The notes beneath the pieces are model-generated. The model was not told where the DNA came from. It saw nothing but the letters and a program-made list of their open reading frames with translations, and did no database searches. A stretch of 58,218 nucleotides of DNA, counting the filler, from Sphacelaria rigidula (taxonomy: Eukaryota), in assembly GCA_964200075.2 (NCBI GenBank). It is 9 parts of 9 records of this genome, joined end to end, with 100 filler letters (N's around TTAATTAATTAA, not from the genome) between each part and the next. Parts side by side here need not be neighbours in the genome. Positions count along the whole stretch, not along the records: positions 45,361 to 51,739 come from CAXNAA020020440.1; positions 51,840 to 58,218 come from CAXNAA020020441.1; 7 more parts are not named here. One strand, 5' to 3'. Both the position numbers and the translations under genes were made by a program. Below, piece after piece: positions 1-58,218 of this stretch (positions are counted from its first letter, which is position 1; each line of letters starts with the position of its first letter).

Positions 1-2712
1 CATCACGAGTCAACTTATTATACTAAAACCAAGTAATTTCCTGACGAATCATTATTTGTCCTCACCGTGCTATTATACAGTCACCGGTAGTCACACGACC
101 TCCACAGTTTCACTAGAATAAGCAGGGTCATGAAAAATATCCGTCATCATTTGCTGTGTCATGGAAAACTCGAACACGTGTCCGTCCGGCACACACAGCA
201 ACGACACCCATCCACCAACGCAAAAAAAGCTGGATCAATCTGTGCAACATGCGAGGAAAAACTCAAGTATATCAGTAGTAAACGAACAGTGGCGACGTAC
301 ACCATGTAAATTAGTTTGACAGTGAGGGTGGACTAAACACAATGGCCAATGTTCTTATGTAAAACCAAAAGCGGGAAAACCACGAAGGAGTGTGTAGCAG
401 GGATATCATCTCATACAGCACCAACTCTGGTCACTGTCGTAACTTTGTACCGAACCCCAAACCCCGTCCATTCCAGTTGCGCCACGTGTACATGTACGAG
501 AACATCCCCGAGACACTACAGATTTAGGAATGAGACACAAAAAGCACACTCATAGAGCAGCAGGCCAAGTCAAAATTTGGCGTAATTTCATGAGGGAAAA
601 AAACACGGATCCCGCTCGAACATTCGGTTCGTGTCACCATCAACACCACCCCACCGGCCCTCTCTCGCAACCGCTCAACTCAAGCATGAGTCTCTGACGT
701 CATCGTTTCTGCTGCAGCACACCAGTCTAGATCTCAACAAAAGACGCGGGTGCTTCATTTCGCCTTCCCTAACCCTGCGACACCCAATGACGGTGAGAAC
801 GGCCATCTCACAAAAAAGGCGGTCCGTGAACCGTTGTATGATATCGCCCGCGGCCATGGCGTTCGTCCCATCTATCTCCCTCGAACACGAGGCTTTGAAT
901 CTAGTATTCGGCGATGGACGGCCGCTGTTCCAACGGTATCAGGTTAGCTGAAGATCCCACCGAAGCCCTGATCAAAAGGTGCACGCAAGCGCCAAGGGAA
1001 ACAACGGAACAAAACAAAAATATTAATGGGATTCGACGAACAAAGAAAGGGGTGCCAGTCTATTATAGCATGTTCAGCTGTCTTGACGGGACGAACAAAT
1101 ACATGTACTCCAGGACACGACCACAAAATAACTCCCGAAACTCACTGTCCCACGGTAAACAAAGCATAATAGCTCGAACGGAAGCTTTCGATAAACTGGG
1201 AAGGGTGTCCTTGGTGTGAGTCGAAGCCCTCGACCTACAGACCGCGACGGCAGGCAATCTCTTGATCGGGACAATCAACGTTCTTCAGGTGTGAATGATC
1301 TCGATTCAACAGATCGCCTACGCGCGCGGTCGAATAGTTCGAGAATAGGTTGAGATATGATACCCTGTGTCGGTCACGTCCACCCCCAAAATAACCCAGT
1401 CTCGTCATCAACAACTGAGTGTTTTGGCAAATATATTTCCACATGCACGAGCGCCCTTCCTCCACGAATAAATTCAAGTGTTTGAAAATGAAGACCCTGC
1501 GCGACCATTGGCAAGAGCTAGCGTCGGACATGGCGCATAAGTGCGACGGGTGTGCGTCCGTGTTTCCTCGGGGAGTTCTCCTCTGCACCGTAAAAAAAAC
1601 ACGGCCCCGACACGTGAAAGTGCAGTCTGATACAAGTTCGTGTTATTTCTCTCACGAGTTTGCTGTACCTCAACTGAAACAAAGCTCCCGTACGTTACTC
1701 AGTTTTCTTCATCGGGTAGGGGAAGTGACGGGTGGGGGTACAATAAACCATCCGGCACACACCTCTCGACACTCAAGGAGGTACGGACTCGACCGTAATC
1801 CTCAGACAGCGACCCCCCCGCGGTGGACTGAGTTGGGCTATACCACATTCAAGGTTCAGAACTGCTCTTTTCTCGCTATACAAAACGCCTTTTTTATGAA
1901 CGTATGGATACTTGATACTTGTCGTTCATGTCGAACATAGTCCCGGACAACCCCTGATCAGTTTTGACCCTGAAGTCAATTGCGTGCAGAGTCGATATGT
2001 AGTGTCTGTTGTATGTCTTCACTGGGTACAACGAGAAGAGACAATATAAGTGTGCCATCGCTCTCCACTGAACACAGTCTGGTACATGCTGCTGATGCCT
2101 TTGCTTAGTGCTCAACTACAACACTACGACAGTGTGAAGCTATGCTGGCAGCACATAAGGGGTCAGGAGGGTGGCGTAGACCACGAGCAGAATACAAATC
2201 CAGTTATTTGTACCCATATAATCTATGGTTGATTTCCCATGACCAAAGTGAGTCGTGGGGGTAGACAGCGAATTAAGTTAATGTATTCAGTCCACCCGAA
2301 CGGGAACAAAAGTGCTCATGTTGACGACCGTGATTGGTCAGAATGGGCATTCCGCGCCTCTCGAGCCTCGTGCACGGCTCATAATTTTCCGCGGGAAACA
2401 TCCAGACACACATGGTTCACTCGGTGAGATGTTCGGCTCCTCTGCCGACGTATACCCCCCCCCCCCCCCCCCCCCCCCCCCACCGCACCCGGCCACTGGA
2501 AACTCCCGGATGTCTCCCGACTGTCAGCCTGTGGGAATTTCCGAGGAAACGCTCGCTGTCCAAGGGTTAACCCTGCTGATACCCTTTTCCCCCACCACCG
2601 CGTGTTGGTGGCAGGTGTCCATTTGTTCTGTGTCCAAGTCAAGATGATGCCATTTCACATATTGGCATCATTTCGACCTGGAAACAAAATAAATGAACAC
2701 CTGCCACGAAGA

Positions 2713-3176
2713 CCGCGTCTTCTAGTATGAAAGCGGACTCTCTGAGAACTACCCCATTGAGCCTCGATTTTTTGGCGGAATACGAGCCTTGGTGGATTTG
2801 GCCTTCTCGGAAATTTTTGATTCGATCACGAGGATTCTAGCGCCCTCTTCCGATTTTTCGAGAGCCCACTTTTGCTTTTAGCCGGATTCTGGATTATTTC
2901 AGTCGTCCCAAAAATCGTCCGGTTGTCGGGGGGGGGGGAGGACTTTCCCCCCGACAACTCGAGGGTTCTTGGGGCGTCTGACAAAATCCAGAACGCGGCC
3001 GAAGGTAAAACTGGGCATACGAAAAATCGAAGAGGCGCGATGGAATCCTCGTATAAACATGTTAAATCTTTCCGAGGAAGCCCAATCCGCCAAGGATCGT
3101 ATTCCGCCGAAAATCGGTCATGAAAAGCTAAAAAGGACAGTTCTCATTGAGTCCGTTTTCAGACTAGAAGAAGCAG
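2713..3176. mobile_element. Foldback/MITE-like element, almost fully palindromic (~215-bp imperfect arms)
   Basis: GCGTCTTCTAGTATGAAAGCGGACTC...GTTGTCGGGGG is mirrored by CCCCCGACAAC...GAGTCCGTTTTCAGACTAGAAGAAGC. No credible ORF. Confidence 0.8.
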
Positions 3177-4009
3177 CCCAATAACACACGGTTGTGGGGG
3201 GGAAGTGGAGAAGAGTGTCACAGATTAACATTTGTGGGAGTCCGGTCCCAAGAGGGTCAAGCTACCGGTAAACTCCAGCAGATGGTCAAAGTTAGATGGG
3301 GTTACCCGGACAAAACGTTTAGACTACGTACCAAGTGCTATGGGAAAGGAAGTCTGGACACGGTGAGGCCAGATTCTAGAGCTCGGAAATGGGTTTTCTA
3401 ACCATTAACCAGTTGGAAGGTTACGCGTAGCGCACCCATTAACCAGTTAAATGGTACATGATGGTTTGGTCATCGAGCGGCGCAGCCGCGAGACAAAAAG
3501 CCCCCCTCGGCAGAGGGACCCCCGCCGGAGGCGCCATGCGGGAGGCACGCTCTTACGTGATTTGACTTCACTAGAGCTAAAAAAAAAACGTGAATTTCGG
3601 GCCAATTTCCAAGCGCTGCATGTAGTATGCGTACCCGGTAACGGCTTATAAAGCCGGTAACAATAAGTAGTGATTTGAAACCATTATCCTACATTTTCAT
3701 ACAACCGTCACCATTATTACCATTAGAACGATAATGGCCACTTATAACCGGTACCATTTCCGAGCTTCACCTAGTGTTCAGGGTAACCAGGTAGGGGAAT
3801 GTACTCTATAGTTTGTCTTGAAGGTCTTTTCAGTCTTGAAATACTGTTCTATTTCACTCGTAAGTCTAGGATTTACCTAGAAAAAACCGTGAGATCCCAG
3901 GGAGGGGGGGGGGGGGGGGGGGGTCAAAAAAAAAGGGGAAAAGAGACGAAATCGCCGTCCATCCACCGTTGACCCCCTGCGTTTGCGAGGTTTTCGTTTN
4001 NNNNNNNNN

Positions 4010-4040
<31 letters not shown>

Positions 4041-4324
4041 GGGGGGTGGGGGGGGGGGTTCAAAACACAGGGGAAAAGAGACGAAATCGACGTCCATCAC
4101 ACGTTGAACTCCTTCGATTGCGAAGTTTTCGATTTTTGCGCGAGTACCTGTGTAATGAACACGGAAAGCAAAGAGAAAAAAGCTCGCAGAAAAGTGTGCA
4201 ATGATGGGACATTTCTTTGCAAATTTCGCAACCCACACGCGACCGATGCCGCGGCAGTCCCGCTCCCCCTCATCAGGGTGGCTAGTTTGAGGAGGCAAAA
4301 CGTAATGTGAAACAAAAGGACAGA

Positions 4325-4420
4325 AGCCGAGCACCGCGAGCAGCTGGGAACTCCCACCCTCGGAATCGTTTTCGCCAGTGTCGCCCATATGAGGTGCTTC
4401 ATGCAGAGTCTGAAGCAAGC
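4325..4420 (+). repeat. High-copy dispersed repeat (core GCAGCTGGGAACTCCCAC...GTTTTCGCCAGTGTCGCCCATATGAGG). Other copies at ~20548-20712 (+), ~32405-32581 (+), ~33800-33927 and 34241-34275 (-)
   Basis: Direct comparison of copies on three different contigs. Class not determinable. Confidence 0.8.
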
Positions 4421-4547
4421 AATCGTGAAACAAATTTCAGTCTATTAATAGGTGTATATTTTCTCCAAAAAAATTGGGGCAAACTATCGCTCGAAACGTG
4501 TTCCCCACATCTAGCGCAGCGATGAGCAAGTTATCCAAGGGGCGCAC

Positions 4548-4700
4548 CTTCCCGCTCTTCGCCTTCTTGCTGTCCTTGCCCTTTTTCGCTCCAGCCTTTG
4601 CGCCACTCTTGTCTCGGAGATCCGTCAAAAGCTGGCGCTCTTCAGCGGAGATGTCTTTTGGAATCTCAACTTTCATCGTCACGTAGTGATCTCCGCGAAC
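4548..4700 (-). CDS. dnaJ: Internal exon of a DnaJ/Hsp40 co-chaperone (C-terminal domain end): VRGDHYVTMKVEIPKDISAEERQLLTDLRDKSGAKAGAKKGKDSKKAKSGK
   Basis: The RGDhyVxxKVEIPKxxSxEERxLL motif is typical of the type I/II DnaJ C-terminus. The 153-nt phase-0 exon is bounded by a ...tacag acceptor and a gtgcgc donor on the minus strand. Confidence 0.85.
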
Positions 4701-4723
4701 CTGTACATGTATAGGCGCGCGTT

Positions 4724-4748
4724 TATATATATATATATATATATATAT
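4724..4748. repeat. (TA)n microsatellite in the DnaJ intron
   Basis: Perfect TA run. Confidence 0.95.
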
Positions 4749-5447
4749 GAGGTTTCCGGGAGCTTCCGTAGCTAGGCCCAGTAAAATCGATTTCGAGACG
4801 CTTGGTAAATACGTTGAAGAAGATCGCTCCTTGTCCAGTCCCTATACCATGGCAGAGCTGGAACCCCAGCCTCCAGTGTCAGGGAAGCCCCCTCTGCTTG
4901 TTACATATTGTACTCACTGAAGCATTCAACATGCGTACGGATGTCCTTGCTGCTCGTACCGCAGGGTACTCCCGCGGGAGTCCAGGCCAACATCTCGCGG
5001 GTCCAGGTTCGACTCCAATCGAGGACAAAACACACCTTCTGACTGTGAAACACAATCTATAGGTGCGTTCGTGTGTAAGAGTGTATCGTCATTGGTGTGT
5101 AACAAACCGAGACGGCATACACCACCCGTGTGATCATGCTTGGTATGAGGTATGCGTATATGTAATCCCCGGTAGAAGAACCGTTTCACTCTTCATTTTA
5201 ATACCACGGGTGTGTTGTCAGAAGTATCCCAAGAACACTTCGACCTCATCCATAGTTCCATTTTCACGGTATGGGCGAAAACGATGGATGTCACCCCTAT
5301 ATTCATGGTAGAAACCACCCCCCGGGGACGGCTGTATTCTCGTCCACTGCGCCACCATGCACCACCCGCCCAAATCTTAAAACTGTGATTGTGAGCCTCG
5401 CTCGGAAACGTTCCCTCAATTGACAATTCGGGGACATCCAGTGCCGC

Positions 5448-5529
5448 GCCCTGATGGTGTAATGGTCCGACTGTCACCATTGAGGTGGACAAAACGAGGG
5501 TTCGAATCCCGATGCGTTGGGTTTTTTTT
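5448..5529 (+). pseudogene. tRNA-Gln(TTG)-derived sequence (SINE head or tRNA pseudogene)
   Basis: A-box TGGTGTAATGG, hairpin CACC-ATTGA-GGTG with TTG in the loop, B-box GGTTCGAATCC, then T8. The acceptor stem pairs poorly. A second copy lies at 58172-58218. Confidence 0.65.
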
Positions 5530-6159
5530 CAAAGTATCTGATTTCCACCGCCGAGAGCGTGGGTATGTGACTTGACAAAAAGTGGTTAACTGGGTCTACT
5601 TGACGTGAGTTAACGCGGTGCGGGAGTACTGATAGTCATGACCCAATCCACGAGACCAAGATGCAAGGCGTGTACTGGGGAGAGATGGGTTGATCCCTGG
5701 GACCACGGACTGGTTCCGAGGACGGGGAGGGGTTCGAAGTGCGACATTAAAAAGTAGCAAACATTCAGAGCGGGGGTTGAGGTAAGGTTGAGCGTCTGTT
5801 CGCATAAGAACCGAAAAACTCACATGGTCAACCGTGTGTTTGGAAGTTTCCCATTAAAGTAGATCGTGTGTGTGGCCTCAAGAAGCAGTTTTCAACGATT
5901 CCTTACCGCAGGGGAGATAGCTTTCATCCCTTGAGACGAGGCACTCATCCCGGAAAAGGGGGGGCTTCAAACTGTGCGAAAAAAATCATGAATAGGTGTG
6001 TACAAATATTTTGGTTCATTTACTGTGAACAGGCTGGTTCAAGCATATCACCCAAAAACCACTCATTGGCAAAACCTAACGCCGTTTCAAGGATTTAGGC
6101 CGGATGTTATGGCAAACAGATTTTTGGCCCACGGATTGTTCACTTTCATGACGTTTGAC

Positions 6160-6381
6160 CCGCCTTTTGACCCCCAAGCAGAGAAAACCGCCACCACACG
6201 TCTTGGACACTTTGCATCACGCCGCAAAGAGGAGCCTAGTCTGCGTTTCAGATTCGCTTGGCTCCGAGGTTCGACATTGGCCGCGGAACAAAAATTTGCG
6301 CGTAAAAATATGTGCCTGCCGTGATGCAAAGTGTCCGAGACGTGTGTTGGCGGTTTTCTCGGCTTGGGGGTCAAAAGGCGG
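6160..6381. mobile_element. MITE with ~62-bp near-perfect terminal inverted repeats (runs to contig end)
   Basis: CCGCCTTTTGACCCCCAAGC...TTTGCATCACG (6160-6221) mirrors CGTGATGCAAA...GCTTGGGGGTCAAAAGGCGG (6320-6381). Confidence 0.75.
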
Positions 6382-6481
6382 NNNNNNNNNNNNNNNNNNN
6401 NNNNNNNNNNNNNNNNNNNNNNNNNTTAATTAATTAANNNNNNNNNNNNNNNNNNNNNNNNNNNNNNNNNNNNNNNNNNNN
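6382..6481. other. Artificial contig linker (N44-TTAATTAATTAA-N44). Identical linkers at 12862-12961, 19342-19441, 25822-25921, 32302-32401, 38782-38881, 45261-45360 and 51740-51839
   Basis: Eight identical 100-nt spacers with a six-frame stop core. The intervening contigs are 6381, 6380 (x5) and 6379 (x3) nt, i.e. sorted by length. Confidence 0.99.
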
Positions 6482-8439
6482 ATTTCGATTTACGTGAAGA
6501 TTTTGCCTCCCAAAACCATGCATTTTTTTGGGGGGGGGGTATCGTAGAAAGTGTCTCTTACATACTGTGTACACATGGTCTACGCAACTACGGTTTGATC
6601 TGAAACGTGCTCGCCCCTCACTGATTTTTTCGTTTTTTTTTGCATTGTTCCTACTCTATCGTCCAGAATCTGGGTTGAGGGGGAGGGGGGGGAGGTCTCT
6701 GGGTGGATAAGCGGAACCTTGGCGGAGAGCACTTCCGTAGGTGAGGCATCTTGAACAAGCACATGATGTGAAAGTTTGACAAACACTGTTCCTCGCTTGT
6801 GCTTGCCGTAAAAAACACACTAAAGAAGCGGGTCAAACATGCCGATTTACATCCTTGCCGCTGAACCGAGCACAGAAGTACCGGTACCCCACACTGTTTC
6901 CCCTGCAGGACGGCATCGGGTTGTTGCCTCAGCCTCAGAGTTTTGAAGCACTTCAGAGTTCGGGGAGGGGGTAGTCTACTCTACGGTAATTTCAAGTACG
7001 TCGGGGCTTCAGGTTACAACCGCGAAAATTGACGCAGCTGAGATCACCAACGTCACAACTATCGACGACAAGTGCACATGCACCCCCTGGAAGGGGCATG
7101 AGGTGCACTGAGGCCATCAACAACGAAACGCGTTTTCGCGATTTGTTGCGTACCGTACAGCAGCCAAGACTTGAATGACACGCTCCGCCGCGAAATTCCG
7201 CATTGCTGTACAGGTAGCCGCTGGCGAACATTCTCTGGTGAATTTGCCAAATTTACCTTTGGTTTTCATGCGGGAGTACGTACAGGTATCGTGGTGGAGC
7301 AGGACCTCCGCTTGCCCTGAAAGACGTTGAGCATGCGTTCTTCCTCATTTACCTACCATGTCACAAAGTAGATATGCGTGTACCGCCGGCCGTGGGTGGA
7401 CCGATCACGATTGAATACGCTCCAGCAAAAGAATCTGAGACAGCGTCATACGCATGCAACTCACTGCGCGACAGGTATTAGATGGAGCCGTTGCCGGTCG
7501 CACGTTCATTAGTTTTACCACAGCCTGCCAACATCATACCAACGACACGCGCTGTGCGACGGGTGGTAGATGAGCCCCTTGCCGGCAACACCTTCATCTC
7601 TAGCACCACAGCCGATACCCAGGCTATATCACAGCTTGGTGATCTTGTGTCAGAAACGGAAGCTTGGATGGCTTCGCTCGAAGCGAAACCTTCAGCGCTG
7701 AGCACTGTAAGCTGCAACTCACGTACATTTCGTGAGGAAATGGATTCATGATAGCCGCAAGGTATTCTTTTTTTTACAGAAAACGAATTTTCTACAGAAG
7801 GATTACTCAGCACTCAATGATCACCACGAGGTTCGTTAGCGCGACGTAGCAAAGTTGTTGACAGTGTTCTTCCGTTGGTGATGGCACGCGATCGAAGGTA
7901 TCGTCAGCTTTTTCTTGATGGCATGCAGACACTTGATGCCGCGGCTTGGGTGCTTGGCGCTCTGGCCGTCCCCCAGCGCTCGTTATTCTGCCTCCATGTG
8001 GAAAACGCACAGCATTCATGCATATGGGATGGAACCAATCTTTCCCGTGCTACAGGTTGAAAAGAAAGCATCGTCGTGTGACGAAATCCAACGCGGTACA
8101 GCCGCATGTAAACTATTTACGGTGCTCACACGATATCCGGTAGGGGGACGGACTTGCACAAATGCGACACTTTCGGGTACGGTGCACACTTGATGGTGGT
8201 CTACTACGTAAATCTCAGACACCCGTAGGCACAATTAACGAAAACAAGCCCAGGGCAATTCAACATTCCTACATGACTGGGTATGTGTCGTTCGCCCGCC
8301 TTTACAAAGAACTCGCCGCGCCCCGTTTGTCTAACTGGCGCATGTTGAAACCGGGTAGGTTAGGGCAGCGGGTTTGATTGCCGAGATGTGCAACTCTACA
8401 CGTATCGCTTCTCAGGAATGTCTGACTTCCTGCGTCGTT

Positions 8440-8760
8440 AAAAACGTGAGGATGTGCGTGTTGTGAATGAATGGAGTCGTTGCAGCAAAGATTATCGGTA
8501 CAGTACAACTTATGGGGGTCCAAGGAGATCAAGAGCCACGTGTATTTTTCACGGGGAGTACCTCTCTTGTGTTAATTTATAGTCTACCTGTCGGAGTGAT
8601 GTGTCAAGTAGGATATTGCTGGAGTAGGCGTGTTGTCATGATTTGTCAATCAAAGATACTCTAGCAGAGTATCTAGGCCACGTAAGCCGAAATATATCTT
8701 GTGTGCAAGATTGCAGTTGGTCTAAGCTGAGAGCTGGCAAGGGTTCCGCGTCAGCAGCAG
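8440..8760 (+). repeat. Dispersed repeat (possibly an LTR fragment) shared with ~54255-54590
   Basis: Colinear matches such as CATGATTTGTCAAT.AAA.ATACTCTAGCA.AGTAT.TAGGCCAC and GCTGGCAAGG...CCGCGTCAGCA on two contigs. Confidence 0.75.
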
Positions 8761-10294
8761 AAGTGGTTGAACCAGATGACATAGCTTCGTTGGACGTACG
8801 TGTGCAAGATTGGTTTTGTTCAAGAACGTGATGAGTGTTGAGACTTGATCTCGATCGCCACCGCTCTCACTCTCCCAAGCTTAATCAGTTTTTCCTCTAG
8901 CTCTCTGCGTGCGAAACGGGCTATCTGATCTTGTTTCGGCCAGAAGCGCCCTAGAAAAACCACCCGACTTTTTCTTACTGTCTCGTGAGACAGTATAGTG
9001 CCACACGAGTCAATATCTCAATAAGTGCGTAGCGTATAGAAACATTGACGAACGTCGACGCGCCGCAGGAATGTGGATCGAATCCGCGATGCTAAAACGT
9101 CAAGCACGTATCGGAGGAGAGATGCGTTGATCCCTCGAGACTGCAGACTCGTCGTGGGAAGGGGGAGAGGGTCGAAAGTGTGGCGAAAAAAGAAACGCAC
9201 CACGACTCCGACTTTCGCAGCTTGATTGATCTGCCTCGAGATACGCGTACATATCTATTTCACCTATCACAGTCCGACGCCACCACCAGTGTTTTCTCGG
9301 AACTCACAGTGTTTGTTTCCACAGCCGTCGTACCCTCCAGCGAGAACGAGAAGCTTAGCTGGCCGCAAGATCGACAGTTCGACTGTCCGCCCAAGGAGAA
9401 GTCATCGACCACGTCCACCACCTGCACACAACTCCTGCTGTTGTTGGCAGAAGGCGCAGATGACGCTTGGGCCGATACGTGCCTCACACACGAGGCCACG
9501 GCCAGAGCGGCAAATCCAACAACCGCAGCGTGGCTCGATGTCCTGGCTCTTGTACGCGCGGATTCCGTCCGATACTTCCGCGGTGTGAGCGCGTAGGTGA
9601 GGAATAGAGATCTGGGCCGACGTTGAACAAGAGAAATGCGGTACTTGAAGAGCACGGCGGGCAGGCGGCAGTTGACGTGAGCTTGAAGACAGAGGTGTGG
9701 ATGCGATTTTGTACGATGAGTCAAAATCAGTAGCACCGCTAACTCGCGGTGAATAAGAGAGCATTAAACGTTCGATAGCGCTGCGGTCCAGACCAGCATG
9801 TCAGTCTACTACTCCATAAGCAAGTGCAGCATGATCAACGCTAGTATTATCCCCGACACTGAGTCAGGTCACTCTGTGGATAAACGTTGTAATGACAAGT
9901 TGTAATCTTCGAAGCCAGATATCGGAACGGTTTTAAATGTGAAGACAACAACAACAACAACAACAATATATTGAGTCATTTCAGACGGTCAAAGCACAGG
10001 GGTCGGAGTGCAGCGGCTGCATCGAGATGTACACTTCGTATAAATATGTGTGTGTCAACGAGGCGGGTGTTTTGTGATACCGACATCTTCATCTACCGAC
10101 ATCATGACACGATGTTTCAATACCGTCTTTCGGTACAGGGTACTAGATCATGTCCAAAAGCTGCGTCTACGGCGCGGCGCACGCTCCGTTCTCGGTGTTG
10201 CGTCACGCTTATGTGGACAGGAGGCGGGAAATAAAGCCAATCGACGCGATGGCCGGACAAATCAACACATCGCTGAGCGGCTCTACGGTAGGGG

Positions 10295-10762
10295 TGTATA
10301 TTCGTCAGAAAGAGGTGCTTTGGAGTCCGTAATCTCGGCGCCTTCTCCGGGTTTCCCCTCGGCAATGCTGTCGAAGTGTTCAGGGTGGGCCTGGACGTTT
10401 TGACATCTTCCGGCAACTATAAGAAAGCGCTGACTGAGTGGCTCGGTGGCGGAGTTCTTTCTGACAAACAAAAGAATTGTGAGTTCAATTCTCGGCGCGG
10501 TCACTTCTTCTTTCCAATAGTCGAAGAAAGATCTTTCCCATAGTTAAGGAAAGGTGTCAAAACGTCCACGTCCACCCTGTACACTTCTGCAGCGTTGGCG
10601 AGGTGAAACCCGGAGAAGGCGCCGAGCGTACGGACTCAAAAACACCTCTTTTGTTCGTCAGAAAGAACTCCACCATTGAGCCACTCAGTCAGCGCTGCCT
10701 AAGTGGCTCAGCGGTGGAGTTCTTTCTGACGAACATCGAATTCTCTCTGACGAACAGTGCAT
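10295..10762. mobile_element. Composite inverted-repeat element (rearranged foldback)
   Basis: Block A (10309-10427) is inverted at 10533-10650. Block B (10427-10473) is inverted at 10647-10696 and partly repeated at 10700-10734. Outer motif TTCGTCAGAAAGA / TCTCTCTGACGAA. Confidence 0.7.
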
Positions 10763-12139
10763 ATTTTTTTTCTGAGGCTCTGTACAGTCGGAACACAGTG
10801 GGAGCGTCTGGATGACACAACATCTGGGCCTTGGTGTGCGGCCTCAGAAACCTTACGGACAAAAACGTGCACCCCTATCGTAGAATCCCTCCGCTCGAGC
10901 GATCGGGATCACGCGAATATTCCGTCCGGCGCCATCAGGTTCCAAACTGGCGAGGTACAGAATCCGATGCATGTACCTTACAAAGTGACCCGGCACAATG
11001 ACGACAGCATGCGAACGCTGAATTATTGAGGATATTATATCTAACTGAGTTGTTCTCGCGACTCACGAAGACCGGCGGTTCTTTCGTGCCATACGTATTT
11101 ACCTGATGCTGGTGATCAAACCAGTGAGCCAGGAGGCCTCCATGGCGGCGTACTTGACAAGCGATAGCATGGCAGTAAGCAGGAGTTGCAGCAAGGCTAA
11201 GATGGTCGAGGTCGCCGATGGACTACGGCTGCGCACATGCCCCGGAGGTTTTCCTCCGGTACCACCGCATTCGTCATACTCGACTCCGGCACTTCCGATC
11301 GAAGCACGTTTACCTCGAGGATACATCGCGTCACCTCGGCGTTCAGCCTCTTCATCTGCAGCGCTAGGCCTGGGCCGTCCCGGGTCGGGTTGTGTGCCAT
11401 CGAGAGGAGGGAAGAGAGTGACTACATGACCAACTGCACATGCCGGCATAGCACCACCTGCAGTAGTCTCGCCTCCTCGAGGGGCAGCCATGATGGCGTT
11501 ACGAGGTACCCCACCAGGGAGGGTCCAAGAGGCGTTGCCAGGCTTGGCTGCGGCACCTCCACTTTCCGTGACGTGTGGGTCCTTCAGATGTGACGGGCAA
11601 TGATCAGCAAAAAGGAGGCATCGCTGATGAGCCACAGGCTCGGATTAGAAACGCTGACGAATCAATATAATCCTCGGGTTTTCGTGTGCGTCGAACAGCT
11701 GGATACGATCTATTGATGCATGATATCACAGTCATATATATCGGCAGGGTGGACGCAGCAGTGACTGTTCAGGTATGTTCTTCAACATGACCTCCATGGA
11801 TCGGAGACACGTCGGTTTACGCTTCGTTTACATCACCCGCGAGAGGTTGAAAGCACGGTCCCCAAAGATTAATTTCTATCAAACTCACCCCTTCTCCCCA
11901 GATATTGCCAGCGTATTCACGCCGGAACATACGACCTGAGCGTGCAACGATACTGCAGAGCACAGCAACGGTGGAGATTACGCTGGCAGCGGCGATTTCA
12001 GTGTTCCCCACCTGCAAAATGAGGAGTGCCGGACACATGGAAGATACCTTAGCACAAATTCATCAATGTGCACACAACGCGGCACGTACGCATTCTTATT
12101 TGTTTTCTTTGTCACACGTTGAATACCTCCCCTTCTTCG

Positions 12140-12255
12140 GAACGAGTCTGTGGTCTCGAGGGATCAACCCATCTTTCCCCGGCACACGCCTTGCGTTTTG
12201 GTCTCGCGGGTTGGATCATGACCAGCACTCCCGCACCGCGTCAACTCTCGTCAAT
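12140..12255 (+). repeat. Dispersed SINE/LINE-tail-like repeat (GAGTCTGTGGTCTCGAGGGATCAACCCATCT...). Other copies at ~5600-5730 (-), ~9075-9170 (-) and ~24260-24360 (+)
   Basis: Four similar copies on three contigs. Confidence 0.75.
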
Positions 12256-12462
12256 CAAGCCCAGGGGAAGGGGGGGGCTCGATTTAACGAAAAAAGACGC
12301 ATGAGTGTATCAGACGACCCTAACACATTCGCAGTGCGCTTGCATTTGAGTGAAAACGGTATCAAGCGGTGTGAGCGAGTGTTATTAATCGGTAACAACC
12401 GCGTTCGAACAACTGTCGCTGCGTTCGTGGAAGAAATTGCCCCACATACGCCCCCCTTCCCC

Positions 12463-12861
12463 CCATCGTTGCTATCAGCCTGGTCCGGCGAGAACCCGTC
12501 GTGCTCCGTCCCAGCTTCGTAGGGGCGGACCCCCGATGGGGTTGCCGTCGGTTGGCGATGGCGCTATAAAACACGCCACTCACTGCGTAAGCTAGACAAC
12601 CAGCTTACCCTTTTTGCGCGCGCGCTTGCGTTTTTTTTGCGATAACCATGATGGTAGTCCAGCTAGATCATGTTGTGCGGCATGGGAGAACTCAAATCCG
12701 CACAATGGGGATGATCGTACTACGTAGTGTTTAAATGGTGAGACACCCATAAGACAGTGTATAAGACGTGGCTGTTTCTGGAAGTGGCGATGCCAGACAA
12801 TAAAGCAACTCATTGGAGGCTGTCATCCAAATGCAAGATGATCAGAAGGACTACCATCATG
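12463..12861 (+). mobile_element. C-run-targeting non-autonomous retroposon (Penelope-like architecture): upstream tail-less terminal repeat X plus body, cut by the contig end
   Basis: Follows CCCCCCTTCCCC. X (GCCTGGTCCGGCGAGAACCCGTCGTGCTCCGTCCC...) matches 50814-50868. The body aligns with 50401-50715. Confidence 0.7.
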
Positions 12862-13418
12862 NNNNNNNNNNNNNNNNNNNNNNNNNNNNNNNNNNNNNNN
12901 NNNNNTTAATTAATTAANNNNNNNNNNNNNNNNNNNNNNNNNNNNNNNNNNNNNNNNNNNNCCACCATCACGGCGTTGTACAGATTCTACAAGTTTCCAC
13001 TTGTCAGCAGCCTCAAATATCGTCTTCATCACTAAAGTAGGGTTTCGTTTCCAACCCTCCTCGTACATCAAGAGAGTCTTGACATGATTCCAAAATGGTG
13101 CCAAGCCATTGCGTTTATCATGTAGGATGCTCGATGATGGTTATATGATAGGGTACACTGTGGATGATGACCCTCACCGTGTAGCATTTGATGTGGAGCC
13201 GGTGGGCTTCTGTTGTTTACTTCGTGATTGGATGCTCTGAGAGAAGTTCTTATCGAGCGTGAGGCCAGTGGATTCTGGACAAGTCCCTCACCGAATAGCC
13301 CTCTTGCCCAGATCGTCTGGCAGAGGCTATAGTCTTGCTCTTTTGTATCTTCTGCAATAGAGAAATGCGACTTCAACCTCATTTTTTGTTTCAACCCCAA
13401 AAATTAGGATCGGCTGTT

Positions 13419-13810
13419 AGTTCATTTTTCTCAACTTCATCCACCCAATTCAAACGACTCTCGAGACCCGAGGGAAGGTGGCCGCCTCGGGTCCGCCTAA
13501 ACACGCAAAGAAACCGTCGACCAGCAATACCAAACGTTTCTGGGATTGGCACCAGGCAGTCCGTGGAGAACGGAACAGAAATCGACAAGTTACCGTTCGT
13601 TTTAGGAAACAACGCGCATGAAACGCTTCGCAGGTTGGAAAACACGCATTTTCGTGTAGAAGAAACTCTCCGTACCTCAATTAGAGTTGTATGCGGTTGT
13701 AAAAACTCTACTGTCCTATACTAATACCTGGCGGGGGGACAGGGAAGCCGTCCTCCCTCAGGTCTTGAGAGTCGTTTCAATTGGGTGGATGAAGTTGAGA
13801 AAAATCAACT
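13419..13810. mobile_element. MITE, 392 bp, ~57-bp TIRs
   Basis: AGTTCATTTTTCTCAACTTCATCCACCCAATTCAAACGACTCTCGAGACC is mirrored at 13755-13810. GTT lies on both flanks. Confidence 0.8.
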
Positions 13811-13832
13811 GTTGAGCTTTCATACGATAGCT

Positions 13833-16752
13833 GTTGCGAAAGTCGGTGCATGTTGTTACGGTGACCTCCTCTGAGCACAAGGGAGTAAGTACGGTAGAGC
13901 AGTGAAAGCTAGCTATGATCGGGTATGCCTGCCGTACTACCGACAGCGTTGCGTGAAAGCCTCAAGACCTTTGCTGTCGGCAGTTGATGGCGTGGGTCTC
14001 AAATGCAACGACAAGTGGTTGATCGTGGAGCACTCTCGTCTCAGCTTGTAATGCATGACTTCCCCACATCGGAATTTATCCTGGAAAGCTACTCGTACAG
14101 TACCGAGGTGTTCACGCGACCAGCGTGTGCTCCAGATTGCAGCATGGACGGACTCCTATGCGCCACGCTAGCAACAGTTAGGTTACCACCATAGGTATAT
14201 TTATTTCACTCCGCATGTCAAGAAGGTCTCTACAAGTCTTTGATATCTGTTCCGGATGTATCGGTTATGGTCCAGTCGAGTAGATTCCATGTGTCATACT
14301 CTTGCGTTTTTTAGCCCGACAAGTCATGGGCCATCCTGAGTCGGATTGATTTTCGAGAGTGCCCCCTACTCGGACACAGTCTTTTGAAAACTCATCTCAA
14401 CGCACACGTAGCAGCTATCAGCCGGTTGCCAATAATACAAGAAGCATCAACACTATCTCGGACTGCTATCTCAGAGGAGTCTTTGGCCTTCACAAATGTA
14501 AGCCCGCATTGCACGCATTATATGGGTCTTGTCTCCGGTGAACCATGGGCATGGCGCCTGGTCATTGGTGTGTGGGTTGACTCCCACCTAGCAAATCGAA
14601 CTCAATGGCTTCGATACTAATGATTGTGTTCGAGCAGCTAGCCTGGTGCCCACTGAACTGGCACAATTCCCAACTAAAGTATCGAGCCATGACATATCTC
14701 ATGCACCCCCCTCAACTGGCGTATGGCACGCTCTTCTGGTCGGGCTCCCAGAGGGTCAAGTGTGGGGTAAAATCAACGATGAATGGCACCCCCGAGTTGA
14801 AGTTGGATATATTTGTTATTGCCGAAGCACCGTCCGTGCTGGCATGTGTGTGACAAACAACAGTAGCGGTCACATCATCGCCGTGTTCTGCAGCGCACAG
14901 AGGCGCGTCCTGTCCAAAAAGAGAGGCAGAGAGAAATCGATCTTTGCATCGGTGTTGAGCTCCAAAGACAATACGCGACGAAATCCCTCCGCGCCTCGAC
15001 GTTCTTCGAGGTGCTGTGCAGCAATAATTTGACATACTGGTAACATGCATGATGCCAGTCTCTCGAGCGATCGGTAATCCCTGGGCAAGGACACACAAAC
15101 GACACGGGCGAAGAGCTTCCTCTCTGCCGTTGCTTCTCTCTCTGGTGATATCGTCATCGACACGCGTGTACACCGCATCCTTTCGGTGCATCTAGCCACA
15201 GCTTCCTAACTACTGCGGACATTTGGGGGGAAATACGGCTTCGCTCGGTGGTAAGTGTTTCGCGTCACCCCTGCGAAACAGAAATGCCACTTGAACGTCA
15301 CTTTTGAGATGGACCCCATTTTCTAGGATCCACTGTTATAGACCGCCATGTCTGTGCAGCAGTCGTCATCAACCCTGACCTCTGCTGTTCTCATGGGGTC
15401 AAGGGCCACCACGCTACTGGCAAGCGAAGGACAACGATGCAACACACTGAATACCCGCGAGCACCAGCGACAGCAGTAGTAGTGATGGAAGCCAAGCCAT
15501 CACAGGTGTTGTCGTGGGCTGTAAGGTGAGTTCAAACGCTTTTTCGATAACATTTTTCGATAGCACAACATTATCGGAAAATAACAGCGCATCCTGAAAA
15601 ATGGGGCCCATTTCAGAAATGAGGTTGAAGTGGCATTTCGTTTTTGCAGGGATGGCGCGAAACACTTACCACCGAGCGAAGTCATCTTGCCCCTCAAATG
15701 TCCGCAGCAGTTAAGCAGCTGTGACTAGGTGCACCCAACGAATGCGGTGTACACGCGTNNNNNNNNNTGGGAATCATCAGGTGTGGCTAAGTGCACCGAA
15801 CGACTACGGTGTACACGCGTGTCGATGACGATATCACCAGAGAGAGAACCAACGACAGAGAGGAAGCTCCTCGCCCGTGTCCTATGTGTGTCCTCGCTCG
15901 GGGATTACCGATCGCTCGAGAGACTGGCATCATCGATGTTTCCGGCATGTGTCCAATTTCCCATGTGCCAGAACATCGAGGTGCGGACGAATTTCTGTCT
16001 CTTCTTGCCTGTCGAGCTCACCGATGAGAAGATCGACTTCTCTCTGCCTCTCTTTTTGGGCAAGACGCGCCCCTGTGCGCTGAAAAACACGTTCAAAAAA
16101 CAGAGCAATGTTCCCGTCACCGCTACTACTGTTCTGTGTCACACACATGCCAGCAAGGGGGGTGGTGCGGCGAAAACAACAGGTATATCCAATTTCAACT
16201 TGCGGGTGTTATTCATCGTTGATTTTACCCGACATGTATGTGAGCGACCCTCTGGGCGCCCAACGACAAGAGCGTGCGAGACGCCAGTTGCGCGTGCGGG
16301 GGGAGGGGGGGGGGGGTATGAGACACCAAACACTTGTAGAGACCTTCTTGATATACGGAGTGAAACAAAATACCTAAGGTAGTGATTTAACCGTTGCGAG
16401 GGTGGTGCAGAGGGGTTCGTCCATGCTGCAATCTGGTGCACGCGCCGGCTGCATGAACACCTCTGTACAGTAGCTTTCAAGAATTAATTCCGATGTGACG
16501 AGGTCACGCATTACAACCTCGGGCGAGATATGAACCCACGAAGGGACAAGGGTGCTCTGTAATTAACCACTTGTCGTTGCATTTGACACCCACGCCATCA
16601 ACTACCGACCGCAAGGGTCTTGTGGCGTTCAAGCAACGCTGGCGGCAGTACGGCAGGCAAACCCGATCACAGCTAGCTTTCGTCGCTCTACTGGACTGGC
16701 TGGCGTCTGCATAGAGGTCCCCAGGCGTAGCAACATGTACCAAATTTCGCAA
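13833..16752. repeat. Long diverged inverted repeat (arms ~13833-15339 and ~15581-16752); possible internally deleted long-TIR transposon
   Basis: Colinear reverse-complement matches along the arms, e.g. CAAATGCAACGACAAGTGGTT, CCAGATTGCAGCATGGACG, GCTGGCATGTGTGTGACA and CTAACTACTGCGGACATTTG. Confidence 0.85.
14248..14694. mobile_element. Solo LTR (447 bp) inserted in the left arm of the long inverted repeat
   Basis: TGT...ACA termini with a 4-bp TSD TATC (14244-14247, 14695-14698). Absent from the matching position of the right arm. Confidence 0.75.
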
Positions 16753-18902
16753 CCTCTCGAAAAATAAAACAGTTCAGTTTTGCCAACTACATAAACATGA
16801 TTAAAAAGACTCTTGTGGTCTGAGGGAAAGTGGCTGCTCTGGGTCCGTCCACACGTGCGACGATACTGTAAAACAGCAATACCAGACTTTCCTGACATGG
16901 GAATACTTCAATCAGTACAAAACGGAACATAAATTGGCAATTTAACATTCTTACTAGAAAGCAGCGGGCATTGAACGGTTTGTAGCTTGGAAAAGGCGGA
17001 ATTTCATGGAGGAGAACCTACATGTTCCGCGACTGTTACATGCGATTTCAAGAACACTGTCGTCCTTCTTTATACCTTGCAGGAGGACCTGCGTAGCTGT
17101 AAGCACATGCCAGCGTTACAGATGAAGAGCAAGCATAGAATGAGGAACACAATGAGAAATTGGTCAAGTCGAAGCGAATGATCAAACTCATACTCAATCA
17201 ACGCTCTACTCTCAATCTCACGAAAACATTGTTCACGGAGGGTTGAATAGAGAGAAAGAGTGCCGCTCCGGTCCCACTTGGATACTTGTGCCTGTACTCA
17301 CTGCGTGTGACAATCAGCGTCGCAAGTCCTCTCTAATTATAAAGCTGTTGACGAGTTTAATGCCATCTCGCAGCGTTCTCAGTGCATTCTTGACTTCTGT
17401 GCGTGTCAACGTTGTCATCCGTAATTCTACCGCGTCATACATGAAAGAACTCGAACACGTTGCCACGCCACGAAATCGGACGTATCCGGTACACAACGCA
17501 GTAGTACAAAAGCGTCATCGCCAAAACTGCTCCAGTCGGACAGCGGCGGAGGCGTGCAGAACCAGGTTGGTCCGCACTTCATAGCGATATGCTTACATCG
17601 GGTTGATTCGAGAAACTAAAATAGTTGTTGCGTGTCCAGGGGTTCTACGTTTCACGACTGGCCCAGCTTGTACCGAAGACCAACGCTGTCTATTCCGACA
17701 CGGGTACAAAAAATAACGCCCCCCCACACACACACATCCAAACAACTTATTTGTAAAGTAACACGTTACCAGAAACACGCACGGGTAACCAAATGATACC
17801 GGGGACGATGAAGCACCATACCCACGCTCCAACACATGCACGGAAACTAACTCCGCCGACAGGCACCAACATAATTGAACGACGAGGTTCCGCCGACCTC
17901 ACTGGTCAGTCAAAAACATCAAGAATTCCAACATCCTCACATCAAGCGATCGCGTAGACTATCATTGTGCACAGACACGCTTTGTACGACGACACAACGC
18001 CCCACCAACCAACGCTGCATCAAACTTGAGTCAATGCATCGAAAATGACACTAGCATGGCCTATACATTTAGTATACCGTGGTCATGATAATTTCTACAA
18101 CCATGGATGGCATTACATGTACAATTCAAGGTCACCTCACGACATCAACTGATGTACCTGACACGCCCATCCCAACTATAAAATGATTTGTAGTGCACAA
18201 CCAGTTCTTGGTTTCAAGGGCCCCGGTCTGACCTCGTACTGCACTATTTATAGCTATACTGAAAAGCCGCTCCTGAGGAGTCGCTCTCCAGAACTTTACA
18301 GCAATGTACTATAATTGGCTAATGTACATGTACCCCCCTTCCTGTTACTTGTTATGACTGGGTAAAAGGATCGCCAAGACTCGTCAAATGCATTACCTCC
18401 CACACTACGTGGATTCACCCGCTCACAGCAAATAGTAACGTAGCACTCTTAAGCCACACCTGAAGATCCCGGTCTTGTGCATAGCAAATTGGCGTTCTTT
18501 GTTTACACAGGTAAGTCCACGCATGCACCAGCCAATCCAAAGCTAGTGAGGATCACACCCTAGACAATGGATCCTATTGTGAAAAATGTACTGCGTACAG
18601 TATGACATCTATTGTCTGTTGCAATGGGGGCAATAGTCGATACTGTACGCAAGACACTTCTTGACTGTGTATTCGATGATCCAGGGTGTGCTGAAGACAG
18701 CCAAAATCAGGTCTTGCACGCTCTCCCAAGTGATGACGTTTTAGATCTTGAGCTTCGGACTCAAGATCCGCGGAGAAGCGCAATGGACCCCCAACGAAAC
18801 TACCTGCGCTCGAACGGCCTGCTCGACTGACGAGCGGGAACATTTCTTATCGGATATCCCTACCGTGACTAACAACACTGCCCTAGAAAGCGCAGTCAGA
18901 TT

Positions 18903-18933
<31 letters not shown>

Positions 18934-21900
18934 CGTAAGAACTCAATCCTGTGACGTTCACCCCGCGTTGTTATTTGGACCTACGGGACACATTGCTTTC
19001 TGGTGGGGTGTGTTGGTACCACAAGCGATTGCTTGTCCTTCGCGAATGCCGCCGCAATGTTTCTAGTTCGCCTTGTTTCTATGGAGTGTTCTCTCATGCA
19101 ATACAACCACCGCCCTCTTGAGCACCCTGTCGTCCTCGCACCCGTCCGGTCTGTTTACGACTCATGCCTACGATCGGATGCAACCCACGGGTCAACAAGA
19201 AGGGCATGATTTCGTGATCCTTTCTTCGTGCGGCGTGATCTTGTGGTAACCTATGGATGCCTCTAGCTCGACGTCGAACATTTCGTTCATCATTTCTAAC
19301 GCGTCGAGCTGTACTCCCATTTCGCAGTCGGGCATGCAATGNNNNNNNNNNNNNNNNNNNNNNNNNNNNNNNNNNNNNNNNNNNNTTAATTAATTAANNN
19401 NNNNNNNNNNNNNNNNNNNNNNNNNNNNNNNNNNNNNNNNNCATTGACCACGCATCCCTTTCGAGACGGAGCACCGAACGGGGGGGGGGGGGAATCATGT
19501 ATTGGCCTTCCTCTTGTGTGATCCCGGCTGGTGCCCCCATATATACCGAAAGGTTAGGGTTAACCAGCGTCCACAATAGATGGGATGACAACACACACAC
19601 AACTGCGGGAGTATTCCTGTGTTTAACTTGGGTCAGAAGAATCTCGTCGACAAAGGTGGACACACAATGACCATGTCCGATTCAATGGCTGGCTATACCC
19701 TTTTTACGCCCGCGACCGATTATTCCGAAAATCCGGCATGACAGCCCTGCCAGGTTTCAGAGGATGACGTAGATGGTCACCAGTAGGCCGTATGGTGGCC
19801 GAAACAAATATCTTGGGAGTTTTGTATTACCCGCCCGATCAAGTCGCGGCAACCAATGTGACATGGTTGAGCAGGCAGGACCGATTTTGGGTATTTTCTT
19901 ACTTCCGTATCCAAAATGCGAAAGTCGACCAAGGTTTCCTCCTGTAGACCCACAAGCTCCCGCCTGGGCAGCAGGGGTTTCTCGGGCAGAAAAATTTCAC
20001 CGCTGTGGCTCCGTCTCTTGTGTGTAGTAGTGTCAGCTTGTGTTCGTCCAGCTCAGGTCGTGTGGTGGAAAAAAAACGATCGGAAGTCGAAATCGAAAAA
20101 ATGACAGCTATAATAAATTGGCTCGCTTTGCAAAACCGCAACCAAAACTCCTTCCGCTATCCCGGAAACTCGGCAAAAACCTACATATGCCCGATATCCC
20201 AAAGTTGAACACTTTTTTCGGAAACGCGGCGGGAAAAGCTTGAATGGCCGTCGGTGCACGTTTAAGAACGTTCCGAGATGAAACCGAGATACAAATCTGT
20301 GCTTAAGGTCTCGGTGCATGCAGCATCGCGCGCGTACGGGCACCCGCGATAAAAAGCACGCAAATTCAGTGATAGCCTGACTCTGCTACAATGCAATACA
20401 AGGTGCTTCGATCACGTGCTTCCGGTTCCTCATCGTGAGGGTATCAATGATCACGATATGTGCACAACAGAGTGATCCCGTGATGGCCCCTCCAAGAAAC
20501 GTGGGCGGTTTGAGCGGGCACAACCTCCTTGCAAACCAAAATGACAAAAATCGAGCGCACCGAGTAGTTGGAAGCTCTCATGCTTGGCATCGTTTTCGCC
20601 CATGTCGCCCATATTAGCGGCTTCGTAAAGTCTGAAACCAGCCATCAGGCACCGTATGGTCATTTCCTTTGTAACAGTTTTGGGGCTGGTTTGAGGGGGA
20701 GCGCTATCGCGGTATCACTCAACAGTTGTGTAAGCTTTCCCGCAGTTTGTACACCGTTCGTGCCCTACGCCTTTGCCAAAATAATCGTCACAACCTGATT
20801 TCTCGATATATCGAGGCCCAAATTCGTATACCGTACGTAGAATGTAGTTCGTCCGTCAACCACCTTTATGACGGTTGTGCAACTCTCTTGATCGCGATTC
20901 AAGTTCCCTTGGGTATACTGTAGTCGTCAGCTGTTGGTCGTTGTCGGCCAAAATTTCGCCCTCCTCTGTAGCATATTCGCTGCCGATGCCAGAACTCATC
21001 GCGGTGTCGAAGGCTAGAATCAAATTCGATCTCGATTTCGATTTCGAAGTCTTGACTTATAAAGGCGTGCCCTGCATTGTCTGGGGACGGGGGAGGGGAG
21101 GGGGTATGGCCCGCTATAAACTTCAGGCACAAATTCAAAACACGCACACCACACACCACCGAGATACGCCCTGACGCGCCGCTTACACCCCGCAGTATAC
21201 GCCATGGCGTCCAGCTGTTCAGCAATCGGTGTGTGTGTGTGTGTGTTGAACTCATCAATGTACCACTGATGACGAAATCACGGCTACTACACAAAAAATT
21301 CGACCTGATGGTCGACGAGGGAACGGGACTGCTGAACCCCTCTCGCGATAACAAATGAAGGCCAGCACCGCAGAAGGAAGACGGAGAACTAAAACAAATG
21401 AAAAATAAAAAGCTTCTGTGTTGACCTTCTTCCTGTGTGACCCCGGCTGGTGCGCCCACTTATACCGGAAGGTGTAGACCGACGTCCAGCATAAAAGGGA
21501 TGACAACACACACACAGTTCTGCTCGAAATCCCCTTGCCCTGAGAATTGCTGGCTACGACTTGTTCATCATTGTCGATGACTCGCAGCATATGCGTGGCA
21601 CAGCATATGCGTGGCAATATAGGAAGCACGTTGTTGAGGTTCTTGGACTTCCGTAATTCGCCCCCCCTGGACAACATGTATGAGGATCTTTTCCCACGAT
21701 CACCGGCTTGCTAGCTGTATGATCCTCACTGAGAGACTCCCTCTCTCTAACGCTATAGACGTGTGTGTTCCACATTACACGTACGAAGCTCAATACGACA
21801 ATTAGAGCACCGACAGAACGTCCGCGGCAGCCAGTCTTCCGCGGTGCGATCGTGTTCCCATCAACAAGTTGGATTGTCTCGGTCTGTTCACTACACCCTG

Positions 21901-22881
21901 GACAGAAGATTCCATATCAGAACTTGTATAGCGTAGAGTATCGACTATTGCGTCTATTGCATTAGACATTAGATTCCGTACTGTGTGCAGTACATTTTTT
22001 TACAATGGAATCTATTGTTCAGGGTGTGCTGTTCACAGAGTCCAGGCGCATAAAGAGGTGTGTCATATGCAGAGTACGTTCTTGACTTTCCTGCGATTCC
22101 GCAACTCTGACCCCTTAAGGCAGCATCCACAATGATCATTCCTCATTACCAACGGCGGGCCAGCTGTCTGGTCCCCAACGAGAGACTCTTTCCACGACTA
22201 TCAATCTGCGTATGCTCTTCGCTTCACCCATAAACCTCAGTCTGTGTAAAACTCTGGAATGGAGCGCTTTTGTCGTGGTGCACGAGCTTTTCAATCCATT
22301 CACTTGAGCAGTGGTTCTCTTGCTTCGACTCATTTCCACTCTAAAACCAAGTAGTGAAATGATTTGGCTAATGTAAAGCGCACAGAGTGATTGAACCATC
22401 GTGTCGAATAGAAGCAAGCACCCACTGATGTGCGTTTTCCCCGGCATTCCGTCTTCGTGGCCCTAATGCGCGCTTGCTTGTACGCATCGTACGTACGTCA
22501 CCCAAGGACGATAATAAACCAGCCCCCGATATCCTCTAAAATCAATACCCCGTACTGCCATAAGATATTCATTCACCAAAAAAGAAATTCCGACGAGATC
22601 TCTCCAACGATGCTTTCCGGCAGCGTTGCTGCCGCATGCTACGAAAAACCGATGTTTGGGTTTTCTCATCACCGAAACACTCTCAATGATACCTTGCCAA
22701 CGACACAACCCGGAGGCGTCACCACTGCGTTCTAGAAAAAATGATGTCTGGGTTCCTTTATCACCGTGGCACCTACTGTGTTTTTTTGTCTGCCCAAATG
22801 GTCATGGGCATGACATTGGTCATCGCCCAGGCATGGATGTCCTCGGCCAGATACCTATGCCAAAATGGCTGCGTACAATTC

Positions 22882-23165
22882 CAAGGGTAGGTCGAGTAGA
22901 GTATGTACTTTTGAGTACTCTAGTATTTACTCTACTCGACGTTTGAGTACGTCGAGTACGACCTCAAATACTCTACTCAAATATTCAGTAAGCACTCTCA
23001 GCAATACTCGAGTACAGGGTATCACTTGAGTATGACCTCAATACTCCACTCAAATTTTGACTACGTTGAGTATGATCTCAAATGCTCTACTCAAACTTCG
23101 AGTACGTTGAGTATGACTCTTCAAAAATACTGAGTATTGAGTATACTCTACTCGACCTACCCTTG
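22882..23165. mobile_element. Non-autonomous hAT-superfamily MITE (284 bp)
   Basis: Perfect 23-bp TIR CAAGGGTAGGTCGAGTAGAGTAT and perfect 8-bp TSD TACAATTC (22874-22881, 23166-23173). The interior is packed with GAGTA/TACTC motifs. Confidence 0.92.
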
Positions 23166-23538
23166 TACAATTCATTTTTTCGTTCGATACCCTACCGTCG
23201 GCAACCCCCCATTTACAGGGTGAGGGTCATGTACGGTGCATGAGTTGTAAAGAGAACCAGGATTCAAAATATAGTCTGTCTCGTGGGGAAGGGCCTGGTG
23301 ATCAAGTCATGGTATGGTAGCCTTCGTGCGAGAAAAAGTGTGAGCATGTGTTTGTAAATGTGTAGAGAAATATCAAAACGCCGTGCACTAAACCACTGAA
23401 CTATTGGTCTATCTAATTTCATGAAAAAAAAAATTGTTTTGTTTTTGTTTTCCGTTTCCCCTTCCCCCCTCCATACCTTCTTTCACTCCGTCGCCTCCCC
23501 TCCCCCTGTTGCCCGCTCTTCATCTCGACGTCTGGAAG

Positions 23539-23746
23539 TTGTTCATCGATTCGTACAACAAGCGTAAGCCAGAGAATACACTGGATTCTGCAAAGTTCCA
23601 CCTGGAGGCTGGTGGCAAGGCACTGGCGCGCGCAGATACTATCGGCACCACCATTGACGAGAGAGCGGATGTGCACGTGAGGTCAGGCGCGACGGAGGAG
23701 AAGCGGGCGGAGGAGAAGGCGGCACTATCGAAGAGTGCTGCAGAGC
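23539..23746 (+). CDS. Internal exon of a CHORD-domain protein (N-terminal region): LFIDSYNKRKPENTLDSAKFHLEAGGKALARADTIGTTIDERADVHVRSGATEEKRAEEKAALSKSAAE
   Basis: Long polypyrimidine tract, first downstream AG at 23537-23538, gtgagt donor at 23747. The phase-1 end joins in frame to the exon at 25433. Confidence 0.75.
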
Positions 23747-25432
23747 GTGAGTAGTTGCAGAGGGATGGTGCTGGTGATGCTGGTAGTTGTGATATTTGTT
23801 GTTGTGATATTTGTTGTTGTTGTTGATGTTGTTGTTGCTGTTGCTGTTTGGCGCGTCCAGGGATGTTGCATGGTCTCTTTGCACAATGACGCAGGGGGCT
23901 ACGATTTGGCGACAAGAGAAGAAAAAATATACTTACTAACTAGTTGTCATATATATCCTCAAAAATATTACTTTCTTATCTTCCTTATCATAAAGGAACT
24001 GTTTTCGAGCTCTCGTGGCGTCAAGCATTCATGATACCACATGCATGGAAAACAGGCGTTGAAACATTTGCTACACAATGTCCTTGAAAAATCCCCCCGC
24101 CGTCCCCCCCCCCCAAAAAAAAAGAAGAAAGGAAACTGCAGCAAAGTGAGGAGCCATCTCAAAATGCCATCCTCCGTGGATGTCAGAGGTGCTTCTACTA
24201 GGATTATTTTTTTTCTTCTTGTTTATCGCCATACTTTGAAAAGCACCCCTCATCTTCCTCGAGACGAGTCCGTAGTCTCAAGGGGATCAACGCACCTCTC
24301 CCACGGCACCTGGGTTACACTTTCACTGTCGAGGATCGAGTCAGCACTCGCGCGTGCCATTGGCTCTCGTCGACGTGTCTTCGTTACTCGCGTCCCCACG
24401 CTCCCAAAGAAGAAAACCATAATTCTTCTCGAGTAGATGTTCATCTGTCGGGATTCCAACCCGCAACATCAGGGACCATTTTCATTGAGGTCACTAGGGG
24501 GCGGCGTCTTGTCTTTTCTCAATGTGTGGAGAGCACGTTTTTGAGGTTCCCGGAGTATGATGAGTCCGATTTCCCCAAACTACTTCCACCAAGGATTTTT
24601 TCCCCATTCACCGAGCGGCTTTGTGTCACTGATCCGGTCGCAAGGAAGGATGACTCCACACTAAGCAACCGGTGTGTGTACTCTACGCTACATTCATCTT
24701 CGACGCACGAGCATAATCCTCACGGTAGCCGGTCTTCAGCTGGAGCCAGTAGAGTTCGCCGGAGTTGAGCAACAATCTACACCTTGGTTGGTACTAATTG
24801 ATTTTTTTGAGTGTAAATGACGATAATCGGATCTTTAGTGGGTCTTGACAGTCCTGTGTGCTCAGAACGTGCTCAGAACGCGTTTAAGGCGCCGATTTGA
24901 GGTCTGCAAGCGCCTCAGTGTGCCTAGGGGACCCTATGCTGCACCTCCCTTCCCCGAGGGCTCTTGGTGTGCCTTGCGTTAGGTCTAGGGTTGGCGATAG
25001 TTGAAAAATGTATTAAGCATGGACAGAATTTGGCCCAACTCCGGTTAACCCACCTCATCAGAGCATACCGTGGTGTTCTCAAGTGAAATAGCTCAAAAAC
25101 CCATGTGCCAAGTTACAGAAGCACCCATGACGTGAATGGACCCCCTTTCTTCCCCCCTTTTGTTTTATCTCACCGCTGCAAGGTCTCTGATGTTCGTCTT
25201 AATTGCATAGTGCGCTGCTACTAACTTTTGTCTCGTACGCTGCCGTCGCATCGTGACATACCTCACCACGACTGACTGACTGAGTAGACTGCTGTTCACG
25301 CCTGTTGATGGTCCCCCTGAAACCTGCTCGTCGCCGCGTCCCCATGGCGTGCCTTGATGTGCGTGCGCGTGTGTACCTATGTTTGCGTTCGTTCGCTTTT
25401 TTTTTCTGCGGTGGGATTTTCTTGTTTCACAG

Positions 25433-25511
25433 CAAGCGACCCCCAAAAGGCGGGAATGCTCAGGTGCAGAAACTTTGGGTGCAACCAATACTATCGCGAG
25501 GAAGAAAACAG
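25433..25511 (+). CDS. Exon encoding the start of a CHORD zinc-binding domain: (P)SDPQKAGMLRCRNFGCNQYYREEEN
   Basis: tttcacag acceptor and gtgggg donor. The CxNxGCxQxYxxxEN pattern matches CHORD domains, and the phase matches the preceding exon. Confidence 0.8.
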
Positions 25512-25597
25512 GTGGGGAAACTTTTCTAGCTTCACTTGAATGATCTGTTGTTGTTGTTGTGGGTGGTGGTGTTTTTCCCTCTGTTTTGGACTAGGAG

Positions 25598-25821
25598 CAG
25601 TGCTCCGTCTCTAAAGGTATGGAGGTCAATGGTGAAACGAGTAAGGCAAGCAACAAATGAGTACCCCCCATGAGGCATTGAGAAACCCGTGGCTGTCTCT
25701 GGAAGTGGCAATACCAGAAAATCAAGCAACTCATTGTAGGCTGTGATCCAAATGCAAAATGATCAGTACGCTTCGGGCCGAACAATCTTAGTAGGATGCA
25801 GCGCACCCTTCGTGCGACGCG
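25598..25821 (+). mobile_element. Degenerate copy of the C-run retroposon: hairpin plus tail joined to a body fragment
   Basis: GTGCTCCGTC...GGAGG-TCAATGG...ATGAGTAC-CCCCC, followed by sequence aligning to 50610-50765 and 12747-12846. Confidence 0.7.
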
Positions 25822-26566
25822 NNNNNNNNNNNNNNNNNNNNNNNNNNNNNNNNNNNNNNNNNNNNTTAATTAATTAANNNNNNNNNNNNNNNNNNNNNNN
25901 NNNNNNNNNNNNNNNNNNNNNGTCAATAACACTCTTCTGATAAACCGGGTCTTCAATCCGTATCGCCCCCACAACACCAACTTGGGCATTGTGATTTGAG
26001 CACGGTCTGTTTATTTTGCCGAAACTATCGACGCTAGCACTTTTGAGTGCTCACGGAAAATGTTACCCGAAAAAAAACGAAAAGAGGCCATCCGCAGAAA
26101 ATGCTCGACTGAGGTCTGTGCAGTATAGGAGGGAAACACGATCTCGATCATTGTTGTGAAGAACTGTATACGAATTCATTTCTCTGAATATTTACCGTTT
26201 CGTTGTGGAAGAGCCGGGAAACTGTTCTTATTGGACCAAAAACGGTCCATATCACCTTCCTGATACACGGGGTATCTAGTCCGTATCTCCCCAAAAACAC
26301 CAACTTCGGCACTGCAGTTTGAGCGCGGCCAACGCTTTCCCCTAAATCTACCGGCGCTAGCACTTCCAAGTAGTACGAGCTGGGCCAGCTTAAAAGCTGC
26401 TAAAACTTGCTCACACCACAGCTTCCCCAGTTTCCTGAATGAACCCGATGTAAGCATATCACTGTGAAGTGTAGACCAACCTGGTGACACACGGCACCGC
26501 CGCTGAATGAAAAAAAAAAATGAAAAAAAGTGTACTGCATAATGTATAACCTGAACGACGGACGAA

Positions 26567-26640
26567 AAAAAAAGAGAATCTGTCGGGATTCGAACTCATG
26601 ACCTCCATAATTGGAGTCTCCCATCACTTGATTTATAGGG
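26567..26640 (-). repeat. tRNA-like Pol III head (SINE-like); related degenerate copy at ~24440-24505 (-)
   Basis: The minus strand has hairpin CTCCA-ATTA-TGGAG, B-box GAGTTCGAATCCC, then GACAGAT and a T run. GAATCCCGACAGAT is shared with the 24.4-kb copy. Confidence 0.5.
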
Positions 26641-29600
26641 ATGCAGCAGCGTCACGGAAAATGTTGAACGCACGGCCCAATTCGATGAGTCTTGAGCTGA
26701 AATTTTCGGAAGACTTTCTGCACCCAAGGAACTGATACTTCACGTGTCCAGCTGTAGATTCTCTTTTTTTTCCTGGTATTATGGCATTATCTTGTTTTTG
26801 CTGAAATTTCAAATGACCACAACTTTTTGTTTTATTCATTTTTTTATTTGCTGACCTCGTGATCTTTTGCATTTCGATCATGAAAAGCGGCTGTCAAAAT
26901 TTCAGCGTCCAAATTCTAATATCGCGCCGTGCGTCGCCTGAGCGAGATTCACATCTGTTCTTGGCTGGCCCAGCTCGTAATGAAGAGTAATACTTGAGAA
27001 AAACCCAAAACAACTACGAATTCTCAAGATTTCTGATGCTGAGGACTACTATGTTATACATGCAAATCCCCCCCAAAATCTCCCCCCCCTTTTTTTCGTT
27101 TCTTTCTGAGTTATCGGCGACGGAACATTTCAGAACAGGTCTTTTCGGAACAAAATCGCCAATAACTCACGAAGAAAAAAAATCAAAAACAGGGTAGGAT
27201 CTGGGTGGGTTTTGCATGTACGTCCTGTACATCATGTCAGACATTTCATCAAAAACGACTCGAAATTGAGCTCAAGACTCGCGGGTCAACAATCCTGTCC
27301 GCATCTTGGGCGGCCCAGCCTGTACCTTACCTACGGTGCCTGTGGACCATTCCGCCTGCTGTGTCAATGTCATGTCGGTTGATAATGAGGGATAACACCC
27401 CTCCCATAAAGAGTTTTTTCAACCTTGATATTCTCGAGAATGAAGACCCTGCATCGGGTAAATGAGTGCGATTTTTCAGTCCAATATGATACAATGTGGC
27501 TCAGCTTTTACGGAAGCAGAGAACCTTCAAAGGTGACCGGTCAAGATGTCGTGAAGGCAACTAACTGCCTGAGCTTGCCCTTGCGGCCCAATTTGAAAAA
27601 AATGACTCCATGCAGCTTTTTGTTGGGATCCAGTATCCTAATAGTGTATTGAACTATTTTATGCTGATACCTAGGGTGCCCTACCTTGAATCTGACACGT
27701 CTTCTTCGCGCGGCTGGCAATGTAGCGGTGTCGTCGCCGCGAAGCTTCCCCTGTATCCCCTCCTCCCGTCATGTAGAAGGCACCGCACCCACGCCAAAGG
27801 TAATGATATTTGTCATGTTCCAATTCAAATATTTTCCAATCCCAATTTTTCCCATGCATTGTGTAGTGTGTTTTTCTACATCAAGCTCTGTTGAGATGTT
27901 TCATCAATAATCGTCATCTAATGATTATATTCACATAATTTGTAAAATGATTTCATATGTACTACTTTGCCTTCGTGATCAATCACTATCACCTCTTTTT
28001 TCGGGTTGCTGAGAATTATCACAGCAGGATCGCGGGCCCACACACGAATGGAAAAACAGCATATGAAAAACACAAAACATATTTGCTGTATAGAAGACCA
28101 ACATAGGCAGTAAAACTGTTGTGCTTCATTCAGGATACTCGGCGCTGAAACTGAGCCGCGGGCATAACGAGTGCACGAAGGGAGCACGCAGGGAAGAGAG
28201 GAGAAGGTGCAAAGTGAACCGGTGCCTTGCTTTGACGCCTATCTTGGGTGAGGCCCAAGCAACTCTTCTTTGCATTCAGGTTTTCATGTGGTTTGTTTCA
28301 ACTCAAAGCTAGTTCGATGTTTTGGGGGTACTGAACAGCACCGTACTGCTCATTGTCGACTCGCGCGTACCGTACAGTAGGAAAGTAGATACTGTACTAC
28401 AGTACGGTGTTCGGTTTGTTCAAAAACTCTCAGCCGCGGAAGCGGCACCTTGTATAGCACCCCCCACTCCGTTTTTACTTTGACGAGTCCTCTGGGCTCG
28501 ATGCTCAGGTGTTTTCACGTCTTTGACGACACGTGGATTTTGCCTGTGGAAAATATAAAATGCGTCGTCTAGTTTGTACAGGAGAGCCATCGCTTCTCGA
28601 GATGATCGATTTTGAAGGAAGTTCATCGTCGGGGGGTGCTATCACGGGGCCTGCGTATATATTTACTCATTGTCCTACCGTAGTACTTGAGGCCTGTATG
28701 TAGGCTTTGCGGAGGCACGACGATCCATATTATTAATTTAGTATAAGTATGAAAAAAGACCGAACAACGGATGCGTCTACCGCGAAAGTGGTATTATTTC
28801 CAGGATTACGTCGTTTTTGCTTTTTATGTGCTCCCGGTGCGTTACTAGGTACGAGAGTTTGAGTCCACGCATGATGAGTCGTATCCTGGAAGCCGCCTGG
28901 GCGGGCGTCCTGTTCGTAGCCTTGAAAGAATTGATCCGAAAATCTTGTAGCCTTCGTCGTGCTGTGCTGCACGTACCCCCCTAATCCATGTACTAGTCTA
29001 ATACGTGGTGCAATAGCGAAGTCATGCATGATAGCTTCCTTGCCTTCAGGTGTCGCTGAAGAAGCAACTTTGCCGGCGAGTTTGCGGTGTACCGTACGGC
29101 AGGGTCCCCCACTTCTCTGCGGTCAAATTCGCTCTCCGTAACTCCATACCATCGATCCCTCCTGTGGACGGCACAGTACAGACAGTAGGTACTACGCATC
29201 TTACCGCAAATCAACAGATTGAAGGCCAGTCCCTCTCACCAGGAGCTTGATGAGGCTGTCACTCGACTGAAATTAGAAAATCATTCAACGGGTGAAATCT
29301 ACAACATCTGACACTGACTATGCGATACGGGCCTGCCCTGTCGGTGAAGGTCACAATTTACTCTCTCGCGGGTTTCACGCCTGCAAAACGAACGCAGCGG
29401 CCGACGACGACTTCCGAAAAGAGTCTCGATACGCGCAATTTACACATGTAAAGCGGCATGGGCACGGCGACAGCAAGCAGAGGGCCACCCGCGCAAGGGT
29501 GGAGACCGTGTCAAGTTGTGTTTGCCCCGTAAGCACGCCGTGAAGTCAGGGTGCACAAAAAGGCTACGGCTAGTATAGGTCACTACGAGTGAAAGCAACG

Positions 29601-30711
29601 CATCTTGCATGTTACAGGGTGCATGCTCCTCCTGGGAAGATACGGGGAAGATACTAAGATATCTGCGGTCAGGGGATCGAATTGGGGATGCCCGTCCTTC
29701 AGCCGTCAAGTGGTTGTATGAATCCGTCTTGGGGAGAAATATGTTTATCTCGTAAGCGCGACGACGGGGGGCTCTTGGCGTGTCACATTTTGAATTCGGG
29801 TGCAGCACACCTGCCTCGTGTTGAAGTTCAGCGCCATTATCAAGTGCACGGTGTGCCCTCGAGCCACGTGTTCACTGACTTCTGGGGACTAGCTACGAAG
29901 TGATAAATATAGCATACTTCGCAGTGCTTAGTTACGAGCTGGGTGTCTTGATGTTCTTCGATACTCGGTAATTACTGGTCACCGGACAACATCGACAAGG
30001 ATCATCACCCGCAACGAACAACATGCTAGCTCAGAGTTCGTTCCCAGTTCTCAGTGTCGCTGCAGAGCTCAACGCTTTCCTGACCTGCCTTGATATGTCC
30101 ATAGAGTCGACACGCGTCAAGGTGGTGGGGGGAGTCTTTCTTGTAGATAACGTGCCTGACGTTCCACGGGTTCCCGACTCCTGGTCTCATGAAACGACAA
30201 TCACGGGCATCATTGCCCACGACCAAATAGCTTGCTAGTGCCTGGCCCTCAAGACGAGACTCACTCTCCCTCTAGCTCTGCCAATCTACGTGTGTGTATG
30301 TGTGTGTCACATAGCATCGAAAGCTCAGACTCTGCAGCTAGAGCATCAACACGGCACCCACGCTAGCCGGGTCGTCGTCAGTCAGTACAGTACCCCAGCA
30401 CTTGAGGAAGCAGTCGCACATTCTTATATCGAACTACGGCATCCGTGTAGAACCGTGTCAAGATGGTTGAAACTGGCATTAGCTATTACAAGGAGGCGGT
30501 GTTCACTCGTCCTATGGCGTATCATGCGGGCTGAGCAGTGTACGTGAGACTTAATGTTGGTCGCCAGGAGGAGTTAGTCCTCTAATCATGAGATCGATTT
30601 TGCTTGTAGAGTTCGATGTCCAGGAATAACTGGTTTGAAAAATTGACTGCGGAGCGGGAGCTTGCCGCGTAGAGATCATTTGGAATAAATCCCACCCCCT
30701 TTCCCGCTCAT

Positions 30712-30801
30712 CCTCTGGTCTGGCGAAAACTCGTCGTGCTCTATCCCGGCGTCGTACGGATGCAAGGGCTTATGACGGTGGCTTGCACGTTCATGAGTAC
30801 A
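30712..30801 (+). mobile_element. 5'-truncated copy (X + tail) of the C-run retroposon
   Basis: CTGGTCTGGCGAAAACTCGTCGTGCTC...TTATGACGGTGGCTTGCACGTTCATGAGTACA followed by CCCC. A degenerate CCCC..TTCC..GCTCATC duplication lies on both flanks. Confidence 0.7.
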
Positions 30802-32257
30802 CCCCGTCTCTTCCTTATGCTCATCTCGATATCGCACACGCCTAAGCTTGATGTGAAATACATTCCGCACCTGCGAAGAAGGACAGGTGGAGAAGAGAGG
30901 AAAAATAATGGACGACCAACGAGAAGCTGATGCCTTAATTTTTATCATGATATACTGTGAATTTGAGTCGAAAAAAAAATTAAAAGTCTTTTTTTTTTCG
31001 GAGACTCACTCATTCTTGCACACGCTCAGACGGAACCACCGTCTTCGCATCCAACAACCAACATTCCACGTCACGTTGATATCGTCGCGTGTGTGCTGCT
31101 GCTCCATCTTGCCAACATTGCGAACGCTCAGGATCCATCGAAGAGTGCGATTGCATTTTCCAGCCTCCCTCCTCATCAGTCGTGGGACATAAAATTGTAT
31201 TCCGGTATTTTTTTTCCCTCTCGCGCACCCACACCCGCGTTTCATCGTGGCTACAGCGAGGATGCGCACAGAGGCCGCTTACAATGACGTAACAAAACGG
31301 ACGGCGAAGATTCCACGGTTAGGGCAAATCATCATGACTCAAAATCACCAAATTGACGATTTCTTCGGCCTGATTGCCCAAGAGGAAGAAAAAAGTTGAT
31401 CGCTGGTCCAAGGGGTATCCACGCAAATTTTGCGCCATTCCACGTGTCTGGGCTGCGTATACCTGAGTTGTAACGCTGAAATGAAGCTTACGGAGTGATG
31501 CGTCACGAGTCGACTCGTGATACTAGAACCAAGTAATTTCCAGATGAATCATCATCACCCTTGGAAAATTCCTCTCCCCACATGAAACCCCCTTGGTTCG
31601 CGGCATGATGAGAAACTACATCAGGGAACTGCGACTGCGTGAAAGGAATAACAGTCTAATACATTTGGATTCACACCACGGCAGAGATATCTCAGCGTCG
31701 AGGCTCTCGGCATATTTGACAGTGGATTACTCACTGTTGAACATGTCTGGATGGAACCTCGAGTTTGAGATACCTCTACTCGTGGTGTGGTCAAGATCTC
31801 ACGTGGTCAGAAGTTCAATCCGCTACAACAGTATACTGATAACCAAGTTTGCGCTTGAGTATCGCCCCCCTGACAGAGGGATGAGAAACCAAGAAGCTAA
31901 GCCTGGCTTCCGTCTGCTGTTCGAGTGGGAAACCGCACCGCACTTGTTCGAGGCGAGCAGACTTCATGTCGCTGGCCAGGACAGACAGAGAAAGGGATCA
32001 ACTATCTTGAGTTTAAGAGTGATCTCACGATGGGGAGGGGGGGGGAAGATCTGCGTCATCTCTTCTCGAAATTCCGCCTCAAATCGTCTTCGAAAGCAGC
32101 AAAAGTTGTTCGAACGCGCTTGTCACCGAGAAAAAACGCTTACTCATACTGCTTAACACCGTTTTCACCCAAACACAAGCAAACCGCCAGTACACGCTAG
32201 TGTCTTGGGTTGTCTGCCACATCTATGCACCCTTTTTTCCGTGGAATCACAACCCCC

Positions 32258-32290
<33 letters not shown>

Positions 32291-33929
32291 ACCCCCCCCA
32301 CNNNNNNNNNNNNNNNNNNNNNNNNNNNNNNNNNNNNNNNNNNNNTTAATTAATTAANNNNNNNNNNNNNNNNNNNNNNNNNNNNNNNNNNNNNNNNNNN
32401 NGGAAAAACCGAGCACAACGAGCAGCTGGGAATTCCCACGCTTGGGTTCGTTCTAGCCAATGTCGCCAATATGAGGCGCTTCATGCAGCCTGAACTCAAA
32501 CATCAGGCAGGCGCTGTATAGCCATTTTTCTCGTGGCACTTTTGGGCTGGTTTTGGCGGGGGGGGTATCGTAGAAAGTGTCATCATTTGCTCTCACTTGT
32601 TCATTCTTTCATCCCGGGTGTGCTTTTCTTTGCCTCCATCACTAGCGTGTGCTTACAGCTACTTGTCGATATCCTACTCAGGGATATCAAGGGCCTCAGT
32701 GGCAAGCTACTGCAGGAAGGATATTGGGCCTCGTAGAGGGACATTTCGGAACTGAAACGATTCACTCGCTACTAATTGACCGCTTTTCACGCTCAATTGT
32801 ATCCTCTACTCTCAGTCTCACGAATACATGCATTGTTATATATAAGATTTGACAACACCAGATAGATATATCTTATAGATAGCTAGAGCTATAGTAGTGA
32901 GCTCATTGGTGAAGATCCCATGTACTAATGGCAACTGAACAAGATGTTGTGGTCAATAGTTGCGATATTAAAAATTGTTACAGCGGAGAGTATAGACCTA
33001 TTGCAATTATCATTGTCCTATTGTCCATGGTGTGAATGATATTGAAAATCTGAAAAAGTGTGGTGATATTTCAGATTATTGAAACCAATGAACGTATGAT
33101 CTCCAGTCAAGCGTGGCATCAGTACACACAGTGGGGGTCGGAATGATGAACTCACTAATAGTTGTATGTATATGCAAATCTAGAAATCACAAAGTATCAC
33201 ATACATGCACAATATCGCGCAGGAATATCAGATTTTGTATACAATTGTATGGTTTCGAGTGTCAGATGGTATCAGTACAGAGGGGTTCGGGATAACGAGG
33301 TCACTGACAGTTGGACAGTTACATTTGATACATTTGGATGACTAATCATAACATGTATTCGCACTCTCAGCACTCTCCTAAATTAATGCGGAGTGTCTTC
33401 GAAAAGTGCACACAATGACGCCGTTCATCAACGCCCGATAGCAATAGAATCACCGCTTAACCCTGTGGTGGCTCGAAGATGCGCACCTGGCTGGGGCTGA
33501 AAGCCCTTTTTCAAGTGAACATCGTGGTGCCGGTTCAACGGCTGGACAAACCTCCCTGGACGATCAACGAGATGATAACCAGTTAGCACTATTAAAGTAC
33601 GTATGTATTATGTGTTTCTTTATGTAGTATATTTATGGGAAAATATGAATGATATCATTTTTTGCTGCGTGATGAACACTAACGTAACAGAGTTACTAGG
33701 TATCTTCGAGTGAGACGTAAGAAGTGTCGTCTGAGAGGCTGTACAACGAAGGTACTGCTCACCTAGCTTGCACATTGTCGCTGGTTTCCTCTGAGTGATT
33801 CCGCGATAGCACTCCGCCCAAACCAGCCCCCAAACTGTGACGAAGCAAATAGCCATCCAGCGCACGATAGCTGCTTTCAGACCGCATGGAGCGCCTCATG
33901 TGGGCAGAATTGGCGAAAACGATCCAATA

Positions 33930-34238
33930 CTAAAACAACGTTTTCGTGAGATTGAGAGTAGAGCGCTGATTGAGAGTGGCTTTGACCACTCGCTCTAACT
34001 TCGCCAATTTTTCATTCCGTGTGCACTTTTCTTTGCCTGTATCACTTGCGTGAGCTCACAGCTACACGTCGATATCCTACTCAGGGATATTAAGGGCCTC
34101 AGTGGCAAGGTACTACAGAAAACATATTGGGCCTCGTGGAGGGGCATTTCGGAACTGAAACGATTCATTCACTAATTGACCGCTTTTTATTCTGAATCGT
34201 ATTCTCTACTCTCAATTTCACGAAAACACTGTTCACCG
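33930..34238. mobile_element. MITE (~309 bp, TA-flanked, possibly Tc1/mariner type) nested in another repeat; partial relatives at ~17085-17238 and ~32590-32830
   Basis: TIR AACAACGTTTTCGTGAGATTGAGAGTAGAG / CTCTACTCTCAATTTCACGAAAACACTGTT. It splits the 4325-type repeat, with TA on both sides. Confidence 0.7.
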
Positions 34239-35096
34239 TAGTGGGAGTTCTCAGCTGCTCGGTGTGCTCGGCTTTGTCATTTTAATTTGCATGTAGATTT
34301 TGCGTCCTCAAACCAGCCACTTTCCTTGGGGGGCTATCTATCGTGGCATCATACCTCTGAGAATTTATCTCCTGTGATATACGAAGCAAACGCCAAAGAA
34401 GGGCGTCTATATGGAGTAACACGCTCGTGTAAGCCAAACCGTAACCTGCTTTTCAGATCCTGTACCACACGTTCTAGTTTCCTTCTGTAATGACGAGTAC
34501 GATCGACTGTTCAGTTTAGCGCACGCTGAACAAAAGCTTCAGCGCTGACATACTACGTGGAAACAATAATACGCCGTGCCCGATTCTGTTACAATGATGC
34601 GAGTACATCTGCCCAACTCATAGAATTCCATCCCATAAATGTTTATTGTGGGCAAGTAAAAACAGCGGCGCCGATTTTTTTTTTATCATTTTTCTGATTT
34701 GAAACGACTGTTGTAACTTCGACGGATGGTATCTTGTTGTATGAACGAACATGTCACGACATACGGTTCCCATGAGTAAGGGCTTCACCTCTGGTTCGGG
34801 GGGCATCAGCTGTTTGGTCCGTCATTCAGACCACCTGTGAAAACTGAAAGTTAAGCCGGAATCTGACAACAAGGCTACGATCTGGTTTACACCAAAATAC
34901 GTCACCATGTATGTGCATTTCCACGTCTGATTCCCCTCGAGGAGAAAAAAAAGCACTCACTTCGACGGCTGAAAAAGCATGGCAACAGACCGCGATGGAA
35001 AACTACTGCAATGATCATTTACCATGAACAACGTTTTGGTGTGACATATACAGTCCCCTAGACTCGGATCACATCGAAGAGATGCTCGTCGAGAAT

Positions 35097-35485
35097 GAGG
35101 TTGAACATGAAAATGAGTTTCATCTCCAAAACAGTGTTTTTCCTGGCCTAAAGTCATCGTACACGACTTTCATATGGGCGACCTCATGCCACCCGACCTC
35201 GCTGAAACTATTTTCAGGGGTGTCCCGTCTCACGTTTCTACGAAGGGCATGTACGAAAGCACCTCTCAGCCCCGGTTTTCGGAGTGAAAAAAGAGCCACT
35301 TTAAACCCGAAAATGGTGCGTCCGCAAATACCCTTTCTTTGGGGAAACGGAAGGCGGGAAACCCCCCAAAATAGTTTCAGGAAGGTGGGGAGGCACAAGG
35401 TTGTCCATATGAAAGTCACTTGTCATGGCGTCAGGTCCAAGAAAGTCATGTTTTGGAGTTGAAACTCATTTTGATGTTCAACCTC
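35097..35485. mobile_element. Foldback MITE (~389 bp, ~160-bp imperfect arms)
   Basis: GAGGTTGAACATGAAAATGAGTTTCATCTCCAAAACA is mirrored by TGTTTTGGAGTTGAAACTCATTTTGATGTTCAACCTC. Confidence 0.8.
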
Positions 35486-35625
35486 GATCAGCTCCGAAGA
35501 TAATCTGTTACCCTCCGAATCTCGGTTGGAATGGTCTCCTCTATCAAGTCATAGCACTGTATCCGCGCTCGTTCCGTTGCGATATTTTGGAAATCAACGG
35601 ACTATAGCGAGATCGAACACCTCGT

Positions 35626-35700
35626 GGGGGTATAGCTCAGGGGTAGAGTGTTCGCTTCGCATGCGAAATGTCTGGAATTCAAATCCCCATACCTCCACCA
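35626..35700 (+). tRNA. tRNA-Ala(CGC), probably a pseudogene (T-stem damaged), followed by genomic CCA
   Basis: Acceptor GGGGGTA/TACCTCC with the G3:U70 Ala identity pair, D-stem GCTC/GAGT, anticodon arm TTCGC-TTCGCAT-GCGAA. The T-stem TGGAA/CCCCA has two A-C mismatches including G53. CCA at 35698-35700, T-run just downstream. Confidence 0.85.
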
Positions 35701-35895
35701 TATTTTTTACCACTTTTTAGCAACAAAGCTAACAGGGAATATATAGCTGGCAAATAGCATGCTACAAGGGGTGGCACACAATGAGTGAATAATATTACCC
35801 ACAACCTCAACATTGCATTGAAAGGAGAGTTCTTTACACTCACGTACTTCCACGGGCTAGAGTCAGGCAGACCTCTGAAACGGAACCTGGTTAAG

Positions 35896-36304
35896 AACAA
35901 CATGTTCGTGAGATAAGGAGCGAGTTTTTATTTCGGAAATAAAGTTTTTTCGTGATTTACACCAAGACGGTCGAATCGTCCGAAACGGTCGTCACCCTTA
36001 TTGAAAGGCCGTGATCTGACGGGAATTGGGGTGCAAATGCAAAGATATTTAAAACTGCCGTGATCAGTGCGGAGTCGTGAGGGAAAATGTGTGAAAAAAA
36101 AAAAGCATCTTCCCCCTACATTTTCAACTGTATCTCATGGAAGGCGTTACCGATTTCGAATCTGATTGCGCCAAAATTCCCATGAGATCACGAACTTGTA
36201 GGGGGATGCCTGCCGTTTCGGACGATCCGACCGTCTTGGTGTGAATCACGAAAAGCCTCGCGTTCCAAAAAAACATCCGTGCCTAATCTCACGAAGATGT
36301 TGTT
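35896..36304. mobile_element. MITE (~409 bp) with long imperfect TIRs; termini resemble the 33930 MITE
   Basis: AACAACATGTTCGTGAGAT / ATCTCACGAAGATGTTGTT, plus an internal mirror of ACACCAAGACGGTCG.ATCGTCCGAAACGG. Confidence 0.75.
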
Positions 36305-36766
36305 GAAGGTATTAATATTGTAGAGGTTACTGGGCTCGGAGCAGGGATGCACATCGTGTCGTTTTCGAGATATTATTGGCAAGAGTTCACCGCGAGTCAG
36401 AAAGATCAAACTGACGACGCATTAAACACTGAGGCGGCTGAGTTTCGGCGTAGTTGCCTGAAAACCAAGTCGCACACCTTATCAACAGGGTAAACTGAGA
36501 AATATATGTTCATCGAGCGAGTTATCCAGGAATGTTGGATCACTCCTGTAGCCAATGGGGGTGATGAAAGAGACCTTCTCACTGCGTCCACTACGGTGTG
36601 TTTCGGCCAGCTGCAAGCTTGTTATTCATTTTTGAGGCCGAGACAGGCGAGTAGGAGAGGATGGAGTACAAGCACTTAAATGTATGCCACCCCTTGGATA
36701 CGAATGCATTTTACCTGCTAAAAGAAAGCACAGCAATAAGCCCCCCTCCCCCCCCCGATTACATTC

Positions 36767-36790
36767 ATGGCATGCATGATCATGAGTACA
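36767..36790 (+). mobile_element. 24-nt truncated solo tail of the C-run retroposon
   Basis: ATGGCATGCATGATCATGAGTACA flanked by a 17-nt duplication CCCCCCCGATTACATTC / CCCCCTCCATTACATTC. Confidence 0.8.
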
Positions 36791-38601
36791 CCCCCTCCAT
36801 TACATTCGACCATACGTGCAATAGGAGAGGCACACCAGGAGCGAGATAGACAGGTGATACTATCTAGCATCAACACACTGACCACAATATACCGGTCAAC
36901 GAGAAATTTTGGTTAGTGTGTTCATCAGTCGCAAGTGATTGTTTGATTGATCGCCGCACTTTGACTGACCCCCAGGGATCCAGCCGTGGTCACATCAGTC
37001 GCAAACTAAGATGAAGTTTAGTTCCAGTACAATATCTTGGGTATTATTACATTTACTTATGCAGCTTCATCAGGAACGCAGTAATAATTTGGGTGTAGTT
37101 GAGTGCAGATATTACCGAGAGACATGATGCAACAAACGGCCTCGTAGGTGAATTCCGAGGTGATGGATGAGTGACAGGGCGAACACTCACGGCCAGCAAC
37201 TCCAATACTCTCGAAAGCCTCCCGCAATTCTTGTATCTACTTTAGCGATGAAGAGACAACGTCTCATGGAGGGATATACTCTCAACATCTTTCAGCTGAT
37301 ATTGTCTGAGAGGCATTTCCGAGGTTCAGGCACATTTTTTTTTGTCTTTGCACAGGACTAGCAAACTCATCAACCACTACGGCACTACTTGCTCTGTTCC
37401 ATAAGCACCGTCTGTCTGGTATGGATACACGATCCCGTAAACTTGTCTCACGCGTTAGGCGAGAATGTTCTTCAAATATTCGTTGTTTATAGAGTATTTT
37501 TTTATTATTTTATTTTTCGCGCACTACCCTACGTGGTCGAACGGCCGGAAAGATCAGTCGGCCCGAAAACGGCCGTTCCTCGTGCCCATTCGGGGAAAAC
37601 GAAATATGAAAGAAGAACGTCAGAGAAAGTTGTTGACCGTCCGTAGCACCGCGGCCTTTGTTGGAGTAAGAAGCGAGGGTCGCTTACTTCGACGGTTGTG
37701 TGAGAGGTCGAGCTCCCTGGTGTCGTCCTTTTAAGCTCTACGGCTTTTTCATAGTTTTGTCGGGTACTCGGGGTCAACATCACCGTAAGTGCTCGGTGAG
37801 CGGACCTAGCTTATACCCCAATCTCACGAAACTATAGCTTCAATCAATTTTAATACACCTTTTTTGGGGTCTGTTTCGGTTTCCGAAGTGATAGCTATCA
37901 GCTGAGAAATCAAACAGACCAATGAATCTCGAAATCGTTTTCAGAAAAACGATCGTTGAACTTTTCAGCTTAGATGGTTGATGTGGGAACGGAGCCAGCT
38001 GTGTTCGACGGTAACCAAGAGAACATCAGGAAAAAAAATCCTTCAGAGTACACTGTAATTTGAATAATCTCGGAAAGATTCGAGGTCTTATCTGTTCCAC
38101 ATCGATAAGCCGCAAGTGTTCATAAACGAAATCGTGGGAACAATGAAAATTCAAATTTCTTGTGAAAGCTCCCCCTCAAAGAATCGGACCGACATATTGA
38201 AGCCCTTTTCGAATAAACTAGAAAGTGTCAAGGGTGAAGGCGTACGCCATGATAGTAACTGGGGACAAAATAGTGTCGGTCATACAGATACATTTTTACT
38301 TCTCCGTGAACACCTGAACGCACAAATTTCCTCCGAAGGCAAGCAATCATCTGTTTACCTGTATTCAATGCCGAAATCAGCAGACTCAACATGGTCAACG
38401 CGGTGACTTCTTTTCCAAAACGTCCTAACTCTCTATGATTGCATGACCACATGAATATGGCGATGGCAACGGCGGACACTGTAATGTGTACCAATCGAGG
38501 CCCCAAAAGACCACACCCTGGACAATATGTGGTCATCAGTTGCAATAGAAAAATATGATGCGTAAAGTATAGACCTATCGCAACTATTATCGAGCGACAG
38601 T

Positions 38602-38781
38602 AGTTTTCATCGTTTTTATTGTATTGTATTATATTTGCTCTGTACTTTCCTCTTCTTTTCCTTTTTTTTGTTTCAGGTCGGCCATTTCTTTCTGTGCTTT
38701 GCTTGTGTAGACAAAAAAAAAAGGAAAAGAAGAGGAAAGTACAGAGCAAATATAATACAATACAAAAAAACGATGAAAACT
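38602..38781. repeat. Near-perfect ~69-bp inverted repeat ending at the contig edge (young MITE or assembly palindrome)
   Basis: AGTTTTCATCGTTTTTATTGTATTGTATTATATTTGCTCTGTACTTTCCTCTTCTTTTCC is mirrored at 38712-38781. Confidence 0.8.
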
Positions 38782-38959
38782 NNNNNNNNNNNNNNNNNNN
38801 NNNNNNNNNNNNNNNNNNNNNNNNNTTAATTAATTAANNNNNNNNNNNNNNNNNNNNNNNNNNNNNNNNNNNNNNNNNNNNGATAAGGGGCTCCTAACAA
38901 TTCTAATCTCAGAAATTATTTCTCTACCCCTACCGTAGCATAACTCAAATATCTAATTC

Positions 38960-39649
38960 GGTCCGGAGCAGGTTAAGTCCTTAGGCCATGTACTGTCGGC
39001 AGATGGCATCAAAGTGAGTGACGAAAAATTGAAAGCCATTCTCGACTTGCCGGAACCCACCTACATCGAAGAGTTGCGATCAGTACTCGTTCCAATAAAT
39101 GTCGTGCGGAAGTTCATACCAGACTTAGCTACAACCATCGTACCTCTGGTAGATCTGAGAAACAAAGAGGTGGCAAAACAAGTGTCAAAACTCTGGAATA
39201 CCGAACACGATGAAGCCTTCGAAAAAATCAAAACCATGTATGACCGAGGCACCCGCCTTTCATTTACTAGACTTCACGGAAGACTTCACGATAAATATCG
39301 ATGCGTCGGACCGAGGGGCTGGAGGTAACTTTTCGCAGAAGAAGGGCGGAGACGACGCAATCGTAGCATACTTCAGCCAACATTTCAATGACGCCTAAGC
39401 CCGCTGCTCACCCACCATGAAAGAGTGTTACGCGGTCGTACTGGCGATTAAGCGTCTCAGACAGTTTTTTTTGGGTCGTCACTTTACGTGTGTAACTGAT
39501 CATGCCGCTTTTCGAGATTTGTATGCAATGCAAGATAGAAGTAATATGCTGACCCGGTGGGCGATCGCATTGTAATCGTATGATCTCACGGTCAAACATT
39601 AGCCGGGGAAACTTCACGTCATTCCGGACACCCTCCCACAGCTCTTTAC
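38960..39649 (+). mobile_element. Degenerate Ty3/Gypsy pol: RT thumb/connection and RNase H
   Basis: LGHVLSADGI, ELRSVL, RKFIPDLA, DFTINIDASDRGAG, VAYFS, KECYAVVLAI, FTCVTDH and LTRWAIAL motifs, with stops and frameshifts. Confidence 0.92.
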
Positions 39650-41632
39650 TGTAGACTCTAGCCATCATTATCACCTCAGGTTAGGGGCATTTGTAGGTGT
39701 AGTTGTCTGATTGCCGGACTCTGTGATGGTGACCTCCATGACGAGTAGGCCGGTTTTGCTACTCTGATGGAGAGAGGCTATGGTCCTGTTCTCCTGTATT
39801 ATGCTGAGGGTTAATACATAAATAATTAAAGCTGCCGAAGTCCATGTGCCCGTGATGGGAGGAGTCCACATGGCAATCTGATCTTGAGTGACAGAAGTCT
39901 ACAATGAACGTTCATTAAGTCCGCTGACTAGCGGTAGGTCCGCTGAAAAGCAGCTGACACTTCAAAATAGGGAATTCTGCAGGTCTGATCAGTCTGCAGC
40001 AAACAAGACCAGCTCAAGGCGTGTTAACGTCGCTAGGAGTTGAAGAAGTAGAGCCGAGGAGGTTCTGAGGCAGTGCCGGGGTGGGCTGTGGTATCGCTCG
40101 TGCGAGAGGTGCGGGGGTTGACCGACAGCTGGCGAGCCCGCGCACGTTCCAGAAAAGCGGCGAAGTTACTACCCGGTGGAGCCAGCGAGAGTTGCTTGTT
40201 TCACGCTTGGCCAGGTACGGTCAAAAAGAGGAGTCCAAGGACTTCAAGACGTGGCGAGAACCGCGTGAGGAAGAGGCGTGTGTGGTCACCGTTGTAAGGT
40301 GGTACAGCGCGTCTCGGTATAAGGAGAGAGTTGTTGTTCCTGTGAGTGGGAGGCGACTTCGTTTTTCAAAAAGGCGTGTGGAGTGCTGTACTGCTGACCG
40401 AAGTGTACGAGGTGCAGGAGTATGTCGCGGTGGACGGCCATGTTGTTCGTGCACCGCAACAATATGTTGTCATCGATGGTCGCGCTGTTCGTGTACGATT
40501 TGTGGATATGCCCTACTACGGTCGCAAGTTCTCAAGTGAAAACTCTGCTCAGTTTCTGTGGAAGTATGAGGACCACCTTCGTGAGGTGCACGCAACGAAC
40601 GAGCGTCAAGCATGCTGGCACGTTGTTGAGGAGCCAGCGGTCTCTGACCTTATGCTCGCACATATCGAGAACTGTCTATGTGACACATTTTTGGATGGTG
40701 CGAATGATGTTGGGCAAGAGAAATTGCTCTTTGAGCTGCGCAAGCATGCATCTTATGCATCGCCGAGTGTGGTGCAAGATAGTGTGAAGGTCGGCGGCGG
40801 TGGAGATGGGCACGACATTTTGACAGGCAAGAAGGCGACACAACATAGGCCTGTCCGAGTACGCAGGCACGAAAGTGCTAGAAGCGTTGCCGCTATCGCC
40901 GTCAAGGAGCAAGCCAGACAGAAGGTGGAGGCTGTAGCGAGTATGGGTGATAGTGCTGCTGCTGCTGGCGATGTTGAGAGAGCGGGGCCTATATGGGCCA
41001 ATGAGCAAGTGCTGGTGGGCGGAGGTCCCAGTTGCTTGTTGCCGCCGGACCAGCGCGTAGCTGGAGATACGCCTTGCATGCTCGAAGCTGCGGGGGGTCT
41101 TATTCGCGAATGGCGAGCGAGCAGGGTCCCAGTTGCTTGTTGCCGCTGGACCAGCGCGTAGCTGGAGTTACGCCTTGCATGCTCGAAGCTTGCCGAGCTC
41201 ATGGTGAATCTATCTGCGCCAGTGACAGGGCGGGAGATCGTTCAGATGATTCGCAGGGGTGTCTGAGAATGCTATTCTTTGCGGAAAACGACAGTACTGT
41301 CAGGCACCAATGATGTCTGAGTTTGTCAAGCTCTGATGTAACTACTTGTTGGTAGTAGAGAGCTTTGGGGGTGCTGTAGACTCTAGCCATCATTATCACC
41401 TCAGGTTAGGGGCATTTGTAGGTGTAGTTGCGGGTCTGATTGCCGGACTCTGTGATGGTGACCTTCATGACCAGTAGGCCGGTTTTGCTACTCTGGTGGA
41501 GAGAGGCTATGATCCTGTTCTCCTGTATTATGCTGAGGGTTAATACATATAGAACTAAAGCTGCTGAAGTCCATGTGCCCGTGATGGGAGGAGTCCACAT
41601 GGCAATCTGATCTTGAGTGACAGAAGTCTACA
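39650..41632 (+). mobile_element. Complete gag-only non-autonomous LTR retroelement (TR-GAG-like, 1983 bp) nested in Gypsy pol
   Basis: LTRs at 39650-39903 and 41375-41632 (TGTAGACT...AGTCTACA; about 8 substitutions and one 4-nt indel by eye). TSD TTAC/TTGC, G-rich tract before the 3' LTR, no pol inside. Confidence 0.9.
40346..41161 (+). CDS. Gag-like ORF of the nested LTR element (true start uncertain, probably truncated)
   Basis: PYYGRKF...F...YED...V...N...L...HIENCLCD...DG aligns with the frame at 56231-56536, which lies upstream of a zinc knuckle. Confidence 0.6.
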   Translation: MGGDFVFQKGVWSAVLLTEVYEVQEYVAVDGHVVRAPQQYVVIDGRAVRVRFVDMPYYGRKFSSENSAQFLWKYEDHLREVHATNERQACWHVVEEPAVSDLMLAHIENCLCDTFLDGANDVGQEKLLFELRKHASYASPSVVQDSVKVGGGGDGHDILTGKKATQHRPVRVRRHESARSVAAIAVKEQARQKVEAVASMGDSAAAAGDVERAGPIWANEQVLVGGGPSCLLPPDQRVAGDTPCMLEAAGGLIREWRASRVPVACCRWTSA

Positions 41633-43220
41633 TTGCGTTTGAAAAGCGACAAAAAGCTGGAATCAAGCCCTTGCTTACACCAATATGCCGTAACGTACCA
41701 GAAGATCCCGCGTTACAAATAGCTGAACCACAACATCAGTAGCAGATATTAGCTGAAAAGCTCGACAATTGGAAGCCGGTGAAAAATGATCGAGAGCTGT
41801 TCACCATAAAATATGTACACGTGAGTGCAGCGAACGTCCTCACGTCAATCGATCGGGAAAAAAGCGAAAAGAGCAAGCAGTGGAGAACGGACCCTACATC
41901 CAATATATCACGGAAGAAGATGCTCCGATACCAGAACAAGAATCGATCACATCGATGTCATATTACTCACTACATGATGAGATCCTATTCGAATCATACT
42001 TGCGTGGGCACTTGCAAAAACGTGGTTCGTGACCAACCTTTGCTTCCCAAGACCCTTGTGGGCTTTGAGCTACATTCATACCACGACCATGCGCTGTCCG
42101 CAGGGCACTTAGGATTCAAGCGAAGCTACGACAAGATCCGGCGGAAGTATTATTGGCCATCAATGAACCGCAATATAAAGGATTGATACTTGGAATGTCA
42201 AAGCTGGCAACGCCGGAAGATGCCCCACCAGCAAAAATTGCCAATGGGACATGTTCCAGTAGAAAGGCCATATGAAAGAGTGTCGGCAGACCTTGTCGAA
42301 TACAAACCAGCTTCGATGTCAAACGCTGGAGTACTATGTAAATATGTGCTGTCCGTAATGGACCACCTCACAAGGTATGCTTTGCTCATCCCGGTACCGA
42401 ATAAACAAGCCACAGCAATAGCCAAAACTGTTCTTGATAAAGGTTTTACGACCTTTACATCCCAGAAAAACTGTGTACAGATCAGGGGGCGGAATTTGAG
42501 AAGAAGCTAATATACGCAATGCAACAGGAGCTGGGTTTTAATAAAACCCGCACGACACCGTTACGCCCGCAAGGTAATGCAGTGTCAGAACGAGTCCACT
42601 CCACTATACACGCGATGTTAGCTATGCGTACGTCAATTGGGAACAAAAGCTGGGCATCCATGCTTCCGTTTATCCGAATGGCGTACAGCACATTCTATCA
42701 CAGTACAGTGCAGGGGATGCCGTATTTTTTATTGTGCGGAAGACAGGCCAAATTACCAATCAACATCATCCTCGGCATACCTGAGGGAGAGCAAGCGGCA
42801 ACACCCGGAGAAGTTTCCAAAGAAACACGGGAAAAGCTACGTTAGGATTTGAAACTGCGGGACAAGGTCTACGAGAAAGAGCGAACGAGCAAGAAAATAA
42901 GAACAGATTAAAACCGCTCCCGGTGTTCAAACCCGGTCAAAAGATACTCCTGTACCGACCATACCAGGATTCAGAAGAGCCGACCCCGAAACTCCAAATA
43001 CCATGGAGAGGACCTTTCATGATAACCGAGAGGCGATCGCCGGTTGTGTACAGAATTAAAATAGGCGACGACTCTAAACAAATGCCAGCACACCTCGCTC
43101 ACTTGAAGGATTATCGTCCGTGAGAAACGCCACCCGCATCAGATTTCGATAAGTCGAGCGAGCTGTTCCTAGGCAAACGGATACCTCTACCAGAGAGAAA
43201 TCAGCCAGACGGAACGTTGC
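41633..43220 (+). mobile_element. Degenerate Ty3/Gypsy integrase (HHCC zinc finger, DDE core, GPF/Y module)
   Basis: HDHALSAGHLG..YYWPSM..CQSWQ, PYERVSADLV, VMDHLTRY, DQGAEF, TTPLRPQGNAVSERVH and PWRGPF. The RH-then-INT order is diagnostic of Gypsy. Confidence 0.93.
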
Positions 43221-43539
43221 CAACAAAAAAACATCTCATCGATATATACCGTCATGACAATGGATTAGCAGAGTGCTCACATCCGGAGTCGAAATCCAAA
43301 AATACCGGGAAACAGAAACGGATGTGATTGTTCAGCAGACTGTTCGAGCGTCCTAGCAAAACGTTTAAGGGTTGAGCAGTAGCCTGGGGTCACAGTTCGG
43401 AGGTCAATGCGAGTTACACATGAAATGAGGTAAGAGCAATGCAGACATGAACGGAAGAATACCTGACATGTCAGCGGTGACGGAGGTACAACTTCCCAAG
43501 AAATATAGCCTCTGAGCAATGTGGGTAGTTGCTGACAAG

Positions 43540-44392
43540 AAGCATATATCATTCCAACGATGTTCAACCATTGAACACAATGCTTGCAAGATACACATGA
43601 TACCCACCGCTTTGTTACTAACGCGAGGACTTTGTCCTACTCCGGTGTCAGCGGAACCGAAGGCATCCTAGAACCCGGACATAAATAAGCCAGGCGCCTA
43701 TAGACCGATCAGTGTCCCAGGGTCCAGGCATGCATAAACAGCAGATGCATCCAGCACCAAAGTGCAAATGCATCTCATCAAAAACATGTGTCACATATGA
43801 CACACTTACATGTCACAAAATGATGAGACGCAAAGATCATGTCGATGTTTCACCAAAGAGCACAATTCCCGCAAGATAAACATCAGACCCATCGCTTTGT
43901 TACTAACGCGAGGACTCGGTCCTACGCCGGTGTCAGTGTAACCGAAGGCATCCCAGAACCCGGGCATGAGTACCTCAAGCGCCCATGGACCGGTCAGTGT
44001 CCCAGTGCCTAGTCATGTATACCTAACTGATGCAGTCAAAACCAAAATGCAAATGCATCCCAAAACAAATGTGTCAAACATGACGCAGTTACATGCATGA
44101 CACAAAATGACAAGAAGCAAGGGTCATTTCGACTGTGTTTAGCCAAAAGAGCACAATGCTCACCGGTTGAAAGCATCTTAAACACCGCTTTGCTACTAAC
44201 CCGGGGACGTAGTCCTTACCCGGTGTTAGCGGAACCAAAGGTATCCCAGCACCCGGGCGCATATAACCCAGGCGCTCGTGGACCGTTCAGCGTCCTAGTG
44301 CCCAGTCATGCATAACCGACAGACGCAAAGCAGCACTCAAGTGCAAAAAGGCATCTGAGGGAAACATGTCTCACATGACATATTTACGTGAC
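43540..44392 (+). repeat. Tandem array of about three diverged 285-295-bp units downstream of the Gypsy integrase
   Basis: CGCTTTG.TACTAAC.CG.GGAC...CCGGTGT.AG...AACC.AAGG.ATCC recurs at ~43603, ~43888 and ~44182. Confidence 0.85.
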
Positions 44393-44511
44393 AGAGAAAA
44401 AACAAATTAAAGGGTTTGCAATGCATGCACTGTTACTGACCACAGGTAGCTAGGATTGACTGGGGGAGTTACTCAATACCACAGTATAGAGAGGGACTAC
44501 CTTTGCGATTA

Positions 44512-44968
44512 GCCGTGATCACGGGATCTTACAAATTGGGGATGGATCTTTCATTGGGGATGAGAAACCCAGAGAATTAAAATATCCATATCCACGCCAA
44601 ATCTTTAAAATATGGTTTTATTTCCTCACCTACTGATAGCTATTGACAATTGCTACACGCCATGGAAATTTTCACTTCGATCACCGAAATGTTGGGGTCC
44701 TACGTGAAAAACCAATTTCGGAACCATTTTGTCGTCCGTTCGGACGCCCGGAATTCCCCAAAATTGGTTTTTTACCTAGGACCACAAAATTTCGGTGATC
44801 GAAATCCAAATTTCCACGACATGAAGCAGATGCCAATAGCTATCAGTAGGTGAAAAAATGGAACCATATTTCGAAGATTTGGTGTGGATACGAAGAATTA
44901 AATTTTCCGGGTTTCTCATCCCCAATAAATATCTCCATCCCCAGTTTGTAAGATCCTGTGCTCGTGGC
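44512..44968. mobile_element. Foldback MITE (~457 bp, ~205-bp imperfect arms)
   Basis: GGATCTTACAAA.TGGGGATGGA, ATTGGGGATGAGAAACCC, TCACCTACTGATAGCTATTG and TTCGATCACCGAAAT are all mirrored. Confidence 0.8.
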
Positions 44969-46677
44969 GTGACTCAATCAATGATTGTCACTCAAAGACA
45001 CTAACACGAGTATTTAATCAGCGAAGCTGATGATCACCTCGTCCCCCCAGCCACAGTCCTGATGGGCTTGAGGCGCATAAGGAGGGGGGGGGAGGGGGGG
45101 GGGATGTGGAAGACGCTTCTTTGCAGTGTGACATCTCAGATACTGATGCCACACATATATGAAGAACCAGAGCAAGGAGGTGCAAGGTACGTGCCCCTAT
45201 CCGAAGCCGTGATGCTTTTATAATAGCTATAAAAGCACTACCGTTCACTCTCGGAAACCTNNNNNNNNNNNNNNNNNNNNNNNNNNNNNNNNNNNNNNNN
45301 NNNNTTAATTAATTAANNNNNNNNNNNNNNNNNNNNNNNNNNNNNNNNNNNNNNNNNNNNTCTAACTCCAAATATTGGCCGGCGCATCCGCCTGCAAATG
45401 TTCATGCAGCCTCTAGGCTGGCCCAGCTCGTACAAAGACTGGCATTTTCATAGAGGAGAAACTCTGTGTTCCCCCGTGGCCGCTACATGCGTCTCAAAAA
45501 CTATGCTGTCCTTCTTTCAAACCTGGCGGGCGGACGGGGAAGCCGCAATCCCTTGAAGGTTACGGGAGTACACCTTGACTGTTGAACAAGTGCGAATACT
45601 GTACCGTTGGCATCTTGACTTGTAGCCGATTCGGTGAGAGAGCGCGGTTCGTCGAAATGAATGTACTTGTGCAGCAAAATATCTCCATGCGCAACTCCAC
45701 GATTATGGGGATTCGTCACGTTCGCAGTCCACGAAAAAGAGGAGAAAACAAGATCAGACGAGGCATTGGAGCACAGCAAGTATGAAAGCGGCGAGAGGAC
45801 CGGGAGTGTGAGGCCGTGTAAGGCAAGTAACAAACGTGTCAGATCCTCTTGGGAACCATCTCTTCGCTCTCTCAAAAAAAAAAACGTCACACGTGCAACG
45901 CTAGGCAACACCACCCCAAATCACCCAGCCAGGCTCAACGCTACTGTACTCTTCAACCAGTCACACCAAGACAACACATAAATTCATGGTACCATACAGC
46001 TTCCCATCAGTTTATCCCAATGTTGAGCGCCCAAAATTGTGGTAGCAACGCCATTTACTCACTACGCTGTTCATGCAAGGCTTACGGACAAACTACACAC
46101 GCAAACGGAAGTAACATCCACAAGCAACAAAATTGACCCTTAAGATCACAGAATAACTACAAGAAATAATGGCCTGCTGCGGCACGCTCAAGTCGACAAC
46201 GGCAAATTTCTGCCAACAACTTTCACACCCAATAAACTCACTGTTGCGATCGCCATGTGAACATCACACCTCGCTGTACTAGTCCAACGGTGACTATCCA
46301 ATACCGTACATCACAGAGCACAAGTCGCTCGGTGTCCGGAAAAGTTCTTCAATATGTTTCTCTCGAGAAGCATGGACTGCAATGTACACCTCCAACTGAT
46401 CTTTCTTATGGCAGGATCAAGATGATGGGGATGGATAATGGATACTCCGCATTTCTGTCTCACAGACCGATGCTTTGAGCCGCCCAAGTTTCAAAAGCGC
46501 AGCCGCCACACTTTCCGACAAAATTCAACTGTGGTTACAAACACCCGTATCGTCACTTGACCACGAGTGTTTCGCCCCCGCCACCGGCATTATCTTGCCT
46601 CACTTCGAGGCTGCTTCAAAAACGAACCGGGAGGGTCGTTTCTGTAACCGTTCTCTGGCAGACTCTGGTGTGAAGGG

Positions 46678-46800
46678 TCACTGGTTGGCGGCATGTGCCA
46701 CCCTAGCTTCAACGGACGAGATATCCAGTTCTCCTTCAAACTCTCGTAGGACATTCTCAAGCAGCGTGCTTGCGATTTTCGCCACGCCTCCTTGCACCTC
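46678..46800 (-). CDS. Terminal exon of a phosphomannomutase/phosphoglucomutase-family (alpha-D-phosphohexomutase) gene: EVQGGVAKIASTLLENVLREFEGELDISSVEARVAHAANQ*
   Basis: cccctcag acceptor, 123 nt, phase 0, ends in TGA. Continues the frame of the three upstream exons. Confidence 0.85.
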   Translation of the reverse strand, partial: EVQGGVAKIASTLLENVLREFEGELDISSVEARVAHAANQ

Positions 46801-46865
46801 CTGAGGGGAAAGGAAGAAACCCACATACAGAAGGAGAAAATAAGGATAAGCTTATGATATAGGTT

Positions 46866-46945
46866 GTATGTATGTATGTATGTATGTATGTATGTATGTA
46901 TGTATGTATGTATGTATGTATGCATGTATATATATATATGTATGT
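46866..46945. repeat. (TATG)n/(TA)n microsatellite in the last PMM/PGM intron
   Basis: About 14 TATG units followed by a TA run. Confidence 0.95.
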
Positions 46946-48250
46946 AACGCAAGAAGAAAGGGGGAACAGTGATCACTTATCTAGAGGAATCAGGGCGAGA
47001 TACGTGTGCACTGGCCTTTTCACCCTGGCGGTTGACAGTGCTTCAAAGCAATACCATACGACGCCTCCCAGTAGTAGGCGGTCTAACTATCTAGGGGTGT
47101 TTTGGGGATTCCCTTGCGTACTACTCTTCGATAGAACTCGAAATTGCTTGTGTCGGTAGATTTTGGTACAACAAAGCAGATCATCCTCGAAACACAGTGC
47201 CCAAGGCATGATAGTTGGTGTTATCGGGCGAAACGAGTAAATGCCCCGTTCATCAGGAGGGTGTTATTGACCGTGAAACACAGTTAAAGGGCCTAGTGCA
47301 ATGAGTAGGCAGAATTTCGAAAAAATAAAACTGTACATTTCTTTACAAATATGATCGGGACGGGCTCGATCGACCGAAAATACAGAAGAGTAAGAATCTG
47401 GGCTGAAACGTGGCAGGACCCCCGATGCGTCAGCCCGTAAGTCACTCAAGCTTGATTATAGATGATTTTTTCTTCTTGAAATGTAGAGCGGATACAAACA
47501 TCTTCAAATCCCCGATGTAATAGGCGATGGTACGCGAAAATAGCCCAAGAAAATCGCCAATTACGAAAAAATCACAAAATGCCAGAAAATGACGAGTTAG
47601 ACCGCCCACCACTGTATAATTTTATTTTTATTTTGGGGCATTCTGTACGGCCTTCCGGGGGTCGTCACACTGGTACCCCCGGAAGCCAGTAGGGAACGGA
47701 GAAACTTATGAAACACTGTCAAGAATACAATTTTTCTATTTAGAGCATCAATACCGCCACGAGGCTCCCTGGGACTTTCGTGCGTACCATTAGTGGAAAT
47801 TAGACGACGCCAACACCGTACATCACCGAAACATCACGGTTTCGGGTATGATTCGACCCCCGTAGTAACCGTTTTGAATGTGTTCCTTCTCCGTTAGATT
47901 CTCGAGCCGATGGCGGTTACTACGATTTGAAGCATGTGGAGATTGGGTTAAAATTGGGCTCGGAATTCGTAATTTTGATATCGTAACAATTTGACGGGCG
48001 CTGATTGGTCGATATACATTTTCGCCCTTAGCGCCACCACTATGGCCGTACATACAAATCCGGTCATACCACGCTCTTCAGCTGTCCATGGTGGTCAGTA
48101 TGATATCATGTATACGACTATCGGGCAGGTATTGCAAAAGGCATTTGCCAATGACGCAATTCTGGGTGATGAGCGTGAACCAGCCTGTATGTTTCACCCA
48201 TGTCTGTGCTCAAGGAGACGGTCGGCTTCCACGTTCAGGAGGTTTCTCAC

Positions 48251-48400
48251 CGATTCCACGTAGAAGATCACGATGGGCTCGTGCAAGGATAGCCGATTCA
48301 TGAACCAGCCGGCCCGGCCGTTGCCCTCATCTACAGCAACCCTCAATCCTTCATAGTTCACCGCCTCCGCTTCCCACGTGCTCACGGTGTCAACAGCCTC
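48251..48400 (-). CDS. PMM/PGM-family exon (domain IV): EAVDTVSTWEAEAVNYEGLRVAVDEGNGRAGWFMNRLSLHEPIVIFYVES
   Basis: NYEGxRV...GWFxxRxSLHxP phosphate-binding loop motif. ttgtcag acceptor, gtgaga donor, 150 nt, phase 0. Confidence 0.92.
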
Positions 48401-48443
48401 CTGACAAGTCACGGACACGAACGACATATCGACTTCATCAGGG

Positions 48444-48484
48444 TGTACTCATGATCATGCATGCCATAGTCATAAGACCATTGA
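48444..48484 (-). mobile_element. 41-nt solo tail of the C-run retroposon (intronic)
   Basis: TCAATGGTCTTATGACTATGGCATGCATGATCATGAGTACA on the minus strand, flanked by a TCAGGG duplication (48438-48443, 48485-48490). Confidence 0.85.
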
Positions 48485-49437
48485 TCAGGGTGGGGGAAAA
48501 ACACAAACTACCTTGCGAGCTTGTCGGCGCGTCACCAAACGCGCGCACCAACAACCTCCACAACTTTCCCGGCACCTGATGACAAAGATGGATCATGATT
48601 ATCATACGGGAGGGATGTCGAACTTCTTACCCCCCATTCTCCCGCCCCCCTCACCGTTCCCACTCGGGAGGAGTTCGTACTTTCCAGCAAGCGAGTAACA
48701 TGCCCCGTCCCGGTAATCAACTTTCATTTCTTTGCCGGCGTTGGATCAGCATCTCCACACCCCGTCGACTTTGATCAAATTCCAGACAAAATACCACGAT
48801 CCGGAGTAGAGGTGTTTGCCAAAACATGTGATCATTTCTCAAGTCATTCGTCAGCTCGTCCCGGACCCTATCATACTTGTGCCAACTGGCGATGAAAACT
48901 ACGTACGGATTTCAACGTTACGCTCGTCAGATGGAAAACATGACAACATCTCCGTCAGTTGGCATCAGTGAAAGGGGTCATCGACATGAAGTTCGTGATT
49001 TTGGAACCATGATATCGAAATATGACATGATTTCCACCGCCAGTTGGGATCCATACGTAATGGGATCCGATACGAAGAACTAACTCGCTAACAAGGTGTA
49101 CCCGACAACTATTAATAGGTCCTTGGTGTATGATGACATATTTTCGCAAACACGCTCTTCGAACCCATCGAATGTGCCCGTACAGACGCACTACATCGAC
49201 CATCGGGGGCTTTTGACACAAGTGTCAAGCACGCAAATCATGATTCCCGCATTCCGTTTTGCACAAGACTTCGTCAGGAATTTACTGACATTCATGTGGC
49301 ACACCACCTGACCTAGGTGTACGAAATATGGACCCAAACTACAGCTGGCCGCAACAAACAACAAACCACAAGAGGATTTGATGGTGGCTGATTTTATCGG
49401 TACACAGAAAGGCAGGCCTTGATTATTCATCACTCAC

Positions 49438-49524
49438 CCGTGTGGCAGCGAGCGTTCTCTTGTACATGTCTGCCGGATCTACGGGCTTGGCGACCCGCAG
49501 GCGGAACTCCGTCCCTTCCATTGG
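49438..49524 (-). CDS. PMM/PGM-family exon: PMEGTEFRLRVAKPVDPADMYKRTLAATR
   Basis: actgcag acceptor, gtgagt donor, 87 nt, phase 0. Joining to the previous exon gives the family LxEP...E.RL motif. Confidence 0.85.
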
Positions 49525-50385
49525 CTGCAGTTTCGTCAGCAATCGCAACATGTGAAGAGAGAAGAAAAAAAAAGAGCACAACAATAAATACATATTCCTG
49601 AAAAAGCACGAGGAGGGATATCGCATCAGGCGAGAAGAGTAATTGCCCCTTCCTTGTCCAAGGAACATGCCTGCTCGTAAAAACGCGTCGCTTTCATTGG
49701 CTGCGGGTTTCACCACAAATGCATCGTCGGTGCAACTACTTATGCTGATCTCTCCCGAACAAAATGATATTTTTGGCTGCAACTTGTGTCATCAACGATA
49801 TGATGTTATATCTTTTTGCTTATTTATTCTTTTTAAATTCTTGTTTTTTCAGCGAGCGTGTCCGTTTGTTTCGATCTCGATTGCGTCTATTCATGTCTTG
49901 ACTGGACTGCTACGGAATGACTTCACATGCGACGATACATTAATTAGTAGTAACGTTGCAACTGGTCAGGCGTTGGAGCGCCTGCATGCTTCCCCTCCGT
50001 GCTCGGTGACAAAGCACACCGTATCGCGCAAACGTACGATTCCATACATCCCGTGTACTGAAAATTAAAGCAAATTTCATATTGGGACACGTGCGTCGCT
50101 CAAATTCCCTGGCCAGACCCTAAGCTCAACGGCATTTCTCAACCTTTGCCGCGTTCTAGATACTACTCTACGCTCATTTAGGACAACGCATCGCCTCGAC
50201 AAGGTCTTTCATCATACATGTCCTTTGCTCCGTCATTCTGACGCTGATGCGACGCTCGTCGGCACATTTCAAACACTTCTGAAACAAACAATAGTCCGTT
50301 CCATCATATTTCGGACCCATAGCATACATAAGTCGGAGCTGAAATACCGGAAATGACGAAGATACTGTGCTCACCCCCCATGCAT

Positions 50386-50909
50386 GCATCATGACTTCTT
50401 AGGGTTGGCGTCGGTTGGTAATGATGTTGTAAAACACGCCATGAACTGCGGAGGCTAGGCAACCACGTTGCCGTCTTTTCTTCTGCGCTTGCGTTTTTTT
50501 TTGCGGTAACCATGACGGCGGTCGAGTTAGATCACATTGTGCGGGGTGGAGAACCTGAACTCCGCGCGAAGGGAATGATCGTACCACTCAGTGTTCAAAT
50601 GGTGAGACACCCATGAGGCAGTGTGTATAGTAACCCATGGCTATCTGTGGGTTTGGCAATACCAGGAAATGAAACAACTCATTGGAGGCCGTCATCCAAA
50701 TGAAAGATCATCAGTACGCTTGGGGCCGAACAAACTTCGCAGGATCAGCTCACCCCTAATGCGACTACTCGCCGAACACGTCACGGCGCTTAGGGCTTGG
50801 TGATTGATTGCGAGCCTGGTCCGCCGAAAAACCGGCGTGCTTCGTCCCGGCTTTGCAGGGACGCGAGGTCAACGGTCACATGACTATGGCATGCAATTCA
50901 ACGAGTACA
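50386..50909 (+). mobile_element. Longest copy (524 nt) of the C-run retroposon: body + X + tail, inside a PMM/PGM intron
   Basis: Perfect 10-bp TSD CCCCATGCAT (50376-50385, 50910-50919). Ends ...GAGTACA. No credible ORF. Confidence 0.85.
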
Positions 50910-50975
50910 CCCCATGCATCTTTGAGATCGTGGCCAACACCGTTTTTCCCGCTTCTGAAAACGACTCAGGCACGA

Positions 50976-51016
50976 TGTACTCGTGATCTTGTATGCCGGA
51001 GTCAAAAGACCATTGA
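50976..51016 (-). mobile_element. Older 41-nt solo tail of the C-run retroposon
   Basis: TCAATGGTCTTTTGACTCCGGCATACAAGATCACGAGTACA on the minus strand. TSD not recognisable. Confidence 0.65.
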
Positions 51017-51084
51017 TGGGACATACGATCGACCACTGGATGCTATCAAAAATATATGTATCGATAGGCGCTGTTTTGACTCAC

Positions 51085-51246
51085 CTCGGCGAGATCCTTG
51101 ATAGCGTCTCCCAGTCCTGCATCCCGGCCTTGTCGCGCCATCTCAATGAGAACCTTCAAGGCCATGTAAACCCCGTCGTCCTGCATGTTGTTCTCCTTGA
51201 ACGCACCGTGTCCCGACGTCTCTATGGCCAGCTGGCAGTCTACACC
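51085..51246 (-). CDS. PMM/PGM-family exon (domain III sugar-binding loop): GVDCQLAIETSGHGAFKENNMQDDGVYMALKVLIEMARQGRDAGLGDAIKDLAE
   Basis: AIETSGHGAxKENxxxDDGxY motif. gttcgcag acceptor, gtgagt donor, 162 nt, phase 0. Confidence 0.93.
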
Positions 51247-51285
51247 CTGCGAACAAACGTATACCGTCGATTTCGGAGCAGGGGG

Positions 51286-51327
51286 TGTACTCATGATCAT
51301 GCGTGCCATAGTCATAAAGGCCATTGA
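51286..51327 (-). mobile_element. 42-nt solo tail of the C-run retroposon (intronic)
   Basis: TCAATGGCCTTTATGACTATGGCACGCATGATCATGAGTACA on the minus strand, flanked by a perfect 12-bp duplication CGGAGCAGGGGG (51274-51285, 51328-51339). Confidence 0.9.
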
Positions 51328-52217
51328 CGGAGCAGGGGGGTGGGGGGAGTTTCCGCCGCCGCACGCCCCCCCGCCACGTAGTCGAAGTCCACAGATCACT
51401 ACACCGAACGCATTGCGCGGGGGCGATACATAAGTACGACACAAAACATACTTCGTGTGGACACACACTCACGCACCGGTGACATGGAGGAATGCACGAC
51501 ACACAGCGAATTTTGGAACGAGCATGAGCACACGCGCGCACATGAAAACACAAATCAGGATGAACTGCGCACAGCAAATGCTGGCGATAGGACTGCAGGA
51601 CACTGGCCGGTAAGAGTAGCAGTAGATACACGCTGACATGATTGCAAGGGTCGGACAAATGATGAGTCGTCTGAAAATTACTTGGTTTTCGAATAATTGA
51701 TTCGAATCGTACGAATCCATCCCTAGGCTTTGTTTTCAGNNNNNNNNNNNNNNNNNNNNNNNNNNNNNNNNNNNNNNNNNNNNTTAATTAATTAANNNNN
51801 NNNNNNNNNNNNNNNNNNNNNNNNNNNNNNNNNNNNNNNAGTTCGCAAGTCGGGTTGCCCACTTGAGCCTCAATTCAGAGTTAAACCCCAATTCGCAGAA
51901 TTTGCTGTTATTTGTTCAATATTTTGTACTTGACAACATCAGGCCCTGCGGCAAGGTTTCTCCTTCGGTACGAGCAGAAGGACCAAGAAAAACGAAACGG
52001 CGAAATTACTCGGGAAGGTCTGCTTACAAAGTATCGAAACTCTTCAGAACAGAGACGCCGCATTCTCATGCGGCATTTGGACAACATGCAGACGCCTCCC
52101 GGACAAGACCCGGACGTGTTCATGACCAGCATTTACCAAATTCGTGACCAGCCTGTGTACATGGGTGAGTCTTTTTCTGATAAGCGCCTAACGGACATTG
52201 TAATCGAGGTGTTGGCT

Positions 52218-52416
52218 TCAAATGCGTGAGAGGACCGCATGCTTAGAGGACCGCATCATAGTTCGAAACACCACAGGATCGACGTTTCGCAGAACCAATC
52301 GAGCCCTGCAAGGACCACGCCCCGACCCCAGCCCCAACACTGACACTAACCCTGACCATGAAGATATTCGAAATGCGATGCGGTCCTCTACGGATACGGT
52401 CCCCTCACGCATTACA
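52218..52416. mobile_element. ~199-bp MITE carrying degenerate telomere-like hexamers
   Basis: TIR AATGCGTGAGAGGACCG / CGGTCCCCTCACGCATT with flanks GGCT/GACT. Excision restores the gag frame VLTEDY. Confidence 0.8.
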
Positions 52417-52795
52417 GACTGAAGACTACGATCAGATGAAGTACAATGCCGAGCGTGACCCCGACCGCAGCATTTCCGGTAGAGAAGTGACTGGGAGGAA
52501 CATGTACTCAAATCGTGTTCCACGCGGTATTGTGTCGAAAGGGGTGTGTGGTCGTGAGTCAGCCATGATAACGACATCGCCGCTTGAATCGTAAGCACCG
52601 TCTGCAAAACTCGATGGAAAATGTTATTCCTGTGGAAGACCAGGCCACCATATGCGTGACAGTCGTTTTGGAGGACAGTCAAACAACGGGAACAGGCCCG
52701 TAAAGTGGTGCGGTCTTCACCGCACCGATAAACATGACGATTTCGACAAGAACAACACCAACAACATCACCAACCTCAAGAACAACAATAACAAC

Positions 52796-52990
52796 TGCAA
52801 CGCGTGAGAGGACCGCATCGGAATTTGAACATCCCTATGGTTAGGGTTAGCGTTAGGGTTAGTGTTAGGGTTGTGGTCAGGGGCATGGTACCTCCAGGGG
52901 CTGACCCGATTGGTTTTGAAAAACGTCAACCCTGAGGTGTTTTGAATTACGGCGCGGTCCTCTAAGCACGCAATCCTCTCACGCATTACA
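52796..52990. mobile_element. Second copy (opposite orientation, ~195 bp) of the same MITE with a TTAGGG-type array at 52841-52882
   Basis: TGCAACGCGTGAGAGGACCGC...CCTCTCACGCATTACA; internal TTAGGG TTAGCG TTAGGG TTAGTG TTAGGG TTGTGG TCAGGG. Confidence 0.8.
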
Positions 52991-55688
52991 ATAACTATAA
53001 CAATAACAACAACATTAACAACAGTAACAACAACGGCAACAATGACAATAGAGTCAACAACGACAGCATCGACAATAGATACAATAACAACTTGGACGGA
53101 TATCAACGCCATGCAAACACGGTCACCATGGATCGTGCATTTACGATACCATCCAACATCCAAGTTCACGAAACTAACAGATCGGCAGCACTAACAGTTA
53201 CTGACATATGCTCGCCACCAAGCGGCATAGGCTTCACTTTTTTTGCTGATTCTGCAAATAAGAACAACACGCCCACACCGGTTCCTATACCATTCAAGAT
53301 GGTTTGTGAACTCGGGGCTAGCCACCACTACTTTGGCGATCAGCTGCTGCCCAATTTTGAGGAGATGTTTGACAATGTGAAACTTGATCTTCCCATGAGA
53401 ATTCTCCCAGCAGGTCACCATCTACATTTCAGAAGAGGGAAAGGGGTGCTTCAATTCATCGTCTGCGATCAGCAGGAAAATCAGCACTTCGTTCGCCTTT
53501 TAGCCATTATTGTTTCGGGCCTGGGAAAACATCTCTTCTCACCCGTTGAAGAATTGACGAAGGGTGTTTCAACTGTGTTTTCCGTCAACTCCCATGTAAA
53601 CTTTATAAACCTCGAAGTTTCAATACACACACCGACGAGAACAACTGTACGCTTCACTTCTTTAATATGAAGATAATTTGGGCCCCACCACAGCTCAATA
53701 CACACAAGGGGTCAGCACTAACGACTAAGGTAGTGCCCGGAGAATGTATGGGGATGGGCACAGCATTATCAGCAGCTGTATCTCCACCGAACATCAAACC
53801 GACAGGAGCAGTCAAGATAGCGGAACCACCGTCGACAGCTTCCGGCAGATGAGTGACAATAGCGTGCGATTCACCGGGGGAAACGAGAAAAAGTCAAAAT
53901 TACATTAAAAAGAGTCTTGTGGGTCAAGCCTGTAACTGCACACAACAGCATGGATACGAGACGAAAGCCGATTTTTTACGAAAAGAGCAAACGCGTCGAC
54001 TTCAACAGGCGTGGAGATTACGACAGGGTTACAGGAACTAAAGCTAACCCACGTTTTAGAACGAAATGGTCGACAACTTCGCGGCAGAAGAATCGCGATC
54101 ATCCTCCTCGTTGCCGCCATCATCAGCACCACCACCACCACCCACACCAGCAGTGGCATCGGCAGCAGCAGCAACAGCAGCAACAGCAGCAGCCCAAGGC
54201 ATTACACCAGGGCAGCTCCGACATCAAACTTATAGCATCAGGGTATATCATGTTGCAAAATCTAGAGGATGTAGCCTATATTCATTGTGCCCGAATGAAG
54301 TCGTTGCAACAAAAGATAGCGGTACAATAAGCTACGGTTCAACGAAACGACGAACCATGTCAGACCGTTTTATTCATTCGTATCCTGTTCACGGAGAGTA
54401 CCTCTTCTGTGTGGATTCATAGCTTACCTGTTTGAATGCGTTTTAAGTAGAACATTGCTAGAGTAGACGTGTTGCCATGATTTGTCAATGAAATATACTC
54501 TAGCAAAGTATTTAGGCCACTTAAGCTGTAGGATATTTGGTGTGCAAGTTTTCAGTTAATCTAAGCTGGCAAGGCTACCGCGTCAGCAATAGTGAGGTTA
54601 AATTGAAAAATGCGATTAAACCTTACGCAGGTGTAGCAGTGTTTGATTCTTCTTCCAGATTTGAGCATGTTTGTAATCGGTGGTTCCTACGGCCCTTGCA
54701 ATCTTCATTTCCTTAGCACTCTGCTTGCGAAAGAGATTGCTTGATTTTGTTTGGCCGAAGCAAAAAGCCCCCATCATCATTTTTGTCTTTTGGCTTTACA
54801 TCCGCTGCAGAAGCGAGTGGTTTGACTACCACTGCGCAACCTCTGCTATATTGCTGTCTCCGGGAAGGTAATCGGTTTGTTTCGAGAACAGTACCAAGCA
54901 CCACGAGCCACAAATATTCCCAACATAATTTATCAGAGAAATACTCGGCATCAAAAAAACACATTTATCAGTTCTGCAGCAGGTGCTAACTATCCCACCT
55001 GCACAAGTGGAAAGCGGGACGATTCAATGCCCCAGGATCATCGAGAGCAGAAGGCGAAGACCAGAAAATCCTCATCAGCAAGCACAATCACCATAACAAA
55101 CGAAAAATCACCCGCTTTTTCAGGAAGCATCCATCATTGACAAGCCAGCATCCAGAGGCACATCTTCAGCACACTTCAGCATGGCCAGAAACATTACTCT
55201 TTTCGGAGCATAGGACGAACTATAGCCTCACGTCACTTGAACTCTCCGGGATTAGTTTGAAACGGAACACTTCGTGCGACCAGATCGCCGTACTTCACCT
55301 TCCAGAATGTAGACACTACTACTACGGCAACTACGATCGAGTGAGGACACGGACTGAGGCGAGCAGCTACAACATCACCACCGAGAACGGACCGAACGAG
55401 ACCAACGAACGCTACTATAGCTACAACATCATTATCGCGCACGGATCCAGCGAGATAGACGAACGCCACTACAACACTACACAAGTTTAGCCAATTAGTG
55501 CTTGACTCGTAGCAGCGCAGTAAAACATGATACGTATATCCTTCTTATTGTTGACTGTACGCAAGTACCAGGAATGTTTCCTGAATATGGTTTGAGGAAA
55601 GACAGGCTGTACACCATAGCGCATGGTTGGCAAGCATGTCGAAACTGAGATGAAGTTTCGTTACTGTTTTTAATACTTGGGTCTGTAC

Positions 55689-57470
55689 TGTAGAGAAAGT
55701 ACCGTAGCAACTCTAGCATGAGGAGTACAGTAGCAGGTGGATATCAGGTTGGATATTGTGACCATGGGTTGAAGGATGATTATTATATGCGTAACATATT
55801 GTGTTTGCAGGGAGGGCAAAACAGGGATCACTTCTGATTTTACCGAAGATAGCTGTTCGTATAAATGCTTGAGTCTTGAAGTCTCTGGAGCCCTTGACAA
55901 GGAGGAAGCCTCCGGAGCAGCACTATGACCTTGCTCTAGTTTCATACAAGTCTACAATAAACGTTCATTGAGGAAACTTGTCGGTTTCTGAATGAGGTTG
56001 GTTGGAAGTCGCACCGCACCCTACAGTCGGTAAAACCCAAGGACGCTCGCGTTGGATAACAGAGGGAGGGAAGTGGCGGAGAGAGAGGCGCAGGCCACAC
56101 AAATTCAAGGCGACTGTGGTGACAGGAGGCAGTTGAAAATATAGCATCGCGAAGGGGAGCTGGCACCAGCGAGGAGGTTGATGAGGTGAAGTTTGGTGTA
56201 ACCGAGTTGCCTCTGGGTGGATCGTTGAAAGTGCCCGAATATGGACGCTTGTTCATTGAACAGGCCTCCAGACGCTTTTATCAAATGTATCAAGACAACG
56301 AGGAGGCGGTGGCAAGGAGTAATAAAGGCCGGGCGGTTAAGTAAGCACTGTTGTCCATGCAAGAGTTGGTGCCCAAGCACATTCAGAATTGCGTGTCTGA
56401 CGCCATCATTGACGGGCTGGCACTCGCAGAAGACGAACTGCAGCAAGGGATTGCACGCCACCCGAAATGCTGGACCGATATGGAAATCGATCCTTCCGAA
56501 GCTGCAGCAGGCGTGAAAAAGGCGCTTGCCGCATGATATGAATCAACTGCAATGGGTCGAGTAGAAGGGCAATGGAGTTCATGACAAGAGTACTTTGCGG
56601 AAATTGCGGGTGCGGGGTACGTTTTCCTTGAAGCTGACCGTACGTTCAAGACTGGTCAAGCACACATCATTACCAGAGCTATCGCCGGCCTGACCCCACC
56701 TGAGTTCAAGAATAATGTTCAAAATACGCTCTATATGAAGGGGGGCTGGAAATAGAGCCCGAGACTGGCGTATAAGGTAGCTATTTTTGTGGCGATTACA
56801 TGGGAGACTGTGGAGGACGTTGACAAACAACGTCACCAGCGACCGCAACTTTGGCAAAAGAGCGGTTCACAAGGTTCGAAAAAACTGACATTGTAGGCCG
56901 CGGCAGCGGCTGCGGTCGCCGTAACGGGTATTGGCGGTTCTAGCTCGAAAAAGCCTCAAAGACCTGGTCCCAGCTACAAAGGCTGATTTGAGTGTGGCGA
57001 TAAGGGTCACTACAAGAAGGATTGTAAGAAACAGAGCACACGTGCGACCACGGTGAGTGCGTCAGGTGGGCAAGCGAAGTCGCCACCGCCGCCGCCGCAA
57101 CAGCGGCAGCAGCAACAGGGCAATGGGCAAAGGGGAGACAGTAAGAGTCCTGCTCCCACAACTGCTGTTTTCCCAGTGGATGGAACGCAAGGAGGTACTA
57201 ACAGTCCTGATAGCATGTTGCCGCTCCAGCCTTCTGCTCCAGCTCCTGCACTTCGCCTCCTACTGCCGGCGGGACGGGTTCAGGAGTGGACATCTCAGAC
57301 AGAGCCGGTATGGCGGAGCTTGCACACTGCTGAGGTTGCAGATTTACAGGTTGAAAGCGTGGTAGCTGACAGCAAGCAGCGATGCTGCCGGGCAGATTTA
57401 TCTGTCCCTGGTTCCGCAGCGAAGAATGTATGCCCTGTCACTGCAGCTTGAGAATAGGGGGATGGCATCA
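55689..57470 (+). mobile_element. LTR (55689-55956) plus degenerate gag with zinc knuckle; relative of the 39650-41632 element, 3' LTR not evident
   Basis: TGTAGA...TCTACA termini and the same post-LTR motif as at 39904. Gag frame VPEYGRLF...HIQNCVSD...DG; *FECGDKGHYKKDC (56984-57025) is a CX2CX4HX4C with the first Cys mutated to a stop. Confidence 0.75.
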
Positions 57471-57510
57471 CTATGACTTCTAAAAAAGGTGGCTCTACGT
57501 AGCATCACTC

Positions 57511-58170
57511 TTTAATGAATCCCAACCCCTGTTGAAGCGCGTATATTAATTTGTTCTCGAACTCTGCGCCCTGGTCAGAGTAAAGCTTTACTGGGATGCC
57601 AAATGTCGTAAAAACTCTGTCGGTAAGGGTTTAAGCTATCGTCGTGGCTTATTTATTGGGGACTGGAATGAGCGAAGCATACTTTGTGAGGTGGTTTATT
57701 ACTGACAGTACATATTTGCATAGTATTCCGGCGTTGGACATTGAGGCCGTTTTTTATTCGACCAGGTCAACCCACACTCATTCATATGGCCTTTCTACCG
57801 GAACATGTCCCATTGGCAATTTTTGCCGGCGGGGCGTCTTTCGGCGCTGGCAACTTTGACATTTAAGCACCAATCCTTTGTATCGTGGTTCATTTATGGC
57901 CAATAATATTTCGGTCGGATCTTGTCGTATATTCGCTTGAATCCTAAGTGGCCCTCGGACAGTGTATGGTCGTGATTTGAATGTAGCACCAAACCTATCA
58001 GGATCTTAGGTAGCACAAGTTGGTCACAAACTGTGCTTCGTTTTTTTCAAGTGTCCCGGCAAGTCAGACTTGAATAGAATCCCGTCATGTACTGCGTAAT
58101 GTAACATCGATGTGATCGATTCCTTTTCTGGTAACGGAGCATCTTTTCCCGTCATATATTGGATGTAGGG
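57511..58170 (-). mobile_element. Degenerate Gypsy integrase, same family as 41890-42545
   Basis: The reverse complement aligns at nucleotide level (CCCTACATCCAATATAT, GAATCGATCACATCGATGT, AAAAATTGCCAATGGGACATGTTCC). Confidence 0.92.
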
Positions 58171-58171
58171 T

Positions 58172-58218
58172 TGCCGCGCCCCGGTGGTGTAATGTTCCGA
58201 CTGTCGCCATTAGGGTGG
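58172..58218 (+). repeat. Second tRNA-Gln-derived head, abutting the Gypsy pol fragment; truncated by the window end
   Basis: TGCCGCGCCCCGGTGGTGTAATGTTCCGACTGTCGCCATTAGGGTGG matches 5442-5488. Confidence 0.7.

Follow-up and report, generated by a model that had tools for sequence, protein, structure and literature searches.

The locus at positions 50376 to 50919 raises two questions, namely, what kind of mobile element it contains and which machinery disperses this element through the genome of the brown alga Sphacelaria rigidula. The window, i.e., the whole stretch of DNA that was analyzed (58,218 nucleotides), comprises nine pieces of approximately 6.38 kb, separated by spacers of the form N44-TTAATTAATTAA-N44. 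Eight related segments had been described in a sequence-only reading of this DNA, all of which were recovered here by blastn and nhmmer, together with a ninth segment (19442-19479, minus strand). When positions 50340 to 50960 were used as a blastn query against the whole window, matches were obtained at 12539-12845 (78%, E 1e-63), 25667-25818 (80%), 30715-30805, 25605-25683, 48441-48484 (minus), 51278-51328 (minus), 50976-51016 (minus), and 36767-36800, and the block preceding the 3′ tail (block X) was additionally matched at 12477-12527 (82%, E 4e-8). A family profile run on the window with nhmmer returned 11 segments at E ≤ 0.009, with no further match up to E 10. The combined searches resolve 10 separable copies on five of the nine pieces, representing about 1.4 kb or about 2.5% of the window. 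A relic tail candidate at approximately 545-575 (minus) was not counted, as its score was weak and it lacked a C-run. The copies are as follows.

12465-12845, plus: copy with the family-typical 5′ structure (blastn, nhmmer, and bridging paralogous contigs)
19442-19479, minus: 5′-truncated copy with a variant X, cut by the piece start and absent from the sequence-only reading (nhmmer)
25589-25664, plus: variant X and tail, ending GAGTAC (blastn, nhmmer)
25670-25821, plus: 5′-truncated body copy, beginning at an internal CACCC of the body and cut by the piece end (blastn, nhmmer, and a loose end at 12735)
30712-30801, plus: X and tail, approximately 90 nt, flanked by C-rich sequence on the upstream side and by ACCCC on the downstream side (blastn, nhmmer)
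36767-36790, plus: 24-nt tail fragment (nhmmer)
48444-48484, minus: solo 41-nt tail insertion (blastn, nhmmer)
50386-50909, plus: fullest copy with both ends, 524 nt (blastn, nhmmer)
50976-51016, minus: older solo tail, 73% to 50869-50909, without a C-run or a recognizable target site duplication (blastn, nhmmer)
51286-51327, minus: solo 42-nt tail insertion (nhmmer)

The basic unit of the family is approximately 508 nt in length and consists of a body, a block X of approximately 65 nt, and a 41-nt tail ending in GAGTAC(A), and in the commonest full-length form (approximately 580 nt) an additional X, lacking the tail, precedes the body. Two copies are divided as listed below (all on the plus strand).

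50386-50401: tail-like 5′ fragment of copy 50386 (15/16-nt match to the tail)
50402-50799: body of copy 50386
50802-50868: leader plus block X of copy 50386
50869-50909: 41-nt tail of copy 50386, ending GAGTACA
12465-12529: leader and tail-less 5′ block X of copy 12465
12530-12538: junction of copy 12465, containing C5 (12530-12534)
12539-12845: body of copy 12465

The body start, GGGTTGG, is identical in position in both copies (50402 and 12539) and is, therefore, taken to mark where the basic unit begins on its 5′ side. The family homology of copy 12465 ends at approximately 12845, 16 nt short of the piece end, and its paralogs run on with family sequence (loose ends at 12839-12849).

Contigs from four public runs, three of DNA and a fourth (X6) whose kind is uncertain and which is RNA by guess only, were matched to positions 12250-12861 at a likeness of at least 80%. 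The three DNA runs yielded 44,155, 36,320, and 29,431 such contigs and the fourth yielded 2,605, while the summed word depth in run X1, which is not a copy number, was 67 to 182 in the unique flank (12250-12312) versus 0.36 to 10.6 million within the element, clear evidence of a very large family. One public run containing the locus carries the label “algae metagenome.” Pattern scans with the tail and a conserved body stretch, in exact and degenerate form, returned 0 and 0 matches in metagenome contigs and 0 in viral contigs.

These runs also define the status of the tail-less X upstream of the body, which the sequence-only reading had noted in the window and which is present at 12477-12529. 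Contigs of single-locus depth, each with 27 to 35 differences and 0 to 2 gaps, cross the X-to-body junction at 12530 (e.g., X1 records 1 and 2, X3 records 9 and 10, X5 records 17 to 21, and X6 records 25 and 26); X3 record 9, for example, spans 12478-12691, and X5 record 17 spans 12476-12638. Allowing for the recurrence of one locus in several runs, at least 8 to 10 separate paralogous loci share this junction, and the layout is therefore family-wide. The one-off nested insertion of X that had been considered earlier as a competing explanation is thus not what the paralogs display; the upstream, tail-less X is a property of the family or of a large subfamily, with a fixed junction. Loose ends located just before 12477 in 352, 307, and 261 contigs of the DNA runs show a C-run and then an 11-nt leader motif, the same motif that precedes the 3′ X (50802-50812), and many copies thus begin at the leader, directly after a C-rich flank. 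A further loose end, at 12524 (40 contigs of X6), passes into the 3′ part of X and then the tail and thereby marks the point at which the 3′ X diverges from the 5′ X, and the loose end at 12735 has C-runs before it and coincides with the breakpoint of copy 25670 at the internal CACCC.

Three partial-tandem layouts can be distinguished. The first, consisting of the 5′ X, the C5-containing junction, and the body, is that of 12465-12845 and its paralogs. The second, at 25589-25821, is a head-to-tail pair in which X and tail are joined by C5 (25665-25669) to a body truncated at the internal CACCC; its interpretation as a nested insertion within a full body copy was rejected because no body sequence precedes 25589. 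In the third, the first 16 nt of copy 50386 differ from the family junction, and this start, together with the last bases of the flanking duplication, matches the tail at 15 of 16 positions, a score reached by 16 of 36,842 overlapping 36-mers outside the family (about 5 loci). The upstream partial copy is, therefore, not uniformly tail-less, contrary to what had been supposed, and the three layouts together indicate that partial tandems recur. In an alternative which we consider improbable, the family depends on machinery of another kind; in one form of it, a composite founder, created by a single nested C-run insertion and later amplified, would render the 5′ X mechanistically meaningless. 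The 5′ X/body junction contains C5, just as a C-run is present in every 5′ flank of the family, and a body inserted at a C-run beside an older X would leave such a junction, but a founder of this kind does not by itself explain three different layouts.

The 3′ ends are uniform. All seven visible 3′ ends read GAGTAC(A), and six of them run directly into C3 to C6, the exception being the old copy at 50976, exactly as the sequence-only reading had it. Given a window background for CCC at offset 0 or +1 of p = 0.026, the probability of at least six such cases among seven is 2e-9, and CCC follows none of the window's other 33 GAGTAC sites (Fisher p 1.8e-6). Flanking target site duplications (TSDs) of variable length that start with C's, previously claimed for four copies, were confirmed, with lengths of 7 to 8, 10, 12, and approximately 17 nt.

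50376-50385 and 50910-50919, plus: TSD of copy 50386, 10/10 (sequence CCCCATGCAT, with two more C's before)
51328-51339 and 51274-51285, minus: TSD of copy 51286, 12/12
48485-48491 and 48437-48443, minus: TSD of copy 48444, 7 to 8 nt
36748-36766 and 36791-36807, plus: TSD of copy 36767, approximately 17 nt, imperfect (slippage inside the C-run)

Copy 30712 has an imperfect TSD only (7 to 8 nt), and copy 19442 has C13 upstream in element orientation (G13 at 19480-19492). In each TSD the C's make up the 5′ part, and the C-run is longer upstream than downstream, which places the first nick inside the homopolymer. Copies of 24 to 524 nt share a common 3′ end and show nested 5′ truncation. The three solo tails (48444-48484, 51286-51327, and 50976-51016) all start within 1 nt of one position, precisely where the likeness between the 5′ X and the 3′ X ends, which points to a preferred stop or a discrete substrate as opposed to random truncation.

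Such features are difficult to accommodate in an element that is not a retroposon, whether a DNA transposon, a Helitron, a TRIM/LTR derivative, or an assembly artifact, and we regard this explanation as highly improbable. The presence of a direct repeat (X) near both ends would be in keeping with it, but TSDs range in length from 7 to 17 nt, copies are truncated from the 5′ side to as little as 24 nt with the 3′ end always kept, inspection by eye shows no inverted-repeat relationship between the two ends of copy 50386, and the same junctions occur in independent runs. TRIM, MITE, and Helitron assignments were rejected on the basis of the variable TSDs and of 5′ truncation with a constant 3′ end. 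A TRIM/LTR derivative would possess a fixed 4- to 5-bp TSD, TG..CA repeats, and PBS/PPT motifs; here, the repeat starts with GATTG, and a 41-nt tail follows the 3′ repeat. The insertion signatures are those of target-primed reverse transcription (TPRT) at C/G homopolymers by machinery supplied in trans.

The family is devoid of coding capacity. In four family copies, each of the three sense frames is interrupted by stop codons, and no Pfam domain was detected on open reading frames (ORFs) overlapping family copies. Among the 457 stop-to-stop ORFs of at least 60 amino acids in the whole window, none matched a LINE or PLE (Penelope-like element) reverse transcriptase (RT), an APE endonuclease, or a GIY-YIG domain, in agreement with the earlier view that the mobilizing RT lies outside the window; the only retroelement matches were Gypsy-type RNase H/integrase at 39159-43120 and two zinc knuckles. 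A search of 50300-51400 against Rfam identified no family at E ≤ 10 (no hammerhead and no tRNA, 5S, or 7SL likeness), and no hammerhead reached the gathering score anywhere in the window, copy 12465-12861 being covered by the latter scan alone. The single tRNA of the window is located at 35626-35697, and the body contains a run of T8 to T9, which counts against transcription by polymerase III. A strict SINE definition demands a polymerase III head of tRNA, 5S, or 7SL origin with an internal promoter, and nothing of this kind was found by the Rfam search or the tRNA scan. The stops, the lack of Rfam matches, and the lack of an RT in the window indicate that the family is non-autonomous and not a classical polymerase III SINE. 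The core of the sequence-only reading, an abundant, non-coding, non-autonomous retroposon inserted by TPRT at C-runs, is consequently upheld by the copies, TSDs, 3′ ends, contig counts, and stops.

Several repeats of the window that are not related to the family likewise terminate at long C-runs; for example, the repeat at 32084-32258 is followed by C32, its relative at 12278-12434 (minus) is followed by C8, and two short repeat copies end before C8 to C10, at 6530 and 32558. Such ends suggest that (C)n-directed machinery operates generally in this genome. The ORF at 31548-32153, upstream of a C32-ended repeat, was rejected as LINE-like, having no Pfam match and a translation that resembles noncoding sequence.

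We propose the following sequence of events for insertion. An endonuclease encoded by the partner element would nick the G-rich strand within a C/G homopolymer run, and the freed ...GGG-3′OH would then prime reverse transcription at the 3′ tail of the RNA, possibly helped by terminal C's of the RNA, with the tail acting as the presumed recognition module. A second nick, 7 to 17 nt downstream, would generate TSDs that begin with the remainder of the C-run. Frequent early stops of the RT, particularly at the 5′ edge of the tail, would leave the 41-nt solo tails, and a jump of the RT to another template would yield partial head-to-tail tandems, which may alternatively arise through repeated hits on the C-run regenerated 5′ of each insertion.

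In stringent-type LINE/SINE pairs, the RT recognizes a 3′ stem-loop together with a short repeat at the terminus; in the L1/Alu system, poly(A) priming occurs on T-rich nicks. The proposed scheme resembles these systems in the conserved 3′ module common to a non-autonomous element and its partner and in that a nicked homopolymer pairing with the RNA 3′ end could aid priming. It differs from them in that the homopolymer is C/G, not A/T, and in that a tail hairpin is only weakly predicted. Fold z-scores of the tail were -1.5 to -1.7 in three stretches and -0.6 for the copy at 30700-30801, pairing over the seven tails amounted to 74.7% of cells versus 73.1% in shuffles (148 of 500 shuffles were at least as high), and a single compensatory pair was found; the modeled hairpin is, therefore, a guess unsupported by fold statistics or pair counts.

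Among the candidates for the partner which supplies this machinery, the likeliest is a LINE of the RTE-X type whose 3′ end is (C)n, like RTEX-1/2 of Ectocarpus, on which the RTEX-N1 element of that alga depends. We assign this reading a probability of roughly 0.55 and favor it over a PLE partner by analogy with published descriptions rather than by sequence match. A literature search for descriptions of RTE, RTE-X, or SINE elements in brown algae yielded only the Ectocarpus account (PMC12477816, Genome Biol 2025). According to that account, RTEX-1/2 are annotated as “(C)n 3′” with a “C-rich” TSD, and the non-autonomous RTEX-N1_Ec32 (604 to 607 bp), described as “5′ head unknown” and “can be present in tandem,” is 83% like RTEX-1/2 over its 3′ 60 bp and constitutes, with 3,812 plus 2,304 copies, the most abundant family of Ectocarpus; RTEX-N2_Ec32 (188 bp) has its 3′ 100 bp in common. 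The Sphacelaria family has both the C-rich TSD and the 3′ end at (C)n of an RTEX-N1-like element. Compared by description only, it further resembles RTEX-N1/N2 as a noncoding element of approximately 600 bp with a 5′ head of unknown origin in a brown-alga host, in its tandems and the (C)n ends of the partner LINEs, in a 3′ module common to families (60 to 100 bp there and approximately 105 nt here), in its frequent 5′ truncation, and in being the top-abundance family of its genome. It differs in its seemingly several-fold greater size (tens of thousands of contigs compared with approximately 6,100 copies) and in its tail-less 5′ X and 41-nt solo tails, which are not mentioned for RTEX-N1.

A less likely candidate for the partner, which we nevertheless hold to be a possible one, is a Chlamys-type PLE, whereby the 5′ X would represent a pseudo-LTR (pLTR) produced by partial tandem insertion, the 34- to 41-nt tail would correspond to the PLE “tail,” and a GIY-YIG/RT protein would target (C)n. 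The tail-less 5′ X found across the family, the recurrent partial tandems (25589-25821 and the tail-like fragment at 50386-50401), and the bias of the window copies toward (C)n targets are all compatible with it. Chlamys PLEs show pLTRs, a 30- to 40-bp tail, and (C)n/(CA)n targeting, mostly without a hammerhead (PMC8557442), and they are present in Ectocarpus (PMC12477816). Their non-autonomous derivatives (e.g., MRC1 of Chlamydomonas; Craig et al. 2021, PMC8557442) contain partial head-to-tail copies, which produce a direct repeat at the termini; they have a short tail at the terminus, insert at (C)n, are frequently truncated on the 5′ side, and usually have no hammerhead. In contrast to these derivatives, the present family has no PLE RT/GIY-YIG partner in the window, its repeat is only approximately 65 nt with fixed limits, its tail, found at each 3′ end, also inserts by itself, and its TSDs are clear, whereas those of Chlamys are often indiscernible (PMC8557442).

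Several observations weigh against a PLE partner. The limits of the 5′ X are fixed, with 0 to 2 gaps across paralogs, so that X appears to be inherited from a master copy and not rebuilt by a tandem event at each insertion, and in copy 50386 the body is preceded by a tail fragment instead of a tail-less X. Neither an inverted 5′ partner copy nor a hammerhead was seen in the window. In the curated Ectocarpus table, the Chlamys rows bear no note of a C-rich TSD or target, Chlamys-1 is entered as “(A)n 3′; no pLTR,” the C-rich phenotype is assigned to RTE-X, and the tandem trait is also recorded for RTEX-N1 (PMC12477816). The assignment of the family to PLEs in the sequence-only reading is, therefore, unsupported as stated, given the lack of a hammerhead, the tail fragment of copy 50386, and the RTE-X attribution of the C-rich phenotype in the Ectocarpus library. 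The more specific proposal that a Chlamys-type PLE mobilizes the family, with the 41-nt terminal module alone a sufficient substrate (as might be read from solo tails with TSDs and a discrete 5′ end) and with X a pLTR containing the transcription start, is more doubtful still; if true, no earlier PLE-dependent family of stramenopiles would have so high a copy number (about 10^4 or more), and the family would serve as a natural system in which integration directed at homopolymers could be followed. The remaining form of the alternative introduced above with the composite founder, a LINE of a different clade, is similarly improbable. An unclassified Ectocarpus family, unknown7-N1, is listed with C-rich termini and variable TSDs of 7 to 10 bp in the library (PMC12477816), which would leave room for other machinery, but positive evidence for another partner is lacking.

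An RTE-X-type partner thus remains the favored reading, and the outcome that the sequence-only reading named as refuting, a tail that belongs to an ordinary LINE, would accordingly be the likelier one. Under either partner the kind of element is already known, being a dependent of RTE-X with C-rich targeting or of a (C)n-targeting Chlamys element. What may be new is the Sphacelaria family as such, its magnitude, and its detailed anatomy, comprising the fixed tail-less 5′ X, the 41-nt solo tails, and the three tandem layouts. It is also evident that a “pseudo-LTR plus tail” architecture does not on its own distinguish PLE-dependent from LINE-dependent elements.

A single clear host exon lies close to the locus, as follows.

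51085-51246, minus: host exon with a PGM_PMM_III domain

Among named proteins, its product is closest to one from the brown alga Scytosiphon promiscuus (76% identity), with Tribonema minus next (59%). Together with the “algae metagenome” label, these matches make the probable brown-alga host of the sequence-only reading a reasonable one. Family copies sit in introns, three of them less than 1 kb from this phosphoglucomutase-family exon. Since the family occupies about 2.5% of the window and has an intronic location, studies of brown-alga annotation and of intron evolution must take it into account. The combination of integration at C/G homopolymers, clean TSDs, 41-nt solo insertions, and partial tandems makes the family a tractable natural case for the study of primer choice, stopping, and template jumping by an RT.

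A second repeat family, distinct from the C-run-targeting, non-coding main family, was represented by two members, which share 70% identity over 183 nt.

32084-32290 (+), second family, member 1, the range including the C32 run at 32259-32290
12264-12434 (-), second family, member 2, with a C8 run read as G8 at 12270-12277

The C32 and C8 runs adjoin the 3′ ends of their respective members. This family is, like the main family, multi-copy, because the depth of public-run contigs across 12313-12438 reached 6,000 to 39,000, versus approximately 100 in the unique flank.

Long C/G homopolymers also adjoin further short repeats or unique ends, and C or G runs of at least 7 nt numbered 26 in 57 kb, the longest being 32 nt.

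6526-6555 and 32551-32581, a 31-nt match (97%) which stops just before G8-G10
3900-3999 and 4035-4134, a tandem duplicate (100 nt, 83%) next to G20-G30
2455-2481, short repeat or unique end
16305-16316, short repeat or unique end

Decayed pieces of a Gypsy-type LTR retrotransposon lie at 39159-43120 (+), and two weak zinc-knuckle hits are possibly gag remnants of other retroelements.

39159-39395 (+), RT_RNaseH_2, Gypsy-type
41743-43120 (+), Integrase_H2C2, rve and integrase C-terminal SH3, Gypsy-type
52595-52804 (+), zf-CCHC, weak (E 3e-4)
56987-57448 (+), zf-CCHC, weak (E 2e-3)

Within the main family, the copy at 12465-12845 (+) is interrupted or deleted at 12846-12861; its family homology stops 16 nt short of the piece end, while hundreds of paralogous contigs carry on with family sequence where it breaks off. 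A weak tail-like stretch at approximately 545-575 (-), with a local score of 15 against the solo 41-nt tail at 48444-48484 (-) and no C-run, may represent a very old relic copy.

A tRNA gene and an exon of a protein-coding gene were also observed.

35626-35697 (+), tRNA gene (Rfam, 53.9 bits)
51085-51246 (-), exon of a phosphoglucomutase/phosphomannomutase-family gene (PGM_PMM_III)

The Rfam scan of the window at gathering score returned nothing besides this tRNA gene. The top named match of the PGM_PMM_III exon was from Scytosiphon promiscuus (76%), and the three main-family copies located within 1 kb of this exon presumably sit in its flanking introns.

What the first reader, a model, noticed from the sequence alone, without database searches (positions are those of the whole stretch)
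51274..51339. Solo tails share an identical 5' end at the foot of a hairpin: a defined ~41-nt retroposed unit
Seen: three independent insertions (48444-48484, 50976-51016, 51286-51327) begin at exactly TCAATGG and are 41-42 nt long. In the long copy the same position (TCAACGG, 50869) directly follows the stem CTTCGTCCC-loop-GGGACGCGAGG, and at ~25627 TCAATGG follows CTCCGTC-loop-GGTATGGAGG. The upstream X copy also stops at this stem (12529). Random truncation should not hit one nucleotide three times. Inference: a programmed RT stop, template switch or RNA cleavage at the stem base makes a minimal mobile unit.
Basis: partly seen in the sequence, partly recalled or inferred. Interest (0 to 1): 0.7.

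Follow-up and report, generated by a model that had tools for sequence, protein, structure and literature searches.

The report
Solo 41-base tails of a retroposon
Three tiny 41-base insertions are separate copies of only the last hairpin of a very abundant short retroposon that lands in runs of C, and all three begin at the same base, the border between the element's head and its tail; why copying ends there is still open.

Summary
Three 41-42 nt units (48444-48484, 50976-51016, 51286-51327, all minus strand) start at TCAATGG and end at GAGTACAC. Two carry their own flanking duplications (8 and 12 nt), so they are separate insertions. They are the 3' module (T) of a SINE-like retroposon of about 110 nt (S+T). 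This family is extremely abundant: 18,357 to 30,966 contigs of three DNA runs lie on a 1 kb stretch. It ends in a C tract and inserts at C runs, which fits target-primed reverse transcription with C in place of L1's A. In the contig consensus, T is directly preceded by the S hairpin, so the shared 5' end is the S|T module border.

Limits: a fourth solo tail (36767) starts 18 nt further in. Another copy (19442-19492) starts inside S. One S+T copy lacks TCAATGGT. The S hairpin is no more stable than shuffled sequence. No known ribozyme, tRNA or other Rfam family matches. No reverse transcriptase lies in the window. No genome is held, so the genome-wide breakpoint histogram could not be made.

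RT stop, run-off on a cleaved RNA and a Penelope-like "tail" mechanism remain unseparated. Verdict: a real feature, a new variant of a known kind, of moderate interest.

The parts
51285..51327 (-). Solo tail s512 (module T): TCAATGG...GAGTACAC, 43 nt counting one extra T
   Evidence: E 1.4e-14. It lies 38 nt upstream of the exon's 3' splice site, on the sense strand.
51328..51339 (-). Upstream copy of the 12 nt target duplication CCCCCTGCTCCG of s512
51274..51285 (-). Downstream copy of the 12 nt target duplication. Its first C overlaps the last C of T.
48443..48484 (-). Solo tail s48 (module T). The 8 nt duplication CACCCTGA lies at 48485-48492 and 48438-48445, and the latter overlaps the CAC at the end of T.
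   Evidence: (E 4.3e-16)
50976..51016 (-). Solo tail s509, older (79% like s48), no recognisable duplication. It lies 69 nt downstream of the exon.
36767..36798 (+). Shorter solo tail c36: starts ATGGCATG, ends GAGTACA plus CCCCCTCC. The 9 nt duplication ATTACATTC lies at 36758-36766 and 36799-36807.
   Evidence: (E 2.5e-8)
50795..50913 (+). S+T copy inside a longer composite: S (two hairpins) 50795-50868, T 50869-50909, then CCCC
   Evidence: The sharp rise of summed contig depth between 50782 and 50808 marks the 5' end of the unit.
30700..30806 (+). S+T copy lacking TCAATGGT at the S|T junction, preceded by a C-rich flank
12465..12529 (+). S module without T, followed by CCCCC and region B (12539-12845, similar to 50402-50714)
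   Evidence: The same S-to-B junction recurs in contigs (tables 5 and 5c).
19442..19492 (-). C13 run, then a copy that starts inside S (second hairpin), then TCAATG. It is cut off by an N mask.
25590..25672 (+). Diverged S'/T'-like module inside the longer element
   Evidence: E 1.2 only
50402..50794 (+). Regions B, A and a linker of the longer relative (X). They lie upstream of the S+T copy.
51085..51246 (-). Host exon (PGM_PMM_III domain), with GTGAGT and CAG at its borders. It lies between s512 and s509.
   Evidence: (E 4e-7). A 1771 nt contig of run X6 lies on 51085-51249 only (table 8).

Best explanation
The 41-nt units are separate insertions of only the 3'-terminal module (T) of a very abundant SINE-like retroposon of about 110 nt. 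T is an 11-bp hairpin followed by UACAC and Cs. The full unit is S (two hairpins), then T, then a C tract.

The family integrates by target-primed reverse transcription at C runs. The nicked G-rich bottom strand pairs with the C-rich 3' end of the RNA, so the target duplications begin with Cs. This is the L1/Alu logic with C in place of A.

In the solo tails, cDNA synthesis copied T and ended exactly at the S|T border, at the 3' foot of S's second hairpin. The cDNA end was then joined to the target. I take the border to be a preferred end of the template. Either the RNA is cut there and RT runs off, or RT leaves a folded or protein-bound S there. I weigh these two about equally. The identical, non-ragged ends slightly favour a run-off.

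Shown: the separate insertions, the module border, the C-run targets and the abundance. Inferred: TPRT itself, and the reason for the stop.
For: - Separate insertions: target duplications of 12, 8 and 9 nt flank s512, s48 and c36. Similarity between the loci is limited to the unit.
- Constant 3' end with several 5' ends, i.e. a 5' truncation series: full S+T at 30700 and 50795, a start inside S at 19480, a start at the S|T border three times, a start inside T at 36767.
- Abundance: 30,966, 25,304 and 18,357 contigs of runs X1, X3 and X5 were laid on 1,051 nt (table 1).
- T normally follows S. Loose ends 'behind' 51317 (313 records in X1, 260 in X3, 36 in X6 at 51315; agreement 0.63-0.74) have the consensus GACCATTGACCTCGCATCCCTACAAAGCCG. 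Read on the element strand, this is the S stem directly followed by TCAATGGTC (table 7).
- C tract and C-run targets. Loose ends behind 50895/50896 read GATCATGAGTACAC followed by 16 Cs (196+335 records in X1). Loose ends before 51281 end in a G run. The 5' flank of S+T in X6 is C-rich. In the window all copies have C runs just upstream, and the duplications start with Cs.
- T forms its own hairpin: 83% of cells are paired, against 25-49% when the partners are slid, with one compensatory change.
- The solo tails carry the same letters as the contig consensus (TCAATGGTC......TGATCATGAGTACAC), so they come from the main subfamily.
Against: - Only four solo tails could be examined, and one of them (36767) starts elsewhere.
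- One S+T copy (30765) has a different S|T junction.
- The S hairpin is no more stable than shuffled sequence (z -0.10, -0.63, -0.76). Retroelement RTs usually read through such stems (established knowledge, not tested here).
- The T hairpin's support is weak: 55 of 500 shuffles reach the observed pairing.
- No reverse transcriptase or endonuclease of any non-LTR element was found. The scans covered 45 ORFs of at least 45 aa in 45400-51740 (37 of the 38 minus-strand and 8 of the 44 plus-strand ORFs listed there, 82 in all) and 107 of the 173 ORFs of at least 85 aa in the whole window. The partner is therefore unknown.
- Contig depth cannot tell how many genomic tails are solo. The loose-end agreement of about 0.7 allows for a sizeable minority but does not measure it.
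- The window copies have short C tracts (0-5 C), unlike the contig consensus.
Confidence: 0.55

Rival explanations
1. Penelope-like mechanism. The family is a non-autonomous relative of (C)n-targeting Penelope-like elements (Chlamys type). T would be the counterpart of the optional 30-40 bp 'tail' of such elements, a stretch delimited by two neighbouring internal start sites of reverse transcription. A solo tail would then be an abortive event in which only the stretch between the two sites was copied or kept.
For: From the literature (passages and named sections read):
- The tail is a 30-40 bp extension at either end of an insertion unit (PMC8557442, section 6).
- It corresponds to the sequence between two RT start sites internal to the RNA (PMC11167929, abstract and section 3, part 1 of 2, plus find passages).
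- Chlamys elements insert at (CA)n and (C)n, form head-to-tail copies and have non-autonomous derivatives (PMC8557442, sections 10 and 15).

From this window and its contigs:
- T is 41 nt.
- S occurs with T (50795-50913) and without T, followed by CCCCC (12465-12534).
- Head-to-tail junctions run from the end of T to the start of B (16 contigs in X1) and from S to B (tables 5 and 5c).
- A degenerate T-like stretch with C6 lies just upstream of B at 50350-50380.
- Targets are C runs.
Against: - No RT, GIY-YIG or any non-LTR protein domain was found in the window.
- No hammerhead motif was found, although Chlamys and Naiad elements also lack canonical ones according to PMC8557442.
- The S-to-B junction seems inherited within a subfamily, so it is not independent evidence for a second 3' end.
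- Isolated solo tails with their own target duplications appear in none of the passages I read.
- Head-to-tail arrays are also expected if each new copy simply targets the C tract of a resident copy.
Confidence: 0.2
2. T is a retroposon in its own right. A 41-nt master RNA starting at TCAATGG would be transcribed and mobilised, and S+T would be a fusion of it with another RNA.
For: - Identical 5' ends are what full-length copies of a short master would give.
- 4 of the 6 T copies in the window lack S.
- The S|T junction differs between copies: TCAATGGT is absent at 30765. This could mean that S and T fused more than once.
Against: - In the contig consensus, most tails of the same young subfamily continue into S (table 7).
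- No promoter-like feature and no known small-RNA family is found in or before T.
- An intronic solo tail read as part of a pre-mRNA would give copies that carry upstream flank, and none was seen.
Confidence: 0.08
3. Self-cleavage by a ribozyme at the S|T border creates the T RNA.
For: The exact, shared end directly after a stem is what site-specific cleavage would give.
Against: Rfam's 4,227 families give nothing at S, T, B or A. These include hammerhead, HDV-like, twister, pistol and hatchet (recalled as Rfam members, not checked in a call). The scans used the gathering threshold, E up to 5 over the whole window, and E up to 10 on 50380-50930. A CTGATGA-containing stretch seen by eye at 50700-50720 (minus strand) is not conserved in the copy at 25760.
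Confidence: 0.05
4. Coincidence, or local copying of one insertion.
For: - The three units lie within 2.9 kb on one strand.
- There are only three cases, and they were selected after the fact.
Against: - The target duplications and flanks differ.
- s509 is much more diverged than the other two (79% against 93%).
- The shared start coincides with a module border seen independently in contigs.
Confidence: 0.04

Closest known systems
L1/Alu-type target-primed reverse transcription with a homopolymer tail
   Same: Target duplications of variable length (8-12 nt) begin with the homopolymer letter. The target carries a run of the same letter. There is a 5' truncation series with a constant 3' end, and the copy number is very high.
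   Different: The homopolymer is C, not A. The 3' end carries a specific hairpin, as in 'stringent' LINE/SINE pairs. The partner element is unknown.
Stringent LINE/SINE pairs that share a 3' stem-loop, such as eel UnaL2/UnaSINE1 (recalled, no call)
   Same: A short 3' stem-loop followed by a few fixed letters is the part kept in every copy. This is what an RT recognition site would look like.
   Different: Recognition was not tested and no LINE with this tail was seen. Tail-only insertions with one fixed 5' end are not a feature I know of for those pairs.
The 30-40 bp 'tail' of Penelope-like elements and (C)n-targeting Chlamys elements (PMC11167929, PMC8557442)
   Same: There is an optional terminal module of about 40 nt. 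Head-to-tail and composite arrangements occur. Insertion is at (C)n. Non-autonomous short derivatives exist.
   Different: No PLE protein, no pLTR-ORF structure and no hammerhead motif were seen here. Here the module also occurs alone with its own target duplication.
Template-switch chimeras of LINE reverse transcription, such as U6-L1 chimeric retrogenes (recalled, no call)
   Same: Modules join at fixed RNA ends. S is found joined to T or to B, and T to B.
   Different: No evidence here that S is a free small RNA. The junction types may be inherited rather than recurrent.

Membership tests
SINE-like non-autonomous retroposon moved by TPRT | Flanking target duplications of variable length | tested here: met
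   12, 8 and 9 nt for s512, s48 and c36; none for the older s509
SINE-like non-autonomous retroposon moved by TPRT | Constant 3' end with 5' truncated copies | tested here: met
   Five different 5' ends with one 3' end, GAGTACAC plus Cs
SINE-like non-autonomous retroposon moved by TPRT | Short, non-coding, high copy number | tested here: met
   The unit is about 110 nt. 18,357 to 30,966 contigs per DNA run were laid on the stretch.
SINE-like non-autonomous retroposon moved by TPRT | Head derived from tRNA, 7SL, 5S or snRNA with an internal pol III promoter | tested here: not met
   No Rfam match at S even at E up to 10. ARAGORN finds only the tRNA-Ala at 35626. A diverged head cannot be excluded.
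SINE-like non-autonomous retroposon moved by TPRT | 3' tail shared with an autonomous LINE partner | not testable with these tools
   No genome is held. No RT or EN domain was found in the window ORFs scanned.
Penelope-like elements (non-autonomous, Chlamys-like) | Autonomous partner with a telomerase-like RT and a GIY-YIG endonuclease | tested here: inconclusive
   None in the window. The genome could not be searched.
Penelope-like elements (non-autonomous, Chlamys-like) | Partial tandem (pLTR) and head-to-tail organisation | tested here: inconclusive
   S-to-B and T-to-B junctions were seen in the window and in contigs. Insertion into resident C tracts explains them as well.
Penelope-like elements (non-autonomous, Chlamys-like) | Optional 30-40 bp tail at an end of the unit | tested here: inconclusive
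   T is 41 nt. It is present after S at 50869 and absent at 12529. Whether this reflects two RT start sites is unknown.
Penelope-like elements (non-autonomous, Chlamys-like) | Insertion bias for microsatellites, (C)n in Chlamys | tested here: met
   C runs lie upstream of every copy, and the loose-end consensus is C-rich. The feature is as stated in PMC8557442, section 15.
Known self-cleaving ribozymes | Match to a curated covariance model | tested here: not met
   No match

The most novel reading that the evidence does not exclude
A retroposon system that uses a C tract instead of poly(A) has a built-in, site-specific end at the head|tail border. The cause would be RNA cleavage or a Penelope-like pair of internal RT start sites. 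It would regularly release a 41-nt hairpin module that is inserted on its own, which would make this the smallest retroposed unit with a defined 5' end. The module border would then be a window on how SINE heads and tails are joined.
Probability: 0.15. Interest if true: 0.7.

Novelty: new variant of a known kind. Interest (0 to 1): 0.45.

Why it matters
If the fixed 5' end holds genome-wide, it marks a specific event in retroposition at a known nucleotide: RNA cleavage, a protein roadblock, or a second RT site. With tens of thousands of copies it could be measured directly from a genome assembly and from RNA 5' end data. Retroposition linked to a C tract is little described. The only mention I found is the (C)n insertion bias of Chlamys Penelope-like elements. 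The family could therefore show how the tail letter, the target choice and the 3' hairpin are coupled. If the peak does not hold, these are ordinary 5' truncated SINE copies in introns.

Tried and rejected
- Whole genome: none is held, so no breakpoint histogram could be made.
- A fuzzy regex scan timed out and was replaced by BLAST and nhmmer.
- Scan of metagenome contigs with an 18-nt piece of T: 8 loci, all unrelated chance matches with no similarity beyond the 18-mer.
- Scans of genome contigs and viral contigs with a 20-nt piece: 0 hits each.
- Earlier findings of this scan: nothing by place or by sequence.
- Sequencing runs: no RNA holder listed. X6 to X9 are only guessed to be RNA.
- Read laying:
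  - Table 6 lists no places where many molecules begin or end.
  - All runs are contigs, so RNA ends, strand and expression level cannot be read.
  - Summed depth is not a copy number, and the T/S depth ratio varies between runs (1.8, 1.4, 0.7, 1.0). I therefore draw no solo-tail fraction from it.
  - No joint skipping 50976-51016 or 51286-51327 (an empty site) is among the 15 joints shown. 254 more were not shown.
  - Alignments to s512 are clipped at 51315-51317 by an indel, so breakpoints at 51327 cannot be counted.
- Hammerhead: a CTGATGA stretch seen by eye at about 50710 (minus strand) lacks the rest of the core and is not conserved at 25760. Rfam finds nothing.
- tRNA-like head: no support.
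- Protein atlas on the exon confirmed only the PGM_PMM_III family and gave no useful taxon (after two busy answers).
- Literature: 'poly C tail' with 'retrotransposon' gave 0 papers. 'poly-C' + SINE + non-LTR + target site duplication and 'brown alga' + SINE gave nothing relevant in the listings. I therefore found no description of a C-tailed SINE, but the searches were few and match words only.
- Complex prediction, structure prediction and protein homology searches were not used, because no protein belongs to the feature.

Full report
WHAT IS THERE

The window is eukaryotic. It has GT..AG introns, Ty3/gypsy integrase fragments, one tRNA and no long ORFs. No whole genome is held for it.

The three units named in the finding are present as described. 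Read on the minus strand, each begins TCAATGG and ends GAGTACA(C/T). A profile built from the tail finds six clear copies in the 58 kb (the profile was built from these same six copies, so they match by construction):
- the three units;
- a shorter solo copy at 36767-36793;
- two copies preceded by a structured head S, at 50869-50912 and 30765-30804.

A profile of S finds three copies: 12465-12529, 50802-50866 and 30700-30765. A further copy at 19442-19492 (minus strand) starts inside S, shows the stem followed by TCAATG, and is then cut by an N mask.

SEPARATE INSERTIONS

- s512 is flanked by a perfect 12-nt direct repeat, CCCCCTGCTCCG. Unit and repeats together span exactly 51274-51339.
- s48 is flanked by CACCCTGA.
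- The short copy c36 is flanked by ATTACATTC.
- s509 has no recognisable repeat and is more diverged: 79% identity to s48, against 93% between s48 and s512.

Similarity between the loci does not extend into the flanks. The 'one insertion copied locally' escape is therefore rejected.

THE FAMILY

I laid the contigs of four public runs on 50350-51400 at 80% likeness or more. This showed a very abundant family: 30,966, 25,304, 18,357 and 2,146 contigs were laid. The flanking single-copy exon is covered at the depth of one contig. The loose ends are the informative part.
- Contigs lying on the solo tail s512 run on, beyond 51317, with the consensus GACCATTGACCTCGCATCCCTACAAAGCCG (313 records in X1, 260 in X3, agreement 0.70-0.74). 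On the element strand this is the 3' strand of the S hairpin directly followed by TCAATGGTC. So the usual genomic copy is S+T, and TCAATGG sits at the foot of the stem genome-wide, not only in the two old copies of the window.
- Contigs lying on the long copy run on beyond 50895/50896 with GATCATGAGTACAC followed by 16 Cs (531 records in X1). Those on s512 are preceded by a G run on the plus strand. So the element ends in a C tract.
- The 5' flank of S+T is C-rich (X6, place 50807).

In the window every copy has a C run just upstream, and the duplications start with Cs. This is the geometry of L1/Alu insertion with C in place of A. The primer strand of the nicked target would pair with the C-rich RNA end. 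In s48 the duplication even overlaps the last CAC of T.

Other repeat families in the window also end in C runs of up to 32 nt. The C tract is therefore a property of the mobilising machinery rather than of this family alone.

STRUCTURE

- T folds into an 11-bp hairpin followed by UACACCC. Across the six copies 83% of cells pair, against 25-49% with slid partners, and there is one compensatory change. With six sequences this is weak: 55 of 500 shuffles do as well.
- S has two hairpins. Its folds are no more stable than shuffled sequence (z -0.10 to -0.76).
- No Rfam family matches S, T or the neighbouring regions B and A, even at E up to 10. This covers ribozymes, tRNA, 7SL, 5S and snRNAs.

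A MODULAR, COMPOSITE FAMILY

- At 12465-12845, S is followed by CCCCC and a 300-nt region B-A.
- At 50402-50913 the order is B-A-linker-S-T.
- Contigs show the same S-to-B junction and also T-end-to-B-start junctions (tables 5 and 5c).
- The sequence after T at 50914-50945 resembles another repeat family with four copies in the window.

Head-to-tail arrays are expected if new copies land in the C tract of resident ones.

THE SHARED 5' END

Among the copies in the window, the 5' ends are as follows:
- full S+T, twice;
- inside S, once;
- the S|T border, three times;
- inside T, once.

Under even truncation over about 115 nt, three of four solo tails sharing one start has a probability near 3e-4 (my arithmetic, post hoc). 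The border is thus a preferred end, but not an obligatory one.

The ends are identical to the nucleotide and abut the last paired G of the stem, without a gap. That is more typical of a run-off at an RNA end than of a stall ahead of a helix. With three cases this is only a lean. I cannot separate a cut RNA, an RT leaving a folded or protein-bound S, and a template jump.

COMPARISON WITH KNOWN SYSTEMS

The closest general kind is a SINE-like retroposon moved by TPRT. The membership features I could test are met: duplications, a truncation series, and short, abundant, non-coding copies. A small-RNA-derived head was tested and not found. A LINE partner could not be sought.

A second comparison deserves attention. 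Penelope-like elements have an optional 30-40 bp 'tail' at either end of an insertion (PMC8557442, section 6). An in vitro study equates this tail with the stretch between two internal RT start sites (PMC11167929, abstract and section 3, part 1 of 2, plus find passages). Chlamys-type elements insert at (C)n, form head-to-tail copies and have non-autonomous derivatives (PMC8557442, sections 10 and 15). T is 41 nt, it is optional after S, and the family is linked to (C)n. But no PLE protein, pLTR-ORF structure or hammerhead motif was seen, so this remains a rival at about 0.2.

CONTEXT

s512 and s509 lie in the introns on either side of a 162-nt exon (51085-51246, minus strand). The exon encodes part of a PGM_PMM_III domain. 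A 1,771-nt contig of run X6 lies on 51085-51249 only, as a spliced transcript would (table 8). X6 is only guessed to be RNA. All three TCAATGG units are in the sense orientation within 2.9 kb. The rest of the window holds one solo tail. I have no explanation for this clustering.

VERDICT

The feature is real: a discrete, tail-only product of a C-tract retroposon family. Its cause is unresolved, and the decisive genome-wide count could not be made with the data at hand.

Noticed in passing
window 6382-6481, 12862-12961, 19342-19441, 25822-25921, 32302-32401, 38782-38881, 45261-45360, 51740-51839: Pairs of 44-N masks separated by 12 bases recur every 6,480 bases. This looks like an artefact of how the window was prepared, not biology. 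The masks cut the copies at 12845, 25818 and 19442.
   Followed up: no
window 2455-2481 (+), 3904-3923 (-), 4010-4058 (-), 6530-6539 (-), 16305-16316 (-), 32259-32299 (+), 32558-32565 (-), 45084-45103 (-): 30 C runs of 7 nt or more were found, counting both strands, up to 32 nt long. Several follow the 3' ends of other repeat families. For example...GACACTTTCTACGATA plus C8-10 occurs twice, at 6530 and 32558. This suggests that C-tract retroposition is general in this genome.
   Followed up: partly
3' flanks of 48443, 51285, 36798, 30806: TCGA lies 11-24 nt after GAGTACA in 4 of 6 tail copies, close to the distal end of the duplication in three of them. A random 30-mer of the window contains TCGA 12% of the time. 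This is a post hoc observation. It may reflect a preference of second-strand cleavage, or chance.
   Followed up: partly
window 48444-51327: The three TCAATGG tails lie within 2.9 kb, all sense to the PGM-like gene. The remaining 55 kb hold one solo tail. I have no explanation.
   Followed up: no
window 5590-5753, 9044-9195, 12103-12264, 24222-24380: A four-copy repeat family carries a short T-like stretch (TCAACGCATC...CAGTACACGCC). Its continuation resembles 50914-50945. One copy lies inverted just upstream of the S copy at 12465.
   Followed up: partly
window 38957-39325, 41743-43120, 57511-58171 (-), 39649-39906 and 41374-41635: Ty3/gypsy-type fragments are present. Integrase_H2C2 and Integrase_p58_C match. 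An inverted 80% copy lies at 57511-58171. A 95% direct repeat of 260 nt flanks 39906-41374.
   Followed up: no
window 35626-35700 (+); 5442-5488 and 58172-58218: A tRNA-Ala(CGC) gene is found. Separately, there is a repeated fragment with a tRNA T-arm-like GGGTTCGAATCCC on the plus strand near 5450-5480.
   Followed up: no
window 43533-44402: A tandem repeat of about 288 nt, with units 72-73% alike.
   Followed up: no
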